Shown here piece by piece: positions 1 through 58,729 of a stretch of 58,729 nt of DNA. The stretch covers positions 1 to 58,729 of the forward strand of contig JBCCHT010000060.1 of the NCBI GenBank assembly GCA_039028615.1, written 5' to 3'. The DNA comes from Myxococcota bacterium (GTDB taxonomy: Bacteria > Myxococcota_A > Polyangia > Nannocystales > Nannocystaceae). The notes beneath the pieces are model-generated. The model was not told where the DNA came from, ran no database searches, and saw only the letters and a list, made by a program, of their open reading frames with translations. The translations under genes were made by a program, and so were the position numbers. Each line of letters opens with the position of its first letter. Positions within the stretch are counted from its first letter, which is position 1.

Positions 1-1568
1 TCGGCCAAGGCCGGGCCCTCCGCCTCGACGGCTTTTGCCATCGCCGGATCGACCGGAGCCTCGATCGCCTGTAGACCACGGGCATCCGAGCACTCGGCGA
101 TCGTGGGCAACGACGCCACCGCTTCGACCGCGTGCTCCACGATCGTCTCGTCGGGCTCGGCGAAGCTCTGCGTCAGCGCCTCCACGCGGCCCAAGCGATT
201 GCGCAGGCACGCCATGCGAAGGTCGAGCAGGGCCTCGCTCTGCTCGCCGCGGACATGCGTCGCCTCGCACGTGTCTCGATGCGCCTCGGTCCAGCGCTCT
301 CCCCAGCGATCGAGCGCCCGCTCGACCGACGTCGCCGTGGCATCGCCGTAGACCGAGCTCACCCGCGAGAAGTTGGTGTGCAACGCCGTCGCATCGCCGT
401 CGCTCCACACCTCGGCCAGCGCTTGCTGGGCGTGTACGCAGGGCGCAGGGGCGTCGGGCGAACGATCTTGGCCGACGAAGAACGCCCCCGTGGTCGTGCC
501 CGCCAGCAGCACCGCCCCCGCTCCGAACCCCGCCACCGCACGTCGTCGTCGATCGTGCCGCAGCGCGCGAGCCAGCGCCTGCATGGTGGAGAAGCGATCT
601 TCGGGGCGACGGCTGAGCCCGCGCATCGCCACCGCCATCAGCCACCCCGGACCCAGGCGTCGCTTGGGCGGCTCGATGCTTCCGCTTTGGACCCGCACCA
701 TCAGCTCGGCCATCGACGTCGCGGGAAACGGCACCGTGCCCGCCAGCGCCTCGTACAGCGACGCACATAGCGAATACTGATCGGAGCGCTCGTCGGCGGG
801 CTTGCCCGCCAGCACCTCGGGAGCCATGTACGCGGGTGTACCTGCCCACGAGCTCTCGCTGTGGGCCGCGGTGGTCGCCATGGTGCTCGACCCCTCGGGT
901 CCCGGCACCGACTCCAGCGTCACCGCAGTGGTCGACGCCCGGGCGAGCCCAAAGTCACCGACCCGGGCGCGCCCTTCGGGGCCCACGATCACGTTGTCGG
1001 GCTTGAAATCGCGATGCACCAGACCCACCGCATGGGCCGCAGACAGCCCCGCTGCCGCCTGCAGATAGACCTGCCGCAGCTCGGACCACGATCGGGTCTT
1101 CGCCGCGAGCCAGTGCCGCAGGTTCTGGCCCTCGACCAGCTCCATCGCCACGAATACCGCCTGCCCCACCATGCCCACATCGAACACTCCCACCACGTTG
1201 GGGTGCGAGAGCTTGGCCATCGCCCGGGCCTCCCGGATCAGCCGCTCACGGGCACGCGCGGGATCGTGGTCGGTGTCGGTGCGGACCAGCTTGAGCGCCA
1301 CGCGACGATCGAGCTGCGGGTCGTAGGCGGCATAGACCACCCCCATGCCCCCCGCGCCCAGCGGCTCGAGCACCACGAAGCGCCCAATGGACGCGCCCGG
1401 AGCCATGCGCGAGTTGGCCACCCCGGGAACCTGCGGCGCCGTCAGCTCGAGCACCAGCGCCCGGCAGTCCGCGCAGTCGTCGATGTGGGCATCCGCGCGC
1501 TCGAGGGCGGCGGGTGAAAGCTCGCCGCTGATCAGGGCATCGAGCGTTTCGTCGTCGAGACAGTCCAC
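1..1568 (-). CDS. Ser/Thr protein kinase with N-terminal HxxxCxxC zinc finger and helical/TPR-like C-terminus (3' end runs off the window)
   Basis: Not in the ORF track because it has no stop in the window. Manual translation from GTG 1568 gives MDCLDDETLDALISGELSPAALERADAHIDDCADCRAL, followed by LGAGGMGVVY, VALK, VHRDFKPDNV, DFGLAR and GTPAYMAPE. Confidence 0.9.
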   Translation of the reverse strand, partial: MDCLDDETLDALISGELSPAALERADAHIDDCADCRALVLELTAPQVPGVANSRMAPGASIGRFVVLEPLGAGGMGVVYAAYDPQLDRRVALKLVRTDTDHDPARARERLIREARAMAKLSHPNVVGVFDVGMVGQAVFVAMELVEGQNLRHWLAAKTRSWSELRQVYLQAAAGLSAAHAVGLVHRDFKPDNVIVGPEGRARVGDFGLARASTTAVTLESVPGPEGSSTMATTAAHSESSWAGTPAYMAPEVLAGKPADERSDQYSLCASLYEALAGTVPFPATSMAELMVRVQSGSIEPPKRRLGPGWLMAVAMRGLSRRPEDRFSTMQALARALRHDRRRRAVAGFGAGAVLLAGTTTGAFFVGQDRSPDAPAPCVHAQQALAEVWSDGDATALHTNFSRVSSVYGDATATSVERALDRWGERWTEAHRDTCEATHVRGEQSEALLDLRMACLRNRLGRVEALTQSFAEPDETIVEHAVEAVASLPTIAECSDARGLQAIEAPVDPAMAKAVEAEGPALA

Positions 1569-1749
1569 GCGGGCGCAGCCAATCTACCTCGGATCGACGG
1601 TTCGGCACGTCGTGGCCCCGCGTGCCCGGCATCGACTCGCGAAAACGGCTTCGCGTGGGCGTCCGAAGGGGTTGGGCGCAGCCTAGGCACAAATGCCGTG
1701 GTCGGCCCGCGCCCGCCCCCAGGGGCAACGAGCCCGCCGAAGACGCTCG

Positions 1750-2946
1750 CTACTTGAAGCGAGGCAGGCCGTTGGGCGCATCCTCGGGCCCCGCCGGAAG
1801 GCTCGGATTTTTGTATGGCAAGGGGCCGTTGAACGGCATCGACCAGTGCCCCGCCGGCTGAACCCCGCCGCCCCACTCGTCCATCAGCATCGTGCCGGTC
1901 ATCCACATCGTGATGGGAATCGCGACCTCGCGGCGCGCCGCCACCACCTCGCTGCGGACCGTCGCGTTCTCGAGCGCCTCGATCACGCACAGGTCTCCCA
2001 GCGTATCGACGACCTGACCATCGGCGATCATAGCCTCGCTGATGCTGCCGTCGGGCTCGACGGAAAACGACAGCATCGTCCGCGACACCGCCCCCGGCTG
2101 ACGAGCATGGGCCGCGGCAAAGCACTCCGCGATTTCCGGGCGCGCCGCATCCATGGCGAACGACGCCGCGCGGCGACCTTCTCGGCGGGCGGAGACATCC
2201 CCGTTCGCCCGCGCCAGCCCCCGACGAACCATCGCCCGGGGCCCGTGGTAGACGACCATCTCTGGAGCGCCGAGCCCATTGAGATTGAACGGGTTGTAGA
2301 GCGGATGATTGAGACGACGACGGATCTCGGGATCGTCCACGGAGGGCTGCCGACGCACCACGATCGTGCGGACCTCGTCCGAGTCCTCGTCGTCCGACCA
2401 CGACTCGGCGTCTTCGGGCGCAGCCCGGGGGGCCGTTTCATCGAAGCTTTCGGAGGAGGTTGCCGCCTCGGCGAACGCCACCTCCTCGCCTTCCGCTTCA
2501 GCCCCCGCGCCCACCGCCTCGCTCTGCGCGGGAAGTCGACTCTCTACCTGGTACAGCAGCTCGTAGATGTCACCTCGCTGCTTCGTCGCCGACTCCGAGT
2601 CGCCATGCAGTGACTCGTGTCGCTCGAGGTATCGATCGAGCATGACCTTGGCATCGGTGAGGTACCCCGGGTCGCGCGATGCGTTCCACGACATGAGCTG
2701 CCCGTAGGCCATGCGACACACGAGCTTGTGCCGCAGCTCATCGTACGCGGCAGTCTGCGGCAGCTCGAGCACCGCATGGCGCCACAGCTGGACCGCTTCG
2801 TCATAGGCTCCCGCGGCATAACGCGCTTCGCCGTGACCATAGATCTCGCCCGCGCTCGGCTTGCTCGGCGCGCGAGCCGTCCGACTGCCTCCGGCACACC
2901 CCGCCAACGCCAGCGCCAGTACTGTTCCGATCAACCTCACCATCAT
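1750..2946 (-). CDS. Lipoprotein with TPR-like N-terminal domain and AgmX/PglI (TonB-C-like) C-terminal domain
   Basis: Lipobox LALAGC, helical TPR-like segment, acidic linker, then RPEIAECF...LSFSVEPDGSI...DLCVIEAL, the pattern of myxobacterial TonB-C-like domains. Start could be 2946, 2943 or 2940. Confidence 0.6.
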   Translation of the reverse strand: MMVRLIGTVLALALAGCAGGSRTARAPSKPSAGEIYGHGEARYAAGAYDEAVQLWRHAVLELPQTAAYDELRHKLVCRMAYGQLMSWNASRDPGYLTDAKVMLDRYLERHESLHGDSESATKQRGDIYELLYQVESRLPAQSEAVGAGAEAEGEEVAFAEAATSSESFDETAPRAAPEDAESWSDDEDSDEVRTIVVRRQPSVDDPEIRRRLNHPLYNPFNLNGLGAPEMVVYHGPRAMVRRGLARANGDVSARREGRRAASFAMDAARPEIAECFAAAHARQPGAVSRTMLSFSVEPDGSISEAMIADGQVVDTLGDLCVIEALENATVRSEVVAARREVAIPITMWMTGTMLMDEWGGGVQPAGHWSMPFNGPLPYKNPSLPAGPEDAPNGLPRFK

Positions 2947-3231
2947 CGATCCTAACGGCTGAAGCCGAGCCCGACTACAGGGGGATCCACGCGCCAATCA
3001 CGACTTTATGGCAGGGGAATGCCCTCGATCTCGAGCGCGGCGGCCTTCACTCCGGCGGGGCGACGCCACCGCGGACCGATTTGGCCCAACCCTCGAGGCC
3101 GTGTCCCGACGGCCACTTCAACTCCAAGCAAGTCTGCCTCCGATCGGGCAGGACCCACGCCACCGTTCGAACGGGAAGCCGAGTGCAGGGAGGGCTGAAG
3201 CGTTTCGAGCCCCACCAAACCATGCGACCAA

Positions 3232-4200
3232 TCAGAGCACGTGACACCGCACCCGGTGCTCCGCCCCCACGCGTCGAATCTCCGGCATCGCCTCCCGGCA
3301 AGCCGAAATCGCGCGATCGCACCGATCGACGAACGGACACCCGGGCGGTGGATCCACCGTAACCGGAGCCCCACCCGCCCGCCGATCGTCGTCTTCATCC
3401 GCCGCCCCGAGCGGCCGATCCGGCTGCGGCAACGACTCGAGCAACAGCTTCGTGTACGGGTGCGCCGCCCCATCGAGCACCGACCGCGTCGGCCCTTCCT
3501 CGACGATCCGCCCCGCGTACATCACCGCAATGCGCTTGGCGAAGTACCGCGCCGCCCCCAGGTCATGGGTGATGAGCACGTACGCGGTGTCGTTGTCCTC
3601 CGCATGGCTCCGCAGCAGATCGAGCACCCCGATGCGAATCGAGACGTCGAGCATGCTGGTCGGCTCATCCGCCACGACCAGCTCCGGCTGCAAGGCGAGC
3701 GCCCGAGCAATGGCCACGCGCTGACGCTGCCCCCCCGACATCTCGTGCGGGCGCCGCTCGGCGAACGTGGCGGGGTTGAGCTCGACCTGCTCGAGCAGCG
3801 CATGCACCCGGGGGATCACGTCTTCGGTGGTCGCGAGACCGTGGCGTAGCAGCGGGCGCGCGATGTGGTGGGCGACGGTGTGGATCGGGTTGAGCGAGCC
3901 GAAGGGATCCTGGAAGACCAGCTGCACCCGGCGGCGATAGGAGAGCGGAGCCCGGCGCCGGGTGTCGATGAGCTCGTCGCCGAGCTTGATCGTCCCCGAG
4001 GTGGGATCGAGCAAGCGGGCGATGATCTTGGCGACGGTGCTCTTGCCGCTGCCGGACTCGCCGACCAGAGCGATGGTCTCGCCGCGGGAGACGTCGAGCG
4101 AGACGTTGGACAGCGCGTGCAGGGTCTTGGTCCGCGAGAAGAACCCGTCACTGACGGGAAAGGTGCGGCAGACGTCGGTGAGCGAGAGCAGCGGGTTCAT
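3232..4200 (-). CDS. Peptide/oligosaccharide ABC transporter ATP-binding subunit (OppF/DppF-like)
   Basis: GESGSGKS, MSGGQRQR, VADEPT, HPYT and C-terminal GCPF..RC..C..CH. ATG at 4200 overlaps the upstream stop. Confidence 0.93.
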   Translation of the reverse strand: MNPLLSLTDVCRTFPVSDGFFSRTKTLHALSNVSLDVSRGETIALVGESGSGKSTVAKIIARLLDPTSGTIKLGDELIDTRRRAPLSYRRRVQLVFQDPFGSLNPIHTVAHHIARPLLRHGLATTEDVIPRVHALLEQVELNPATFAERRPHEMSGGQRQRVAIARALALQPELVVADEPTSMLDVSIRIGVLDLLRSHAEDNDTAYVLITHDLGAARYFAKRIAVMYAGRIVEEGPTRSVLDGAAHPYTKLLLESLPQPDRPLGAADEDDDRRAGGAPVTVDPPPGCPFVDRCDRAISACREAMPEIRRVGAEHRVRCHVL

Positions 4201-5159
4201 GAGACCACCGGGCAGGCGACGCGGTGCTCCGCGGCGGTTGTCGGCAAGCGGGGGACCGAACGGCGGCAATCATCGACGGCGCGATCGCAGCGCGGGGCAA
4301 AGGCACACCCGGGCGGCAAATGCAGCAGGTCGGGGGGCGTGCCGGGAATGGGGCGAGGGGAGCCGCCGCTGCTGTCGTGGGCGAGCCGCGAGCCAAGCAA
4401 CCCGCGGGTGTAGGGGTGCTGCGGCGCGCGAGCGATCTGCGAGGCGGGGCCCATCTCGACGAGACGACCCGCGTACAAGATGCCGACCCGCGCGCAGAGC
4501 TGAAGCATGAGCGACAAGTCGTGGGTGATGAACAGGACGGAGAAGCCACGCTCCTGCTGCAAGGCCACGACCCGCTGCAAGATGGCCTTCTGCACCACGA
4601 CGTCGAGGGCGGTGGTGGGCTCGTCCATGATGATGAGCCGCGGAGAAAGAGCCAGAGCGAGCGCGATGCCGACGCGTTGGCGCTGGCCCCCCGAAAGCTC
4701 GTGTGGATAGGCGGACAGGCGACGCGCCCCCACGCCGACCAGGTCGAGCAGCTCCCCCGCCCGCGTGGTGGCCTTGGCGTTGCGACCTTCGTGGGCCTCG
4801 ATGACGTCTTCGATCTGCGCCCCGATGGTCATCACCGGGTTCAGCGAGCTCATGGCGCTCTGGCTCACCCACGAGACCTCGCGCCAGCGCAGACGCTGGA
4901 GCTCGCGCTCGGACATCGCGAGCACGTCCTGGCCGGCGATGCGGACGTCGCCGCCGATGATGGCCCCGGGCGCGGGCAGGACCCGCAAGATCGATCGAAT
5001 GAGGGTGGACTTGCCGCAGCCCGACTCTCCCGCGAGCCCGACGATCTCTCCGGGCGCGATGGTCAGCGAGACCTCGTCGACGGCCGGGACGGCACCACGC
5101 CCGGTCAAGTAGGCGACACTGAGGCGCTCGACCTCGAGTACGGGTTCGTCGTCCATCAT
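4197..5159 (-). CDS. Peptide/oligosaccharide ABC transporter ATP-binding subunit (OppD/DppD-like)
   Basis: GESGCGKS, LSGGQRQR, IMDEPTTALD, HPYT, GCAFAPRC. ATG at 5159 overlaps the upstream stop. Confidence 0.93.
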   Translation of the reverse strand: MMDDEPVLEVERLSVAYLTGRGAVPAVDEVSLTIAPGEIVGLAGESGCGKSTLIRSILRVLPAPGAIIGGDVRIAGQDVLAMSERELQRLRWREVSWVSQSAMSSLNPVMTIGAQIEDVIEAHEGRNAKATTRAGELLDLVGVGARRLSAYPHELSGGQRQRVGIALALALSPRLIIMDEPTTALDVVVQKAILQRVVALQQERGFSVLFITHDLSLMLQLCARVGILYAGRLVEMGPASQIARAPQHPYTRGLLGSRLAHDSSGGSPRPIPGTPPDLLHLPPGCAFAPRCDRAVDDCRRSVPRLPTTAAEHRVACPVVS

Positions 5160-6052
5160 CGCTTCCCCTTGAGCACGACGGTGGCATGGCCCGCCTCGAC
5201 GCCGGCCCGCTCGAGCGCGCGTTCGTAGGCGGGCTGGGCGGCGAGCCGCGGGTTGCCGATCTCGTCGATGGCGTGATTGACCAAGGCCATGGCGAAGCCG
5301 ACGAGAGCGACGCAGGCCCCGGTGGGAACGAAGGTCCACCACGAGCCGGTCAGCAGCGCCGCGTCGTTGCTCGCCCAATAGAGGTTGGTGCCCCAGGTGA
5401 TCTGCGAGACGTCGCCGAGACCGAGGAACTCGAGGCCGACCTGCGCCCCGATGGCGTAGACGGTGGCGCCGATGAAGGCGGAGGCGACCAAAGGCAGCAG
5501 GTTGGGGAGGATCTCGATGACGATGATCCGCAGGTGCCCCTCGCCCGAGACGATGGAGGCGGCCACGAAGTCCTGCTTGCGCAAGGCGAGCGCCTGCGAA
5601 CGGATGACGCGCGCGCTCCAGGCCCAGCCGGTCAGGATGAGCACGAAGGCGATGGTGACGGGCCCGGGCGGCAGATAGGCCGCGATGACGACCATCAGCG
5701 GCAGGCCGGGCATGACCAAAAAGACGTTGATGACCAGGTGCAGCGCGCCGTCGATGCGCCCGCCGAAGTAGCCCGCGGCGGTGCCGATGAACGCCCCGAT
5801 GGCGACGACGGCGATGCCGACGATGAAGCCGACGGCGAGGGTGGGCCGAGCCCCCGCCACGGTCTGGGCGAGCACGTCTTGGCCCTGACCGTTGGTGCCC
5901 AGCCAGTGTGCGGCCGAGGGCGGCTCGAGCGGCGAGCCGACGTAAGCGGTGGCGTCCCCGACCATGATCGGACCCACCAGCGCCATGGCGGCGAAGATGG
6001 CCAGGATGACCAGCCCGAGCAGGGCGTTGCGGTTGCCGAGGATCGCGTTCAT
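5156..6052 (-). CDS. ABC transporter permease (OppC-like)
   Basis: HWLGTNGQGQDV, multiple TM helices, EAA-type loop DFVAASIVSGE, LEFLGLG. ATG at 6052. Confidence 0.92.
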   Translation of the reverse strand: MNAILGNRNALLGLVILAIFAAMALVGPIMVGDATAYVGSPLEPPSAAHWLGTNGQGQDVLAQTVAGARPTLAVGFIVGIAVVAIGAFIGTAAGYFGGRIDGALHLVINVFLVMPGLPLMVVIAAYLPPGPVTIAFVLILTGWAWSARVIRSQALALRKQDFVAASIVSGEGHLRIIVIEILPNLLPLVASAFIGATVYAIGAQVGLEFLGLGDVSQITWGTNLYWASNDAALLTGSWWTFVPTGACVALVGFAMALVNHAIDEIGNPRLAAQPAYERALERAGVEAGHATVVLKGKR

Positions 6053-7023
6053 TTGCGGGTCCTCGGGTCGAGCCAGGCGTAGGCGATGTCGACCAGCCAG
6101 TTCGCGCCCAGCACCGACAGGGTGATGGTGAGGAACAAGCCCTGGAGCAGCGGGTAATCGAGGCTGCGCACGGCCTGGATGAGCAGGTAGCCCTGCCCCG
6201 GATAGGCGAAGACGATCTCGGTGAGCAGCGACCCCGAGAGCACGAAGCCCAGCGCCATACCGAAGCCGGTGACGTTGGGCAGCAAGGCGTTGCGGGCGGC
6301 GTAGCGGAACATGACGCGCCGCGAGGACAGGCCCTTGGCGTGCGCGAGCGCGACGTACTCTTCCCCGAGCACGCCGGTCATCACGTTGCGCATGGAGAGC
6401 ATCCAGCCGCCCAGCGTGGCCAGCACGATGGTGGCGGCGGGCAGGATGGCGTGGAACGTGGCGGAGCCGATGAACTCGAGGGACAGCTCGGGGCTGAGGT
6501 GCGGCGCGTGAGCGTGGCGCACGGGCAGCAGGTCCCACGAAAAGCCGAACAGGAACAGCGCGGCCATGGCCAGCCAGAAGTAGGGGAAGGCCCCCAGCAG
6601 CACCAGCATGGGCGGGACGATGGTGTCGAGCCGCCCGCCGCGTTTCCACGCGGCCACGATGCCGAGCAAGGTGCCGACCACGAAGCTGAAGATCACCGCC
6701 GTCCCGGCGAGCACGATCGTCCAGATCATGGCGGAGCCGATCACCGAGGTGACCGGCGTCGGGAAGTAGGCCACGGAGATCCCGAGGTCTCCGGTGAGCA
6801 CATGCCCGATGTAGTCGAAGTACTGTTCCCACCAGGGCGCATCGGAGAAGCCGAGCGCCGCGGACATGGCCTCGAGAGCGGACGGGTCGAGCTTGCCGCG
6901 GAAGCGCGCCAGCAAGGTCGAAGCGGGGTCGCCGGGTAGAAGCCGCGGGATGGCGAAGGCCAGGGTGATCGATACCCACGCCGCCATCAGGTACAGGGCG
7001 CCTCGCCGAAGAATGAACCTCAT
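6049..7023 (-). CDS. ABC transporter permease (OppB-like)
   Basis: LPGDPA, GDLGIS, EEYVALAHAKGL, EIVFAYPGQG, LDPR. ATG at 7023. Confidence 0.92.
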   Translation of the reverse strand: MRFILRRGALYLMAAWVSITLAFAIPRLLPGDPASTLLARFRGKLDPSALEAMSAALGFSDAPWWEQYFDYIGHVLTGDLGISVAYFPTPVTSVIGSAMIWTIVLAGTAVIFSFVVGTLLGIVAAWKRGGRLDTIVPPMLVLLGAFPYFWLAMAALFLFGFSWDLLPVRHAHAPHLSPELSLEFIGSATFHAILPAATIVLATLGGWMLSMRNVMTGVLGEEYVALAHAKGLSSRRVMFRYAARNALLPNVTGFGMALGFVLSGSLLTEIVFAYPGQGYLLIQAVRSLDYPLLQGLFLTITLSVLGANWLVDIAYAWLDPRTRK

Positions 7024-8681
7024 CGCGGCTCCAGTCGGGTGAGCACCATCAAGGTCTGGGGATACAGGTTGGGCGAGCCGGGCGCGTAGGGGTCCTCGGC
7101 GGTGGGAAAGCCGGTGAAACGCGAGGTGTTGTACTCGGACCACAGCGGACCGAGGAACAGCGGGATCGCGGGGGCCTGCTCGACGAAGACCCGCTGGAGC
7201 GTCTCGTAGGCGGCCTTGCGCTTGTCGGGATCGATGCTCTGCTCGAGGACCTTCAGCGCGTCGTCGGCCTCGCTCGAGCCGAAGCGATGCCAATTGTCGG
7301 CGGCCGAGTCTCCGAGCGGACGCACCGTCTCGGTGGACATCAACGCCCGATAGAAACCGTAGGGCTCGGGCCAGGAATCGGTCCAGCCCATGGAGATGTC
7401 GAACTCACCCTTTTGCAGGCGCTCGTACCAGGCGGTGAGGTCGTTGGCCTCGACCTTGACGGTGAGCCCGACCTCTCGCAGGCCACGGGCGATGACCTGG
7501 GTGGCGCGCACCCAGTCGGAGAAGCCCGCGGGGACGCCGAGTCGGATCTCGAGCGGCTCGCCGTCGGGGCCGCGCCGCAGGCCGTCGGGGCCCAAGGGCA
7601 AGCCGGCGGCATCCAGCAGCGCCGCAGCGGCCTCGGGATCGTGGCGGGTCCAGTCCTCGCCGCTCGGCTCGATGCGCATGGACGCGAACGCGTCGGACAG
7701 CCCCGTGGGATCGGCCGGTCGCGTGGTGTCGTGCATGGCGATGCGCACGACCAGCTCGCGATCGATGGCCATGCTCAGCGCCTTGCGGGCCCGCACGTCG
7801 TCCCACGGTGCCTTCTGGGTGTTGGTGTAGAGCATCACCGTGCCGCCCAGCAGCGGGAACCAGTACTCGTGATGCTCGGGATCGCGACCGACGAAGGTCC
7901 GATCGATGGCGGGGACGAAGTAGCCCGCCCAGTCCAGCTCCCCCCGGACCAACGCGAGGTTGGCCTGGTCGTTGGCGGCGAAGGCAAAGAACTCGAGCGC
8001 GGTGACCCCCGGCTGACCCTGCCAGTAGTGCGGGTTCCGATCGACGCGATAGGCCTGGGTGGAAAACCGCGTGACCTCGGTGAAGGGGCCGGTGCCGACC
8101 GGCTCGGGGTTGGTGAACGCGACAGGGTCGTCGACCTCGCTCCAGATGTGCTCGGGCACGATCGATTGCTGCGCGAGCATGGACAGCCCGGGCACGAAGG
8201 GCCGGCGCAGATCCATGACCACGGCGTCGCCCTCGGCCTTCACCGACTCGATGATCTCCCACACCGCCCGCGAGTCGAGGGCCGGATTGTCGCGCATGAG
8301 CTCGAAGGTGAACACGACGTCGTCGGCAGAGAACGCCTCGCCGTCGGACCAGCGCACGTCGGGCCGAATGTCGAAGCGCACCGAGAGCAGGTCGTCGCCC
8401 CACTCGTAGCCGGTGGCGAGCCACGGCTCGTAGCGCCCCGCCAACGAGTTGTGGATCATCATCGGCTCGTACATCGCGTGCTGAGCCGGCCACCGCACGT
8501 CGCCCGCGACGAGCAGCGGGTTGAAGTTACGAACGAAGGACGCGGACTGCTCGCGCTCGGTCACCCGAAGCACGCCGGGCTCGGCCCCTCTCGGTCCCGC
8601 CCCGCAGCCGACGAGGGCAGCGAGGCCGAACGAGACGGCCGTGGGCTTCCCCCATCGCCCGCAGATCACCCGGTGTCCCAT
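7020..8681 (-). CDS. ABC transporter substrate-binding lipoprotein, family 5, oligosaccharide (chitobiose/cellobiose)-binding type
   Basis: Lipobox LVGC; FVRNFNP, YEP, WSDGEAFSADDVVFTF, IVPEHIWSEVDDPVAFTNPEPVGTGPF. From memory this closely resembles the Vibrio chito-oligosaccharide-binding protein and Thermotoga cellobiose-binding subfamily. Confidence 0.88.
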   Translation of the reverse strand: MGHRVICGRWGKPTAVSFGLAALVGCGAGPRGAEPGVLRVTEREQSASFVRNFNPLLVAGDVRWPAQHAMYEPMMIHNSLAGRYEPWLATGYEWGDDLLSVRFDIRPDVRWSDGEAFSADDVVFTFELMRDNPALDSRAVWEIIESVKAEGDAVVMDLRRPFVPGLSMLAQQSIVPEHIWSEVDDPVAFTNPEPVGTGPFTEVTRFSTQAYRVDRNPHYWQGQPGVTALEFFAFAANDQANLALVRGELDWAGYFVPAIDRTFVGRDPEHHEYWFPLLGGTVMLYTNTQKAPWDDVRARKALSMAIDRELVVRIAMHDTTRPADPTGLSDAFASMRIEPSGEDWTRHDPEAAAALLDAAGLPLGPDGLRRGPDGEPLEIRLGVPAGFSDWVRATQVIARGLREVGLTVKVEANDLTAWYERLQKGEFDISMGWTDSWPEPYGFYRALMSTETVRPLGDSAADNWHRFGSSEADDALKVLEQSIDPDKRKAAYETLQRVFVEQAPAIPLFLGPLWSEYNTSRFTGFPTAEDPYAPGSPNLYPQTLMVLTRLEPR

Positions 8682-8701
8682 GAGTTTCGATGATAACGCG
8701 A

Positions 8702-10045
8702 TCACCCGACCGGATTGGTCGCTGCATTCAGTGCAAACCCGGTCATGTCCGAGTAGGTGTAGGCCCCGTTGAGGCCGGTGAAGGTCTCGAAGTCCCCGGT
8801 CGACGGGTTGACGCGGTAGGCATCCGTCCCCTGCGAGCCGCCGCCCCAGACCCCCGAGACGCCCCACACCAGACCGTCGAAGTCGATGCTCACCCCGTGC
8901 ACGTGGCCGGGCAGCTCGTAGAGCGCGACGCCTTCGAGCGTGTCGGCGTTGACGCCGGCGATGCCGTAGGCTTCCTCCCCGATCCTCGCCGGGACCCAGA
9001 TGATGTCGTTGGCGTCGACCATGCATCCCCCGGGCTCGAACTCGGTGAGGTCGGCGAGCCCGACTTCGGTGTGGTAGCGCGCCTCCCAGGTCTCGGTGGC
9101 GGGATCGAAGCGCGCCACGTTGACCTCGCAGGTCCACACCCTCCCCTTGCGATCGACGGTGATGCCGTACGACCAGTCCGGCTTCAGCCACTGCCGATCG
9201 GTGAAGTCGGTGCGGCTGACTCGGATGATGTTGGCGGGGTGACCCAGCGACGAGAACCAGAAGTTGCCCTCGGCATCGACCGCGCCGCCGTAGGCCCGGT
9301 ACGGGAAGCCCATCGGGCCCTGCTCGGATAGGTTGACGGTGACGAGATCTTCGACCGTGCCGTCGTCGCCGTTCATCAGCATGATGTCGACGACGGGAGC
9401 GTCCCCCGGGTTGTCCCCCGACACCCAGATCTTCTCGTTGGTGACCCCGCCCTCGGGGTTGTTGTCGCCGCCCGTCCACGCGATGGCGCGCTGGCTCTGG
9501 TACTCCATCGGCGTGTACCAGGCGACGCACTCGTCGGGCCACGCCTTGACGTCTTCGGGTCCGGTGGACGTGTCGATGGTTCCGTTGCCATCGAGATCCT
9601 GGCAGTCATCGAGCGCGCCGTAGATCTTGACGACGCCACCCGCTCGGTTGGCCACGGCGACGTTGCCCGTGAGGCTCACCGACGTGCGCGAGGGGTCCCC
9701 CGCCCCGTCTTCGCGAGTGAGGTAGCGGCCCTCTTCCTCGAGCGTCTCGGTGTTGATCTTCGAGACCGTGCCCTCGGCGGAGTTGGCGATCCAGATGTAC
9801 CCCACTGCGCCGAGCGGACCGCCGTTGTTGCCCGAGTCGAGCTTGGGACCCGTGCCCCCCATGGTGTCGTCGGCGTCTTCACCTTCGGTCTCCCCCTCGG
9901 TGGCTGTGATGCCGTCTCCTGGAGCCGTAATTCCGGTCCCCATTCCGGTGGATTCGTTCCCCCGAACGTCATCACCACACGCCCCCAGGGGCGAGAGCAC
10001 TGCCAACACGGAAACGACTTGCCACGAGCGGAATGAGTGTCCCAT
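8702..10045 (-). CDS. Vgb-like beta-propeller lipoprotein
   Basis: Lipobox LGAC, acidic G/T linker, IWIANSAEGTVSKINT, DPSRTSV, C-terminal YTYSDMTG. Alternative start at 10060. Ends 20 bp before the SBP start. Confidence 0.7.
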   Translation of the reverse strand: MGHSFRSWQVVSVLAVLSPLGACGDDVRGNESTGMGTGITAPGDGITATEGETEGEDADDTMGGTGPKLDSGNNGGPLGAVGYIWIANSAEGTVSKINTETLEEEGRYLTREDGAGDPSRTSVSLTGNVAVANRAGGVVKIYGALDDCQDLDGNGTIDTSTGPEDVKAWPDECVAWYTPMEYQSQRAIAWTGGDNNPEGGVTNEKIWVSGDNPGDAPVVDIMLMNGDDGTVEDLVTVNLSEQGPMGFPYRAYGGAVDAEGNFWFSSLGHPANIIRVSRTDFTDRQWLKPDWSYGITVDRKGRVWTCEVNVARFDPATETWEARYHTEVGLADLTEFEPGGCMVDANDIIWVPARIGEEAYGIAGVNADTLEGVALYELPGHVHGVSIDFDGLVWGVSGVWGGGSQGTDAYRVNPSTGDFETFTGLNGAYTYSDMTGFALNAATNPVG

Positions 10046-10192
10046 CGAACAACGGTCCATCAGCGAGTATCGACCCTATCACCCGCCTCTTTGGGGGACG
10101 CGTACGTTTCCTATCAATGGGATGGACGATTCCATGACACGCCATTGAGTCCCTTGCCGCGGGGGTAAACCGCGGCGTAGGTTGGTCTCGCG

Positions 10193-11038
10193 ATGGGCAA
10201 GAACGTGATGACAACTGCGAGGTGGGGCGCAATCTTTGCCGGGCTGACGATCTTCGTCACGGCCAGTGCGGCATGCGATACCGGGGGTTCCACGGACGAC
10301 GACATGTTTACGGGCGGGGGCGGTGCCACGGACGACGGCGGTGGCAACGACGACGGCAGCGGTACCGGGGGTGACGACGCCAACGCCGACGGCTCGGGTG
10401 GGGAAGAGCCCGAGGATCAGGTCACCATCGAGCCCGCGAACATGGTCGACGACCTCGAAGACGGCGACGACGTCATCACCGACTCGGGCGGCCGCGTCGG
10501 CGCCTGGTTCACGTACAACGACGAATCCGCCGGCGGCACGCAGACGCCGACGGGCGAGTTCACCCCCGCCCAGGGTGGCGCAGGCGGCAGCGCGTTCTCG
10601 GCCTCGATGAGCGGCAGCGGCTTCAGCGAGTGGGGCGCGGGCATGGGCTTCGACCTCAACAACCCCGGCGACGACTCGGGCGGCGCGGGCGTCAAGAACC
10701 CCTGGGACGCCAGCGGCTTCACCGGCGTCGCGTTCCGTGCTCGCGGCAACGTGCCCGTGCGCGTGGCCCTGGTCACCCAAGCGATCGTGTCCGAGGAGTT
10801 CGGGGGCAACTGCACGCCGAGCGAGGAAGAGGGCATGATGTGCGACGACGCGCACGGCCAGACCTTCGCGCTCAACGACACCTGGACCCAGTACGTGGTG
10901 CCCTTCTCCAGCGCTCAACAGGGCGGATGGGGCCTCCCGGCGGACTTCGATCCCGCCACCATGACCAGCATTCAGTTCGACGTGGGTGCCGATCTCGATT
11001 TCGAGATCTACATCGACGACATCGGATTCTACCAGTGA
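10193..11038 (+). CDS. Lipoprotein with carbohydrate-binding (CBM11/CIA30-like galactose-binding fold) domain
   Basis: SAAC lipobox, G/D linker, DDLEDG...GAWFTYND...WGAGMGF...WDASGFTGVAFRARG...WTQYVVPFS...FEIYIDDIGF. Confidence 0.72.
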   Translation: MGKNVMTTARWGAIFAGLTIFVTASAACDTGGSTDDDMFTGGGGATDDGGGNDDGSGTGGDDANADGSGGEEPEDQVTIEPANMVDDLEDGDDVITDSGGRVGAWFTYNDESAGGTQTPTGEFTPAQGGAGGSAFSASMSGSGFSEWGAGMGFDLNNPGDDSGGAGVKNPWDASGFTGVAFRARGNVPVRVALVTQAIVSEEFGGNCTPSEEEGMMCDDAHGQTFALNDTWTQYVVPFSSAQQGGWGLPADFDPATMTSIQFDVGADLDFEIYIDDIGFYQ

Positions 11039-11754
11039 GCGTCACCACCCACTCCCCCCTGCTCGCCAGCGCTGCTCTCGCCGCGCTGGCGTGCGCTTGT
11101 AACCCTCTGACCGCCAACGAGCTCAATCGCATCGGTGCGTGTGCGCCCGAGGACATCATCGAGGACGCGGAGAACGGTGACAGCCAAGCCGTGCTCGCCG
11201 CCGGGCGCGGGGGGTACCTGTACACCTTCGTCGACGACAAGGGATCGTCGGTCGAGCCGGGTCCCGAGGCCTTCGCACCATCGCCCGGAGGACCCGCGGA
11301 CTCTCGCTTCATGATCCGCGTGGCGGGAACGCTCGAGGCCGGTGGCGACAACTACGCGGGCGTAGGGCTGAGCTTCACCGATCCCAAGGCGCCCTACGAC
11401 GCGTCGGCGTATCAGGGCATCTCGTTCTTTGCCCGCGCCGAGCCGGGTACCGACCCTCACTTGCGCGTCAAGCTCCCGGACACCGCGACCGACCCCGACG
11501 GTGCGACGTGCAAGGAGTGTTACAACGACTTCGGAGTCGACTTCGCCGTCGACGAAGAGTGGACGCGCTACGTCGTACGGTGGAGCGACCTGAGCCAAAA
11601 CAGCGGCTGGGGCGATCCCCGACCGAGCGGGATCAACACCGCCGCCGTGTACGGGGTGCAGTGGCAAATGAGCACCCCCGGTTCGAATTTCGACATCCAG
11701 ATCGACGACGTGGCGTTCGTCGGCGGGTGTGAGGCACCCGGAAATCCCGGATAA
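11035..11754 (+). CDS. Second CBM11/CIA30-like lipoprotein
   Basis: GTG at 11035 overlaps the upstream TGA; LACAC lipobox; YDASAYQGISFFAR...WTRYVVRWSDL...FDIQIDDVAF; paralogous to the upstream gene. Confidence 0.72.
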   Translation: MSVTTHSPLLASAALAALACACNPLTANELNRIGACAPEDIIEDAENGDSQAVLAAGRGGYLYTFVDDKGSSVEPGPEAFAPSPGGPADSRFMIRVAGTLEAGGDNYAGVGLSFTDPKAPYDASAYQGISFFARAEPGTDPHLRVKLPDTATDPDGATCKECYNDFGVDFAVDEEWTRYVVRWSDLSQNSGWGDPRPSGINTAAVYGVQWQMSTPGSNFDIQIDDVAFVGGCEAPGNPG

Positions 11755-11820
11755 GAAACCGCCATCGGTCGAGTCGAAAACGCGTAGTCACCCATTCGCC
11801 CCGGATGCAACTATGAAGGG

Positions 11821-13281
11821 GTGATGCGAGTAGGTCGAACAGTAGCCATCTCGATGTTGGCGCTCTCCGTCGGCGCCTGTGTCAACGAGGGTGACGGGGG
11901 CAGCGATCCTGGCTTCACGGGCCTCACTGCCAGCGCCAGCGCGAGTAACTCGGCTGGCGACGCGACCGAAGGCGGCGGCACCGGCCAGGGGCCGGGCGGC
12001 ACCGGCGGCACCGGGGACGCCAGCGCTTCGGCCTCGGCGTCTGCGTCGGCTTCTGCCAGTGCGTCCGCGGACGACGGTAGCGACAGCGGACCGCCCGCCG
12101 AGTGTGGTGACCCGCCCAACCCGCCCGCGAACTACGACCTCACCGACAACGTCGCCCCCTCGCAGAGCCCCCCAGGAGGCCTTGCGGCGGAAGATACGCC
12201 GATGTTCGTCACCCTCGGCTGGGACGACAACGCCTACTCGGGCCTCGACGGCAGCGGAGGCGACGGTGGCATGGACTGGGCGGTCGCGCTCGGCTCTCGC
12301 ACCAACCCGGCGGGCTCGGGCAACTCCTCGACCTACGACGGCACGCCGATCTCGATGACGTTTTACATGACGTCGACGTATATCGGCGACTGGATCTCGG
12401 AGAGTCCCACCTACGTCAAGCGCTCCTGGCGAGCGGCCTACGACGGGGGCCACGAGATCGGCGTCCACACCCACAGCCACTCCGATGGCAGCGCCTTCAC
12501 TCCGGTGCAGTGGGCGGACGAGATGAACACCTGCATCGACTGGCTCAGCCGTCCCTACAACCCGGACGAGCCCAACACCGAGCCCGACGCGGCGGCGGGG
12601 ATCGGGGTCCCGCTCGACGAGATCTACGGCTTCCGCACGCCCTTCCTCGCCTACAACGATGCGATGTTGGGCAGCGTCGTCGACAACGGCGGCTTCTGGT
12701 ACGACTGCAGCATCGAAGAGGGCTTCCAGTGGGACCAAGACGGATCCGACTACTTCTGGCCCTACACCCTCGACGAGGGCAGCCCCGGGCACGAGGTCTT
12801 TGTCGGCTGGGATCCCGTCGCCAACCCTCCCATCACGCCGCGACCAGGCCTGTGGGAGCTCCCCGTCTACGCGCTGGTCGTCCCGCCCGACGACGTGGCG
12901 GCCGAGTATGACTTCGAGCCCGGGCTGCGCACGCGACTCAATGCACTGCACAGCTGGTTCGACGTCGAGGGCGGCAAGATCACCGGGTTCGACTACAACC
13001 TATGGGTCACCTTCGCGATGACCAAGGCCGAGTTCCTGGCCACCGTGAAGTACAGCTACGACCTGCGGCTCAACGGTAACCGAGCGCCCTTCATGCTCGG
13101 CACCCATACCGACTACTACAGCCCCAAGTACACCGGCGCGATGGCATCCACCGCGCAAGAGCGTCGAGAAGCCATCGAGGAGTTCCTCGATTACGTCCTC
13201 GAAAGCGAAGACTCTCGAATCGTCAGCGCGAAGGAAATCCTCGATTGGATGCGGGCACCGCAGCCGTTGGGATGCGGGTAA
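11821..13281 (+). CDS. Polysaccharide (chitin) deacetylase-like lipoprotein, CE4/NodB family
   Basis: VGAC lipobox, SA-rich linker, FVTLGWDD, GHEIGVHTHSH, GFRTPFL, YDCS, WPYTLD, GLWELP, NGNRAPF. Confidence 0.85.
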   Translation: MMRVGRTVAISMLALSVGACVNEGDGGSDPGFTGLTASASASNSAGDATEGGGTGQGPGGTGGTGDASASASASASASASASADDGSDSGPPAECGDPPNPPANYDLTDNVAPSQSPPGGLAAEDTPMFVTLGWDDNAYSGLDGSGGDGGMDWAVALGSRTNPAGSGNSSTYDGTPISMTFYMTSTYIGDWISESPTYVKRSWRAAYDGGHEIGVHTHSHSDGSAFTPVQWADEMNTCIDWLSRPYNPDEPNTEPDAAAGIGVPLDEIYGFRTPFLAYNDAMLGSVVDNGGFWYDCSIEEGFQWDQDGSDYFWPYTLDEGSPGHEVFVGWDPVANPPITPRPGLWELPVYALVVPPDDVAAEYDFEPGLRTRLNALHSWFDVEGGKITGFDYNLWVTFAMTKAEFLATVKYSYDLRLNGNRAPFMLGTHTDYYSPKYTGAMASTAQERREAIEEFLDYVLESEDSRIVSAKEILDWMRAPQPLGCG

Positions 13282-13287
13282 GCCACG

Positions 13288-15012
13288 ATGATCATCAACA
13301 ACCAGGCGATTGCCCTCGCCTCGGCCCTGCTCTTCGGGCCCGAGGCTGAGGAGACCACCACCGACACCGCGGCCGCGACCGACGCGGCTCCGGCCGCGAC
13401 CGAGTCCGAGCCCGCCACCGAGCCCGCCGCGCCTCCCGTGGTCGCGGCGGACAACACCGCCGGCAGTGCCGGAGTCGGTGTCGGATCGGCCGCGCACGAC
13501 AGCGGTGGCCCGCTGCACGTGCACCCCGACGACGAGGGTGACGGGCCGCAAGGCAGCGCCCTCCAGCGCCGCGTCGCCACCCGAGGAGGCCGCGAGGAGA
13601 CCAAGCCGCGCAAGAACCAGTTCAGCTTCCACGGCTTCTTCAACGCCCCGATGCGCGTGGGCTCCGGTCGCCGGGAGGATCCCGCCGACAACCAAAAGGA
13701 AGTCACCTTCCACGCTCCGCTGGTCCCCGACGATCAGTACCTCTCCGCCTCGCATACCCGGCACAACAACCGGAGCTGGGCCGAGCTGTACTTCGGCTAC
13801 GGCAGCGAGGTCGCCCGTGGCACGGTCGCGATCGAGGCGTTCAACTTCACCGACGCCGGCTTCAACCAGCAGATCGCCCAGTTCGGCATCGCGCAGGCCT
13901 TCCTGACCGTGAACCCGCCGCTGCGGCGCTCGCCGGTCAAGCTCAACTTCCGCGTCGGCGCCTTCGATGCTCGCTACGGCATGGCGGGCAAGTACGACCT
14001 CGGTGAGTACGAGACCTATCTGTTCGGCCGTACCCGCGCCCTGGGCGAGGTTGCGCGGCTCGAGATCCCCGTCCGCAACTTCACCTTCTGGGCGGAGCAC
14101 GGCATCGGGGCTACGCGGCCCGACCCGAACATCTACAACACCTCGCGCTTCACCCTGCTGCACCACGGCCACCTCGGCGCGGCCTACAAGCAGATGGTGC
14201 AGTTCGGCGTCCACTACATGGGGGCGTACGCGCGAGAGGAAGACCGCGAAGGCGACCTGAACCCGGGTGTCGGCGACGGTGCCATGCACGTCATGGGCCC
14301 CGACTTCCGCCTCGACTTCGGCCGCGGCGGCTACTGGTACGCGGGCTACTCGTATATCGACGCCATCCGGGCGCGCTCGGTGGGTCCTGCGATCGAGGTC
14401 ATCCACTCGCAGGGCGGCGGCAACTTCTCGCTGGGCATCGTCGACAACTACCTCGAGGGCCCCACCAACCAGTCGAACGGCAACGGCGAGATCCACACCG
14501 TGCTGTTCCAGACGGACCACTCGATCCGCAAGCTCATCCAGGGCGACAAGTTCTGGGGCGAGGGCCGCGATGCGACCGTCTCGCTGTACGGCATGGTCAA
14601 CAAGATTCGCAGCGACGATCCCGACGCCAACGGCAACCTGCGCATCAAGTACGGTACCGACGTGGTGGGCTCGCTCATGCCCTGGCTCGCCCTGGCCATG
14701 CGCTACGACCGGGTGCAGCCCAACTCGAGCGTCCCCGAGCAGTCGTTCGCGATCCTCTCGCCGCGGCTGGTGTTCCGCACGGCGTGGATCAGCCGCGAGC
14801 AGATCTCCATCCAGTACTCCCGGTACTTCTACAACCAGCGCGAGTGCGACCCCATGGGCAACCCGCTGCTGTGCGCCCAGGCGCCCGCGGCCGCGGGTGT
14901 TCCCGACGGCCTGGGAGCGACCTCCGAAGACCAAAACGGTGAAGGCCGCGGGGCCCCGATCGCCCCGCCCGATCTCCAGGTCGTGACGCTCAGCGCGTCC
15001 GTCTGGTGGTAG
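13288..15012 (+). CDS. Putative outer-membrane beta-barrel (porin-like) protein
   Basis: N-terminal hydrophobic stretch, A/P/T-rich linker, many amphipathic aromatic-rich beta strands, C-terminal strand VVTLSASVWW. Starts 6 bp after the deacetylase stop. Confidence 0.6.
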   Translation: MIINNQAIALASALLFGPEAEETTTDTAAATDAAPAATESEPATEPAAPPVVAADNTAGSAGVGVGSAAHDSGGPLHVHPDDEGDGPQGSALQRRVATRGGREETKPRKNQFSFHGFFNAPMRVGSGRREDPADNQKEVTFHAPLVPDDQYLSASHTRHNNRSWAELYFGYGSEVARGTVAIEAFNFTDAGFNQQIAQFGIAQAFLTVNPPLRRSPVKLNFRVGAFDARYGMAGKYDLGEYETYLFGRTRALGEVARLEIPVRNFTFWAEHGIGATRPDPNIYNTSRFTLLHHGHLGAAYKQMVQFGVHYMGAYAREEDREGDLNPGVGDGAMHVMGPDFRLDFGRGGYWYAGYSYIDAIRARSVGPAIEVIHSQGGGNFSLGIVDNYLEGPTNQSNGNGEIHTVLFQTDHSIRKLIQGDKFWGEGRDATVSLYGMVNKIRSDDPDANGNLRIKYGTDVVGSLMPWLALAMRYDRVQPNSSVPEQSFAILSPRLVFRTAWISREQISIQYSRYFYNQRECDPMGNPLLCAQAPAAAGVPDGLGATSEDQNGEGRGAPIAPPDLQVVTLSASVWW

Positions 15013-15050
15013 CCGAGACTCGACAACCCCCTCCGAGACACGAGAACACG

Positions 15051-16979
15051 ATGGCGATGAAATATCTGTGGGCAGGGGCCTTGGTGGCCACTGGCGGGAT
15101 GCTTGCGGCCTGCAACGCGGGCACCGATGGCAACGGCGCCTTCAATACCGACGGGCTACCGACCGCGGGGGGCGACGCCACCGACGGCAATACCGACGGG
15201 GTCGATCCCGACGGCACGGCCGGCGACACCGACGGCGGCGGCACCAACCCGGGCGACACGTCGGTCGATCCCGAGCCCATGGAGTGCGGCACCGATGCCG
15301 ACGCGGGTGGCTTCACCTTCGAGCGCGTCTCGACGTGGCTCGGTGACTCGACCGCCGCGTACTCGATGATCCACGACGACATGTGCGGACCGGCGCTGGC
15401 CGGCATCCACGAGCTCGCCGTGCCCGCTCTCAACGAGCGCGGGCTCCCGGCCGCGCTCGGGCCCTTCATCGACGCCTGCGACGAGCACTCGCTGTGGGGC
15501 GAGGTCCAGGCCGCTCAGGCCGCCGGCCACGAGATCGCCAACCACTCGTACTCGCACGCCGAGGTCATCCCCGAGAACGCCCAGTACGAGATCGGAGACG
15601 CCAAGGCGGCCTTCGACGCCAACCTCGACGATCCGGTCAGCTTCTTCGTCTTCCCCTTCGACTTCTTCACCGCCGACACCATCGCGGTGGTGGGCAGCAC
15701 GGGGCATATCGGCGCGCGCGCGGGCAACCGCGACGACAACGACGCCTTCACCAACCCGCCGCTCAACAGCTCGGCGCCTCAGGCCGACCTGGAGATCGAG
15801 TTCGACGTCTGGCCGCGGACCTTCTCCAAGTACTCGATGTACCCGGACAACGACATCCTCGCCGTGCACGTGCACGAGGCGATCGAGGATGGGGCGTGGG
15901 CGGTCCGCGAGTTCCACAGCGTGTCGGCGAGCGAGAACCCGCCGCAGGACGGCTCCGAGGGTTTCGGCCCCGTGCCCATCTCCGTGTACGAAGACCACCT
16001 CGACTTCCTCGTCGAGGGCTGGCACTCGGGCGAGGTCTGGACGGGCAACCCGTCGGACATCATCCGCTACCGCCACGCCCGCGGCACCTGCGTCGCGAGC
16101 CTCTCCGGCAGCACGCTCGAGTGGGACACGAGCAACGCCGAGTGCCAGGAGTTCATGACCCCGCTGACGGTGGTGGTCACGACCGGCAACGACGTCGACA
16201 GCGTCGAGGCCCTCCAGGGCGGTCAGCCCATGCCCACGCGCAAGCTGGGCGCCAACACCTACGCCGTCACCTCCGATCCCTCGGCGGGCGCGGTCGAGCT
16301 GGCCGGGTGCTCCGACGCCGGCCTCGAGCTGTCCGGCGGCCTGCCGCCCAAGCCGACCCCGGCCGAGTCGGTCTGCGACCTCACCTTGGTGGTGGGCTCG
16401 GGTAGCCCCGGGTGCATGGACGACTTCGAGCGTCCCCCCGAGGAGTTCCAGGTCCTGCCCAACCCCTCGCAGTGCGACGGCCGTGACGGCAGCTGGTCGT
16501 GGTACCCGCAGACCGCCGACGTCGAGATGGTCGACGACGGGGGCAACACCGTGCTGCGCTACGCGGGCAACGGCCTCGGCGCCTGGACGGGAGCCACGCT
16601 GGCCTTCCTCGGCGGCAACGGAGCGGGCACCTGCTACGACGCCAGCGCCTACACCGGGCTGCGCTTCCGCATACGCGGGCAGATCACCGGGGGCGACCCG
16701 GCCGGCGGCATGATCGTCAGCTTCGTGACCGCGGAGACCCAGACCCAGGTCTTCGGCGGCGACCTCGAAGGCGAGGGCGGCCACTTCCACTCCATCGTGA
16801 CCCCGAGCGCGGCGTGGACGACGGTCGAGATCCCCTTCTCGAGCCTCAACACTCCCGCGTGGGGTGATTCGGCCGGGTTCACCGAGTTCGCCGACGGCAA
16901 GCTGCAGGTGATCGACTTCGGCATCAGCAACACCGCCACCAGCTTCGAGCTGTTCTTCGACGACATCGAGCTCTACTAG
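15051..16979 (+). CDS. Lipoprotein with CE4 polysaccharide deacetylase domain and C-terminal CBM11-like domain
   Basis: LAAC lipobox; YSMIHDD, GHEIANHSYSH, FVFPF, WAVREFH; C-terminal YDASAYTGLRFRIRG...WTTVEIPFSSL...FELFFDDIELY. Confidence 0.82.
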   Translation: MAMKYLWAGALVATGGMLAACNAGTDGNGAFNTDGLPTAGGDATDGNTDGVDPDGTAGDTDGGGTNPGDTSVDPEPMECGTDADAGGFTFERVSTWLGDSTAAYSMIHDDMCGPALAGIHELAVPALNERGLPAALGPFIDACDEHSLWGEVQAAQAAGHEIANHSYSHAEVIPENAQYEIGDAKAAFDANLDDPVSFFVFPFDFFTADTIAVVGSTGHIGARAGNRDDNDAFTNPPLNSSAPQADLEIEFDVWPRTFSKYSMYPDNDILAVHVHEAIEDGAWAVREFHSVSASENPPQDGSEGFGPVPISVYEDHLDFLVEGWHSGEVWTGNPSDIIRYRHARGTCVASLSGSTLEWDTSNAECQEFMTPLTVVVTTGNDVDSVEALQGGQPMPTRKLGANTYAVTSDPSAGAVELAGCSDAGLELSGGLPPKPTPAESVCDLTLVVGSGSPGCMDDFERPPEEFQVLPNPSQCDGRDGSWSWYPQTADVEMVDDGGNTVLRYAGNGLGAWTGATLAFLGGNGAGTCYDASAYTGLRFRIRGQITGGDPAGGMIVSFVTAETQTQVFGGDLEGEGGHFHSIVTPSAAWTTVEIPFSSLNTPAWGDSAGFTEFADGKLQVIDFGISNTATSFELFFDDIELY

Positions 16980-16998
16980 CGGGAACGGGAGCAGGCCG

Positions 16999-18255
16999 AT
17001 GACGACGCGCTGGTGGTGGCTATGGGTGACGGTGTTGGTAGGGCTCTGGGCCCGGCCCGCGCTGGCGCATCCCACCTCCATCAGTAGCGTCGCCGTCGTG
17101 ACCCAGGGCTCCGCCATGGACGTGGAGCTGCGGCTCCACGCCGATTCCGTCATCGACATGCTCGAGTACCGGACCGGCGCCACCGTGCACCGGGCCAACT
17201 TCGAGACCGAGCAGGACGCGCTGCTGAGCTACCTCGACGGGCGCTTCGAGGTCTACGGCGACGAGCAGCCGTGTCCCCGCAGCAAGACCGCGCCGCTGCA
17301 CTACGACGCGGGCGCCGACCGAGTCCAGGTCCGCGCCGAGTACCAGTGCCCCACCACGCCGCGGAACCTGCGGCTCGAGTCGTGGCTGTTCCGCGACTCC
17401 GACGTGCCCCACCAGATCGTGGCGACCGTCGTCCATCAGCGTGCCTCGGCCCGCTACCTGTTCATCGATGGTGAGACCACCGCGCGCGTCGACCTGGGTC
17501 GTATGCGCCCCGCGGACAACGGAGCCATCCCCTTCATCGGAGGCCGCATGGCCACGCCGCCCTCCGGTGCATTCAGCAAGACTACCTCGAAGACCGAGAC
17601 CGGCGTCGACAACACCTCCACAACATCCATCCTTCCTTCGGCGCCGGTCTCGGTCAGTTCCATTTCCCACAGTCCCTCGACCCCCAGCGATTCCACGACC
17701 GCCAGCACCGGGCTGGCTCGCGATATCTGGCTGGGCGTCATCCACATCCTGGGCGGGCTCGATCACGTGCTCTTCGTGCTCTGCCTGCTCCTGGCCACCA
17801 CCACCCTGCGCAAGCTGGCGGTGGTCATCACCTCGTTCACCATCGCCCACAGCATCACCCTGGTGCTCGGTGCCATGGGGCTCGTGGTGGTCTCTCCCCG
17901 CCTGGTCGAGCCGGTCATCGCCCTGTCGATCGTCTGGGTCGCCATCGAGGGGATCATGCGCAAGGACCCGCAAGCTCGCCCCGCCGCCGCGTTCGGCTTC
18001 GGGCTGGCCCACGGCCTCGGTTTCTGCAGCGTGTTGATGGGCCTGGGCCTGACCGGCGGCGAGCTGGGCATGGCGCTGGTCGGCTTCAACGTCGGCGTCG
18101 AGCTGGGTCAGCTCGCAGTGGTGGTCACCATCTGGCCGCTGTGGATCTGGGCCCAGCGCAACCACCCCGAACTCGCCGCCAAGGGGCGCCGGGTGGTGCA
18201 CGTGTTGGTGGCCCTGGTCGCGACGCTCTGGTTCTTCGAGCGCATCCTGGCCTGA
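16999..18255 (+). CDS. HupE/UreJ family membrane protein
   Basis: Signal peptide ending ALAH; GVIHILGGLDHVLF, TSFTIAHSITL, FGLAHGLGF, GFNVGVELGQ. Confidence 0.88.
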   Translation: MTTRWWWLWVTVLVGLWARPALAHPTSISSVAVVTQGSAMDVELRLHADSVIDMLEYRTGATVHRANFETEQDALLSYLDGRFEVYGDEQPCPRSKTAPLHYDAGADRVQVRAEYQCPTTPRNLRLESWLFRDSDVPHQIVATVVHQRASARYLFIDGETTARVDLGRMRPADNGAIPFIGGRMATPPSGAFSKTTSKTETGVDNTSTTSILPSAPVSVSSISHSPSTPSDSTTASTGLARDIWLGVIHILGGLDHVLFVLCLLLATTTLRKLAVVITSFTIAHSITLVLGAMGLVVVSPRLVEPVIALSIVWVAIEGIMRKDPQARPAAAFGFGLAHGLGFCSVLMGLGLTGGELGMALVGFNVGVELGQLAVVVTIWPLWIWAQRNHPELAAKGRRVVHVLVALVATLWFFERILA

Positions 18256-18273
18256 GCCGCCTCCGCGTGGCGG

Positions 18274-19083
18274 CTAGCGCCTACGCTTCTTCTTGGTTTC
18301 CTTCGCGATGCGCCGCATCAGCGCGGCCTTCTGCTCCTCTTCGATGGCGATCGCGACCGGGTGCCAGGCTGCGCCGCGGGGATGGACCCACCGTGTCGCG
18401 CCCGTCTCGTCGGTGCGCTGGACCGCGATGAACTCGAAGAGGCCGTCCTCGCTCGCGAAGCCGGTATCGGAGAAGCGCTTGAACTCGCCCTTCATCACGT
18501 ACTGCTCGCCGACCTTCAGCTCCACCGCCTCCACGCCTCGCCACGTTTCCTCTTCCCACTCGGGGATCATGAAGGCGTAGTTGACCACCATCATCGAGCG
18601 CTTCTTGCCCTTGATGTCCAGATGGTCGGCGACCCACAGGTGGGGCTGTTTGGCGGGCGGGCAGACCTCTCCGTCGGGGCACACGGGACGCACATAGATC
18701 TCGTTCACCCATGCCTTGACCGTGATCTCGGTGCCCTTTCGTCCGCGCTCGAGCTGAACCGCTCGATCGTTGCGGAGACCGGACACGGACCAGTGCCCGG
18801 CCGCATCGCGCTCGGGAACCTTGCCGAAGCCGAACGGGGGCGGGGGCGGGAGCACGACCTTGGGCGCGTCCTCGGAGGCCGGCGGGTCCCCCAGTGGCTC
18901 GAGCAGCTTCGGCGCGGGCATGGTGAGCTCGCCCAGCTTCGCCGCCACGCCGCCCCGCGCTTGCTTGGCCTCGGGAGCGGGCTTCGGCGCCTCGACCTCG
19001 TCCTCGGATGCGGGCGGAGGCGAACCCGACGACGAACCACCGCAGGCCAGGGCCGTCGCCGCCAAGAGCACCCACCGTCGCAT
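18274..19083 (-). CDS. Hypothetical lipoprotein
   Basis: MRRWVLLAATALACGG lipobox, Pro-rich linker, CPDGEVCPP motif, high-GC3 codon usage. Confidence 0.7.
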   Translation of the reverse strand: MRRWVLLAATALACGGSSSGSPPPASEDEVEAPKPAPEAKQARGGVAAKLGELTMPAPKLLEPLGDPPASEDAPKVVLPPPPPFGFGKVPERDAAGHWSVSGLRNDRAVQLERGRKGTEITVKAWVNEIYVRPVCPDGEVCPPAKQPHLWVADHLDIKGKKRSMMVVNYAFMIPEWEEETWRGVEAVELKVGEQYVMKGEFKRFSDTGFASEDGLFEFIAVQRTDETGATRWVHPRGAAWHPVAIAIEEEQKAALMRRIAKETKKKRRR

Positions 19084-19107
19084 ACCTCGATGGTACGCTA
19101 TCGAGGT
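19084..19107. promoter_or_regulatory. Bidirectional promoter with overlapping -10 hexamers driving two leaderless genes
   Basis: ACCTCGAT-ggtacgct-ATCGAGGT. Plus strand: TG-g-TACGCT (19094-99), 6 nt, GTG. Minus strand: TACCAT (19090-95), 6 nt, ATG. Confidence 0.65.
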
Positions 19108-19993
19108 GCTCGCATCGTCGCTGCTCGTGGTTTGGGCCCTGCTGCTCGCGCCGGCCACCCCCGAGCGCTCCGCTGCGCTCAAGACGATGAACGCAGGGGT
19201 CGAGCTCGCGCGGAACAACCAGCTCATCGACGCCGAGCTGCAGATCCGCAAGGCCCTCGAGCACGATCCCTCGCTCGGCGAGGGCTGGCTCAACCACGGG
19301 CACGTACTGCGCCGCATGGGCGACCTGAACGAGGCCGCTCGCAGCTTTCGATCGGGCATGGCCGTCAGCGAGGGGGCGCTGCTCCACGAGCTGCACTACC
19401 AGCTCGGCCGCGTGCTCCTCGCGGGCACCAAGACCACGGGCCTCGATCACGACGAGCGCAGCAAGCGGGCCCGCGGCGCGATCGATGAGTTCCTCGAGGT
19501 CACCGTCCACCAGCCCCAGCGCGCCTCCGCGTGGCACCAGCTCGGGCGCGCCCACGAGTTCCTCGAGGACCCCGCCAAGGCCGACCAAGCCTATCGCCGC
19601 GCCATCGAGGCCGACCCGCACCGCGCCACCGCCTACGTCGGGCTGGCGTTCATGTACCTCGACTATGGCTACGACGCCGCCGCGCTGGCCGTGCTCAAGG
19701 TCAATGTGATGGCCAACGACACCGACGCCGAGGCGTGGGCCGGCCTGGGCATGGGGCAGCTGCGGCTCGAGAAGCCGAAAGAGGCCATCGACGCCCTGAA
19801 GAAGGCCCTGCGCATCGATCCAGAGCATGTGCGGGCCCGCTTCGCATTGGGCATGGCCTACGCCGAGCAGCGCGACCGCAAGTCCTCGATCGAGCACCTC
19901 ACCCGCTTCCTCGAGCAGGCCAGCGACGACGTCCCCGAGTTCAAGAAGCACGCCGCCCGCAACGCGATCAGCCAGCTCCAAGACGTCTTCTGA
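19106..19993 (+). CDS. Exported tetratricopeptide-repeat protein
   Basis: GTG start, hydrophobic N-terminus, about 7 TPR units (e.g. AWHQLGRAHEFLEDPAKADQAYRRAIEADP). Confidence 0.85.
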   Translation: MLASSLLVVWALLLAPATPERSAALKTMNAGVELARNNQLIDAELQIRKALEHDPSLGEGWLNHGHVLRRMGDLNEAARSFRSGMAVSEGALLHELHYQLGRVLLAGTKTTGLDHDERSKRARGAIDEFLEVTVHQPQRASAWHQLGRAHEFLEDPAKADQAYRRAIEADPHRATAYVGLAFMYLDYGYDAAALAVLKVNVMANDTDAEAWAGLGMGQLRLEKPKEAIDALKKALRIDPEHVRARFALGMAYAEQRDRKSSIEHLTRFLEQASDDVPEFKKHAARNAISQLQDVF

Positions 19994-20122
19994 GCCGGGG
20001 CGGAAGCGTTCGATCCAACGCGGCATCGAACGCACCGACCCGCCGTGGGCCCGGGCAATGACACAAATTCGTCACGCCCTCATATTCCCGCCGGGCCCTG
20101 CTTTGCGGCACCATTGGTGTCG

Positions 20123-21373
20123 ATGCACGAATCGGCCGCCCGTCCTCGAATCCTGAGCGTCGTGCTCGCCGGCGGTGAAGGCAAGCGGCTCATGCCGCTG
20201 ACCACCGACCGCGCCAAGCCGGCCGTCCCCTTCGGCGGCCAGTACCGACTCATCGACTTTGCGCTCTCCAACCTCGCCAACGGGGGCTATCGCCGCATCG
20301 TCGTGCTGACCCAGTACAAGAGCCACTCGCTCGACGTGCACCTCGCTCGAACCTGGCGCCTGGCGAGCTTCCTGGGCAACTACGTGACCTCGGTGCCCGC
20401 CCAGATGCGCAAGGGCCCGCAGTGGTTTCGCGGCTCGGCCGACGCGATCTACCAGAACCTCAACCTCGTGGACGACGAGCGTCCCGAGTACATCTTCGTG
20501 TTCGGGGCCGACCACGTCTATCGCATCGATCCCCGCCAGCTGCTCGACCAGCACATCGCGTCGGGAGCGGGCGTCACCGTGGCCGCGGTACGAGTCCCCC
20601 GGGACCAGTCCGATCAGTTCGGCGTCATCGAGCGCGGCGAGGGCAACCGCATCGCCGCCTTCCGAGAAAAGCCCACCGACACCCCGGGCCTCGAGGACGA
20701 CCCCACCAAGATCCTCGCCTCGATGGGGAATTACGTGTTCACCACCAGCGCCCTGCTCGAGGCGCTGCAGGCCGACGCCGAGGACAAGGACAGCCCGCAC
20801 GACATCGGCGGCAACATCATCCCCGCCCTGGTCGAGGCCGGCACCGCCTACTGCTACGACTTCATGGACAACGAGGTCCCCGGCGAGAACCCGCAGTCGC
20901 ACTACTGGCGCGACGTGGGGACCCTCGACGCCTATCACGAGGCGCACATGGACCTGGTCAAGCCGCTGCCCGACTTCGACCTGTACAACGACAAATGGCC
21001 CATCCACACCATGGTGCGGACCATGCCCCCGCCCAAGATCGTCGCCGTGGGCAAGTACGGAGCGGGGCACGTCGCCGACGCGATGCTCAGCAACGGCGTC
21101 ATCCTCAGCGGCGCCAACGTGCACCGCTCGGTGCTGAGCCCGGGCGTACGGGTCTCGGGCGGCGCGAAGATCGAAGGCTCGATCCTGCTCGACGACGTCA
21201 CGGTGGGCGAAGGCGCGGTGATCCGTCGCGCGGTAATCGACAAGGGCGTCACCATCCCCGCGGGCGCGACCGTGGGCGTCGACCATGACGCCGACCGCGA
21301 GCGAGGACTGCGGGTCTCCGACGGCGGCGTGGTCGCGATGGGCAAGAAGCGGCCCTTCGGGCCCGTGGATTGA
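20123..21373 (+). CDS. glgC: Glucose-1-phosphate adenylyltransferase
   Basis: [72 protein letters not shown]-terminal hexapeptide beta-helix. Confidence 0.97.
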
Positions 21374-21479
21374 CCTCGGCTCAGCTCGAGCGGGAACGGA
21401 GCCCCAAGCCACCCGCGACCGACCCCCGCGGCGCGACTACGGCCGCCGAGAAACACGGATCGGGAGCCGTGGCGGCGGA

Positions 21480-22838
21480 CTAGCCGGCGACCTTGGCGAG
21501 CACGCGCAGGTGCTGCACCGCAGTCCGCAGCTGAAGGTCGTCGCCCGCCGCCTTGACGGCCTCGGACTCGTCGACCCGCGGCGGGCTCTCGCGGCCGAAG
21601 TCCTCCGGCTCGAGGTGCCCGGGGTTTTCCCGCTCGGCCGGCAGCTCGGGCCGACTGTCGAGGTTGGGCATTGCCGCCTGGGGATCCGCCACCGCCCCCA
21701 CGTACACGTCGGGCGTGATGCCGCTGGCCTGGATTAGCCGATCGGCGGGCGTGTAGTACAGCGCGATGGTGATCTTGAGCAGGCTGCCGTCGTCGAGTTC
21801 GAAGGGCGCCTGCACCGAGCCCTTGCCGTAGCTGCGCTCGCCCACGATGACCGCCCGCCCGTGGTCCTGCAGCGCCCCCGCCACGATCTCCGAGGCGCTG
21901 GCCGACCCCTTGTTGATGAGCAGCACCAGCGGCAGCTCGCGCTGGGTCCCGGGCCGTCGCGCTCGCGCCTCGTCGAGCACCTTCCCCTCGCGGCCCCGCG
22001 TGCGCACGATGATGCCGGAGTCGACGAACAGATCGACGATGCCGATCGCCTCGCCGAGCAGCCCCCCGCCGTTGTCGCGCAGGTCGATGATCACCCCCTG
22101 CAGCCCGCCTTCGCCGGCTTGCTTGGCCAGGGTGGCGAGCCCTTCTTTCATCTCTCGCGTCGCGTGCTCGGGGAAGTCGCGCAGCCGCAGGTGCCCCAGC
22201 CCCTCGCCGAGGTACTTCAGCTCCACCGCGGGCGGATCGATGATCGCCCGCGTCAGCTTCAGCGTCCGCAGCACGCCCTTTTCGGGGTCCTCGATGGTCA
22301 ACGAGATCGTCGTCCCCGGCTTGCCCCGAATCTCGACGATCGCCTCCTCGAGATCCCCAAAGTCCGCGATGGGCTGCCCTTCGACCCGAACCACGTGGTC
22401 GCCGACCTCGACTCCCGCCGCCTCGGCCGGGCCCCCCGGAACCACGTCACGCACATCGAGAAAGCGCGCCCCGTCGGCCTTGCGCCCGAGCACCACCACC
22501 ATCCCGATGCCACCGAACGCCCCCTCGATGTCCTCCCGCAGCAGCTTCGCTTCCCGCGGCGGCAGGAAGTTCGTGTGCGGATCGAGCTCCGACACCATCC
22601 CCGCGATCGCGGAGTGAATCAGCCGCCCGTCATCCACCGGTCGCACGTAGTACTGCTCGACGATCGACAGCGCCCGCGCAAACGCATCGAGCTTCTGATA
22701 GCGAGAGTAGGTCGGCGGCGCCGCCTTGACCTTGGGCTTCGCCCACGATGGCACCGCCGTCCCAATCGCAACCCCAGCGCCGAGACACCCCGCCGCCAAC
22801 GCCAAGATCCCCACCGTCCGTCGTGCGCCCACTCGCAT
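21480..22838 (-). CDS. ctpA: Carboxyl-terminal processing protease, peptidase S41 (PDZ plus catalytic domain)
   Basis: LDPHT, FGGIG, PDZ domain, IIDLRDNGGG, SASASEIVAGALQD, GERSYGKGSVQ, GITPD. Confidence 0.93.
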   Translation of the reverse strand: MRVGARRTVGILALAAGCLGAGVAIGTAVPSWAKPKVKAAPPTYSRYQKLDAFARALSIVEQYYVRPVDDGRLIHSAIAGMVSELDPHTNFLPPREAKLLREDIEGAFGGIGMVVVLGRKADGARFLDVRDVVPGGPAEAAGVEVGDHVVRVEGQPIADFGDLEEAIVEIRGKPGTTISLTIEDPEKGVLRTLKLTRAIIDPPAVELKYLGEGLGHLRLRDFPEHATREMKEGLATLAKQAGEGGLQGVIIDLRDNGGGLLGEAIGIVDLFVDSGIIVRTRGREGKVLDEARARRPGTQRELPLVLLINKGSASASEIVAGALQDHGRAVIVGERSYGKGSVQAPFELDDGSLLKITIALYYTPADRLIQASGITPDVYVGAVADPQAAMPNLDSRPELPAERENPGHLEPEDFGRESPPRVDESEAVKAAGDDLQLRTAVQHLRVLAKVAG

Positions 22839-22987
22839 CGCCGCGAGCTTAGCAGCCCCCCGACACCACGCTCACCCACCCCCCACCTTCACCCCGAGAC
22901 CCGGGCTCAACCCCATCCCCCAGGGAGTTCACCGCGCCAGCCCCCGCCGTTGCCCAGATCGGGCGGGCCCGCGCAGCCCGGCAGGGG

Positions 22988-23063
22988 CCCACTCGCGCGC
23001 AAGCGGCGACGACCCACCCCTCCAAGCACCCCGCTCCCCAATTCGCCGCCGAGCACGAGTGGG
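22988..23063. repeat. Imperfect intergenic inverted repeat
   Basis: CCCACTCGCGCGCAAGCGGCGA ... TCGCCGCCGAGCACGAGTGGG arms around a C-rich loop. Confidence 0.5.
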
Positions 23064-23120
23064 AAGGAGGCCGGGCGTCAGCAGGCGCCCGCCCGTCTCC
23101 GCCCGAAGCTCATACCGAAT

Positions 23121-23657
23121 CTACGTCCGCCCCCGATCGAGCACCTCCAAGATATCCCCCACCGCCGCATGATCCCCCGCCTCCCGGCTGACCTGCTCCA
23201 TCAACGCCTCCCCCCGCGGCGTGATCACGAACACCCCCCCATTCTGCCAAGGATCCCCCTGAACCTTCTTCTGCCGAAACCCCGCCTTGTACGCCCGAGC
23301 CGTATGCCCCAGCCCCTTACGCGTCAGCACCTTCCCGATCCCCCGCCGCAACCCCGCCGCCCGATAGGCCTTCATCTCCGGATCGACCCACAGCGTGAAC
23401 GGAACAGACTCGTCCTCCGCAAACATCTCGGCATGGTGCGGCGTCCCGTTCCCCACCACCACGACCTCGACATCCCGCTTACTCAGCTCGTCATTGGCGT
23501 CACGCAACTGCGCGACCTGCTCGCGGCAGAGGATTCAGCCAAAGTGCCGAATGAACACCACCACTGCCGTGCGATCGTCCCACGCTGAACCCAACCGGTG
23601 AGGGCTCCCCTGCGGGTCGAGAACTTCGATGTCTTGGAGCTTCTGAGCAACGGTCAT
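23121..23657 (-). CDS. Selenoprotein: peroxiredoxin-like AhpC/TSA_2 (PRXL2/SelU-like) protein with UxxC motif; in-frame TGA at 23535-23537
   Basis: Two track ORFs join in frame: ...VVVFIRHFG-TGA-ILCREQVAQLRDANDEL...WVDPEMKAYRAAGL...QGDPWQNGGVFVI. The family normally has CxxC at this position. GAGG SD before ATG 23657. Confidence 0.88.
23508..23529 (-). other. Candidate bacterial SECIS hairpin
   Basis: mRNA just 3' of the UGA reads CUG-c-CGCGA-[GCAGG]-UCGCG-CAG: an 8-bp stem with one bulge and a G-initiated 5-nt loop starting 15 nt after the UGA. Confidence 0.65.
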
Positions 23658-23763
23658 TTGAGCGCCTCTTCTGCTCCCCCGATCGACCCCGGCGGAACGG
23701 GTGTTACGCGATGTCCAGGCGGCCCCCCACCTCGCTGCGCTATGATCCCCGCCCAGCTTCACC

Positions 23764-26700
23764 GTGACCGGGAATTCCGCCACCCGCGAGCTTTCGCTCG
23801 GGGAAATCGTCGACCAGAAGTACCAGGTCATCCGCCGCCTCGGGAAAGGCGGCATGGGCCAGGTCTACGCCGCCAAGCGGCTGACGCTGGGTGACACCGT
23901 CGCGATCAAGTGCATCCTGGCGCACCGCAACACGGCCAACAATCGCCAGCGCTTCGTTCGCGAGGCCCGGGCCGCGGCGAGGATCCGTCACCCCAACGTG
24001 GTGCAGGTTTTCGACTTCGGTGAGCTCGACGAGGCGGGCACGCCGTACATGGTGATGGAGCTGCTCGAGGGGCCGACGCTCGCGGAGGCCATCGCCTCCG
24101 AGGGGCTCGACCGCGAGCAGGCGCTGGCGATCTTCGGGCAGATCTGCGCGGCGATCGAAGCCGGCCATCGCCGCGGCGTGGTCCATCGCGACATCAAGCC
24201 CGGCAACGTGATCCTCGCCCGCAGCGACGACGGCGGCGAGGCGGTCAAGGTGCTCGACTTCGGCTTGGCCCGCGTCGCGACCGGCGGCCCGCAGATGAGC
24301 GAGCCCGAGCTGCTCGTGGGCACCGTCGATTACATGTCGCCCGAGCAGGTCAGCGGCACCCCGGTGAGCCCGGCCAGCGACGTGTTCTCGCTCGCGGTGC
24401 TGCTGTACGAGCTGATGGTGGGCGTCCGCCCCTTCTCCGGGGACAGCGTCGTCAATACCCTGTTTCGGATCACCGAGGGCGACTATCAGCGGCCGAAGGT
24501 CGCGGCGCCCGATCTCGACGAGGCCATCGCGGAGGCGATCGAAGCCGGGCTTCAAACCGAGGCCAGCCAGCGTCCGCGCTCGGCCTCCGCGTTGGCGGAG
24601 CTGGCCGGCGCCAATGCCAACGCGGGAGCAGAGCCCCTGTCGAGTCGAGGCCTCGGTCGCCCGCCCAGCCGCCCCCACAGCGCGGCGGGACCCAGCGACG
24701 TCTACGAGCCCGATTCCACCCCGCAGTCGGTCGAAGGCCCCGCCATCGTGGGGCGAGAAGACGAGCTGACCGCCTTCGACGAAGAGCTCCAGCGTGCAGG
24801 CGAAGGGGGAGCCCGGGTCACGCTGGTGCTCGGTGAAGCCGGCTCGGGCAAGACCTCGTTGCTCGACGAGGCGGCGCGGCGCTTCGACCAGCAGGGCGCC
24901 CGCGTGGTGCGAGGGCGCTTCTTTGCCTATGCCGCCGACCGGCCCCCGCCCCCCGAGGCCTTCACCTGGGCGCTCGATGCTCCGGGCCAGCTCGGCTCCG
25001 ACGCGGCCGTGCGCCAGGCGGGCCAGGACAAGTGGCAGATGTTCGACGAGACGGCCGCCACCGTGCTCGATCGCCCCGACGACCGCACGCTGACGCTGCT
25101 GCTCGACGACGTACAGTGGGCCGGCACGCTCGACCTCGAGTTCCTGTCGTACCTCCGCTACAAGGCCCGCGAGCGGCCGCTGGTGATCGTGGCCTCGGCT
25201 CGCCCCGACCACGGCCCCGAGCTGCGCTCGCTCGCCGCCAAGCTGGCCTCCACCCGCAGCCTCCGCAAGCTGAAGCTCGAGCCGCTCACGCTGCGGGCGA
25301 CGCATTCGTTCTTGCGCCGCAGCTTCCGTCGCCTGCACATCGCCCCGCCCGACGTTCGCCGGATCTACCACGTGACCTCGGGCAGCCCCTATGCGCTGGT
25401 CGAGCTGACGCGCCAGCTCGTGGACGGCGGACGCATCCGCTCCGAAGACGACGGCCAGCGCTGGGTCTGCGACGATCTGTTCGACGTCGGCCTGCCCGAC
25501 TCGGTCCAGACGGTGGTCGAAGCCCGGCTCGCCGAGATCCCCGACGAGGTCCGCCGCTCGCTCGAGCTGTGCTCGGTCATCGGCGAAGAATTCCACCTCG
25601 AGACCGTCGTCCACGCCAGCGGAGAGACCGAAGACGAGCTCGAAGAGCGCCTCGAGCTGGCGGTCGAGCGGCGCATCCTGAGCGAGGACAACCTGGGCCC
25701 CCGCGCCGACTTTCGCTTCGCCAGCGCGGCCCTGCGCCAGGTGCTCTACGACGGGCTCAGCCCCCGCAAGCGTCGCCGGTTGCACCGCAAGGTGGTGGAG
25801 GCGTTGTCCGAGCGCTACGCCTCCAGCCGCCCGCAGCTGGCCGACGTGCTCACCTACCACTACCAAGCGATGGGCGACTGGGCGCAGACCTTCGCCCATG
25901 GGCTCGAGGCCGCCGCTCGCAACGTCGACCTGCACGATGCCGATGCGGCTCACACCGCCCTGCTCGCGGTGACGGCCGCCCTCGAGCACCACGAGCCCAC
26001 CCCGGGGCAGCGTGCCCGCTACGAGTACCTCTCCGGCTGTCTGGGCGAGACCCTGGGACACCTCGACGAAGCGGTGGCGTCGCTCGGGCGCGCCGTCGAT
26101 CTGGCCGCGAGCGAAGGCGACGACCGCCTGCGCCTCGATGCAGAGCTCGCCCTGGCCGATTGCGAGCTGAGCCGCGGTGGCTTCGCCGAGTGCATGGCCT
26201 GGGCCCAGCGCGCCATCGACCGCGCCATCGAGCTGTCCGATCGGCCTCGCGAGTTCCTCGGTCGCGTGCGCTTCGCCAGCGCGGCCGGGCCCCTCGGCAA
26301 GATTCCCGAGGCGCAACAGACCATCGCTCCCGTGCTCGAGACCACGGAGTCCGAGTTCGCCCTGCACCGCGCCCTCGCGGGCCGGGAGCGCACCTGGCTC
26401 GCGGCCAAGACGGGAGAGTTCGCGCAGGCGGGCGAGGCCGCGACCCAGGCCATCGCCGAGGCCCAGGCCGCCCGCGACACCTTGGCCCATTACCGCGCTC
26501 AGTCGGCGCTGGGCCTGGTGCACGCCGAGTGTGGCGATCACCCTGCGGCCATCGAACAGCTCGGCAAGGCCCTCGAGCTCGCCCGTGCGCTGAGCCTGCG
26601 CCGACGCGAGGGCATCGAGCTGTGCAACATCGGCGAGTGTCACCTGCTGTCCGGCGACGCCCAGCGCGGGCTCGAGCTGACCCAGCAGGGCTTGGCCATC

Positions 26701-27594
26701 TTCGTGGAGATGCGCGACACGGCCAGCGAAGGCGATTGCCGGGTCAACGTCGGCCGCATGCTGCGAGAGCTGGGTCGTCGCGACGAGGCGGTGGCCATGC
26801 TCGCCCGGGGTCGACAGGCGTGCGCCGCCTCGGGGCGGGTGGAGTACGAGGCCATCGCGCTCACCGAGTTGGCCGACATTCACGCCAAAGAGGGCAAGCC
26901 GCTGCTCGCCCGCTCGCTGTATCAACGGGCCGAGCGAGGCCTCGCCTCCATCGGGGCCTTCCAGCGCTGGCAGGCCCAGTTCGGCGTGGCGCGCATGGAC
27001 TCGGCGCTCGGCGACATCGCGGCGGCTCGCGCTCAATCCGAGCTCGCTCTGGAGCAGGTGCGGGCCCTGCTCGCCGATGCCCCCGACGGCGTCGACCCGG
27101 CCGCGCTGCGCCGCGCCGAGGACGAGATCACCAAGTTCCTCGCGGATCCGGCAGGCGAGACCCTGGCCGGCGGCGGCGACCCCATCGAGCGCGACGTGCT
27201 CGACCAGCAGCACCGCCACCTCGAAGGCCTCGCCAAGAAGATCATCGCCAAGGTCTCACGCTTGCACGACGACTCGGCTCGCCTGTCGCTGTTGCAGCAG
27301 CTCCGAACCTTCGAGAACGAGCTGCGCGAGCACAGCGAGACGGAGACCCAGGGCGCCTACCTGCACCTTCTGCGCTGCAGCGACCCCGACGTCCGCGAGC
27401 GCGTCACCGACCTGTATACCGATGGCGCCGACCTGTACGAGGCCTTCTTCGCCTTCATGCGCCGCTTCGGCAACGAGCAGAGCCTCACCGCGTCACGCGG
27501 GGCCTTTGCCGAGGGGCTGATGGAGGTCTTCGGTCAGCTCACCGTTCGCATGCACCGAGAAGAGCGCGAGCTGCATCCGCTCATGAAGCCGTGA
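23764..27594 (+). CDS. Ser/Thr kinase - AAA_16 ATPase - TPR - C-terminal hemerythrin-like domain protein
   Basis: LGKGGMGQVY, HRDIKPGN, DFGLA, YMSPE; Walker A GEAGSGKT, Walker B LLLDD; TPR array; C-terminal LDQQHRHL...LREHSETE...RMHREERELHP. Confidence 0.88.
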   Translation: MTGNSATRELSLGEIVDQKYQVIRRLGKGGMGQVYAAKRLTLGDTVAIKCILAHRNTANNRQRFVREARAAARIRHPNVVQVFDFGELDEAGTPYMVMELLEGPTLAEAIASEGLDREQALAIFGQICAAIEAGHRRGVVHRDIKPGNVILARSDDGGEAVKVLDFGLARVATGGPQMSEPELLVGTVDYMSPEQVSGTPVSPASDVFSLAVLLYELMVGVRPFSGDSVVNTLFRITEGDYQRPKVAAPDLDEAIAEAIEAGLQTEASQRPRSASALAELAGANANAGAEPLSSRGLGRPPSRPHSAAGPSDVYEPDSTPQSVEGPAIVGREDELTAFDEELQRAGEGGARVTLVLGEAGSGKTSLLDEAARRFDQQGARVVRGRFFAYAADRPPPPEAFTWALDAPGQLGSDAAVRQAGQDKWQMFDETAATVLDRPDDRTLTLLLDDVQWAGTLDLEFLSYLRYKARERPLVIVASARPDHGPELRSLAAKLASTRSLRKLKLEPLTLRATHSFLRRSFRRLHIAPPDVRRIYHVTSGSPYALVELTRQLVDGGRIRSEDDGQRWVCDDLFDVGLPDSVQTVVEARLAEIPDEVRRSLELCSVIGEEFHLETVVHASGETEDELEERLELAVERRILSEDNLGPRADFRFASAALRQVLYDGLSPRKRRRLHRKVVEALSERYASSRPQLADVLTYHYQAMGDWAQTFAHGLEAAARNVDLHDADAAHTALLAVTAALEHHEPTPGQRARYEYLSGCLGETLGHLDEAVASLGRAVDLAASEGDDRLRLDAELALADCELSRGGFAECMAWAQRAIDRAIELSDRPREFLGRVRFASAAGPLGKIPEAQQTIAPVLETTESEFALHRALAGRERTWLAAKTGEFAQAGEAATQAIAEAQAARDTLAHYRAQSALGLVHAECGDHPAAIEQLGKALELARALSLRRREGIELCNIGECHLLSGDAQRGLELTQQGLAIFVEMRDTASEGDCRVNVGRMLRELGRRDEAVAMLARGRQACAASGRVEYEAIALTELADIHAKEGKPLLARSLYQRAERGLASIGAFQRWQAQFGVARMDSALGDIAAARAQSELALEQVRALLADAPDGVDPAALRRAEDEITKFLADPAGETLAGGGDPIERDVLDQQHRHLEGLAKKIIAKVSRLHDDSARLSLLQQLRTFENELREHSETETQGAYLHLLRCSDPDVRERVTDLYTDGADLYEAFFAFMRRFGNEQSLTASRGAFAEGLMEVFGQLTVRMHREERELHPLMKP

Positions 27595-28291
27595 GCTCGA
27601 TCCACACGTGCTCCGCTCGGGCCCAGACGCGGCCCTCGGCGTCGGCCAGGGCGGCCGCGGCGTGGTGCTTGCGTCGGTCTCGAGGCCCCGCCCACGCGTA
27701 GACCACCATCGGCGCATCACCGGGGATCTCCGGCTGCAGCTGCGCCGCCATCTGACCCAGCAGGAAGCCGCGGCCGGGGTCGACGTCGAGGGCGAAGTAG
27801 CTGGGACAGTCGAGGGCGGCCCAGACCATGCGCGGATCGACGTGCCCCTGCTCGTTCCGCATCTCGGGGGTGGGCTGCCACTCGCTGGCGACCAGCCCTT
27901 CGCGCTCGGGCACGGCCCCCGCGAAGATCCGCAGGCCATCGCCGTGGTCGCGCTCGGGCCCGCAGACGAAGCACCGCGGATAGATGTGCCCGGTGAGCCC
28001 GCGGTAGCGCTGCTGCCCGGCGCGGGCCTGCTCGAGGCTCGGGGCCGCGGGGGCCTCTCCCTTCAGCGCGTACGGGACCGCGGTGGCGACCAGGTGCTCA
28101 CCTTCGAAGACCCGGACCTCGCCCGCGGACTCGCCTGTGCGCACCTCCAAGGCCCGATCGAGCGGCGGCGGACGGGAGAGCCGAACCCGGGCCGGACCCT
28201 CGACGAGCGAGGCGACGGCACCACAGGCGTAGCCGCCGTTGGCCGAGCCGTCGGGGCCGTTGAAGCGCGCACCGATGGTCACCGTGTTCAT
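27581..28291 (-). CDS. Hotdog-fold thioesterase-like protein
   Basis: RFNGPDGSANGGY, RLSRPPPL, CFVCG, WAALDCPS, GRVWARAEHVWI. 14-bp convergent overlap with the kinase. Confidence 0.8.
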   Translation of the reverse strand: MNTVTIGARFNGPDGSANGGYACGAVASLVEGPARVRLSRPPPLDRALEVRTGESAGEVRVFEGEHLVATAVPYALKGEAPAAPSLEQARAGQQRYRGLTGHIYPRCFVCGPERDHGDGLRIFAGAVPEREGLVASEWQPTPEMRNEQGHVDPRMVWAALDCPSYFALDVDPGRGFLLGQMAAQLQPEIPGDAPMVVYAWAGPRDRRKHHAAAALADAEGRVWARAEHVWIELTAS

Positions 28292-28337
28292 CAACGCCAC
28301 GGTACCGACCGCCGCGCGGGAACACGAGCCGGGCCGC

Positions 28338-28709
28338 TCACATGGCCAGCAGCCAGTGCCGGGCTTCGTCTTCGTCGTGGAAGGCCCGGAACATCACACC
28401 GTGGCCGACGGCCATCGCCCGGACGTCGGCGGCGAGCTCCCTGGAGTTGAGCAGGGTCGCGACCTTGCGGACGTGCGTGGAGCGAGACAGCCACTGCCAG
28501 ATGCGATCTTGGACCGCGGCGGGCGTGCGATCGGAGTCGCGGGAGTCGAACAGCAACAGGCCGATCTCCGACTCCTCGAGGGCCCGATCGATGGCCCCGA
28601 GCACGGTATTGGTCTCCGCTCGATTTCGAGCCGAGCGCCCGTGCCAGACCTTCACGACGCCGCCCCCGACCTCGATCCGGAGCGTGTCGGCCTGTTCGAC
28701 GACCGTCAT
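28338..28709 (-). CDS. Small STAS/SEC14 (SpoIIAA-like) protein
   Basis: 123 aa; LLFDSR...KVATLL...FRAFHDEDEARHWL, the F...EA..WL ending typical of this family. Confidence 0.65.
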   Translation of the reverse strand: MTVVEQADTLRIEVGGGVVKVWHGRSARNRAETNTVLGAIDRALEESEIGLLLFDSRDSDRTPAAVQDRIWQWLSRSTHVRKVATLLNSRELAADVRAMAVGHGVMFRAFHDEDEARHWLLAM

Positions 28710-28885
28710 CCCGATCGAAAGGCTAGCAACCGCTGTCCTAGGCGCAACCACAACCACGGACCCGATCCCGCGCCGAAACGAGAGGTCGCCCGCGTTCGAA
28801 TTGGGTGGCAAGTGCCGTAGCCGCCTGCCGACTTCGCGGGCTGATGCCGGATGGACTCGGGCCCGCGACGATCTGCACCGTCGGG

Positions 28886-29821
28886 CTAGGGCGCCGTCTT
28901 GGCGCTGGCGATGGTGGCCGCGTACACGCCCGAGCGCGGGGTCCCGGCGGCGACCTTGGCCCGGGCCTTGGTCATCTCTTCGTCGATCAGCGTCTTGAAC
29001 GAGGCAGCGGGCTGCGCTCCAGACAGGAAGCGCCCGTTGACGAAGAACGAGGGGGTGCCTCGAGCCCCCAGCTGGACCCCTTCTTTTTGGTGAGCATCGA
29101 CCCGCGCCGCGATCGTCGGGCTCGCCAGATCCTTTTTGAACTGCGCCATGTCGAGGCCCAGCTTGCGTGCCCATTTTTTGTAGTTTGCGTCGCTCAGGTC
29201 ACGGTTGTTCTCGAAGAGCAGGTCATGCATCTCCCAAAACTTGCCCTGCTCGCCTGCCGCTTCGGCTGCAATTGCTGCACTGCGGGCATTGTTGTGGAAC
29301 GCGAGCGGGTTGTGCTTGAACGCGTAGCGAATGTCGCTGCCGTAGTCCCGGCGAAGCTGCGCAATGGTCGGCGACACCCGCTTGCAGTACGGACACTGGA
29401 AGTCGGACCACGTCACGATGGTGACCAGCGCATCGGCGGGCCCCTCGAACTGCGCGTCGTCGACGGTGGCCTTGTAGACGAGGGCCGGATCGGGGCGACC
29501 GGGCCGCAGCGGCTCGCTCGGCTTGTCGACCTTGTCCTCGATCTTGTCGAGGCGACCGAGCGCCTCGGCGAGCTGCGACTCGAGCGCGACGGTCTGCGCC
29601 GATTGCTCGGCGATCTGAGTCTCGAGCGAGGAGATGCGCTTGCCCGCCGCTTCCGCATCGGCGGCGGCCTTGTCCTGAAGCTCTTTGGCCTCGGCCTTGG
29701 CCGCGTCGACCTTACTGCTCGCGACCTCCTCCATCATGGAGCGGAGCTCTTCTTCGGTCGGCTGATCGCACGCGAGCGCGAGCAACAACGGGAGCACGAA
29801 CACGGGGGGGCGGACGGCCAT
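28886..29821 (-). CDS. DsbA-like thioredoxin-fold lipoprotein with coiled-coil stalk
   Basis: LALAC lipobox, coiled coil, WSDFQCPYC, FKHNPL, GKFWEMHDLLF, GTPSFFVNG. Confidence 0.92.
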   Translation of the reverse strand: MAVRPPVFVLPLLLALACDQPTEEELRSMMEEVASSKVDAAKAEAKELQDKAAADAEAAGKRISSLETQIAEQSAQTVALESQLAEALGRLDKIEDKVDKPSEPLRPGRPDPALVYKATVDDAQFEGPADALVTIVTWSDFQCPYCKRVSPTIAQLRRDYGSDIRYAFKHNPLAFHNNARSAAIAAEAAGEQGKFWEMHDLLFENNRDLSDANYKKWARKLGLDMAQFKKDLASPTIAARVDAHQKEGVQLGARGTPSFFVNGRFLSGAQPAASFKTLIDEEMTKARAKVAAGTPRSGVYAATIASAKTAP

Positions 29822-29877
29822 GGCGCAGATGATAGCGCCACCGTCGGCGCTCCCGATTCCGGCCCGAGTGCCCGCGT

Positions 29878-30810
29878 CTACGTGCGCCGGAACGCTGCTC
29901 GGTGACCGTGTTGCAAGGCCTGCTCGACCCGGGCCTCGCTCATGCCCGGCACCTCGGCCACCCGCGCGTACTCGGTGGGCGCATCGATGTGGGACATCAG
30001 CGTGTTGTCCGTGTTGATGCAGACCCGCATGCCCTGCTCGAGCCAGGTGGCGATGGGGTGCTCGGCGATCGCCCCGATGATCCCGGTGTGCAGGTTCGAG
30101 GTGACGCAGGCCTCGATGGTCACGCCGCGATCGATCACCAGCGCGGCGACGCGAGGGTCGTGCAGCACCGTCGTCCCGTGGCCGATGCGCTGCGCGAGCA
30201 AGCCTTCGATGGCCACCCGGATCTCGGCCGGCGGTCGGCCCTCGCCCGCATGCACGGTACGCCCCAAGCCGCGGTCGCGGGCGCGTCGAAATGCGGGGCG
30301 ATAGTGATGCATCGAAAACTCGTGCGCCGGGCCTGGGCCCCCCGCCAGATCGATGCCCACCACGCCACGGCGGGCAGCGGCGAGGTCGACCAAGGCTTCG
30401 AGCAGATCGGGAGGATCACCGTAGAGCCCACACAGCACGATGCCCGCGCGGCCCGACGCTCCGGCCACCGCCGCATCGACGATCGAGGCCATGGTCGCGC
30501 CGCGCTGCCGATGCAGCTGAGGCGCAAAGCGGATCTCCAGCGTATCGACCCCTTCGGCGGCCGCGTCCTCGCAGATCTCCGCCGCCACGCGCTCGACGGC
30601 CGCGGGCTGCTGCAGCACCGACAGGGTCCGCTCGAAGCACGCCAGCGCGGCGGACAGACCCATCCCCGCGTGAAAACCGAAGTCCTCGGGCACCTCGATG
30701 CCCTCGGCAGCGGCGAGCTCGGCCAGGGTGGACGCGCGCAGCGAGCCGTCGAGATGGCGATGCAAGTCCGAGAGCCTCGGGCTCGCAGGGGAGGCTTGGG
30801 GGGTGCTCAC
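29878..30810 (-). CDS. add: Adenosine/adenine deaminase family protein
   Basis: DLHRHLDGS, EIRFAP, GIDLAG, VHAGE, RIGHG, EACVTSN, INTDN. GTG at 30810 overlaps the upstream stop. Confidence 0.85.
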   Translation of the reverse strand: MSTPQASPASPRLSDLHRHLDGSLRASTLAELAAAEGIEVPEDFGFHAGMGLSAALACFERTLSVLQQPAAVERVAAEICEDAAAEGVDTLEIRFAPQLHRQRGATMASIVDAAVAGASGRAGIVLCGLYGDPPDLLEALVDLAAARRGVVGIDLAGGPGPAHEFSMHHYRPAFRRARDRGLGRTVHAGEGRPPAEIRVAIEGLLAQRIGHGTTVLHDPRVAALVIDRGVTIEACVTSNLHTGIIGAIAEHPIATWLEQGMRVCINTDNTLMSHIDAPTEYARVAEVPGMSEARVEQALQHGHRAAFRRT

Positions 30811-31577
30811 GCGGGCTCGGCCGCCTCGCTTTCGTCGCCCGCGGTGGGCTCCGGCTCGGTGCCCAGGTTCGGCGCCTCGGTCTCGCCCGGACAGATGCCT
30901 CCGGCCTCGACCCACGCCGCGAAGCTCTTCACGAAGCTCTCGTGACTGATGGGCGGCGGCGTGCGATCGCCTCCCGGATTCCAGCCCCACAACACCAGCG
31001 GATCGTGCTCGACGTGATGGAGGAGGTCGGCGAGGCTGCGCTCGCCGTTTTGGCCGGGGTCACGCAGCTGCTTGCACAGCGCGGTGATCGTGCGGTTCTC
31101 GAACACCATGGGCGTCTCCTTGGGAGGGAGCTGCCAGTGCGGGGCTCCGGGCGGGCCGGGGGGGCCTCCGGGGAGCTCGGTGTTGTGCTCGGCGTGGCAG
31201 GTGCTGCACGCGAGGCCCGACTCCATGCTCGCCCGGCTGATGTTCATGGCGTGCACGCCTCCCACGGCGCCCAGCGGTCGATCGCCTTCGGGGTGGCAGT
31301 TCATGCAGCGCGGCGAGACGAGCACCTCGTAGATCGGCTTGAACGACGACGAGGCCTCGACGGGGGAGGCCGGCGGCAGCTCGACTCCGGGCGTGGCAAC
31401 GCTCGGCTCGTCGGCGCCGGCCGTCTTGCCCGCGTAGCCCATCGGCTCCGGGTCGTCGCCCACCCACGCCAGCGTGATGCCGACCCCCGCCAGGACGAGG
31501 AGAATGAGGCCGAAGAAGACCACGCCGAGCCACTCGGCGATCGTGGCGGTGACCCGTCCTAGTCGCTTCCAGTTCAT
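30807..31577 (-). CDS. Membrane-anchored diheme c-type cytochrome of the type found next to isoquinoline oxidoreductase genes
   Basis: N-terminal TM helix, SPRCMNCH, CSTCH, PGAPHWQL, LCKQLRDP, WGWNPG. Confidence 0.85.
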   Translation of the reverse strand: MNWKRLGRVTATIAEWLGVVFFGLILLVLAGVGITLAWVGDDPEPMGYAGKTAGADEPSVATPGVELPPASPVEASSSFKPIYEVLVSPRCMNCHPEGDRPLGAVGGVHAMNISRASMESGLACSTCHAEHNTELPGGPPGPPGAPHWQLPPKETPMVFENRTITALCKQLRDPGQNGERSLADLLHHVEHDPLVLWGWNPGGDRTPPPISHESFVKSFAAWVEAGGICPGETEAPNLGTEPEPTAGDESEAAEPA

Positions 31578-31592
31578 GGTCCGTCGTCCTCG

Positions 31593-33884
31593 CTACAGGG
31601 TGGTGTCGGCCAGCTGCCGAGCAAGTTCGTTCTGCAAAGGGGCCCGCCGCAGCCGCTTGCCGCTGACGTCGAAGATCGCGTTGGCCAGCGCGCCCGCGAG
31701 GGGAGCCACCGCGGGCTCGCCCACGCCGCCGGGCTCGTCGGCGCCCTCCATGACCTTGGTGACGATCGTGGGGGTCTCGTGCATGCGCATCAGCCGATAG
31801 GTGTCGAAGTTGCCCTGCTGGACGACGCCGCCCTCCACCGTGATCTCGCCCCAAATCGCCGCGGTGAGTCCGAAGATGATGCTGCCTTCCATCTGCGCCG
31901 CCACCAGGTCGGGATTGACCGCGAGGCCGCAGTCGAGCACGCAGTACACGGTGTCGACCACGATCTGGCCATCGTCGACCCGGGCCTCGACCACCTGGGC
32001 GCAGAAGCTGCCGAAGGCCTCGGCCACCGCGATGCCGCGACCGGTGCCCTCGGCCAGGGTTCGTTCGCCCCAGCCGCTGAGTTCGGCCACCGCATCGAGC
32101 ACGCCCAGCCAGCGCGGCGCCTCGGCGAGCATGCTGCGACGGAACGCCAAGGGCTCCTTGTTGGCCGCATGGGCCAGCTCGTCGATGAAGCCCTCGATGA
32201 CGAAGGAGTTGATCGAAAAGCCCACCGAACGCCACCAGCTGGCCGTAAACGGGGTGGCGAAGGGCGTGTAGGTGACGTGCTGGTTGGGGATCGCGTAGGC
32301 GTGGTTGGTCGCCCCTTCGGTCGCAAGCACGTCGGTGATGAGCACGTTGCTGGAGATCACCCGGGTGCTGTTGCGACCGATCCAGTGCCGCAGCCGCAGA
32401 GGGATCCACATGGGGAACAACGAATCGAGCTCGAGATCGGCGAGGATCGACTGCGACTGCGTGTCGTAGGACAAGCCGGTCACCGTCCCCGCGTCATCGA
32501 CCCGCGCCTGCACCTTCGACCAGGCCAGCGGGCGATAGCGGCCGCCCCGGGTGTCGCTCTCGCGCGACCAGATGATCTGGACCGGGCGCCCCACGGCCTT
32601 GGAGAGCCACGCCGCCTCGAGCACGGCCTCGGGGTGGCTGCGGCGACCGAACGCACCACCGAGGAACGGCGTGTGCACCAGGACCTCGCTGCGCTCGATG
32701 TCGAGGATCCTCGCGACCGCTTCCTGGATGAGGATGGGCCCCTGGTTGCCCGTCCAGACCTCGCAGCCCTCGTCGGTGACGTGCGCCACCGCGTTCATCG
32801 GCTCCATGGGCGCGTGCGCCAGGTAGGGGACCTCGTAGACCGCCTCGACCAGCGTGCCCTGGGCTTCGTCGAACTTGCCCTCGTCGAGCACGTCGCGGGC
32901 CCGGCTGCGTTCGCTGCTGCGGAGCTCGTCCCACAGGGCCGAGGTGGAGAACTTGCTGCCCTCGCCCTCGGACCACTCGACCTTCACCGCCGCGGCGGCG
33001 CGCAGGGCCTGCCAGTACTTCTCGGCCACGACCCCGACGCCTCGCTCGGTGGTCACCACGTCGACGACGCCCGGCATCTTCTTGGCGTCGTCCGCATCGA
33101 CCGACAGCGCCTTTGCATCCGTCCGCGGGGGGTGGAGCATCACCGCCTTGGCCATGTTCGGCACCTGCACGTCGATGCCGAACTCGGCCGTGCCCGTGAC
33201 CTTGGCGTGATTGTCGACCCGGCGAGCGGGGGTCCCGATCACGCGGAAGTCCTTGCGTGCCTTGAGCTTCGGTTTCTCGGGGACCTTCAGCGTGTTGGCG
33301 ATCTCCACCAGCTCGCCGTAGGTCACCGAGCGATCGCCCGACGCCTCGACCACGCGACCGGCCTCGGCCCGCAGCCCGTCCTCGGACACGCCCCACTTTT
33401 GCGCCGCGGCCGAGACCAGCATCATGCGGGTGGCCGCCGCGACCTCGCGCGCGGGCACATAGCTGCCCGAGATGCCCGTGGAGCCGCCCGTGATGTGGGG
33501 CCCGAGCGCCGTGTACTTCTTGGCCGAGTCGGCGAAGTAGATCTCGATCTTCTCCAGCGGGACCTCGAGCTCTTCGGCGATCAACATCGCCTGACCGGTC
33601 ATCGTGCCCTGGCCCATCTCGGCCTTGGTGCACGCGAAGATCACCCGGTCGTCGGGCGTGATCGTGATGAAGGCATTGGGCTTGAAGGCCCCCTCGATGT
33701 CGCCCATCTCCAGGGTGGAGCGCTCGTCGAGGCTCATCGAACGCGCGGCCCCGTAGACGCACAGCGCCCCCGTGCCCGCGACCATGCCCAACAAGAAGCG
33801 ACGGCGTCCGATCCCGCGGCGGCGCCCGAGCTTGGGCTCGGCCTTGGGCTCGTCCGGGGTGCCCGTTTGCTCGACGTCGCTCAC
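31593..33884 (-). CDS. iorB: Xanthine-oxidase-family molybdopterin-binding subunit (IorB/aldehyde oxidoreductase type) with Tat-like signal
   Basis: [68 protein letters not shown] at 33884. Confidence 0.9.
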
Positions 33885-34357
33885 TTCGCGGCTCCCTTCG
33901 CCGCGCCGTTGCGACCCGCCACCGCATGAATGGCCTGGCGGATGCGTGGGTAGGTGCCGCAGCGGCACAGCGACCCCGACATGGCGGCGTCGATGTCCGC
34001 ATCGGTGGGGTTGGGCTTGGCCTCGAGCAGGGCCGCCGCCATCATCAGCTGGCCCGGTTGGCAGTAGCCGCACTGCGGCACGTTGGCGTCCATCCACGCC
34101 TGCTGCAGGGGGTGCAGCTCGTCATCGTGGCCGAGCCCCTCGATGGTGGTGATCTCGTGGCCCTGCGCGTCGCCGACGGCGGTCACGCACGAGCGCTTGG
34201 CGTTCCCGTCGAGGTGCACCGTGCACGCCCCACACAGCGCCCGACCGCAGCCGAACTTGGTCCCGGTCAAGCCGAGTTCTTCCCGCAGAACCCATAGCAA
34301 CGGGGCATCCTCGGGAACATCGACGTCCCGTTCTTCGGCGTTGATCTTCAGCTTCAT
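33881..34357 (-). CDS. iorA: (2Fe-2S)-binding subunit (IorA/CoxS type)
   Basis: [38 protein letters not shown]. Confidence 0.93.
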
Positions 34358-34614
34358 GATGGGCGCTCCTCGTCCACGGGGATCTGCGTGGCGCGGTCGT
34401 TCGGCACAACTCTAGAGCAGTGGTGCACGGTTGCGCTTCCCCGATCGTGCGAAAGTTTCCTCCCGCGGACGTCCCAAGATTTAGCGCATTGCGACCAGGG
34501 CGCCCAACGGCACATCGCGCCAATCGAGGGCGTCATTTGGCGCGATCGGTTGGTGGCATCCGGGCCAGGATGCGCTTGGCTGAAGCGCGTGGGGCATGGA
34601 GTAGGATGGCCGCG

Positions 34615-35817
34615 ATGACCGTCGACCCCCGATGGTTTCCCGCTTTGGGTCACTCCGCCGTCTATCTCGATTCGGCGACGACGGCACTGATGCCGCAGTC
34701 GGTCATCGATCGCGTCTCGGCCGTACTCGCTCGCGGAGGCAGTGCGGGGCGCAGCGTGCATGCGCTGGGCCATGGCGCCACCGACGACTACGCGCAGGCA
34801 CGGGCAACCGTGGCGCGCGCGTTGGGGGGCACGGCGGACGAGGTCGTATTCGTGCGATCGGCCACCGAGGGGCTCAATACCGTGGCCGAGGGCTGGGCGG
34901 CGCCGCGCCTGGGACCGGGCGACGAGGTCTGTGTCTCGCTCGCCGAGCACCACAGCAACCTGTTGCCCTGGCAGCGGATCTGCCAGCGTACGGGCGCGAC
35001 GCTCTCGATCGTCGGCGTCGATGCCGAGGGTGATCTGGACCGAGACGACCTGCGGCGCAAACTGGGGCGCAGGACCAGGGTGCTGGCGCTCACCCACGTT
35101 TCGAATGTCACGGGGGCGCTCACCGATCTGGCCGCGGTTGAGCAGATCGTCGCCGACTCGGACGCCGACGATCTTGCGGTGGTGCTCGATGGCGCGCAGG
35201 CGATGCCTCATTTGCCGATCGACGTGACCCGGCTCGGCTGCGACTTCTATGTGTTCTCCGGGCACAAGGTCTACGGGCCCCCTGGGGTCGGTGTGGTCTG
35301 GGCCAAGCCCCGGCGTTGGGCGGAAACGGAGCCGCTGCTGCTCGGCGGAGGCATGGTCTCGCGGGTCTTCGCCGATCGCTACGAACCCGCCGAAGGCCCG
35401 GCGCGCTTCGAGGCGGGCACGCCCAATGTGGCCGCCGCCGCCGGACTCGCCACCGCCCTGGCGTTTGTCGAAGAGCACCGCGATCTCGGTGCCCATCGAG
35501 CCCTGCTCGAGCGAGCGGTGGACACCCTCGACCGACTCGAGGGCGTGCGGATCACCGGGCGTCCCGTGCATCGCATCGGGGCCGTGTCCTTCGTCGTCGA
35601 GGGCGTGCACGCGCACGACGTGGCCTCGGTGCTGGACGAAGAGCACATCGCAGTGCGGGCCGGTCACCACTGTGCGCAGCCGCTGCTTCGACACCTCGGG
35701 GTCGCGAGCACCGTGCGGGCTTCGTTCGGGCTTCACAACCGCCCGGCCGATGTCGAGCGACTCGCCTCCGCCCTCACCCGCGTGCAACAGGTCTTCGGGA
35801 GGTCGAAGCCGGCATGA
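34615..35817 (+). CDS. sufS: Cysteine desulfurase/selenocysteine lyase, SufS (group II) type
   Basis: YLDSATT, EHHSNLLPW, DGAQ, FSGHKVYGP (PLP lysine), RFEAGTP, RAGHHCAQP (catalytic Cys). TAGGAT sits 7 nt before ATG 34615. Confidence 0.9.
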   Translation: MTVDPRWFPALGHSAVYLDSATTALMPQSVIDRVSAVLARGGSAGRSVHALGHGATDDYAQARATVARALGGTADEVVFVRSATEGLNTVAEGWAAPRLGPGDEVCVSLAEHHSNLLPWQRICQRTGATLSIVGVDAEGDLDRDDLRRKLGRRTRVLALTHVSNVTGALTDLAAVEQIVADSDADDLAVVLDGAQAMPHLPIDVTRLGCDFYVFSGHKVYGPPGVGVVWAKPRRWAETEPLLLGGGMVSRVFADRYEPAEGPARFEAGTPNVAAAAGLATALAFVEEHRDLGAHRALLERAVDTLDRLEGVRITGRPVHRIGAVSFVVEGVHAHDVASVLDEEHIAVRAGHHCAQPLLRHLGVASTVRASFGLHNRPADVERLASALTRVQQVFGRSKPA

Positions 35818-37829
35818 CCTCGCTGTACAACGAGCGGCTGCTGGCCCTCGCCCGCGCCACGACGTTCGCTCGCATCCCCCCCGAGGCCACCACCCGCGCC
35901 TCGCTCACCAACCCGCTGTGCGGAGACGAGATCGAAGTCGGGCTGGCGATCGTCGACGGTCACATCGAAGACATCGGGTTCGTGGCCAATGCCTGTGCCG
36001 TGTGCACCGCATCGGCCTCGGCCATGGCGCAGCGGCTGCAGTCGGGCTCCATCGATCGCTTTGGCCCCGAGCTGGCCCGACTCGAAGCCGTCGTTCGCGG
36101 TGAGCCCGAGGCGGACTCCGAGCTGACCGCCTTTGCCTCGCTCGCCGATTTCCCGAGCCGGAGGCCCTGCGCCTTGCTGCCGTGGCGAGCCCTCGACCGG
36201 GCCCTGCATGCCCCCGCCTCCGCACACGGTGCTCCAGCCCCCGCCACGCGAGCTCCCGTCGCAACCGACTCCGCCTGGAGTGCAATCCGAGCGCTTCGAG
36301 CCCGCGGCGAAGCGACCACCCTCGCGACCCTGATCTCCGTCGAAGGCTCCAGCCCGTGCCCCATCGGCAGCAAGATGGTGGTAGGCAGCTCGGGCGAGTT
36401 CTGGGGCTCGGTCTCCGGCGGCTGCGTCGAGTCGGCCATCGTCCGCGCTTCACTGGAGATGCTCGACGCCACCGACGGCGACGACAGCCAGCTGCTGGAC
36501 TACACGATCGCCAACAGCCAACAGGGAGAGCTCGGCTTGCCCTGCGGCGGTCGAATTCGGGTGCACCTGTGCCCCGCGCCCACCGATACCCAGCTCGACG
36601 TCCTCGAGCAGGCCGAATCCAGCGACGGCTCCTTGTTCGTGATCCCCCTGGACGGCGGCCCGGTCCGCATCGCCGAGACCCAACAGCTGCTCGAGCCCGG
36701 CGAGGCCACCACCCCCGGTCCGCGATTGGTCGAGCACGATGGACACACGCTCTACGTCGAGCCGCTGGCGCGCGCCCGTCGGCTCGTGCTCGTCGGCGGC
36801 ACGCACATCGCTCAGAAGCTCGCCCGCCTCGCCGCCGAGGTCGGCCTCGCGCCCATCGTCGTCGACCCTCGCACCGCCCTCGCCAACCCCGGCCGATTTC
36901 CCGATCTACGGCTCGTCAACGCCCGTCCCGAGCAGGCCCTGCCCGAGCTGATCGACGAGCGCACCGCGGTCGTCATGCTGACCCACGACGCCAAGCTCGA
37001 CGACCCCGCCCTCGAGGTCGCCCTGACCAGCCCGGCGTACTACGTGGGCGCGTTGGGCAGCCGCAAGACCCAGCGCGCCCGTCTCGAACGATTGCGCGCC
37101 CGCGGCCTCGACGACCGCGCCCTCTCCCGCCTGCACGGCCCCGCCGGGGTGCCGATCGGGGGCCAAGGTGCCGCCGAGATCGCCCTGTCCATCCTCGCCG
37201 AGATCGTCGCCGTCCGTCGCATGAACGACGCCGCCCACCGCCGCATCGGTGCCGTGGTCCTCGCCGCCGGAGCCTCTCGCCGCGCGGGCGACATCAACAA
37301 GCTGCTCCACCCGGTCGACGGCGAGCCGATGATCCGTCGCGTCGTACGAACGACCCTCGATGCGGGCGCCAGCCCCTGCCTCGTCGTGCTCGGACACCAA
37401 GCCGATGCGGTCCGCCAGGCCCTGCACGGCCTCCCCGTCGAGTTCGTCTTCAACGAGCGACACACCGAGGGCATGGGCACCTCCATCGCCCGCGGCTTCG
37501 AGGCCATGACCACCACCGAGGTCGGGGCCGCCTTCATCGTCCTGGGTGACATGCCGTTTCTACGCGCCGACGATCTCGAGCAGCTGATGGTCGCCTATCA
37601 AGCGAGCACCCAGCACCTCATCGTGGCCCCCGAAGCCGGCGAAGGCAAAGAGCGTCGGCTCGGCAACCCCGTGCTCTGGCCGCGCCGCTACTTCGCCGAG
37701 CTGACCCGCCTATCGGGCGACCGCGGGGCCAAGCGCATCATGATGGCCTCCTCGGGCGCACTGCTGCGCGTGCCCGTCGATCACGCGGGCGTCCTGCAGG
37801 ACATCGACACGCCAACGCCCGCCTCCTAG
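35814..37829 (+). CDS. SufU - XdhC/CoxI - XdhC C-terminal - MocA-like nucleotidyltransferase fusion protein
   Basis: One uninterrupted frame from ATG 35814, overlapping the sufS stop. SufU motifs NPLCGD, ACAVCTAS, FPSRRPCALLPW; XdhC motifs GSVSGGCVE, GLPCGG, THD, YVGALGSRK, HGPAG..IG...EIALSILAEI; MocA motifs LAAGASRR..NKLL, GMGTSI, LGDMP, GNPV, GDRGA, DIDT. Confidence 0.9.
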   Translation: MTSLYNERLLALARATTFARIPPEATTRASLTNPLCGDEIEVGLAIVDGHIEDIGFVANACAVCTASASAMAQRLQSGSIDRFGPELARLEAVVRGEPEADSELTAFASLADFPSRRPCALLPWRALDRALHAPASAHGAPAPATRAPVATDSAWSAIRALRARGEATTLATLISVEGSSPCPIGSKMVVGSSGEFWGSVSGGCVESAIVRASLEMLDATDGDDSQLLDYTIANSQQGELGLPCGGRIRVHLCPAPTDTQLDVLEQAESSDGSLFVIPLDGGPVRIAETQQLLEPGEATTPGPRLVEHDGHTLYVEPLARARRLVLVGGTHIAQKLARLAAEVGLAPIVVDPRTALANPGRFPDLRLVNARPEQALPELIDERTAVVMLTHDAKLDDPALEVALTSPAYYVGALGSRKTQRARLERLRARGLDDRALSRLHGPAGVPIGGQGAAEIALSILAEIVAVRRMNDAAHRRIGAVVLAAGASRRAGDINKLLHPVDGEPMIRRVVRTTLDAGASPCLVVLGHQADAVRQALHGLPVEFVFNERHTEGMGTSIARGFEAMTTTEVGAAFIVLGDMPFLRADDLEQLMVAYQASTQHLIVAPEAGEGKERRLGNPVLWPRRYFAELTRLSGDRGAKRIMMASSGALLRVPVDHAGVLQDIDTPTPAS

Positions 37830-37985
37830 CGCGGTGAGTCTGCAATCCGCTCCAAAATAACACCGCCCCCGCGGCCCATGCCTGCGTTCCTCATCGGTTG
37901 CTCATGCCCAATGAACGCCCTCTTCGCGCCTTGGCATGGCCCGCGCTGACAGCGTTCTTTTGAAACGGATTGCAGACTCACCACA
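37830..37985. mobile_element. 156-bp MITE-like element with ~28-bp terminal inverted repeats and CTAG direct repeats
   Basis: Left end CGCGGTGAGTCTGCAATCCGCTCCAAAA; right end (reverse complement) TGTGGTGAGTCTGCAATCCGTTTCAAAA. CTAG at 37826-37829 and 37986-37989. No internal ORF. Confidence 0.8.
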
Positions 37986-39095
37986 CTAGCGGCGCTTGAG
38001 CAGCGGCGTGGGATCGACCGGTTTGTCGCCGAGGCGCAGTTCCAGATAGATCGTCGAGCCGAGCCCGTCGTCGACGACCTTGGGGGCCGTAAACGCGATG
38101 GTCTGCCCGGTCTCCACTTGCTCGCCTTCGGCCACGTTGGCCTTCCACAGCCGGCCGATCATCGACATGCGGCCCTCGCCGTGATCGATGACCACCACCT
38201 GCTCGAAGCCGGGCAGGCTCGCGACCATGACCACCTCGCCCGAGTCGGGGGCGCGGACGGCCTCGTCGCGTCGGGCCTTGAGCTCGATGCCGTTGCGCAT
38301 CATCGGGAGCTTGAGCACGGGGTCGGTGTATTCCCCGAAGGTTCCGACCACGCGCCCTCGTACGGGGCGAAGCAAGCGTCGCTCGCCTCGCTGGAGCTCG
38401 CGCAGCTCTTTGCCTTCGTTGCGAAGCTCCCGTAGCTGCTTGCGGACCGCCTTGTCGCGGGTCCGTGCGGGCGCACGCCGATACCAGCGCTTCGACTGCT
38501 TGTGAGCCCGGCCGAGCGCGGGAATGGTGGCCGTACGCGCCATGCCCACCAGGTCGCTCTGGACCGCGTGCACCGTGGCCAGCACCGACAGCGCCTGAAG
38601 CTGACGATGGGCCTGCAGAAGCTCGTCTTGGGCGCGTCGCTCCGAGCGCTGGTATGCAGCCAGCTCCTTCAGATCGCGCCGCACCATCCATCGCAGGTCT
38701 CGCCCGCGAGCCAGCCGCCGACTGCTGTCGGCCGTCTCGCCATCGCCCGCGTCCTCGAACACGAGACGCGCGATCCCTCCGCGCGATGCCTTGTACATGG
38801 CCCGCGCGCGCTGGCGCGCGAGATGTTGCCGGGCCTGTCGCTTGCCGCGGTAGGCATCGAGCAAGCGCAGGCTCTCGCGGCCGGCATGGTCGAGCAGCTC
38901 CGCGCTGTACTCCGCGCCGGTCTGCTCGTGCTCGAGGGTCGCCAAGGCCTGCTCGAGCGCCACCGCCTGGCGGGTGAGGCCGAGCTCGGCTTGCAGCACC
39001 TCGCCCAGCGAGGCCTTGCCGCCCTGCGCTTCGAAGGGAACCGCGACCAAGCCCAAGACCAGGGCGGCGCCGACGAGTGCTCGCGAGATCCTCAT
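37986..39095 (-). CDS. envC: Murein hydrolase activator EnvC-like (coiled coil plus degenerate M23/LytM domain)
   Basis: Downstream of ftsEX; signal peptide, coiled coil, RPVRGRVVGTFG, RNGIEL, VIDHG, IYLELR, PVDP; Zn-binding histidines are absent. Confidence 0.82.
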   Translation of the reverse strand: MRISRALVGAALVLGLVAVPFEAQGGKASLGEVLQAELGLTRQAVALEQALATLEHEQTGAEYSAELLDHAGRESLRLLDAYRGKRQARQHLARQRARAMYKASRGGIARLVFEDAGDGETADSSRRLARGRDLRWMVRRDLKELAAYQRSERRAQDELLQAHRQLQALSVLATVHAVQSDLVGMARTATIPALGRAHKQSKRWYRRAPARTRDKAVRKQLRELRNEGKELRELQRGERRLLRPVRGRVVGTFGEYTDPVLKLPMMRNGIELKARRDEAVRAPDSGEVVMVASLPGFEQVVVIDHGEGRMSMIGRLWKANVAEGEQVETGQTIAFTAPKVVDDGLGSTIYLELRLGDKPVDPTPLLKRR

Positions 39096-39102
39096 GAACT
39101 CT

Positions 39103-40005
39103 TTAGACCTCGGTGTAGCGAGCGACCGCGGCGCGTGAACCCAGCAGGCCGAGGATGGCTCCGAAGGCCACGCCGATGCCCAGCTCCATGGGGGTGAAAA
39201 AGTGCAGCGCGCCCGCGGCAAAGACCAGCGACAGCCCGCTCTCGAGGAACGGGTGCACCGCGTCGAAGCCGAGGTACAGCATGCCCAGGGCCAATGCCGC
39301 TCCGAGCCCGCCCTGCACCATACCCTCGAAGACGAAGGGTCCGTGCACGAAGCGTCGCGTGCCGCCGACCAACCGCAAGATCTGGATCTCGGCCCGCCGC
39401 GCGTAGACGCCGAGGCGGATCGTGCTCCACACGATCGCCATGCAGGCCAGGCTCACCAGGATGCCCGCGCCCAGGGCGAGATCGCCGAAGGTATGCACGA
39501 GGTCGTGCGCGCGACCAGCCCAGTCGCCGACCACCGCGACCTCGTCGATCACGGGCAGCGGCCCCAGACGCTCGGCGAGCGCGTGGGCAAAATCGGGGTC
39601 GGTACCCGGGGCCAGGTGGATCTCCAGCGACGCGGGCAGCACCGAGGGCTCGAGCCCGTCGAGCATCTGGCCGTCTTCGCCGAGCCCGGCCGAGAGCCGG
39701 TCCATGGCCATCTGCGGGCTCACCTGATCGATGGACTCGATCTCGGGCAGGGTCTGTAGGCGCTCCATCGCGGCGTCGACCTGCTCGGGCGGCGCGTCGT
39801 CGATGAGGTAGGCGGTGACGGGCACGTCGAGCCCCCACGCCTGGACCATGCCCTGCGCGTTGCTCCACGCCAGCATCACCACGCCCAGCAAGAGCATGCA
39901 GACGGCGATGGTGCTCACCGCGATGAGCTGCACGGCGGGCGCCTGCGCCATGCCTCGCATGCCGCGGCCCACCACGTAGACGAACGAGTAGAAGGGGCGG
40001 AGCAT
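39103..40005 (-). CDS. ftsX: Cell division permease FtsX
   Basis: Four TM helices, LPASLEI, TIRLGVYARRAEIQILRLVGGT..FVHGPFVFEG. Confidence 0.92.
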   Translation of the reverse strand: MLRPFYSFVYVVGRGMRGMAQAPAVQLIAVSTIAVCMLLLGVVMLAWSNAQGMVQAWGLDVPVTAYLIDDAPPEQVDAAMERLQTLPEIESIDQVSPQMAMDRLSAGLGEDGQMLDGLEPSVLPASLEIHLAPGTDPDFAHALAERLGPLPVIDEVAVVGDWAGRAHDLVHTFGDLALGAGILVSLACMAIVWSTIRLGVYARRAEIQILRLVGGTRRFVHGPFVFEGMVQGGLGAALALGMLYLGFDAVHPFLESGLSLVFAAGALHFFTPMELGIGVAFGAILGLLGSRAAVARYTEV

Positions 40006-40763
40006 CAGGCCACCGCCTCGGCGGCGACCGGCCACGAGGCGGGCAGGATCTCCGGCACCTCTTCTTCCTCGATGGCGGCCTCGTCGTCGGACAGCGACAC
40101 GAGACGGCCATGCTCGAGGTGGATCTGCTGGCTCAGCGGCGCCCGGTCGAGCACCAGGGGATCGTGGGTCGCCACCAGTACCGTGGTGCCGCGCTCGCGA
40201 ATGGCCTGGAGCAGCTCGATGATCTCGTAGCTGAGGCGCCGATCGAGGTTTCCGGTGGGCTCGTCCGCGAGCAGGATCGGGGGGTCCCCCGCCACCGCGC
40301 GGGCAATGGCCACACGCTGCTGCTCACCGCCCGACAAACACCGCGCGGGGCGACGCAGACCGGGATCGAGCTCCACCCGGGCCAGAGCCGAAGCCGCCCG
40401 CTCGCGAACCTCGCGACGGGGCATGCCGAGCACCTGCAGCGCCAGCGCGACGTTCTCCATCGGCGTGGCATCGAGCAGGAGCTTGAAGTCTTGGAACACC
40501 ACGCCGACATTGCGGCGCAGGTAGGGGATGCTGGCCTTGCGCAGGCGGTGGATGTCTCGCCCCGCCACGCGGATCGTGCCTTCGTCGGGGCGCTCCATCG
40601 CCAATACGAGCTTGAGCAAGGTGCTCTTGCCCGCCCCCGAAGGACCCAGCAGCACCGAGAACGCGCCCTCTTCGACGGCGAAGGTCACCCCTCGCACTGC
40701 GGTACGGCCCCGCGTTCCGCGGCCGTAGGTCATCGTGACATTGTTGAGCTCGATGATGGCCAT
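40005..40763 (-). CDS. ftsE: Cell division ATP-binding protein FtsE
   Basis: GPSGAGKST, IPYLRRNVGVVFQDFKLL, LSGGEQQRVAIARA, LADEPTGNLD. TGATG coupling to ftsX. Confidence 0.93.
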   Translation of the reverse strand: MAIIELNNVTMTYGRGTRGRTAVRGVTFAVEEGAFSVLLGPSGAGKSTLLKLVLAMERPDEGTIRVAGRDIHRLRKASIPYLRRNVGVVFQDFKLLLDATPMENVALALQVLGMPRREVRERAASALARVELDPGLRRPARCLSGGEQQRVAIARAVAGDPPILLADEPTGNLDRRLSYEIIELLQAIRERGTTVLVATHDPLVLDRAPLSQQIHLEHGRLVSLSDDEAAIEEEEVPEILPASWPVAAEAVA

Positions 40764-41099
40764 GGGTGCCCTCATTGACCTTCCAAGCACGTCGGCGGAG
40801 CACAGGTCCAAAAATCGGCGAAAGCGCGGCCCCGCAGCCCGGCCCCGAGGTGAACCCGGGGATGGCTCGGCGCTCGTCGAGCGAAAATGCTCCAGGAGCC
40901 GTCTGCAGTTCGGACGAGCGGGGGCGGCTCGCGCCAGATCCGCGGCTCGACAGCCCGGCAGCGGCCGGTCATGGGTCGTGACAAAACGTCATCCGCATTG
41001 GGCCGCCCTCGAGCCGACCCCGCCCTAAGTGCTCCGATCTCCACGATCGATCCGAATTCGCGGGAACAGGCACGAAGCTTGCGAGTTGTTGGGGCGACC

Positions 41100-42389
41100 A
41101 TGACTGACGCCGCCACGCCTCGACGCGCTCGCCGGATGCCTCCGGCGCCTCGCGCGCGCGTGGCCCCGGCGTCCAGCACTCCGACCACGACCAGTCCGGC
41201 GCCCGTGGCCGAGGTCGCGCCGTCCCCAGCGTCGCGACCCCGGCTCGGGCCGAGCGCCGAGGATGCCGGGCCTCTGCCCGCCTCCATCGGCCGCTACCAG
41301 GTGCTCAGCTCGCTCGGAGCCGGCGGCGTCGGTGTGGTGTACGAGGCCCGCGACGAGGACCTCGGTCGCTCGGTCGCCATCAAGGTCTTGCGCGACGCAT
41401 CGGCCGACAACGTCGCCCGCTTCCGTCGCGAGGCGCGGTCGATGAGCCGCGTCAATCACCCCAACGTCGCCACCGTGTACGAGGTCGGCGAGACCGAGGG
41501 ACAGAGCTACATCGCGATGGAGCTGGTCCGCGGCAAGACCCTGCGCGACTGGCTGCTCACGCGCCCCGCCTGGACCGAGGTCCTGGCCATGGTGCAGCAG
41601 GCAGGCGAGGGGCTCGTGGCGGCCCACGCAGCCGGCCTCATCCACCGCGACTTCAAGCCCGACAACATGCTCGTCGGCGACGACGGCCGCGTGCGCGTGG
41701 TCGACTTCGGCCTCGCCAAGCATCGCTCCGAGCTGTCCAAGAGCGGCGTCTTCGATCGGCAGGCCCTCGCCCGCGAGCTCGCCGACAGCCGCATCACTCG
41801 TACCGACTCGCTCCTGGGCACCCCCGCCTATATGGCGCCCGAGCAGTTCCGCGGCGAAGGGGATGCCCGCTCCGACCAGTTCGCCCTGAGCGTCGTCCTG
41901 TACGAGGCCCTCTACGGCGTGCTGCCCTTCCCGGGCGAGACGGCCGAAGACCTGTTCCTCGCCACCACCCGCGGCCGCATGCGTCCCTGGCCGCGCCGCA
42001 ACGACCTTCCCATCGGGCTGCGGACCGTGCTGCGACGCGGCCTGAGCACCCGAGCCGCCGATCGCTTCGAGTCCATGGAAGCCCTGTTGCAGGCGCTGAC
42101 CCGGGCCATCACCGAAGGTGCCCCCCGTCGCGAGCCCCGGACCAAGGGTCTGCGGAGCTGGCGATGGCGCATCGTGGGGGCGGCCACCGGACTGCTGCTC
42201 GCTGCGGGTGATGCCATGCTCGGCTCCTCCGACGACGCGGTCGAGACCGCGGCCACCCAGGTCGAAGCTACCGAAGCCGCAGCCCCCGTCGCCTCGCCGA
42301 CCAAGCCCGAGGCACGAGACGAAATCGTTCCCGCCCGCACGGTCAAGCGCGAGCGAGCGCGTCGTTTCGTCCGGCCGGCCCAAAGCTGA
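41100..42389 (+). CDS. Ser/Thr protein kinase with C-terminal TM helix
   Basis: LGAGGVGVVY, VAIK, HRDFKPDN, DFGLA, GTPAYMAPE, DQF. Start position uncertain. Confidence 0.9.
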   Translation: MTDAATPRRARRMPPAPRARVAPASSTPTTTSPAPVAEVAPSPASRPRLGPSAEDAGPLPASIGRYQVLSSLGAGGVGVVYEARDEDLGRSVAIKVLRDASADNVARFRREARSMSRVNHPNVATVYEVGETEGQSYIAMELVRGKTLRDWLLTRPAWTEVLAMVQQAGEGLVAAHAAGLIHRDFKPDNMLVGDDGRVRVVDFGLAKHRSELSKSGVFDRQALARELADSRITRTDSLLGTPAYMAPEQFRGEGDARSDQFALSVVLYEALYGVLPFPGETAEDLFLATTRGRMRPWPRRNDLPIGLRTVLRRGLSTRAADRFESMEALLQALTRAITEGAPRREPRTKGLRSWRWRIVGAATGLLLAAGDAMLGSSDDAVETAATQVEATEAAAPVASPTKPEARDEIVPARTVKRERARRFVRPAQS

Positions 42390-42544
42390 CAGCGGCTCGA
42401 ATCGGTCCGGCCGCGCATTAGGCCTCGCTCTGGAGCGACGCGCAGGCCCGGCTCGTGATCGCAGCCGTCGTCCGTGGCTGACGACGCAACACCGTATGGG
42501 GACGCTTTGCGTTCACGCGATGAAGCGCTTGCTACCGTTTCGGC

Positions 42545-44143
42545 GTGCGCCTGGTCCGAGTGGTTCCATCGGCATGGCAATTCGTCCGGCTGACCGGGGC
42601 GGCCGTGGCCGTTGCCCTCCTCCCCCAGGGCGCGATTGCTGCGACGACCACGTCAACGTCGAACGCGGCGACGCAACGGGTCGGTTCGGCGATCGATGCC
42701 CCCGAGGTCGAAGGGCAGCCGCAGATCCCCAGAGAGTCCGCCCCGCTCGAGCCCGATCCCGACAACATCGTCCCGCCGCCGACACCCGAGGAAATCCGCG
42801 AAGCCGAGGTTCGAGCGCTGCGTCGCGAAGTCGAGCAGCTCAACGAGCGCCTCGATGCGGTGGAACGACAACGTGCCGCGCAGGAGCAACGCGAAGAGCA
42901 GCACGACCGCAAGCACGCGAATTTGTATCGGCGCGACGATGCCGACCGACGCGAGCAGGAGCGCGACGACCAGCGGGCTCGCCAGGAGCGTCTCGAGCTG
43001 CGTCGTCGCCTCGAGCTGGGCGATCGCTTCCGCCTCGTCGCCGACTTTCGCTACCGCTTCGAACACGACTGGAACTCGCGCTTCGACGACGGCACCTATC
43101 GACTCGACCGCTTCCGCATGCGCTACCGGCTGCGGCTGGGATTCGTCGCCAACGTCACCCGCAACATCTCGTTCGGCGCCGTCGCCCGCACGGGCGTGCC
43201 GAGCAACCTGCAGTCACCCCACGTCAACGTCGGCTACAACGGCTTCGGTGCCGCGCCCTTCAACCTCGGCCGCGCCTACGTGCGAGGCGACTACAAGTAC
43301 CTGTGGTGGTGGCTGGGCAAGAACCGTAATCCATTCTGGCGGCAGAACGAGCTGTTCTGGGACGACGACGTCACCCCCGAGGGCATCGCCGTCGGCGGCA
43401 CGATCCCGCTGCACTCCGCCATCGACTTCAACCCCACCGTCGCCTACTTCGTCCCCAACCACGAGCAGGTCCTCGAGTACCCCGACGCCCACATGGTGGG
43501 GGGGCAGCTCGCGTTCGTGGTCCGGGCGGGCGAGCTGGTCACCCTCGACGTAGCCAGCTCGGCGATGCACATGCACCAGCTCTTCTTGGTGCCGCAGCAC
43601 CTCGGGCGCGAGCTGTGGGACCAGGGCGGCCCCATCGGAGCGCGCCGCGACTACACCTTCATCGTCAGCGGCATCCGAGCCACGGTGGCCACGGGGACCT
43701 TGCGCTACGCCCTGCCCTTTTCGATCGGCCTCGATCACTCGGTGAACGTCCAGGACTACACCAACGACGACACCGTGTTCGACCACCACCGCGACCAGAA
43801 GCACATGGTCGTCGCCCAGGCGAGGTTCGGGCACGCCACGCGGACCGGCGCCGGCTCGAGCCGCGGCGACTGGTACGTCGGCTACACCTACGCCCGCAAA
43901 CAAGAGCTGTCGGTCGTCAGCTACTACACCGAGGACGACTGGGTGCGGTGGGGCAACATCCACGGCAACCGCAACACGGGCTACCAAGGGCACGAGATTC
44001 GGGCCGCCTTCGCGGTGGGGCCGCACGTGGACTTGCTGGCGCGGCTCTACCTCGTCGAAGCGCTGCTGCCACGGCTGCAAAACGACGCCATCGCGCGGGA
44101 AAACGGCAACCGCGTGCGCGTGGAAGTCAACGTGCACTTTTAG
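42545..44143 (+). CDS. Putative outer-membrane porin with N-terminal coiled coil
   Basis: Signal peptide, coiled coil, DFRYRFE...RFRMRYRLRLG, LFWDDDVTPEG, C-terminal RVEVNVHF. Confidence 0.8.
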   Translation: MRLVRVVPSAWQFVRLTGAAVAVALLPQGAIAATTTSTSNAATQRVGSAIDAPEVEGQPQIPRESAPLEPDPDNIVPPPTPEEIREAEVRALRREVEQLNERLDAVERQRAAQEQREEQHDRKHANLYRRDDADRREQERDDQRARQERLELRRRLELGDRFRLVADFRYRFEHDWNSRFDDGTYRLDRFRMRYRLRLGFVANVTRNISFGAVARTGVPSNLQSPHVNVGYNGFGAAPFNLGRAYVRGDYKYLWWWLGKNRNPFWRQNELFWDDDVTPEGIAVGGTIPLHSAIDFNPTVAYFVPNHEQVLEYPDAHMVGGQLAFVVRAGELVTLDVASSAMHMHQLFLVPQHLGRELWDQGGPIGARRDYTFIVSGIRATVATGTLRYALPFSIGLDHSVNVQDYTNDDTVFDHHRDQKHMVVAQARFGHATRTGAGSSRGDWYVGYTYARKQELSVVSYYTEDDWVRWGNIHGNRNTGYQGHEIRAAFAVGPHVDLLARLYLVEALLPRLQNDAIARENGNRVRVEVNVHF

Positions 44144-44158
44144 CCGCCGACGGTCGGC

Positions 44159-44194
44159 GCGGGCCTGCCCCGAAGGGCACGGCCGCACTTTTTT
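44159..44194 (+). terminator. Rho-independent terminator-like hairpin
   Basis: GC-rich stem TGCCC-CGAA-GGGCA with extended GGCC/GGCC pairing, followed by ACTTTTTT, 15 bp after the porin stop. Confidence 0.6.
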
Positions 44195-44201
44195 CGACAA
44201 C

Positions 44202-44230
44202 CCGAGGATCGATTCGGCTGGCGCGGCGAC
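44202..44230 (+). promoter_or_regulatory. Conserved upstream motif CCGAGGATCGAT-N9-GCGGCGAC (copy 1)
   Basis: Identical motif, spacing and 10-nt distance to ATG as the copy at 47025-47053. Confidence 0.6.
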
Positions 44231-44240
44231 ATCCCGCCAT

Positions 44241-45599
44241 ATGAGCCGCTACGCGCTGCCGCTGCTGCTGTGCCTGGGCTGCGCGTGTGGCCCCGATCTC
44301 GCCCCGATGGACGCCCAAGAGGGCTCGGGGGAGGGCTCGGGCGCCTCGACCGACGACGGAGCCGAAGGCGACACCACCACGGGAGACGGTGCCGACGGCA
44401 GCTCCACGGGCGAGTTTCCCGACCACTGCGCCAACCTCGATCCCGCTGCTGGCGACATCTGCTACGTCGAGCACCTCATCGACGTCCCCGGCGACCTCTC
44501 GGCCCTGAGCGATCAGAACTCCGACGGGCTCCTCGACCTCGTCGTCGCGCAGGGCCTCGACTGCTGCGGTGACCGCGAGGAGCCCACGGGGCTGTGGCTG
44601 CTCACGGGGACCGACGAGGGCCTGTTCGGTACCCCCCAGCTGCTGTTCGAGACCACCGATACCTTCGATGCCCTCATCCCCATGGGCCCGGGGCCCGACG
44701 GGCAGCCCCGGGTGCTGACCGCTCGCGTCGACGAAGTCAGCTTTCTCTCCGAGTCGGTCCGCGCCACCGTCGTGGGGCAACAGTTCATCGACGTGGCCCT
44801 GCCGATCCCGAGCTTTTTCCCCAACGAAGGTCGTGCCGCCGATCTCGATGGCGACGGCATTCTCGACTTCGTCGTCAGCCGGGGCGGCGAGATCACCTTC
44901 GCCCTGAGCCAGCCCCAGGGAACCTTCGGTGTCATCGAGTACGACATGGACCTGCCCGGGTTTCTCTCGTTGATGGTCGCCGACGACGATGGGGACGGCG
45001 TCGACGATCTGCTGGTGATGGGCGACGGCTCCTCCTACTCACCGCGCGGAGGCTTCGTCGGCGACTGGTCCCATACCCGCCCGGGCCCCGTGCCCGGCTC
45101 CATCCCCGAGGCCGACCAGTGGACGATGGACATCGGCACGCACCTGCTGACGGACGACTGTCGACTGCTCGACCTCGATGACGACGGACACCTCGACCTG
45201 TGGGCGAGGCACTTCGACTTCGATCCGGTCGCCATGGCGACCGAGCAAGACCGACTGGTGATCGCGCGCGGCACCCACGACGGCTTTGCCCCCCAAGTCG
45301 AGACCTTGCTCGACGGCCCCGCGAGCGCCATGGAGCCCCTGCTCGCGCCGCTCGACGGCCCGGCCCGTGCCGCCGTGCACATCCAGGGCGAACCCGAGCT
45401 GATGCTCATGACCCTGTCCGAGTCCTTGGAGTTCGAGCCCACCGCTCGCCTCGCGCTCACGCACCCTCCCGGCGTTCGGCAGTTCTCGAGCGTCCTGCAT
45501 GCGGCCGATCTCAACGCCGACGGATACAGCGACTTCGTGATCCTCGTGGAGACCGAGTCCGAGTTCGACGGCGTGGCCGTGCTGCTGTCTCAGCCCTGA
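44241..45599 (+). CDS. FG-GAP/VCBS repeat lipoprotein (paralog 1)
   Basis: GCAC lipobox, acidic linker, repeated DLDGDGxxD motifs. Confidence 0.85.
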   Translation: MSRYALPLLLCLGCACGPDLAPMDAQEGSGEGSGASTDDGAEGDTTTGDGADGSSTGEFPDHCANLDPAAGDICYVEHLIDVPGDLSALSDQNSDGLLDLVVAQGLDCCGDREEPTGLWLLTGTDEGLFGTPQLLFETTDTFDALIPMGPGPDGQPRVLTARVDEVSFLSESVRATVVGQQFIDVALPIPSFFPNEGRAADLDGDGILDFVVSRGGEITFALSQPQGTFGVIEYDMDLPGFLSLMVADDDGDGVDDLLVMGDGSSYSPRGGFVGDWSHTRPGPVPGSIPEADQWTMDIGTHLLTDDCRLLDLDDDGHLDLWARHFDFDPVAMATEQDRLVIARGTHDGFAPQVETLLDGPASAMEPLLAPLDGPARAAVHIQGEPELMLMTLSESLEFEPTARLALTHPPGVRQFSSVLHAADLNADGYSDFVILVETESEFDGVAVLLSQP

Positions 45600-45612
45600 G
45601 GCGAGGATCGAC

Positions 45613-47013
45613 ATGAAGCTTCGTGCACTTGCCATACTGTTGCCGCTCGGCACCGCCTGTGGCCCGAGTACCGCCCCCGAAGGCTCTGCCGAAGGCTCCA
45701 CCGGGGAGCTCGGCGACGACAGCTCGGGCGCGCCTGGGGCAGACACGACCGGAGACGAGGCCGACGCGGACTCGGGCTCCGACGACGGCTCCACGGGCGA
45801 GCCGCCGCTGCCTTGTGCCAACCTCGATCCCGCGCCCGGAGATACCTGTTACGTCGAGCACCTCATCGAGATGCGGGTGGAGATCGCGGCGTTGAGCGAT
45901 CAGAACGGGGACGGCCGGCTCGATCTGCTGCTCGCCCAGGGCTTCCGCTGCTGTGAAGAAGATGAGGACGAGCCCGAGCCGACCGGTTTGTGGCTCCTGC
46001 CGGGCAACGACGACGGGTCCCTCGGCGAGCCTCAGCTGCTCTTCGAGACGCCCGATCACTTCGAGTGGCTGCGTCCCATGGGCCCCGGTCCCGACGGGAT
46101 TCCGAGGGTCATGACTCGCCGTCGCGTGGACGTCGGCTTTCTCGTCGTGCACGAGTACGCCGTGCTCGCGGGGGAGCAATTCATCGAGGAGCCCTTGCCC
46201 CTGCCGCTTTTGGGTGACAACGAAGTCGGCGTCGCCGATCTCGATGGCGACGGGGTCCTCGATCTCGCAGCGATGGACGGCGACGCCTACTTCGCCCTGA
46301 GTGGACCGCAGGGGAGCTTTCAGATCACCCAGCACGAAATGGGGCAGGGGAGCTTCCTGACCGTGCTCGTCGGCGACGACGACGACGACGGCGTGGACGA
46401 CATGCTGCTCGTCGACGACGACCCACGCTATCCCGGACGCCCGTTCCCCAGCGACTTCATCGGGCAGTGGTCCCACACCCAGCCGGGGCCCGAGCCGACC
46501 CTCGTACCCGGCCCGGCCAACTGGACCCTGTCCGTCGGGGCCAACCTGCGACTGGGCGGAGCGAGGCTGCTCGACCTAGACGGCGACGGCCGTCTCGACC
46601 TGTGGACCCGGCATCGCGAGTACGTCCCGAGTGCCAACAGCTCCGTCCAGCGCCAGCTCGTGGTGGCTCTGGGCACCGAAGACGGGTTTGCCCCGCAGGT
46701 CGATACCGATCTCGAGACCACCGTGCTGACCATGGAGCCCCTACTCGCGCCGCTCGACGGCTCCTTGCGTGCCGTCGTCCATGTCGTCGACCACCCCGAC
46801 GAGCTGTGGCTCATGATGCTGTCTGACTCGCTCGAATTCGGCATCGGGACACGACTGGGGCTGAGCTACCCGACCCCGGACAACTCGAGCGACATCGTCG
46901 TGCACGTGGGTGACCTCAATGGCGATGGCCACTCCGACTTCGTCACCCGCGTCGGCAGTGATCCCCAGCGCACGGGTGCCGCCGTGCTGCTGTCGCGACC
47001 CGAATCGCCCTGA
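45613..47013 (+). CDS. FG-GAP/VCBS repeat lipoprotein (paralog 2)
   Basis: GTAC lipobox; shares CANLDP..GD.CYVEHLI, PMGPGPDG.PR, WSHT.PGP and GFAPQV with its neighbours. Confidence 0.85.
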   Translation: MKLRALAILLPLGTACGPSTAPEGSAEGSTGELGDDSSGAPGADTTGDEADADSGSDDGSTGEPPLPCANLDPAPGDTCYVEHLIEMRVEIAALSDQNGDGRLDLLLAQGFRCCEEDEDEPEPTGLWLLPGNDDGSLGEPQLLFETPDHFEWLRPMGPGPDGIPRVMTRRRVDVGFLVVHEYAVLAGEQFIEEPLPLPLLGDNEVGVADLDGDGVLDLAAMDGDAYFALSGPQGSFQITQHEMGQGSFLTVLVGDDDDDGVDDMLLVDDDPRYPGRPFPSDFIGQWSHTQPGPEPTLVPGPANWTLSVGANLRLGGARLLDLDGDGRLDLWTRHREYVPSANSSVQRQLVVALGTEDGFAPQVDTDLETTVLTMEPLLAPLDGSLRAVVHVVDHPDELWLMMLSDSLEFGIGTRLGLSYPTPDNSSDIVVHVGDLNGDGHSDFVTRVGSDPQRTGAAVLLSRPESP

Positions 47014-47024
47014 GCCGACGAATT

Positions 47025-47053
47025 CCGAGGATCGATCCGCGCCGAGCGGCGAC
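47025..47053 (+). promoter_or_regulatory. Conserved upstream motif CCGAGGATCGAT-N9-GCGGCGAC (copy 2)
   Basis: Matches the copy at 44202-44230; 10 nt before ATG 47064. Confidence 0.6.
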
Positions 47054-47063
47054 CACTCGAACG

Positions 47064-48461
47064 ATGAGTCGTTCCGCGCTGCTGGTGCTGTTGTCCCTCG
47101 GTTGGGCGTGTAGCCCCGATCTCGCCCCGGTGGGCCCTGAAGAGGGTTCCACGGGAGACGTCGACGTCGACGAGACAGGCGCGCCCCACGGGGGCTCGGG
47201 TGACGACACGGGAGCCGGGGACGAGGAAGAGAACGACGACGACGGTTCGAGCGACGACTCCACGGGCGAGGCGCCCTTGACCTGCATCAACCTCGACCCC
47301 GCGCCCGGTGACGTGTGCTACGTCGAGCACATCATCGAGGTGAGCTCCCAGGTCGTGGCCCTGAGCGACCAAAACGGAGACGGGCAGCTCGACCTGATCA
47401 CGGCCCAAGGGTACTGCTGCGAAGCGCGCAATCCCCATGAAGGCCTGTGGCTGCTGCCCGGCAATGCCGACGGTTCATTCGAAGCGCCCCAGCGACTGCA
47501 GGAGTTCGACTACCAGCAGTTCCACTATCGGTTCGAGCGGCTGCTCCCCATGGGTCCTGGCCCAGACGGAATACCGCGGATCCTGACCCACACCCGGGTC
47601 CGCTCCGTCGGTTCGGACTCCGAGCACTTCGCAGTACTCGCTGGGGAGACACTGCGCGAGCCGCTTTCGTTGCCCTACGGTTTCAGTATGCGAGGAGGCC
47701 CTGCCGATCTCGACGGCGACGGCACGCTCGACTTCGCCGCGGTGGACGACGTCGCGATCTTCGCCATGAGCGAGCCGAACGGAGGCCTCGCAGTCACCGA
47801 GCACCCGATGCCTGTGTTCCTTCCCGAAGCCGTCCTCGTTGGTGACCACGACGGCGACGGTCTCGACGACATTCTTCTCGTCGACGAACCTCACAGCGAC
47901 GAGCGTTTCGTGGGCTACTGGTCCCATACCCTCCCCGGGCCGGTCCCCAGCGCCGTACCCGAAGCGGATGAGTGGACGATGGAGGTCGGCCACCGACTTC
48001 GACCCGAGCAGGCCCGCCTGCTCGACATCGATGATGACGGGCGGCTCGACCTGTGGTCGAGACACCTCGCCAGCGCGCCGAGCAGCCCAGGTTTCGTGGC
48101 CGACCGGATCATCGTCGCGTTGGGCACCGACGACGGCTTTGCCCCCCAAGTCGAGACCGAGCTACCCGGCGCCGTCCTGGCCATGCAACCGCGACTCGCC
48201 GACGACAGCGGTCGGCTTCGCGCCGTCGTGAACGTGGACGGTCACAACGATGAGCTGTGGCTCCTGACGCTGTCCGAAGAACTGGAGTTCCAGGTCGATG
48301 CTCGACTCGGGCTCACGTTTCCCGCCGCGCACTTGGACCTCGATTCGAACGTGCGGGTCGGCGACCTCAACGGTGACGGGCACTCCGACTTCGTGACCCC
48401 GGTGCGCGTCGACTGGTCCTCGGCGATCGCCGTGCTGCTGTCGCGCCCGGGCTCGATCTGA
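47064..48461 (+). CDS. FG-GAP/VCBS repeat lipoprotein (paralog 3)
   Basis: GWAC lipobox, same conserved blocks as paralogs 1 and 2. Confidence 0.85.
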   Translation: MSRSALLVLLSLGWACSPDLAPVGPEEGSTGDVDVDETGAPHGGSGDDTGAGDEEENDDDGSSDDSTGEAPLTCINLDPAPGDVCYVEHIIEVSSQVVALSDQNGDGQLDLITAQGYCCEARNPHEGLWLLPGNADGSFEAPQRLQEFDYQQFHYRFERLLPMGPGPDGIPRILTHTRVRSVGSDSEHFAVLAGETLREPLSLPYGFSMRGGPADLDGDGTLDFAAVDDVAIFAMSEPNGGLAVTEHPMPVFLPEAVLVGDHDGDGLDDILLVDEPHSDERFVGYWSHTLPGPVPSAVPEADEWTMEVGHRLRPEQARLLDIDDDGRLDLWSRHLASAPSSPGFVADRIIVALGTDDGFAPQVETELPGAVLAMQPRLADDSGRLRAVVNVDGHNDELWLLTLSEELEFQVDARLGLTFPAAHLDLDSNVRVGDLNGDGHSDFVTPVRVDWSSAIAVLLSRPGSI

Positions 48462-48526
48462 GCGGCGCAAAGATCGCCCGCCGTGAAGGGCTGGCCCGGC
48501 GATCGCGGGTGCGTCATGCTCGGGCG

Positions 48527-49099
48527 GTGGCGTCCTCCTCCGCGCGCTTCGGCTACTACCGTCGGTTGTCGGCGAAGAACCGCGCGATCTACCGACGAAG
48601 CGACGCCGTCACCAAGATCCCCCTCGCCGAGCCCGAGGTCTTTCGCCCGTACATCGAGGCGATGGCTGCCGCGCTGGAGGCCGACGATCGCAAGGCGGTG
48701 CAGCGCTCGTCGCATCGACTCAGCGTGTTGCTGTGTCGCACGCTGGAGATCCCCGTCGTGCCCGTGCGCGTGCTGGCGAGGCGACCGGCGGATGCGACGG
48801 GTGAGCTGCATGGGCTGTATGTGCGGCACGAAGACGGGCGCACGCTGATCCGGGTATGGATGCGAACCGCCGCGCATGAGCGAGTGGTGGCGTTTCGGAC
48901 GTTCCTACGCACGCTGCTGCACGAGATCTGCCACCACCTGGACTACGAGCTGTTCGAGCTGGGCGACTCGTATCACACGCGCGGGTTCTTTCAGCGGGAG
49001 TCGAGCCTCGTGAGGCAGCTGGCGCCGCGGGAGGAGAAGCCGGAGGTCGAAGCCGAGCCCGTGGGTGGCGAGCAGCTCGGGCTGCCCGGCTTCGGCTGA
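48527..49099 (+). CDS. HExxH zinc-metalloprotease-like (SprT/M48-like) protein
   Basis: ELHGLY, FLRTLLHEICHHLD, SYHTRGF. GTG start approximate. Confidence 0.7.
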   Translation: MASSSARFGYYRRLSAKNRAIYRRSDAVTKIPLAEPEVFRPYIEAMAAALEADDRKAVQRSSHRLSVLLCRTLEIPVVPVRVLARRPADATGELHGLYVRHEDGRTLIRVWMRTAAHERVVAFRTFLRTLLHEICHHLDYELFELGDSYHTRGFFQRESSLVRQLAPREEKPEVEAEPVGGEQLGLPGFG

Positions 49100-49129
49100 G
49101 GGCGGTCGCGGTCGTCGGCGTCGCCACGC

Positions 49130-49795
49130 TCAGCCACTCGAACCCGCTGTGCCGGGCTCACCATCGACCCCAGGCACGGGTCCTCGCAGCCCGAAGAACA
49201 TCGACGTCATCAACGCATCCACGGCTCGCTCGAGCGCATCCGCATCATCGACGGCGAACAGCTTCCCCGTCGACGCGAGCTTGGCGAACCCGTGCACCGT
49301 CGACCACGCGAGCACCGCGGCATCGCCCCCGGGGTGGCGCGTCATCGGACCGTCCTCGAAGCCCGCGTCGAGCCCTCGTTGGAGTACGTCTCGGGCCAAC
49401 CGAGCCGCGCGAACGAGCGGCTCGGACTCCGCCTGCGACAGCAGCAGCGGGTGCTCGAGCAGCTGCATCCATCCCGGGTGGGCGATCGCGAAGCCGATGT
49501 ACGCACACCCCATCGACCGAAAGCGAGCGAGGGCATCCTCGCCGTGCGTGCCCGCCTCTTCGAGCGTCGCCGCCAGTCGTTGGTAGACCTCGGTCGCCGC
49601 CGCTCCCAGCAGGTTCTCCAGCTTGCCGAAGTGATGCGTCGCCGCGGCGTGGCTGAGCTCGACCCGCCGCGCCACCGCTCGCATGGTGGCGCTCGCGACA
49701 CCGCTCTGCTCCACGAGCTCCAAAGTCGCGGTGACGAGCGTGGCCGGCACGTTCCCGCGGTGGTAGGGAGGGCGTTTCGCACCACGACCGGCCAT
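49130..49795 (-). CDS. TetR family transcriptional regulator
   Basis: PYHRGN, TMRAVARRVELSHAAATHHF HTH, C-terminal AWSTVHGFA (WHG-type). Confidence 0.9.
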   Translation of the reverse strand: MAGRGAKRPPYHRGNVPATLVTATLELVEQSGVASATMRAVARRVELSHAAATHHFGKLENLLGAAATEVYQRLAATLEEAGTHGEDALARFRSMGCAYIGFAIAHPGWMQLLEHPLLLSQAESEPLVRAARLARDVLQRGLDAGFEDGPMTRHPGGDAAVLAWSTVHGFAKLASTGKLFAVDDADALERAVDALMTSMFFGLRGPVPGVDGEPGTAGSSG

Positions 49796-49840
49796 CGTCG
49801 GCAGAAGGCTAGCAAGGAGGCGCTCAGAGCACACTCAGCC

Positions 49841-49861
49841 AATCTTTCCATCGGAAAGATT
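49841..49861. promoter_or_regulatory. Perfect palindromic operator, probably bound by the adjacent TetR
   Basis: AATCTTTCC-ATC-GGAAAGATT between the divergent tetR and lipoprotein genes, just upstream of an extended -10 (TG-c-TACCTT). Confidence 0.75.
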
Positions 49862-49878
49862 AATGCTACCTTGTGGCC

Positions 49879-50877
49879 ATGAAGTGGCCTGCGCTCTGCG
49901 GTGTCGTCCTGTTGTCGGCAATGGCGCTCGGGTGCGAGGCGCCCCCCGAGCGACTCGTCGATGCGGAGCCGTCCGCGGGCCGCACCGCCTTCTTCGATGC
50001 GTTCGGTCGCGGCGCGTACGAGGAGCTCGACGACATCATCGGCGAGCTGTCTCGAGAGCACCTCGAAGGCGACGACGTGAGCACGTCCGTGCTGGCGTTC
50101 GCCCACGCCTGGAAGCTCTCCGAAGGCGCCCGGCAAACCGCCGAGCCTCGCGTCATCGAGCACGCCGATCTCGCGGTTCGGTTCTTCGACGAGGCACTCG
50201 AAGCATCGGGAGACGACCCGCGGCTGATCGGCTTTCTCGGATCCTTCGAGGCTGCCGCGGGGACCATTCACGACGAGCGAGCGCAGCGTCGCATGGGCTG
50301 GAACAAGCTGCTGAAGGCGCGGCGGCAGTGGCCCCAGTGGGGTGGGTTCACGCTGGGCTACGTGGCGACCCAGCTCGACTCGGACGAGCGCCGCTTCCGC
50401 AAGGGGATCCGCGCGTTCTGGCGCAACCTCGACGCGTGCGCGGGCGAGCGGGTGGATCGCGAGCGGTTCGAACTCACCGATGAACTCATGGACGCGTTCA
50501 CGAGCGACAGCGACCCCTGGAACTGGCGGGCCTGCTCGAACACCGACGTGGTGCCGTACAACATCGAGGGGTTCTTCCTCGCCTTCGGTGACATCCTGGC
50601 CAAGGGCGGGGAGACGGACGATGCCCGTCGGATGTACCGCATCGCGCTGGAAACGGAAGACTCGGAGACCTGGCCCCATCGGTGGCTCGCCCAGTCACGG
50701 CTCGACAATCTCGAAGCACTGCACGGCTGGTTCAACGCGGCGATCGATCGAACCCAGGCCGTCGACGCCGAGCGAGTCACCATGATCGCCGGGCCCTTCG
50801 CCTGTGCGGGGTGCCATCAAGCAGTGCCGAGCGCAGAGGAGCCGATGAGAACGACCCCCCCCGCGGAAGCGCCATAG
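49879..50877 (+). CDS. Hypothetical helical lipoprotein with C-terminal CxxCH motif
   Basis: ALGC lipobox, all-alpha TPR-like pattern, ACAGCHQ near the C-terminus. Confidence 0.7.
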   Translation: MKWPALCGVVLLSAMALGCEAPPERLVDAEPSAGRTAFFDAFGRGAYEELDDIIGELSREHLEGDDVSTSVLAFAHAWKLSEGARQTAEPRVIEHADLAVRFFDEALEASGDDPRLIGFLGSFEAAAGTIHDERAQRRMGWNKLLKARRQWPQWGGFTLGYVATQLDSDERRFRKGIRAFWRNLDACAGERVDRERFELTDELMDAFTSDSDPWNWRACSNTDVVPYNIEGFFLAFGDILAKGGETDDARRMYRIALETEDSETWPHRWLAQSRLDNLEALHGWFNAAIDRTQAVDAERVTMIAGPFACAGCHQAVPSAEEPMRTTPPAEAP

Positions 50878-50952
50878 CGCGAGCGCGGCCGTCCGACCAT
50901 CGATCGGCGCACCGGTTGTGCGGCGGTACGAGGATCGCCATGCTCTGACCGG

Positions 50953-52059
50953 GTGTCGCGTCGCGTCCGAGGAATCCGAGCCGCTCGGTGGGCTCGCCAG
51001 GCCGCGGCGTCGGTCGGCCTGATACTGCCCGCGCTCGCGTGGGCCCAGCCCGCCGTGCCCGAGCCGCTGCCGCCTCCCGCGGAGATCGAGCTGGTCTGGG
51101 AGGCGCCGTCGCAGTGCCCCGACGACGCAGCGCTCCGAGCCCGCATCGAGCAGATGCTCAGCGGACCGCCGCGGGGCGAAGGCACGGTGCGCGTCACCGG
51201 GACGATCGAGGAGCGCGCGGCGGGGCTGAGCCTTACGCTGACCACCGACTTCCGCGGGCAGGTCGAGCGTCGCGAACTCGAGGCGCCGTCGTGCGACGAG
51301 CTGGGTGAGGCCACGGCGATCCTTCTGGCCATCGCGTTGGAGCCGGAGCTCGAAGACACCCTCGAATCGCCGATGAAGCCCGAGTCTGAGTCCGAGTCGA
51401 ACGCGGTGCCCGAGCCGGAGGCGATCCCCGATCCGCCCCCCTCCGAGCCGAACGCTCCCGAGGCGCCGACCGAGCGCGCCACCACGCCCACCGACGCCTC
51501 CGGTCCCGCGCCGACCTCCGATGCACCGACGGAGCCTCGCCGCCGCTTGCCGAAGCCGAGCCTGGCCCTGCGCATCGCGGCGCTCGCCGAGCTGGGTGCG
51601 CTGCCCGGTCCCACGGGCGGCCCTCACCTCGCGCTGGGTCTGCACTGGCGACGCCTCCGGCTCGAGGTGCACGGCGCCTACCTGGCGCCACGCCTGGACG
51701 TGGTCGCGGGTCAGGGGGCCCTGTATCAGGCGGGCACGGGGGGCGTTCGCGCGTGCGGACGGCCGCGGGCGGGCGCGGTGGAGTTTCCGTTGTGCGGTGG
51801 GATCGAAGGGGGCGCAGTCCGCGGAGCGACCCGTGGTTTCGATCCGCCGCGCTCGGCCAACGCACCCTGGCTGGGTCCACTGGCGAGCGTGGGCGTGGCC
51901 CGCCGCTGGGGCCGAGTGGGGCTGTGGGCGGCGCTAGAGGGCGCTGCACCCGTTCTCCGGGGCGAATTCGTGTTCGAGGGCGAGGTGCGCTTCGGCTCGT
52001 TCCCGGTCACGGGGCGCGCGCTGCTGGGCCTGGAAATCATTTCGAATTCCGTCCCGTAG
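50953..52059 (+). CDS. Exported hypothetical protein with probable C-terminal outer-membrane beta-barrel (ECF-cassette partner)
   Basis: Signal peptide ALAWAQ, WEAPSQCP...SCDELGEA domain, Pro-rich linker, Gly/aromatic beta strands. Confidence 0.65.
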   Translation: MSRRVRGIRAARWARQAAASVGLILPALAWAQPAVPEPLPPPAEIELVWEAPSQCPDDAALRARIEQMLSGPPRGEGTVRVTGTIEERAAGLSLTLTTDFRGQVERRELEAPSCDELGEATAILLAIALEPELEDTLESPMKPESESESNAVPEPEAIPDPPPSEPNAPEAPTERATTPTDASGPAPTSDAPTEPRRRLPKPSLALRIAALAELGALPGPTGGPHLALGLHWRRLRLEVHGAYLAPRLDVVAGQGALYQAGTGGVRACGRPRAGAVEFPLCGGIEGGAVRGATRGFDPPRSANAPWLGPLASVGVARRWGRVGLWAALEGAAPVLRGEFVFEGEVRFGSFPVTGRALLGLEIISNSVP

Positions 52060-52079
52060 GATCGGGCCCCAGCCGGACA
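52054..52079 (+). promoter_or_regulatory. Candidate ECF promoter CCGTAGGATCG-N8-CCGGACA (copy 1)
   Basis: Exact motif repeated at 53323 and 54784; ends 4 nt before the sigma ATG. Confidence 0.7.
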
Positions 52080-52083
52080 CCCC

Positions 52084-53328
52084 ATGGACGTGGACCCACG
52101 CGCCTCGAGCTCGGCCCCGAGCTTCCGATCGATGTACCGCGAGCACTACGGGCTCGTCTGGGGCACCGCGCGACGCTTCGGCGTCGACGACCACCTGCTG
52201 GACGACGCGGTGCAGGAGGCGTTCTTGGTGGCCTATCGCCGGATGGACTCGTTCGAGGGCCCCTCGCCCAAGGCGTGGCTGTACGGGATCACGCGACGGG
52301 TGGCGAGCAATGTGCGGCGCTCCGAGCTTCGCAGCCGACGGCGCAAGGACGCGGTGCGCCAGACGATGCAGGCCTCGACCCCTCGCCCGGCAGACGCGGT
52401 GGAGGCCTGGCAATCGCTCGACCGGTTCTTGGCCGGGCTGGGCGAGCGCCAGCGGGAGATCTTCGTGCTCTCGGAGCTGGAGGGCATGACCGGGGCCGAG
52501 GTGGCCCGCAGCCTGGGTCTGCGGCCGAGCACCACCTACGACGCGATCCGTGCCCTGCGACGCCGCTTCGCGTCGAATGTCGAAAATCCCCCGCCGCGCA
52601 GCACCCTGCGCCGGATGGCCCAGCGCGAGCAGCCCCGGGCCAGCGCCCGCTCGTGGGCATTGTTGGTCGCGGCCATGCCCAGCTCCAAGCTCGGCCTCGG
52701 CAAGGTCGCCGCGGCCTCGAGCAAGCTATCGTGGGCCGCGATGCCGGTCGGAGGCAAAGCAACCCTCGTGGGACTCGGGCTCGCGGCCGCGGTGGCGGTC
52801 GGCGTTGCGGTCAGCGACGACGCGCCCGCGCCCGCACCCACGCGCTCGGCCAAGGCGACGGCGGTGAAGGCCTCGCCGTCGGCGAGCGCCAGTGATTCGA
52901 GCCCCGCTCGTGCGCCCGACGAAGCCGCCCCCGCGGAGCCGACGAACGCGGAAGACACAGACCCTGCCACCGCGCCCGCTCCCCCGACGCCCGCCGCCCC
53001 GCCGCCCGTGGCCAAGCCCACCATGGATGCCCCCGCGGCCCCGCGGAGCTTGGCGGCCGAGAACGCGCTGCTCCGCGACGCCGCCCAGGCGCTCGCCGAA
53101 GGCAACCCCGCGCAGGCCCTCGCGCTGTCCGACCGTCACGCCAAAGAACACGCGGGCAGCCCGATGCGCGACATCAGCACGGCCATGCGGATCGAGAGCC
53201 TCTGCGCGCTGGGCAAGCAGGCCCAGGCGCGCGGTGAAGCGGCGATGTTCCTGCGTCGTCGACCGAAGTCACCGATGGCCGCTCGCGTCCGTGATGCCTG
53301 CCCCGAAAAATCGTCGACGACCCCGTAG
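52084..53328 (+). CDS. ECF sigma factor fused to a TM helix, Pro/Ala linker and extracytoplasmic TPR-like anti-sigma-type domain
   Basis: Region 2 DDAVQEAFL..WLYGITRR; region 4 QREIFVLSELEGMTGAEVARSLG; TM LVGLGLAAAVAVGVAV; C-terminal LAAENALL..A..AL..G...AL...IESLCALG. Confidence 0.85.
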   Translation: MDVDPRASSSAPSFRSMYREHYGLVWGTARRFGVDDHLLDDAVQEAFLVAYRRMDSFEGPSPKAWLYGITRRVASNVRRSELRSRRRKDAVRQTMQASTPRPADAVEAWQSLDRFLAGLGERQREIFVLSELEGMTGAEVARSLGLRPSTTYDAIRALRRRFASNVENPPPRSTLRRMAQREQPRASARSWALLVAAMPSSKLGLGKVAAASSKLSWAAMPVGGKATLVGLGLAAAVAVGVAVSDDAPAPAPTRSAKATAVKASPSASASDSSPARAPDEAAPAEPTNAEDTDPATAPAPPTPAAPPPVAKPTMDAPAAPRSLAAENALLRDAAQALAEGNPAQALALSDRHAKEHAGSPMRDISTAMRIESLCALGKQAQARGEAAMFLRRRPKSPMAARVRDACPEKSSTTP

Positions 53329-53348
53329 GATCGCGACCGGCCCGGACA
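53323..53348 (+). promoter_or_regulatory. Candidate ECF promoter CCGTAGGATCG-N8-CCGGACA (copy 2)
   Basis: Exact motif with an upstream A-tract; 10 nt before ATG 53359. Confidence 0.7.
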
Positions 53349-53358
53349 TGGCAGGGGC

Positions 53359-54708
53359 ATGACTCGAACTCGTCTCGGCTTACTCGTTTCGCTCGCTGCT
53401 CTCGGTGTCGGTACGACCGCGTGTGTGGTCCCGGTCGAGCTGGCGCAGAGCCCTGGCACGGAAAGCGACTCCGAAGCGATGGGGAACGCGTCGGCCGATG
53501 AATCGGGCACGGAAGGCGACACCGCCGACTGCCTCGGCGGGGAGCTGGGCTGCGTGTGCGTGGAAAGTACGTGCGAGGACGGGCTGACCTGCGCCGAAGG
53601 AGAATGCGTGCCGCTGCAAGGGCCCTGCGGCAACGGGCTGCTCGAAGACGGGGAGGACTGCGACGACGGCAACCTCACCGATGCGGATGGGTGCAACGCG
53701 GATTGCCGGGTCTCGGGCACGATCGAGTGGTCTGTCGATCTCAACGGCGATGCAGATCTGAGCGGGATCCTAGCGGTGGGCGTGGACTCCACGGACGCGA
53801 TCGTGCTCGGTGGATTCTTCTCGCAGGACGACGTCGTCTCGGGCCGGCTGTGGAAACTCGACCCGGCAGGCGAGGAACTGTGGGTCGACACAATGGCCGA
53901 AACCACGGTCGTGCGGGAGCTCGCCATCGCACCCGACGACGGGATCGCAGTGGCGGGTTTTTCGAACCCTACGAGCCCAACCTCTACCGAAATTTGGGTC
54001 CGCGACTACGACACCGACGGGACCCTCGAACAACAATTCGAACCCGACTGGAACATCATCGAAGGCGTCGCGGTGCTGCCCGACGGACGGATCCTCGCGG
54101 GTGGTGGCGGGCGACTCTTCGCCATGGATTCAGAGCCACCGTGGCACTGGGAACTGGAGCAGTGGTTCAACGTCTTGACGATCTCGCCGACCGGCGGGTT
54201 CGTCGTCGCCGGCTGGTCCACGGAAGAACTCGACATGAGCTACATCGCCTGGTACGAGGACACGACCAACCCGGGCACCGCCACCCGGACCCAGATCGAA
54301 CCAAAGGACCCCATCCGGGGGCTGGCGTTCGACAGCGAAGGCAACATCGTGGTGGTGGGCAGCCGGACGGTGGGAGCGACCTCGTCGGCCTCAGAGCTGC
54401 GAAAGCTCGCGCCCGATGGCGCGGAGCTATGGAGCATCACGCCCACCAGTGGCTCTCCGTCGGGAGAGCGAGCGTTCGGCATGGCGGTGGACAGCCGTGA
54501 CCGCATCGTGGTCGTGGGGTACGGCGACTCGGACCTCGATTATTTTCCCTGGATCGCCAAGTTCGATTCCGACGGCACCCCACTATGGAACGTCGTGCTC
54601 ACGGAAAACCTCGGCGACATCCATGGGATCGCGATCAACTCGCAGGACGAGGTCTTGGTGGGCACGAGCTACGGCGAACACGCCGTATTGTTCAGTCTAA
54701 CGCCGTAA
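53359..54708 (+). CDS. Lipoprotein with myxobacterial Cys-rich repeat and beta-propeller (paralog 1)
   Basis: TTAC lipobox, CGNGLLEDGEDCDDGN...DGCNADC, propeller repeats AVDS.DRIVVVG and KFDSDG..LW. Confidence 0.82.
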   Translation: MTRTRLGLLVSLAALGVGTTACVVPVELAQSPGTESDSEAMGNASADESGTEGDTADCLGGELGCVCVESTCEDGLTCAEGECVPLQGPCGNGLLEDGEDCDDGNLTDADGCNADCRVSGTIEWSVDLNGDADLSGILAVGVDSTDAIVLGGFFSQDDVVSGRLWKLDPAGEELWVDTMAETTVVRELAIAPDDGIAVAGFSNPTSPTSTEIWVRDYDTDGTLEQQFEPDWNIIEGVAVLPDGRILAGGGGRLFAMDSEPPWHWELEQWFNVLTISPTGGFVVAGWSTEELDMSYIAWYEDTTNPGTATRTQIEPKDPIRGLAFDSEGNIVVVGSRTVGATSSASELRKLAPDGAELWSITPTSGSPSGERAFGMAVDSRDRIVVVGYGDSDLDYFPWIAKFDSDGTPLWNVVLTENLGDIHGIAINSQDEVLVGTSYGEHAVLFSLTP

Positions 54709-54783
54709 ATCGGCCGTCCCGACCGCGCGACTCCGCCCTCGCGACCGGGGGTTGGCCGTGGCGTAGAAAAATCGAAATTCGCT

Positions 54784-54809
54784 CCGTAGGATCGACGACC
54801 ACCCGGACA
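54784..54809 (+). promoter_or_regulatory. Candidate ECF promoter CCGTAGGATCG-N8-CCGGACA (copy 3)
   Basis: Exact motif with an upstream A-tract; 11 nt before ATG 54821. Confidence 0.7.
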
Positions 54810-54820
54810 TGGCGGGGGTC

Positions 54821-56110
54821 ATGACTCGAACTTCGCGCGCCTTGCTCCTTCCGTTGCTCGCTTTCGGCCTGAGCCACGCCGCCTGTGTCCTGCGGGTCGA
54901 GCTGGCCGCGGAAGACGACGCGGCCGACGGCGGCACCTGGGATCCGGGCGGCGGTCTCGAGAGCGGTCCGCCGCCCGCGGACGAGAGCACGGGCGTCGAA
55001 GGGGAGTGCAACAACGGCCAGCTCGAGCCGGGCGAGGATTGCGACGACGGCAACCCCGTCGACGCCGACGGCTGCAACACCGACTGCCGGATCTCGGGCT
55101 CCATCGCGTGGTCGGTGGAGTTCGGCAGTGACGACGACTCCACCGAGGCCTTCGCCGTCGCCGTCGACTCGCTCGATTTCATCGCGGTGACCGGCTCCCA
55201 GTTCTTCCCACAGAGCGAGTCGTTCGACTACTGGGTCCGGCGCATCGACCCCGACGGCGTCGAGCAGTGGGTCGACACCGTGCCCGACGACGTCTGGGTG
55301 CGAGACCTCGACACCGGGCCCGACGACCACATCATCATCGCGGGCGGGCGTGCACAGCCGGACGACGACCCTTCGCTCATGTGGGCCCAGCGCTACGCGA
55401 CCGACGGTGCAATCGCGCAGACCCTCGAGCAACCGCTCGGGGCCCTAGGAGGTGGAGCCTCTGCCGTCGCGTTCACCCCCAGCGGGACGATCCTCGGCGG
55501 CGGCTACGAGAGCCTGTTCGCCATCGACACCGCGCCGCTTTGGCTCGCGGGCGTCGAGTACGGGGTCGAGGACATCGTGGTGTCATCGGCGGGTGGATTC
55601 GCGATCGCCGGGTTTGCCTCGGGTGACGAGGAGCTCGGGTACGTCTCGTGGTACGCGGACCCGAACCGAGGGGTCGACCCGAGCTGGACCGAGACGGACC
55701 CGACTGCGGTCGTGACCGGCGTGGCGCTCGACGGAGCGGGCAATGTCGTCGTGGCGGGGCGGGGTTCGAGCACGACGCCCGGGTTCACGGCGTGGCTGCA
55801 GAAGTTCGCGCCCGACGGCACCGAGCAGTGGCAGGTGAACCCGATGAGCGAGTTCGATGCGGAAGAGGCCGTTGCCGTCGCGGTCGATGGGCACGATCGC
55901 ATCGTGGTGGTGGGGCACGTCTACGATGGGTTCAACAATCACCCGTGGATTCAGAAGCTCGATACGCACGGGATGATGCGGTGGGACCTGGTCATCGAGG
56001 ACGAGGACATGGATGGGTCGGCCGAGGGGGTGGCGATCGACTCGCAGGACGAGATCCTCGTGGCGATGCGGGTGGGGCCGCGGGGGCGATTGGTCAAGCT
56101 GCGACAGTGA
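54821..56110 (+). CDS. Lipoprotein with myxobacterial Cys-rich repeat and beta-propeller (paralog 2)
   Basis: MTRT start like paralog 1, HAAC lipobox, CNNGQLEPGEDCDDGN...DGCNTDC, same propeller repeats. Confidence 0.82.
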   Translation: MTRTSRALLLPLLAFGLSHAACVLRVELAAEDDAADGGTWDPGGGLESGPPPADESTGVEGECNNGQLEPGEDCDDGNPVDADGCNTDCRISGSIAWSVEFGSDDDSTEAFAVAVDSLDFIAVTGSQFFPQSESFDYWVRRIDPDGVEQWVDTVPDDVWVRDLDTGPDDHIIIAGGRAQPDDDPSLMWAQRYATDGAIAQTLEQPLGALGGGASAVAFTPSGTILGGGYESLFAIDTAPLWLAGVEYGVEDIVVSSAGGFAIAGFASGDEELGYVSWYADPNRGVDPSWTETDPTAVVTGVALDGAGNVVVAGRGSSTTPGFTAWLQKFAPDGTEQWQVNPMSEFDAEEAVAVAVDGHDRIVVVGHVYDGFNNHPWIQKLDTHGMMRWDLVIEDEDMDGSAEGVAIDSQDEILVAMRVGPRGRLVKLRQ

Positions 56111-56127
56111 CGGGGGGCCCGCGCTCG

Positions 56128-57108
56128 TCAGGGCGTGGGTCGGTCGAGGCCGACGATGTCGTAGCTGGCCGCGACGAGTTTTTTGGCCGTGTCCATGTCG
56201 CGGGCGTGCGGGTTTGGGGTCTGCATGGGCCAGCCTCCGTCCTTGCACTCGGGGTCGCGGTACAGGACGCTGCTCTGGCTGAAGTAGGCGCCGGAGTGTC
56301 GAGGGGCGTCGTCCGAGAGCATGACGTGGAGTGACGTCTGGGCGGACTCTTCGTTGCTGTCGGTCATGCCGAAGACGTTGACGAAGGGGCGAACGAGGGT
56401 CATGGCGGCGCGCATCATGAAGCCACCGCCGCCGCCGAAGTTCGAGCGGGCCCAGCCGGGATGGACCGAGGCCGTGGTGACGCCAGTGCCCTTCATGCGA
56501 TCGGCCAGCTCCATGGCGTACAGGGTGGTGGCGACCTTGGCCTCGCCGTAGGCGCCGAAGTTGCTGAAGTCGCGCCGCTCGTAGTTGAGGTCGTCGAGGT
56601 GGATCTGCGGCCGATCCTTGGGGTTGCCCGCGTGCACCACGGAGGACAGGATCAGCACGCGAGAAGGCCCGCTCTTTTGGAGCACGTCGAGCAGCAGCTC
56701 GGTCAGCAAAAAGTGGCCGAAGTAGCTGATGCCGATGGTGGTCTCGAGCCCGTCCTTGGTGCGACGGAGCTCGCCGGACATGTTGACCATGCCGGCATTG
56801 CACGCGAGACCGTCGAGCCGCGGGTGCTTGGCGAGGAATGCAGCGACGAAGTCTCGAACCGACTGTAGATCGGCCAGATCGACCTTCATGACCTCGTGGG
56901 TCCCCTTCAGCTCGGTGAAGCTCGCGGCCGCCTCGGCGCCCGCGTCGGGACGTCGGCACGCCATCACGACGTGCCCGCCTTGAGCGACCAGCTGACGCGT
57001 CGTCTCGAGACCGACGCCCGAGTTGGCGCCCGTGACGATATAGACCTTGCCGCTGAGGTCCTTGGCGCGGGTCTGCTCCGAGATGCTGTGTTTGGTTCGC
57101 TTGCTCAT
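56128..57108 (-). CDS. Short-chain dehydrogenase/reductase (retinol dehydrogenase/WWOX-like)
   Basis: VTGANSGVG, DLADLQSV, CNAG, GHFLLT, YGEAK, VHPG. Confidence 0.92.
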   Translation of the reverse strand: MSKRTKHSISEQTRAKDLSGKVYIVTGANSGVGLETTRQLVAQGGHVVMACRRPDAGAEAAASFTELKGTHEVMKVDLADLQSVRDFVAAFLAKHPRLDGLACNAGMVNMSGELRRTKDGLETTIGISYFGHFLLTELLLDVLQKSGPSRVLILSSVVHAGNPKDRPQIHLDDLNYERRDFSNFGAYGEAKVATTLYAMELADRMKGTGVTTASVHPGWARSNFGGGGGFMMRAAMTLVRPFVNVFGMTDSNEESAQTSLHVMLSDDAPRHSGAYFSQSSVLYRDPECKDGGWPMQTPNPHARDMDTAKKLVAASYDIVGLDRPTP

Positions 57109-57310
57109 GGTCTTGCTCCTGCGCTGACGTCCCCACCATGAGCCCGACACGACGACACGGCGATTGCCAGGCGCGCCAAATGCCTTCCAGAAACCGCCAA
57201 TCTGCGACCGACCGGGCGTGGCCGAGTTTGGCGCGCCCCGCCAGGAAGCTGGCGCGACTGGCAAGTGCAGGGACTCGACACGCCCGCTAGCCTGATGGGG
57301 CGAGACCGCC

Positions 57311-58303
57311 ATGCCACCACACGGATACTCCCTCGGACCCGGCTGGAAGGGGCTCCTCGCCCAGCTCGGCATCTGTCATGAGGACGTGCTGCGGCGGGCG
57401 CAGCTGCCGGAAGACCTGCTGAACTCCGACGAGCCCCGCGTACCCGCGGAGCAGTTCTTCGCGTTCTCGACCGCCCTCGAGCAGTCCTTCGACGACGCGA
57501 GCCTCCCGCTGTTGCTGGTCGAGGCGATGAGTCCCGAGTTCTTCTCGCCTCCGGTCTTCGCCGCGCTGTGCAGCCCGAGCCTCGAGATCGCGGCCGAGCG
57601 CCTGTCGAGGTTCAAGCCGCTCATCGGGCCCGTCGATCTGCACGTGGAGCGCGACGAGTCGGGGCTGACGCTCGAGTACCACTGGCACGAGACGGCCATC
57701 CCTCCTCCCGCGTCGCTGTCGGGCTCCGAGATCCTGTTCATCGTCAAGCTCGCTCGCATGGGCACCCGCTTCGAGATCAAGCCGACGCGAGTGCACCTGC
57801 CCGCACTCCCGCCCGACCACGAGGCCTACGAGAAGTGGCTCGGTGTTCGGATCCAAGTCGCCCCGTCGCTGTCCGTGCAGTTCAGCGCCGAAGATGCGAC
57901 CCGCCCCTTCCTGTCCGCCAACGGTTCGATGTGGACGATCTTCGAGCCGGAGCTGCGTCGACGCCTCGCCGACTTGGAACACTCTGCGACCGTCGAAGAG
58001 CGCACCCGGGCCGTCCTCCTCGAAGCCCTCCCGAGCGGCCAAGTCTCCCTCGACAACGTCGCCCGCCGCCTCGCCACCAGCTCACGAAGCCTCCAGCGAA
58101 AGCTCCGTGAAGAGGGCACCAGCTTCAAGGCCGTCGTCCGCGGCACCCGCGAGCGCCTCGCCAACCACTACCTGTCTCGCACCCCCCTATCGACCACCGA
58201 AATCGCCTTCCTCCTGGGCTTCGAAGACGCCACCTCCTTCTTCCGAGCCTTCCACTCCTGGACCGGAAGCACCCCCGACCGCGTCCGCCGAGCCCAGCAC
58301 TAA
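57311..58303 (+). CDS. AraC family transcriptional regulator
   Basis: N-terminal ligand-binding domain, RSLQRKLREEGTSF, EIAFLLGFEDATSFFRAFHSWTG. Divergent from the SDR. Confidence 0.92.
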   Translation: MPPHGYSLGPGWKGLLAQLGICHEDVLRRAQLPEDLLNSDEPRVPAEQFFAFSTALEQSFDDASLPLLLVEAMSPEFFSPPVFAALCSPSLEIAAERLSRFKPLIGPVDLHVERDESGLTLEYHWHETAIPPPASLSGSEILFIVKLARMGTRFEIKPTRVHLPALPPDHEAYEKWLGVRIQVAPSLSVQFSAEDATRPFLSANGSMWTIFEPELRRRLADLEHSATVEERTRAVLLEALPSGQVSLDNVARRLATSSRSLQRKLREEGTSFKAVVRGTRERLANHYLSRTPLSTTEIAFLLGFEDATSFFRAFHSWTGSTPDRVRRAQH

Positions 58304-58341
58304 CCCACCGTCTCGACACCACCCCATCGGGGGCCAACCCC

Positions 58342-58515
58342 GTCGGAGTCACCCCACTCCGCCCCCCGCCAAGTACCAAAGCGAAGGGACGCCTGCTCCA
58401 CTGCAAACCCCAAGGGTCCGCACCGACGAGCGAGCCCCACGGCCCCGCCCGACGCCCCCAAGCACCAGACCGACGTCGAGTCGGAGTCACCCCACTCCGC
58501 CACCCGCCAAGTGCC
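58342..58515. repeat. Two 36-bp direct repeats containing a small palindrome (REP-like)
   Basis: GTCGGAGTCACCCCACTCCGCC(C/A)CCCGCCAAGT(A/G)CC at 58342-58377 and 58480-58515; internal hairpin CGGAGT-caCCCC-ACTCCG. Confidence 0.7.
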
Positions 58516-58729
58516 GTAAGCGGAGGAGCGTCAGCTCCCCTCGCAAACCGAAAGGGGCCGCGCCGACGGGGGGGCCCCAGGCCCCGACCGAGGACTTAAG
58601 GCGGGCCGCAACCGTACCGCCCAACCACCTCCGCCACGCCCGCCCCGCAGGGAGGGGTTTGGGGGGGTACCCGTCGACAGCAGGCCCCGTCCCCGCAGCG
58701 GGCGCACACCCACGAGGACTCCAAACAAA

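Follow-up and report, generated by a model that had tools for sequence, protein, structure and literature searches.

The analysed window, a stretch of 58,729 nucleotides, carries a gene for a SufS-type cysteine desulfurase coupled to one for a single chain that joins a SufU-type domain, an XdhC module and a MocA-like nucleotidyltransferase, next to the genes of an IorAB-type molybdenum enzyme. Judged from sequence, SufS and the fusion probably act as a dedicated maturase, which would place the terminal Mo=S ligand on the XdhC-bound cofactor of the neighbouring enzyme. As the genome lacks SufBCD and the SufU-XdhC-MocA fusion is encoded beside both a desulfurase and a molybdenum enzyme, the carrier likely delivers enzyme-activating sulfur.

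Locus and Domain Architecture

Table 1. Features of the sufS-fusion locus and of the divergent enzyme operon
Feature	Position	Strand	Basis
SufS-type (class II) cysteine desulfurase, 403 aa	34606..35817	+	Pfam, TIGR01979, residue mapping
SufU-type domain of fusion, aa 1-132	35814..36209	+	NifU_N, TIGR01994, residues, fold match
Ala/Pro-rich SufU-XdhC linker	36210..36278	+	19-40 aa across family; pLDDT <50 at aa 136-150
XdhC module (XdhC_CoxI + XdhC_C)	36279..37217	+	Pfam, invariant C204 (GGCVE) and C244
MocA-like nucleotidyltransferase	37239..37829	+	NTP_transf_3, TIGR03310, fold match
IorA-like small subunit (Fer2 + Fer2_2), likely client	33881..34357	-	Pfam
IorB/AldH-like molybdopterin-binding large subunit, 763 aa, likely client	31593..33884	-	Pfam, structure match
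Likely membrane-anchored dihaem cytochrome c partner, 256 aa	30807..31577	-	hydrophobic N-terminus, two CxxCH

Translation bears out the first-pass annotation, in which sufS was coupled by ATGA to one open reading frame of 671 residues. The frame from 35814 to 37829 (+) is free of stops, and the sufS stop codon TGA (35815-35817) overlaps the fusion ATG at 35814; the start of sufS is possibly 34606, not 34615. That SufU, both XdhC and MocA-type domains share this chain also holds, with four Pfam domains above their cut-offs (NifU_N at residues 27-82, XdhC_CoxI at 162-220, XdhC_C at 324-464 and NTP_transf_3 at 480-644). The N-terminal domain is recognised by NifU_N at 27.5 bits and covers the whole TIGR01994 SufU model (residues 2 to ~132-137) at 76.6 bits, below the cut-off of 92.5, which a homolog in another genome (G420) exceeds with 94.9 bits. 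All equivalog scores for SufU, SufS, XdhC and MocA stay below their own cut-offs, including SufS against TIGR01979 (410 bits, cut-off 475) and the C-terminal domain against the MocA model TIGR03310 (121 bits, cut-off 186). MobA models reach 32-39 bits on the latter domain, so that the MocA model scores best though below its cut-off; the domain may be specific for CTP.

A frameshift or assembly artefact is ruled out by 53 other full-length homologs that align at 37-62% identity. One of these (P0012) bears the source name Plesiocystis pacifica SIR-1 PPSIR1_17695. A 13.8-kb public contig is identical over 34400-37888 (0 differences, 0 gaps), and is possibly the source of this DNA itself. The SufU-type N-terminal domain of such fusions is easily overlooked; precomputed Pfam displays it in 37/54 homologs, and the source label reads "XdhC family protein".

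The AlphaFold model of the whole chain (pLDDT 89.2, pTM 0.81) matches solved XdhC-like, MocA-like and SufU chains, including 5xt5_C, with 2we7/2we8 and 3on5 as best fold matches of the XdhC module. The XdhC-MocA junction spans 11-16 residues and forms one helix in the predicted model. When the SufU domain (1-134) and XdhC-MocA (150-668) were modelled as a complex, the score was 0.00 against a mark of 0.32, which is uninformative either way.

The enzyme operon had been described as facing the module. It does encode a xanthine-oxidase-family enzyme and is divergent, but iorAB and sufS lie back to back, with starts 249 bp apart; no sigma-70-like promoter was found between iorA and sufS. Pfam and structure searches identify molybdopterin-binding domains and a subunit with two [2Fe-2S] clusters. 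The IorB-like subunit, whose closest solved chain is 8gy3_C (E 1.8e-78), keeps the GEP motif (Glu723) and begins with RRRFL, which we take to be a twin-arginine-like motif. Its cytochrome partner has an N-terminal hydrophobic stretch and CxxCH at residues 91 and 124, and is kept beside iorB in related loci. A sulfido (Mo=S) ligand would be expected on this enzyme from its family, and AldFGH is described as MCD-dependent (PMC13230246).

Residues of the Predicted Sulfur Relay

Mapped on 5xt5_D, C36, D38, C61 and C119 of the fusion correspond to the zinc ligands C41, D43, C66 and C128 of Bacillus subtilis SufU, and R116 to the persulfide-binding R125. In the B. subtilis pair, as described in PMC13066941 and PMC8918507, the SufS His displaces the zinc-bound Cys and the Arg holds the sulfur. 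All five fusion residues are invariant in 54/54 fusions, with a mean identity of the SufU domain to the query of just 42%. The Cys/Asp/Cys/Cys ligand set proposed earlier is thus retained. Of the two Cys in ACAVC, the second (C64) lies outside the four canonical ligands and is an additional invariant Cys. CxxC was rejected as a unique signature, since it also occurs in SufB-linked SufU (17 motif-selected loci, 3/23 unselected); it is missing from 9/20 unfused xdhC-linked SufU.

A Lys before the last Cys is found in 0/54 fusions and in 0/20 and 0/14 unfused xdhC/mocA-linked SufU, and in all 40 comparison sequences of the phylum (17/17 SufB-linked, 23/23 other sufS-linked SufU). The Lys is also lost in 18/25 stand-alone U-type genes without xdhC nearby. 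The N-terminal PRN motif is absent from the fusion SufU domain, as are LPPVK and a His before the last Cys, the hallmark of an IscU scaffold, which the genome's own IscU displays. SufS contains the PLP Lys221 (SGHK), and its His337-Asp338 and Cys356 are spaced as His342-Asp343 and Cys361 of B. subtilis; the His-Asp...Cys motif recurs at 8/8 fusion loci (seven others plus the window), whose SufS form one branch of the tree (8/8, support 100). C204 (GGCVE) and C244 of the XdhC module are both shared with 2we7; the conserved Cys of XdhC/CoxI chaperones is Cys82 in Rhodobacter capsulatus.

Alternatively, the U domain could be a scaffold reserved for IorA, on which the pair builds or repairs the two [2Fe-2S] clusters of that subunit; the fusion to XdhC would then simply bring two maturation jobs to one place. 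The client does have a [2Fe-2S] subunit, U-type folds act as scaffolds in IscU and NifU, Asp38 and the three Cys are common to IscU, and SufSU reactions are described as accumulating Fe-S species in vitro (PMC13066941). However, the domain fits the TIGR01994 SufU model in full length and lacks LPPVK..HC, and the SufS that accompanies it belongs to class II and carries the His for the zinc swap. The genome moreover possesses a complete isc operon, four other xanthine-oxidase-family loci in it have no sufSU nearby, and the gene follows xdhC/mocA even where no enzyme gene was seen in the examined stretch (at least 12 of 14 loci). We consider this role unlikely.

Genome Context

The SufB/SufD scaffold was found neither in the source genome (0/1) nor in any of the 73 genomes of the order (control 14/14), nor in five relatives with the unfused module (0/5; control 14/14). 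Genomes of the order carry IscU instead, and in this lineage the SufS/SufU pair therefore cannot serve SufBCD. The earlier remark that no sufBCD or isc genes lie nearby stands for SufBD, with the correction that a full isc operon is located on another contig (C10). No SufE was found in the source genome, that of a marine, myxobacterium-like organism. Outside the order, one genome (G272) has the fusion plus a separate SUF system.

Calling the module "self-contained" was too strong, because Mo-MPT must come from genes outside the locus (MoeA is on contig C1) and one further XdhC gene and one further MocA-like gene exist elsewhere in the genome. A relay feeding the earlier step, in which the dithiolene sulfurs of molybdopterin are supplied through the MoaD thiocarboxylate, would raise cofactor supply. 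One metagenome locus (L205) hints at this, with sufU followed by moeA, moaA and moaC/moaD/moaE-like genes, the last three assigned by sequence look. No moaD-, moaE- or moeB-like genes were recognised at the fusion loci, where recognition made no use of family models, and the constant partner XdhC acts after Mo insertion, so that we regard this reading as improbable.

Most improbable is a delivery of selenium, with SufS as selenocysteine lyase supplying a Mo-Se enzyme. The source genome does contain selD, and selenocysteine lyase is a second name given to SufS chains from E. coli. Yet selD is on another contig, SufS scores 128 bits against the SclA model versus 410 for SufS, and YqeB, a marker of selenium-dependent hydroxylases, exceeds its cut-off in 0/5 module-bearing genomes.

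Distribution and Co-occurrence with the Enzyme

SufU-type genes occur in 10/73 genomes of the order, all ten at xdhC and in three architectures. Nine of these ten carry the IorAB-type clade (IorB at >=59% identity; 10/73 genomes, overlap of nine), versus 1/63 of the others. The Fisher test (p about 1e-9) is not counted, as kin are not independent. The overlap is patchy across four genera and includes G419 and G421, in which the enzyme is encoded on one contig and the maturase on another; operon co-transfer accounts for part of the co-occurrence. The module is absent from twelve genomes whose IorB-like genes are more distant (30-49%). In G447 the IorB clade is present and the fusion is reduced to a C-terminal remnant (residues 468-666, 64%), in G423 the fusion gene is split over two frames, and G455 has the module and no IorB clade.

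At 8/8 fusion loci with flanking DNA, sufS is directly upstream and part of iorA-iorB-cytc is adjacent. Unfused sufS-sufU adjoins xdhC in 14/20 related xdhC loci of the class, and the fusion likely derives from such sufS-sufU/xdhC/mocA clusters of related families. Among 80 metagenome SufU loci, xdhC and/or mocA adjoin 11, plus one fusion. The background set of 80 general xdhC loci, obtained by a profile search with the whole fusion alignment and mostly ordinary XdhC, contains sufU in 4/80. An XdhC/MocA-type match is present in 67/73 genomes of the order. As 76/80 xdhC loci (in the examined stretch) and 63/73 genomes are without sufU, and R. capsulatus NifS4 is described as acting directly on XdhC, the carrier is not generally needed.

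In a quick SufU tree (132 rows, 137 columns, 18 of the 54 fusions, careful search incomplete), the main SufU group (support 87) excludes 18/18 fusions and 18/20 unfused xdhC-linked SufU but includes G419 and G421. This tree does not demonstrate a single origin of all xdhC-linked SufU.

The frequency of unfused forms, at least equal to that of the fusion, could mean that the pair serves Moco sulfuration through released sulfide or in trans, the covalent link being genetic economy without channelling. The long, variable SufU-XdhC linker of low model confidence fits this, as does a fusion-type U domain joined to an unrelated 500-residue region in G301. Against it, the fusion is kept across 54 proteins down to 37% identity, and the whole-chain pTM weakly hints at ordered packing; we think such a loose arrangement unlikely.

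Proposed Mechanism

That a SufS/SufU relay has been repurposed for Moco is supported by genomics (no SufBD, association with xdhC and IorAB, relay residues), and sulfur transfer to Mo is the predicted outcome. The tethered channelling along one chain that was suggested earlier is more speculative, given the variable, low-confidence linker of 19-40 residues and the many unfused versions. For the dedicated maturase we picture a persulfide forming on SufS Cys356 from cysteine, as family and residues suggest. By analogy with B. subtilis, His337 would then displace C36 from the SufU-domain zinc, so that C36 takes the sulfur and R116 holds it. The MocA-like domain may add CMP to Mo-MPT produced elsewhere. 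In what is the weakest step, the flexibly linked SufU domain would pass sulfur to the XdhC-bound cofactor, directly or via C204, and C64 may supply the two electrons for reduction. IorB would receive the sulfurated cofactor from XdhC and then likely be Tat-exported to the cytochrome c partner. A desulfurase acting on XdhC-bound Moco is described as required (PMC2997495, PMC13653126).

More tentatively, a Moco sulfurase widespread in bacteria could use the Lys-less, XdhC-linked U-type subfamily as its sulfur carrier, a third U-type job beyond Fe-S scaffolding and SufB feeding. The fusion would be the one-chain form of this sulfurase: it would make MCD, accept persulfide at C36 on the zinc, use its own CxxC for the reduction and sulfurate the cofactor ahead of insertion. 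This broader reading, drawn from sequence patterns, is possible but doubtful. Should the maturase role hold, SufU would have a role beyond Fe-S assembly, calling each sufS-sufU a SUF system would demand caution, and xanthine-oxidase-family enzymes might be obtained in fully sulfurated form more readily from heterologous hosts.

Comparison with Known Systems

The view that a SufU-XdhC-MocA protein is undescribed agrees with our search: neither the fusion nor SufU as Moco sulfur carrier was found in the literature covered (freely accessible papers, judged by title and opening of the abstract). A 2026 review calls the catalytic mechanism of Moco sulfuration still unknown (PMC13653126), and the XdhC cysteine is reported as untestable in R. 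capsulatus since the variant precipitated (PMC2997495). SufS and the fusion, two proteins with defined cysteines, open the sulfur route to stepwise testing.

Clusters of xdhC and mocA (B. subtilis pucA-pucB, Arthrobacter pAO1) likewise pair XdhC with a cytidylyltransferase, without sufS or sufU being described (PMC2997495), and the same holds for XdhC-MocA fusions in databases. From B. subtilis SufS-SufU (PDB 5XT5) the module keeps the four zinc ligands, R125, SufS H342, D343 and C361, and the fold; in contrast, it has no SufBCD acceptor in genome or order, has lost K127 and PRN, and fuses the carrier to XdhC.

E. coli FdhD, too, is a chaperone of the cofactor and contains its own site for sulfur transfer, with Cys121/Cys124 spaced like C61/C64, but it belongs to a family regarded as unrelated, serves bis-MGD enzymes and takes sulfur from IscS (PMC13653126). 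The likeness may be superficial, because C61 is a predicted zinc ligand. Eukaryotic ABA3/MOCOS similarly joins sulfur-mobilising and Moco-binding parts and has a SufS-like desulfurase; there the desulfurase is fused to MOSC (PMC13653126), whereas here it is a protein of its own and XdhC is joined to the carrier instead.

A close parallel in function is R. capsulatus XdhC-NifS4, in which a xanthine-oxidase-family enzyme is likewise served by an XdhC chaperone together with a cysteine desulfurase. NifS4 is described as acting directly on XdhC and having another essential role (PMC2997495, PMC13653126), whereas the present locus couples what is probably a dedicated SufS to a chain in which XdhC is preceded by a U-type carrier and followed by a MocA-like domain. 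The fusion module would be a variant of the XdhC-NifS4 system that can be tested with two proteins.

Fusion gene and its family

The first-pass annotation had proposed a single-frame SufU-XdhC-MocA ORF coupled to sufS, and translation bears this out: one open frame encodes 671 aa, its ATG overlaps the stop codon of a gene for a 403-aa SufS-type desulfurase, and all four Pfam domains, including NifU_N at the N-terminus, score above cut-off. The top NCBIfam models for the individual parts are SufU, XdhC-type and MocA, all scoring under their equivalog cut-offs. Structure prediction yields a model of high confidence (pLDDT 89.2, pTM 0.81) outside the linker 136-150 and the loop 235-242, and this model matches solved XdhC-like, MocA-like and SufU chains. 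The SufU-XdhC-MocA fusion is real and belongs to a family: 53 further proteins align across all three modules at 37-62% identity in a protein search, with Nannocystaceae, Polyangiales, Deltaproteobacteria and Plesiocystis pacifica among the source names.

Among the 73 genomes of the order Nannocystales, the fusion is whole in five, cut by a contig end in one (G425) and split over two frames in one (G423). A stricter first look at 401 sampled genomes of the class Polyangia found it confined to the window's own family; G272, a genome elsewhere in Myxococcota_A, also carries it. All eight fusion loci for which flanking sequence is available have sufS immediately upstream and part of iorA-iorB-cytc next to them, iorA and iorB being the likely client genes. 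Four complete loci display the order iorA-iorB-cytc-sufS-fusion on a single strand. The adenosine deaminase-family gene of the window was not seen beside the other fusion loci and therefore probably lies outside the system.

Features of the window and of other inspected loci (L, each in its own coordinates)
Location	Feature	Remarks
window 35814-37829 (+)	fusion	NifU_N + XdhC_CoxI + XdhC_C + NTP_transf_3 (Pfam, each above cut-off)
window	IorA-like [2Fe-2S] gene	back to back with sufS
window	IorB-like molybdopterin subunit	beside IorA-like gene; closest solved relative 8gy3_C, aldehyde dehydrogenase large subunit
window	gene with two CxxCH motifs	same side of sufS as iorA/iorB
window 29878-30765	adenosine deaminase-family gene	immediately behind cytochrome gene
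window 44241-48458	three tandem paralogous genes	~455 aa, lipoprotein-like starts, FG-GAP repeats
window 3235-8564, 10304-16976	oligopeptide-type ABC transporter genes	adjoin a series of secreted-looking proteins; polysaccharide deacetylase domains in two of them
G419, G421	sufS-sufU pair	divergent from xdhC-mocA
G455, L190:7-1092	XdhC-like gene of xdhC-like-sufS-sufU operon	two tandem XdhC_C domains, ahead of sufS-sufU
L204:3229-5243, L205:821-6771	MocA-XdhC fusion, then sufU	domain order reversed
L257:5985-7875, L279:1-2806, L252, L267, L275	compact xdhC-sufU-mocA operons	U proteins ~120-130 aa
L151:7822-9720 (G301), L201	SufU domain of the fusion type, with CxxC and lacking the Lys	joined to ~500 aa without Pfam match
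L146:12281-15592, L147:3096-6502	lone XdhC_C-domain gene beside three genes	near sufSU/xdhC cluster in both genomes

Relay residues of SufU and SufS

Alignment pairs C36, D38, C61, R116 and C119 of the fusion with C41, D43, C66, R125 and C128 of B. subtilis SufU, a set that excerpts of two papers describe as zinc ligands, sulfur acceptor and persulfide-stabilising Arg (PMC13066941, PMC8918507). All five are invariant in 54/54 fusions, while the whole domain averages only 42% identity to the query; the Cys/Asp/Cys/Cys zinc ligands claimed earlier (C36, D38, C61, C119) are thus retained throughout. Judged by alignment, the SufU domain keeps the residues expected of the relay chemistry. The same excerpts restrict SufS His342 to enzymes partnering SufU (PMC13066941, PMC8918507). 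The window SufS has His337-Asp338 and Cys356 at the B. subtilis spacing, as do the other seven fusion-linked SufS, and these eight form one branch (support 100; quick tree, 49 rows).

A Lys before the last Cys is found in 17/17 SufB-linked and 23/23 other sufS-linked SufU of the phylum, the latter from short loci with sufB itself visible in just 2. It occurs in 0/54 fusions and in 0/20 and 0/14 unfused xdhC/mocA-linked proteins (one fragment <95 aa left out). Since 18/25 stand-alone U genes without a visible xdhC lack it too, its loss may reflect independence from SufB and not a function for XdhC. C64, which creates a CxxC, is conserved in every fusion and in 12/14 related unfused SufU; CxxC also occurs in SUF-operon SufU and is lacking in 9/20 other xdhC-linked SufU. 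By analogy with FdhD Cys121/Cys124, as presented in excerpts of PMC13653126, C64 might speculatively act as a resolving cysteine.

Co-occurrence and proposed sulfur transfer

SufBD, the usual acceptor of sulfur from SufU, is found in 0/73 genomes of the order and in 0/42 near-complete ones, with the control positive in 14/14; SufE was not found in the window's genome, whose isc operon resides on contig C10. That the sufS/fusion pair supplies Fe-S clusters to IorA appears unlikely. Full-length SufU-model matches occur in 10/73 genomes, and all 10 genes sit at xdhC: seven fusions, two sufS-sufU pairs and one operon. The window's IorB clade (at least 59% identity) is likewise present in 10/73 genomes, nine of which bear SufU; the mismatches are G447, where no more than 199 aa from the C-terminus of the fusion remain, and G455. 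Another 12 genomes harbor more distant IorB-like genes without the module. This overlap is inflated by kinship and operon transfer, but in G419 and G421 enzyme and maturase genes lie on separate contigs.

Xanthine-oxidase-family enzymes require a terminal sulfur, which a cysteine desulfurase adds to Moco while it is bound to XdhC, according to excerpts of PMC13653126 and PMC2997495. The relay residues are intact, SufBCD is absent, and linkage to xdhC and one client clade is constant. We consider it fairly probable that SufS would pass sulfur to C36, and C36 to Mo-MCD bound on XdhC, after which the sulfurated cofactor would be inserted into IorB. Sulfuration of Moco by the pair without channelling seems improbable, and provision of dithiolene sulfur quite doubtful. 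Selenium delivery is very improbable: selD is present, but YqeB does not rise above cut-off in 5 genomes. Contrary to the first-pass annotation, the proposed machine is not self-contained: MoeA is on C1, and there are a second XdhC (C5) and a second MocA-like gene (C30) for four other xanthine-oxidase-family enzymes.

Unfused modules and other U-type genes

Unfused modules occur widely. Among class genomes of other families, 27 carry the closest xdhC; sufS-sufU is divergent from xdhC in 14 of the 20 whose loci were inspected, with a mocA-containing gene behind xdhC in 13 of the 14, and SufBD is found in 0/5 tested genomes with this arrangement. In another family, xdhC overlaps a stand-alone sufU in four genomes; the three of these that were tested carry SUF elsewhere. 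Of 80 metagenome loci picked by SufU motif, 17 contain sufB and 12 contain xdhC and/or mocA, including one fusion and leaving out L237 with its one weak mocA match; sufU lies within the inspected stretch in 4/80 general xdhC loci. The sufU-xdhC link is thus recurrent but a minority.

Several further arrangements were observed. At L205, moeA, moaA and further Moco genes follow sufU, the cluster lying behind an IorB-like gene. No sufS is in view at the compact xdhC-sufU-mocA operons, whose sulfur donor must be elsewhere. At L151 and L201 the contig holds no sufS or xdhC, and the SufU-domain joint there may be a chimera or a different recruitment. Twenty stand-alone U-type genes without PRN (L203, L206, L211, L212, L220, L232, L250, L255 and others) form a well-supported branch. 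Often they follow a 350-420-aa gene and have a uvrB-like gene nearby; sufS, sufB and xdhC are not visible at any of these loci. Pairs of sufS-sufU at L210, L216, L217, L231, L237, L238, L244, L247, L249 and L260 show no sufB and no xdhC in the surrounding stretch of up to 7 kb. The three genes at L146/L147 resemble an AmmeMemoRadiSam set.

Comparison with known systems

Among the freely accessible papers searched, we found none treating SufU and XdhC together, nor a SufU-XdhC-MocA fusion. Within that search the fusion appears new; maturation by XdhC with a cysteine desulfurase is already known from XdhC-NifS4. The sufS/fusion locus does not belong to the SUF system, and it would work like XdhC-NifS4, but with an added sulfur carrier.
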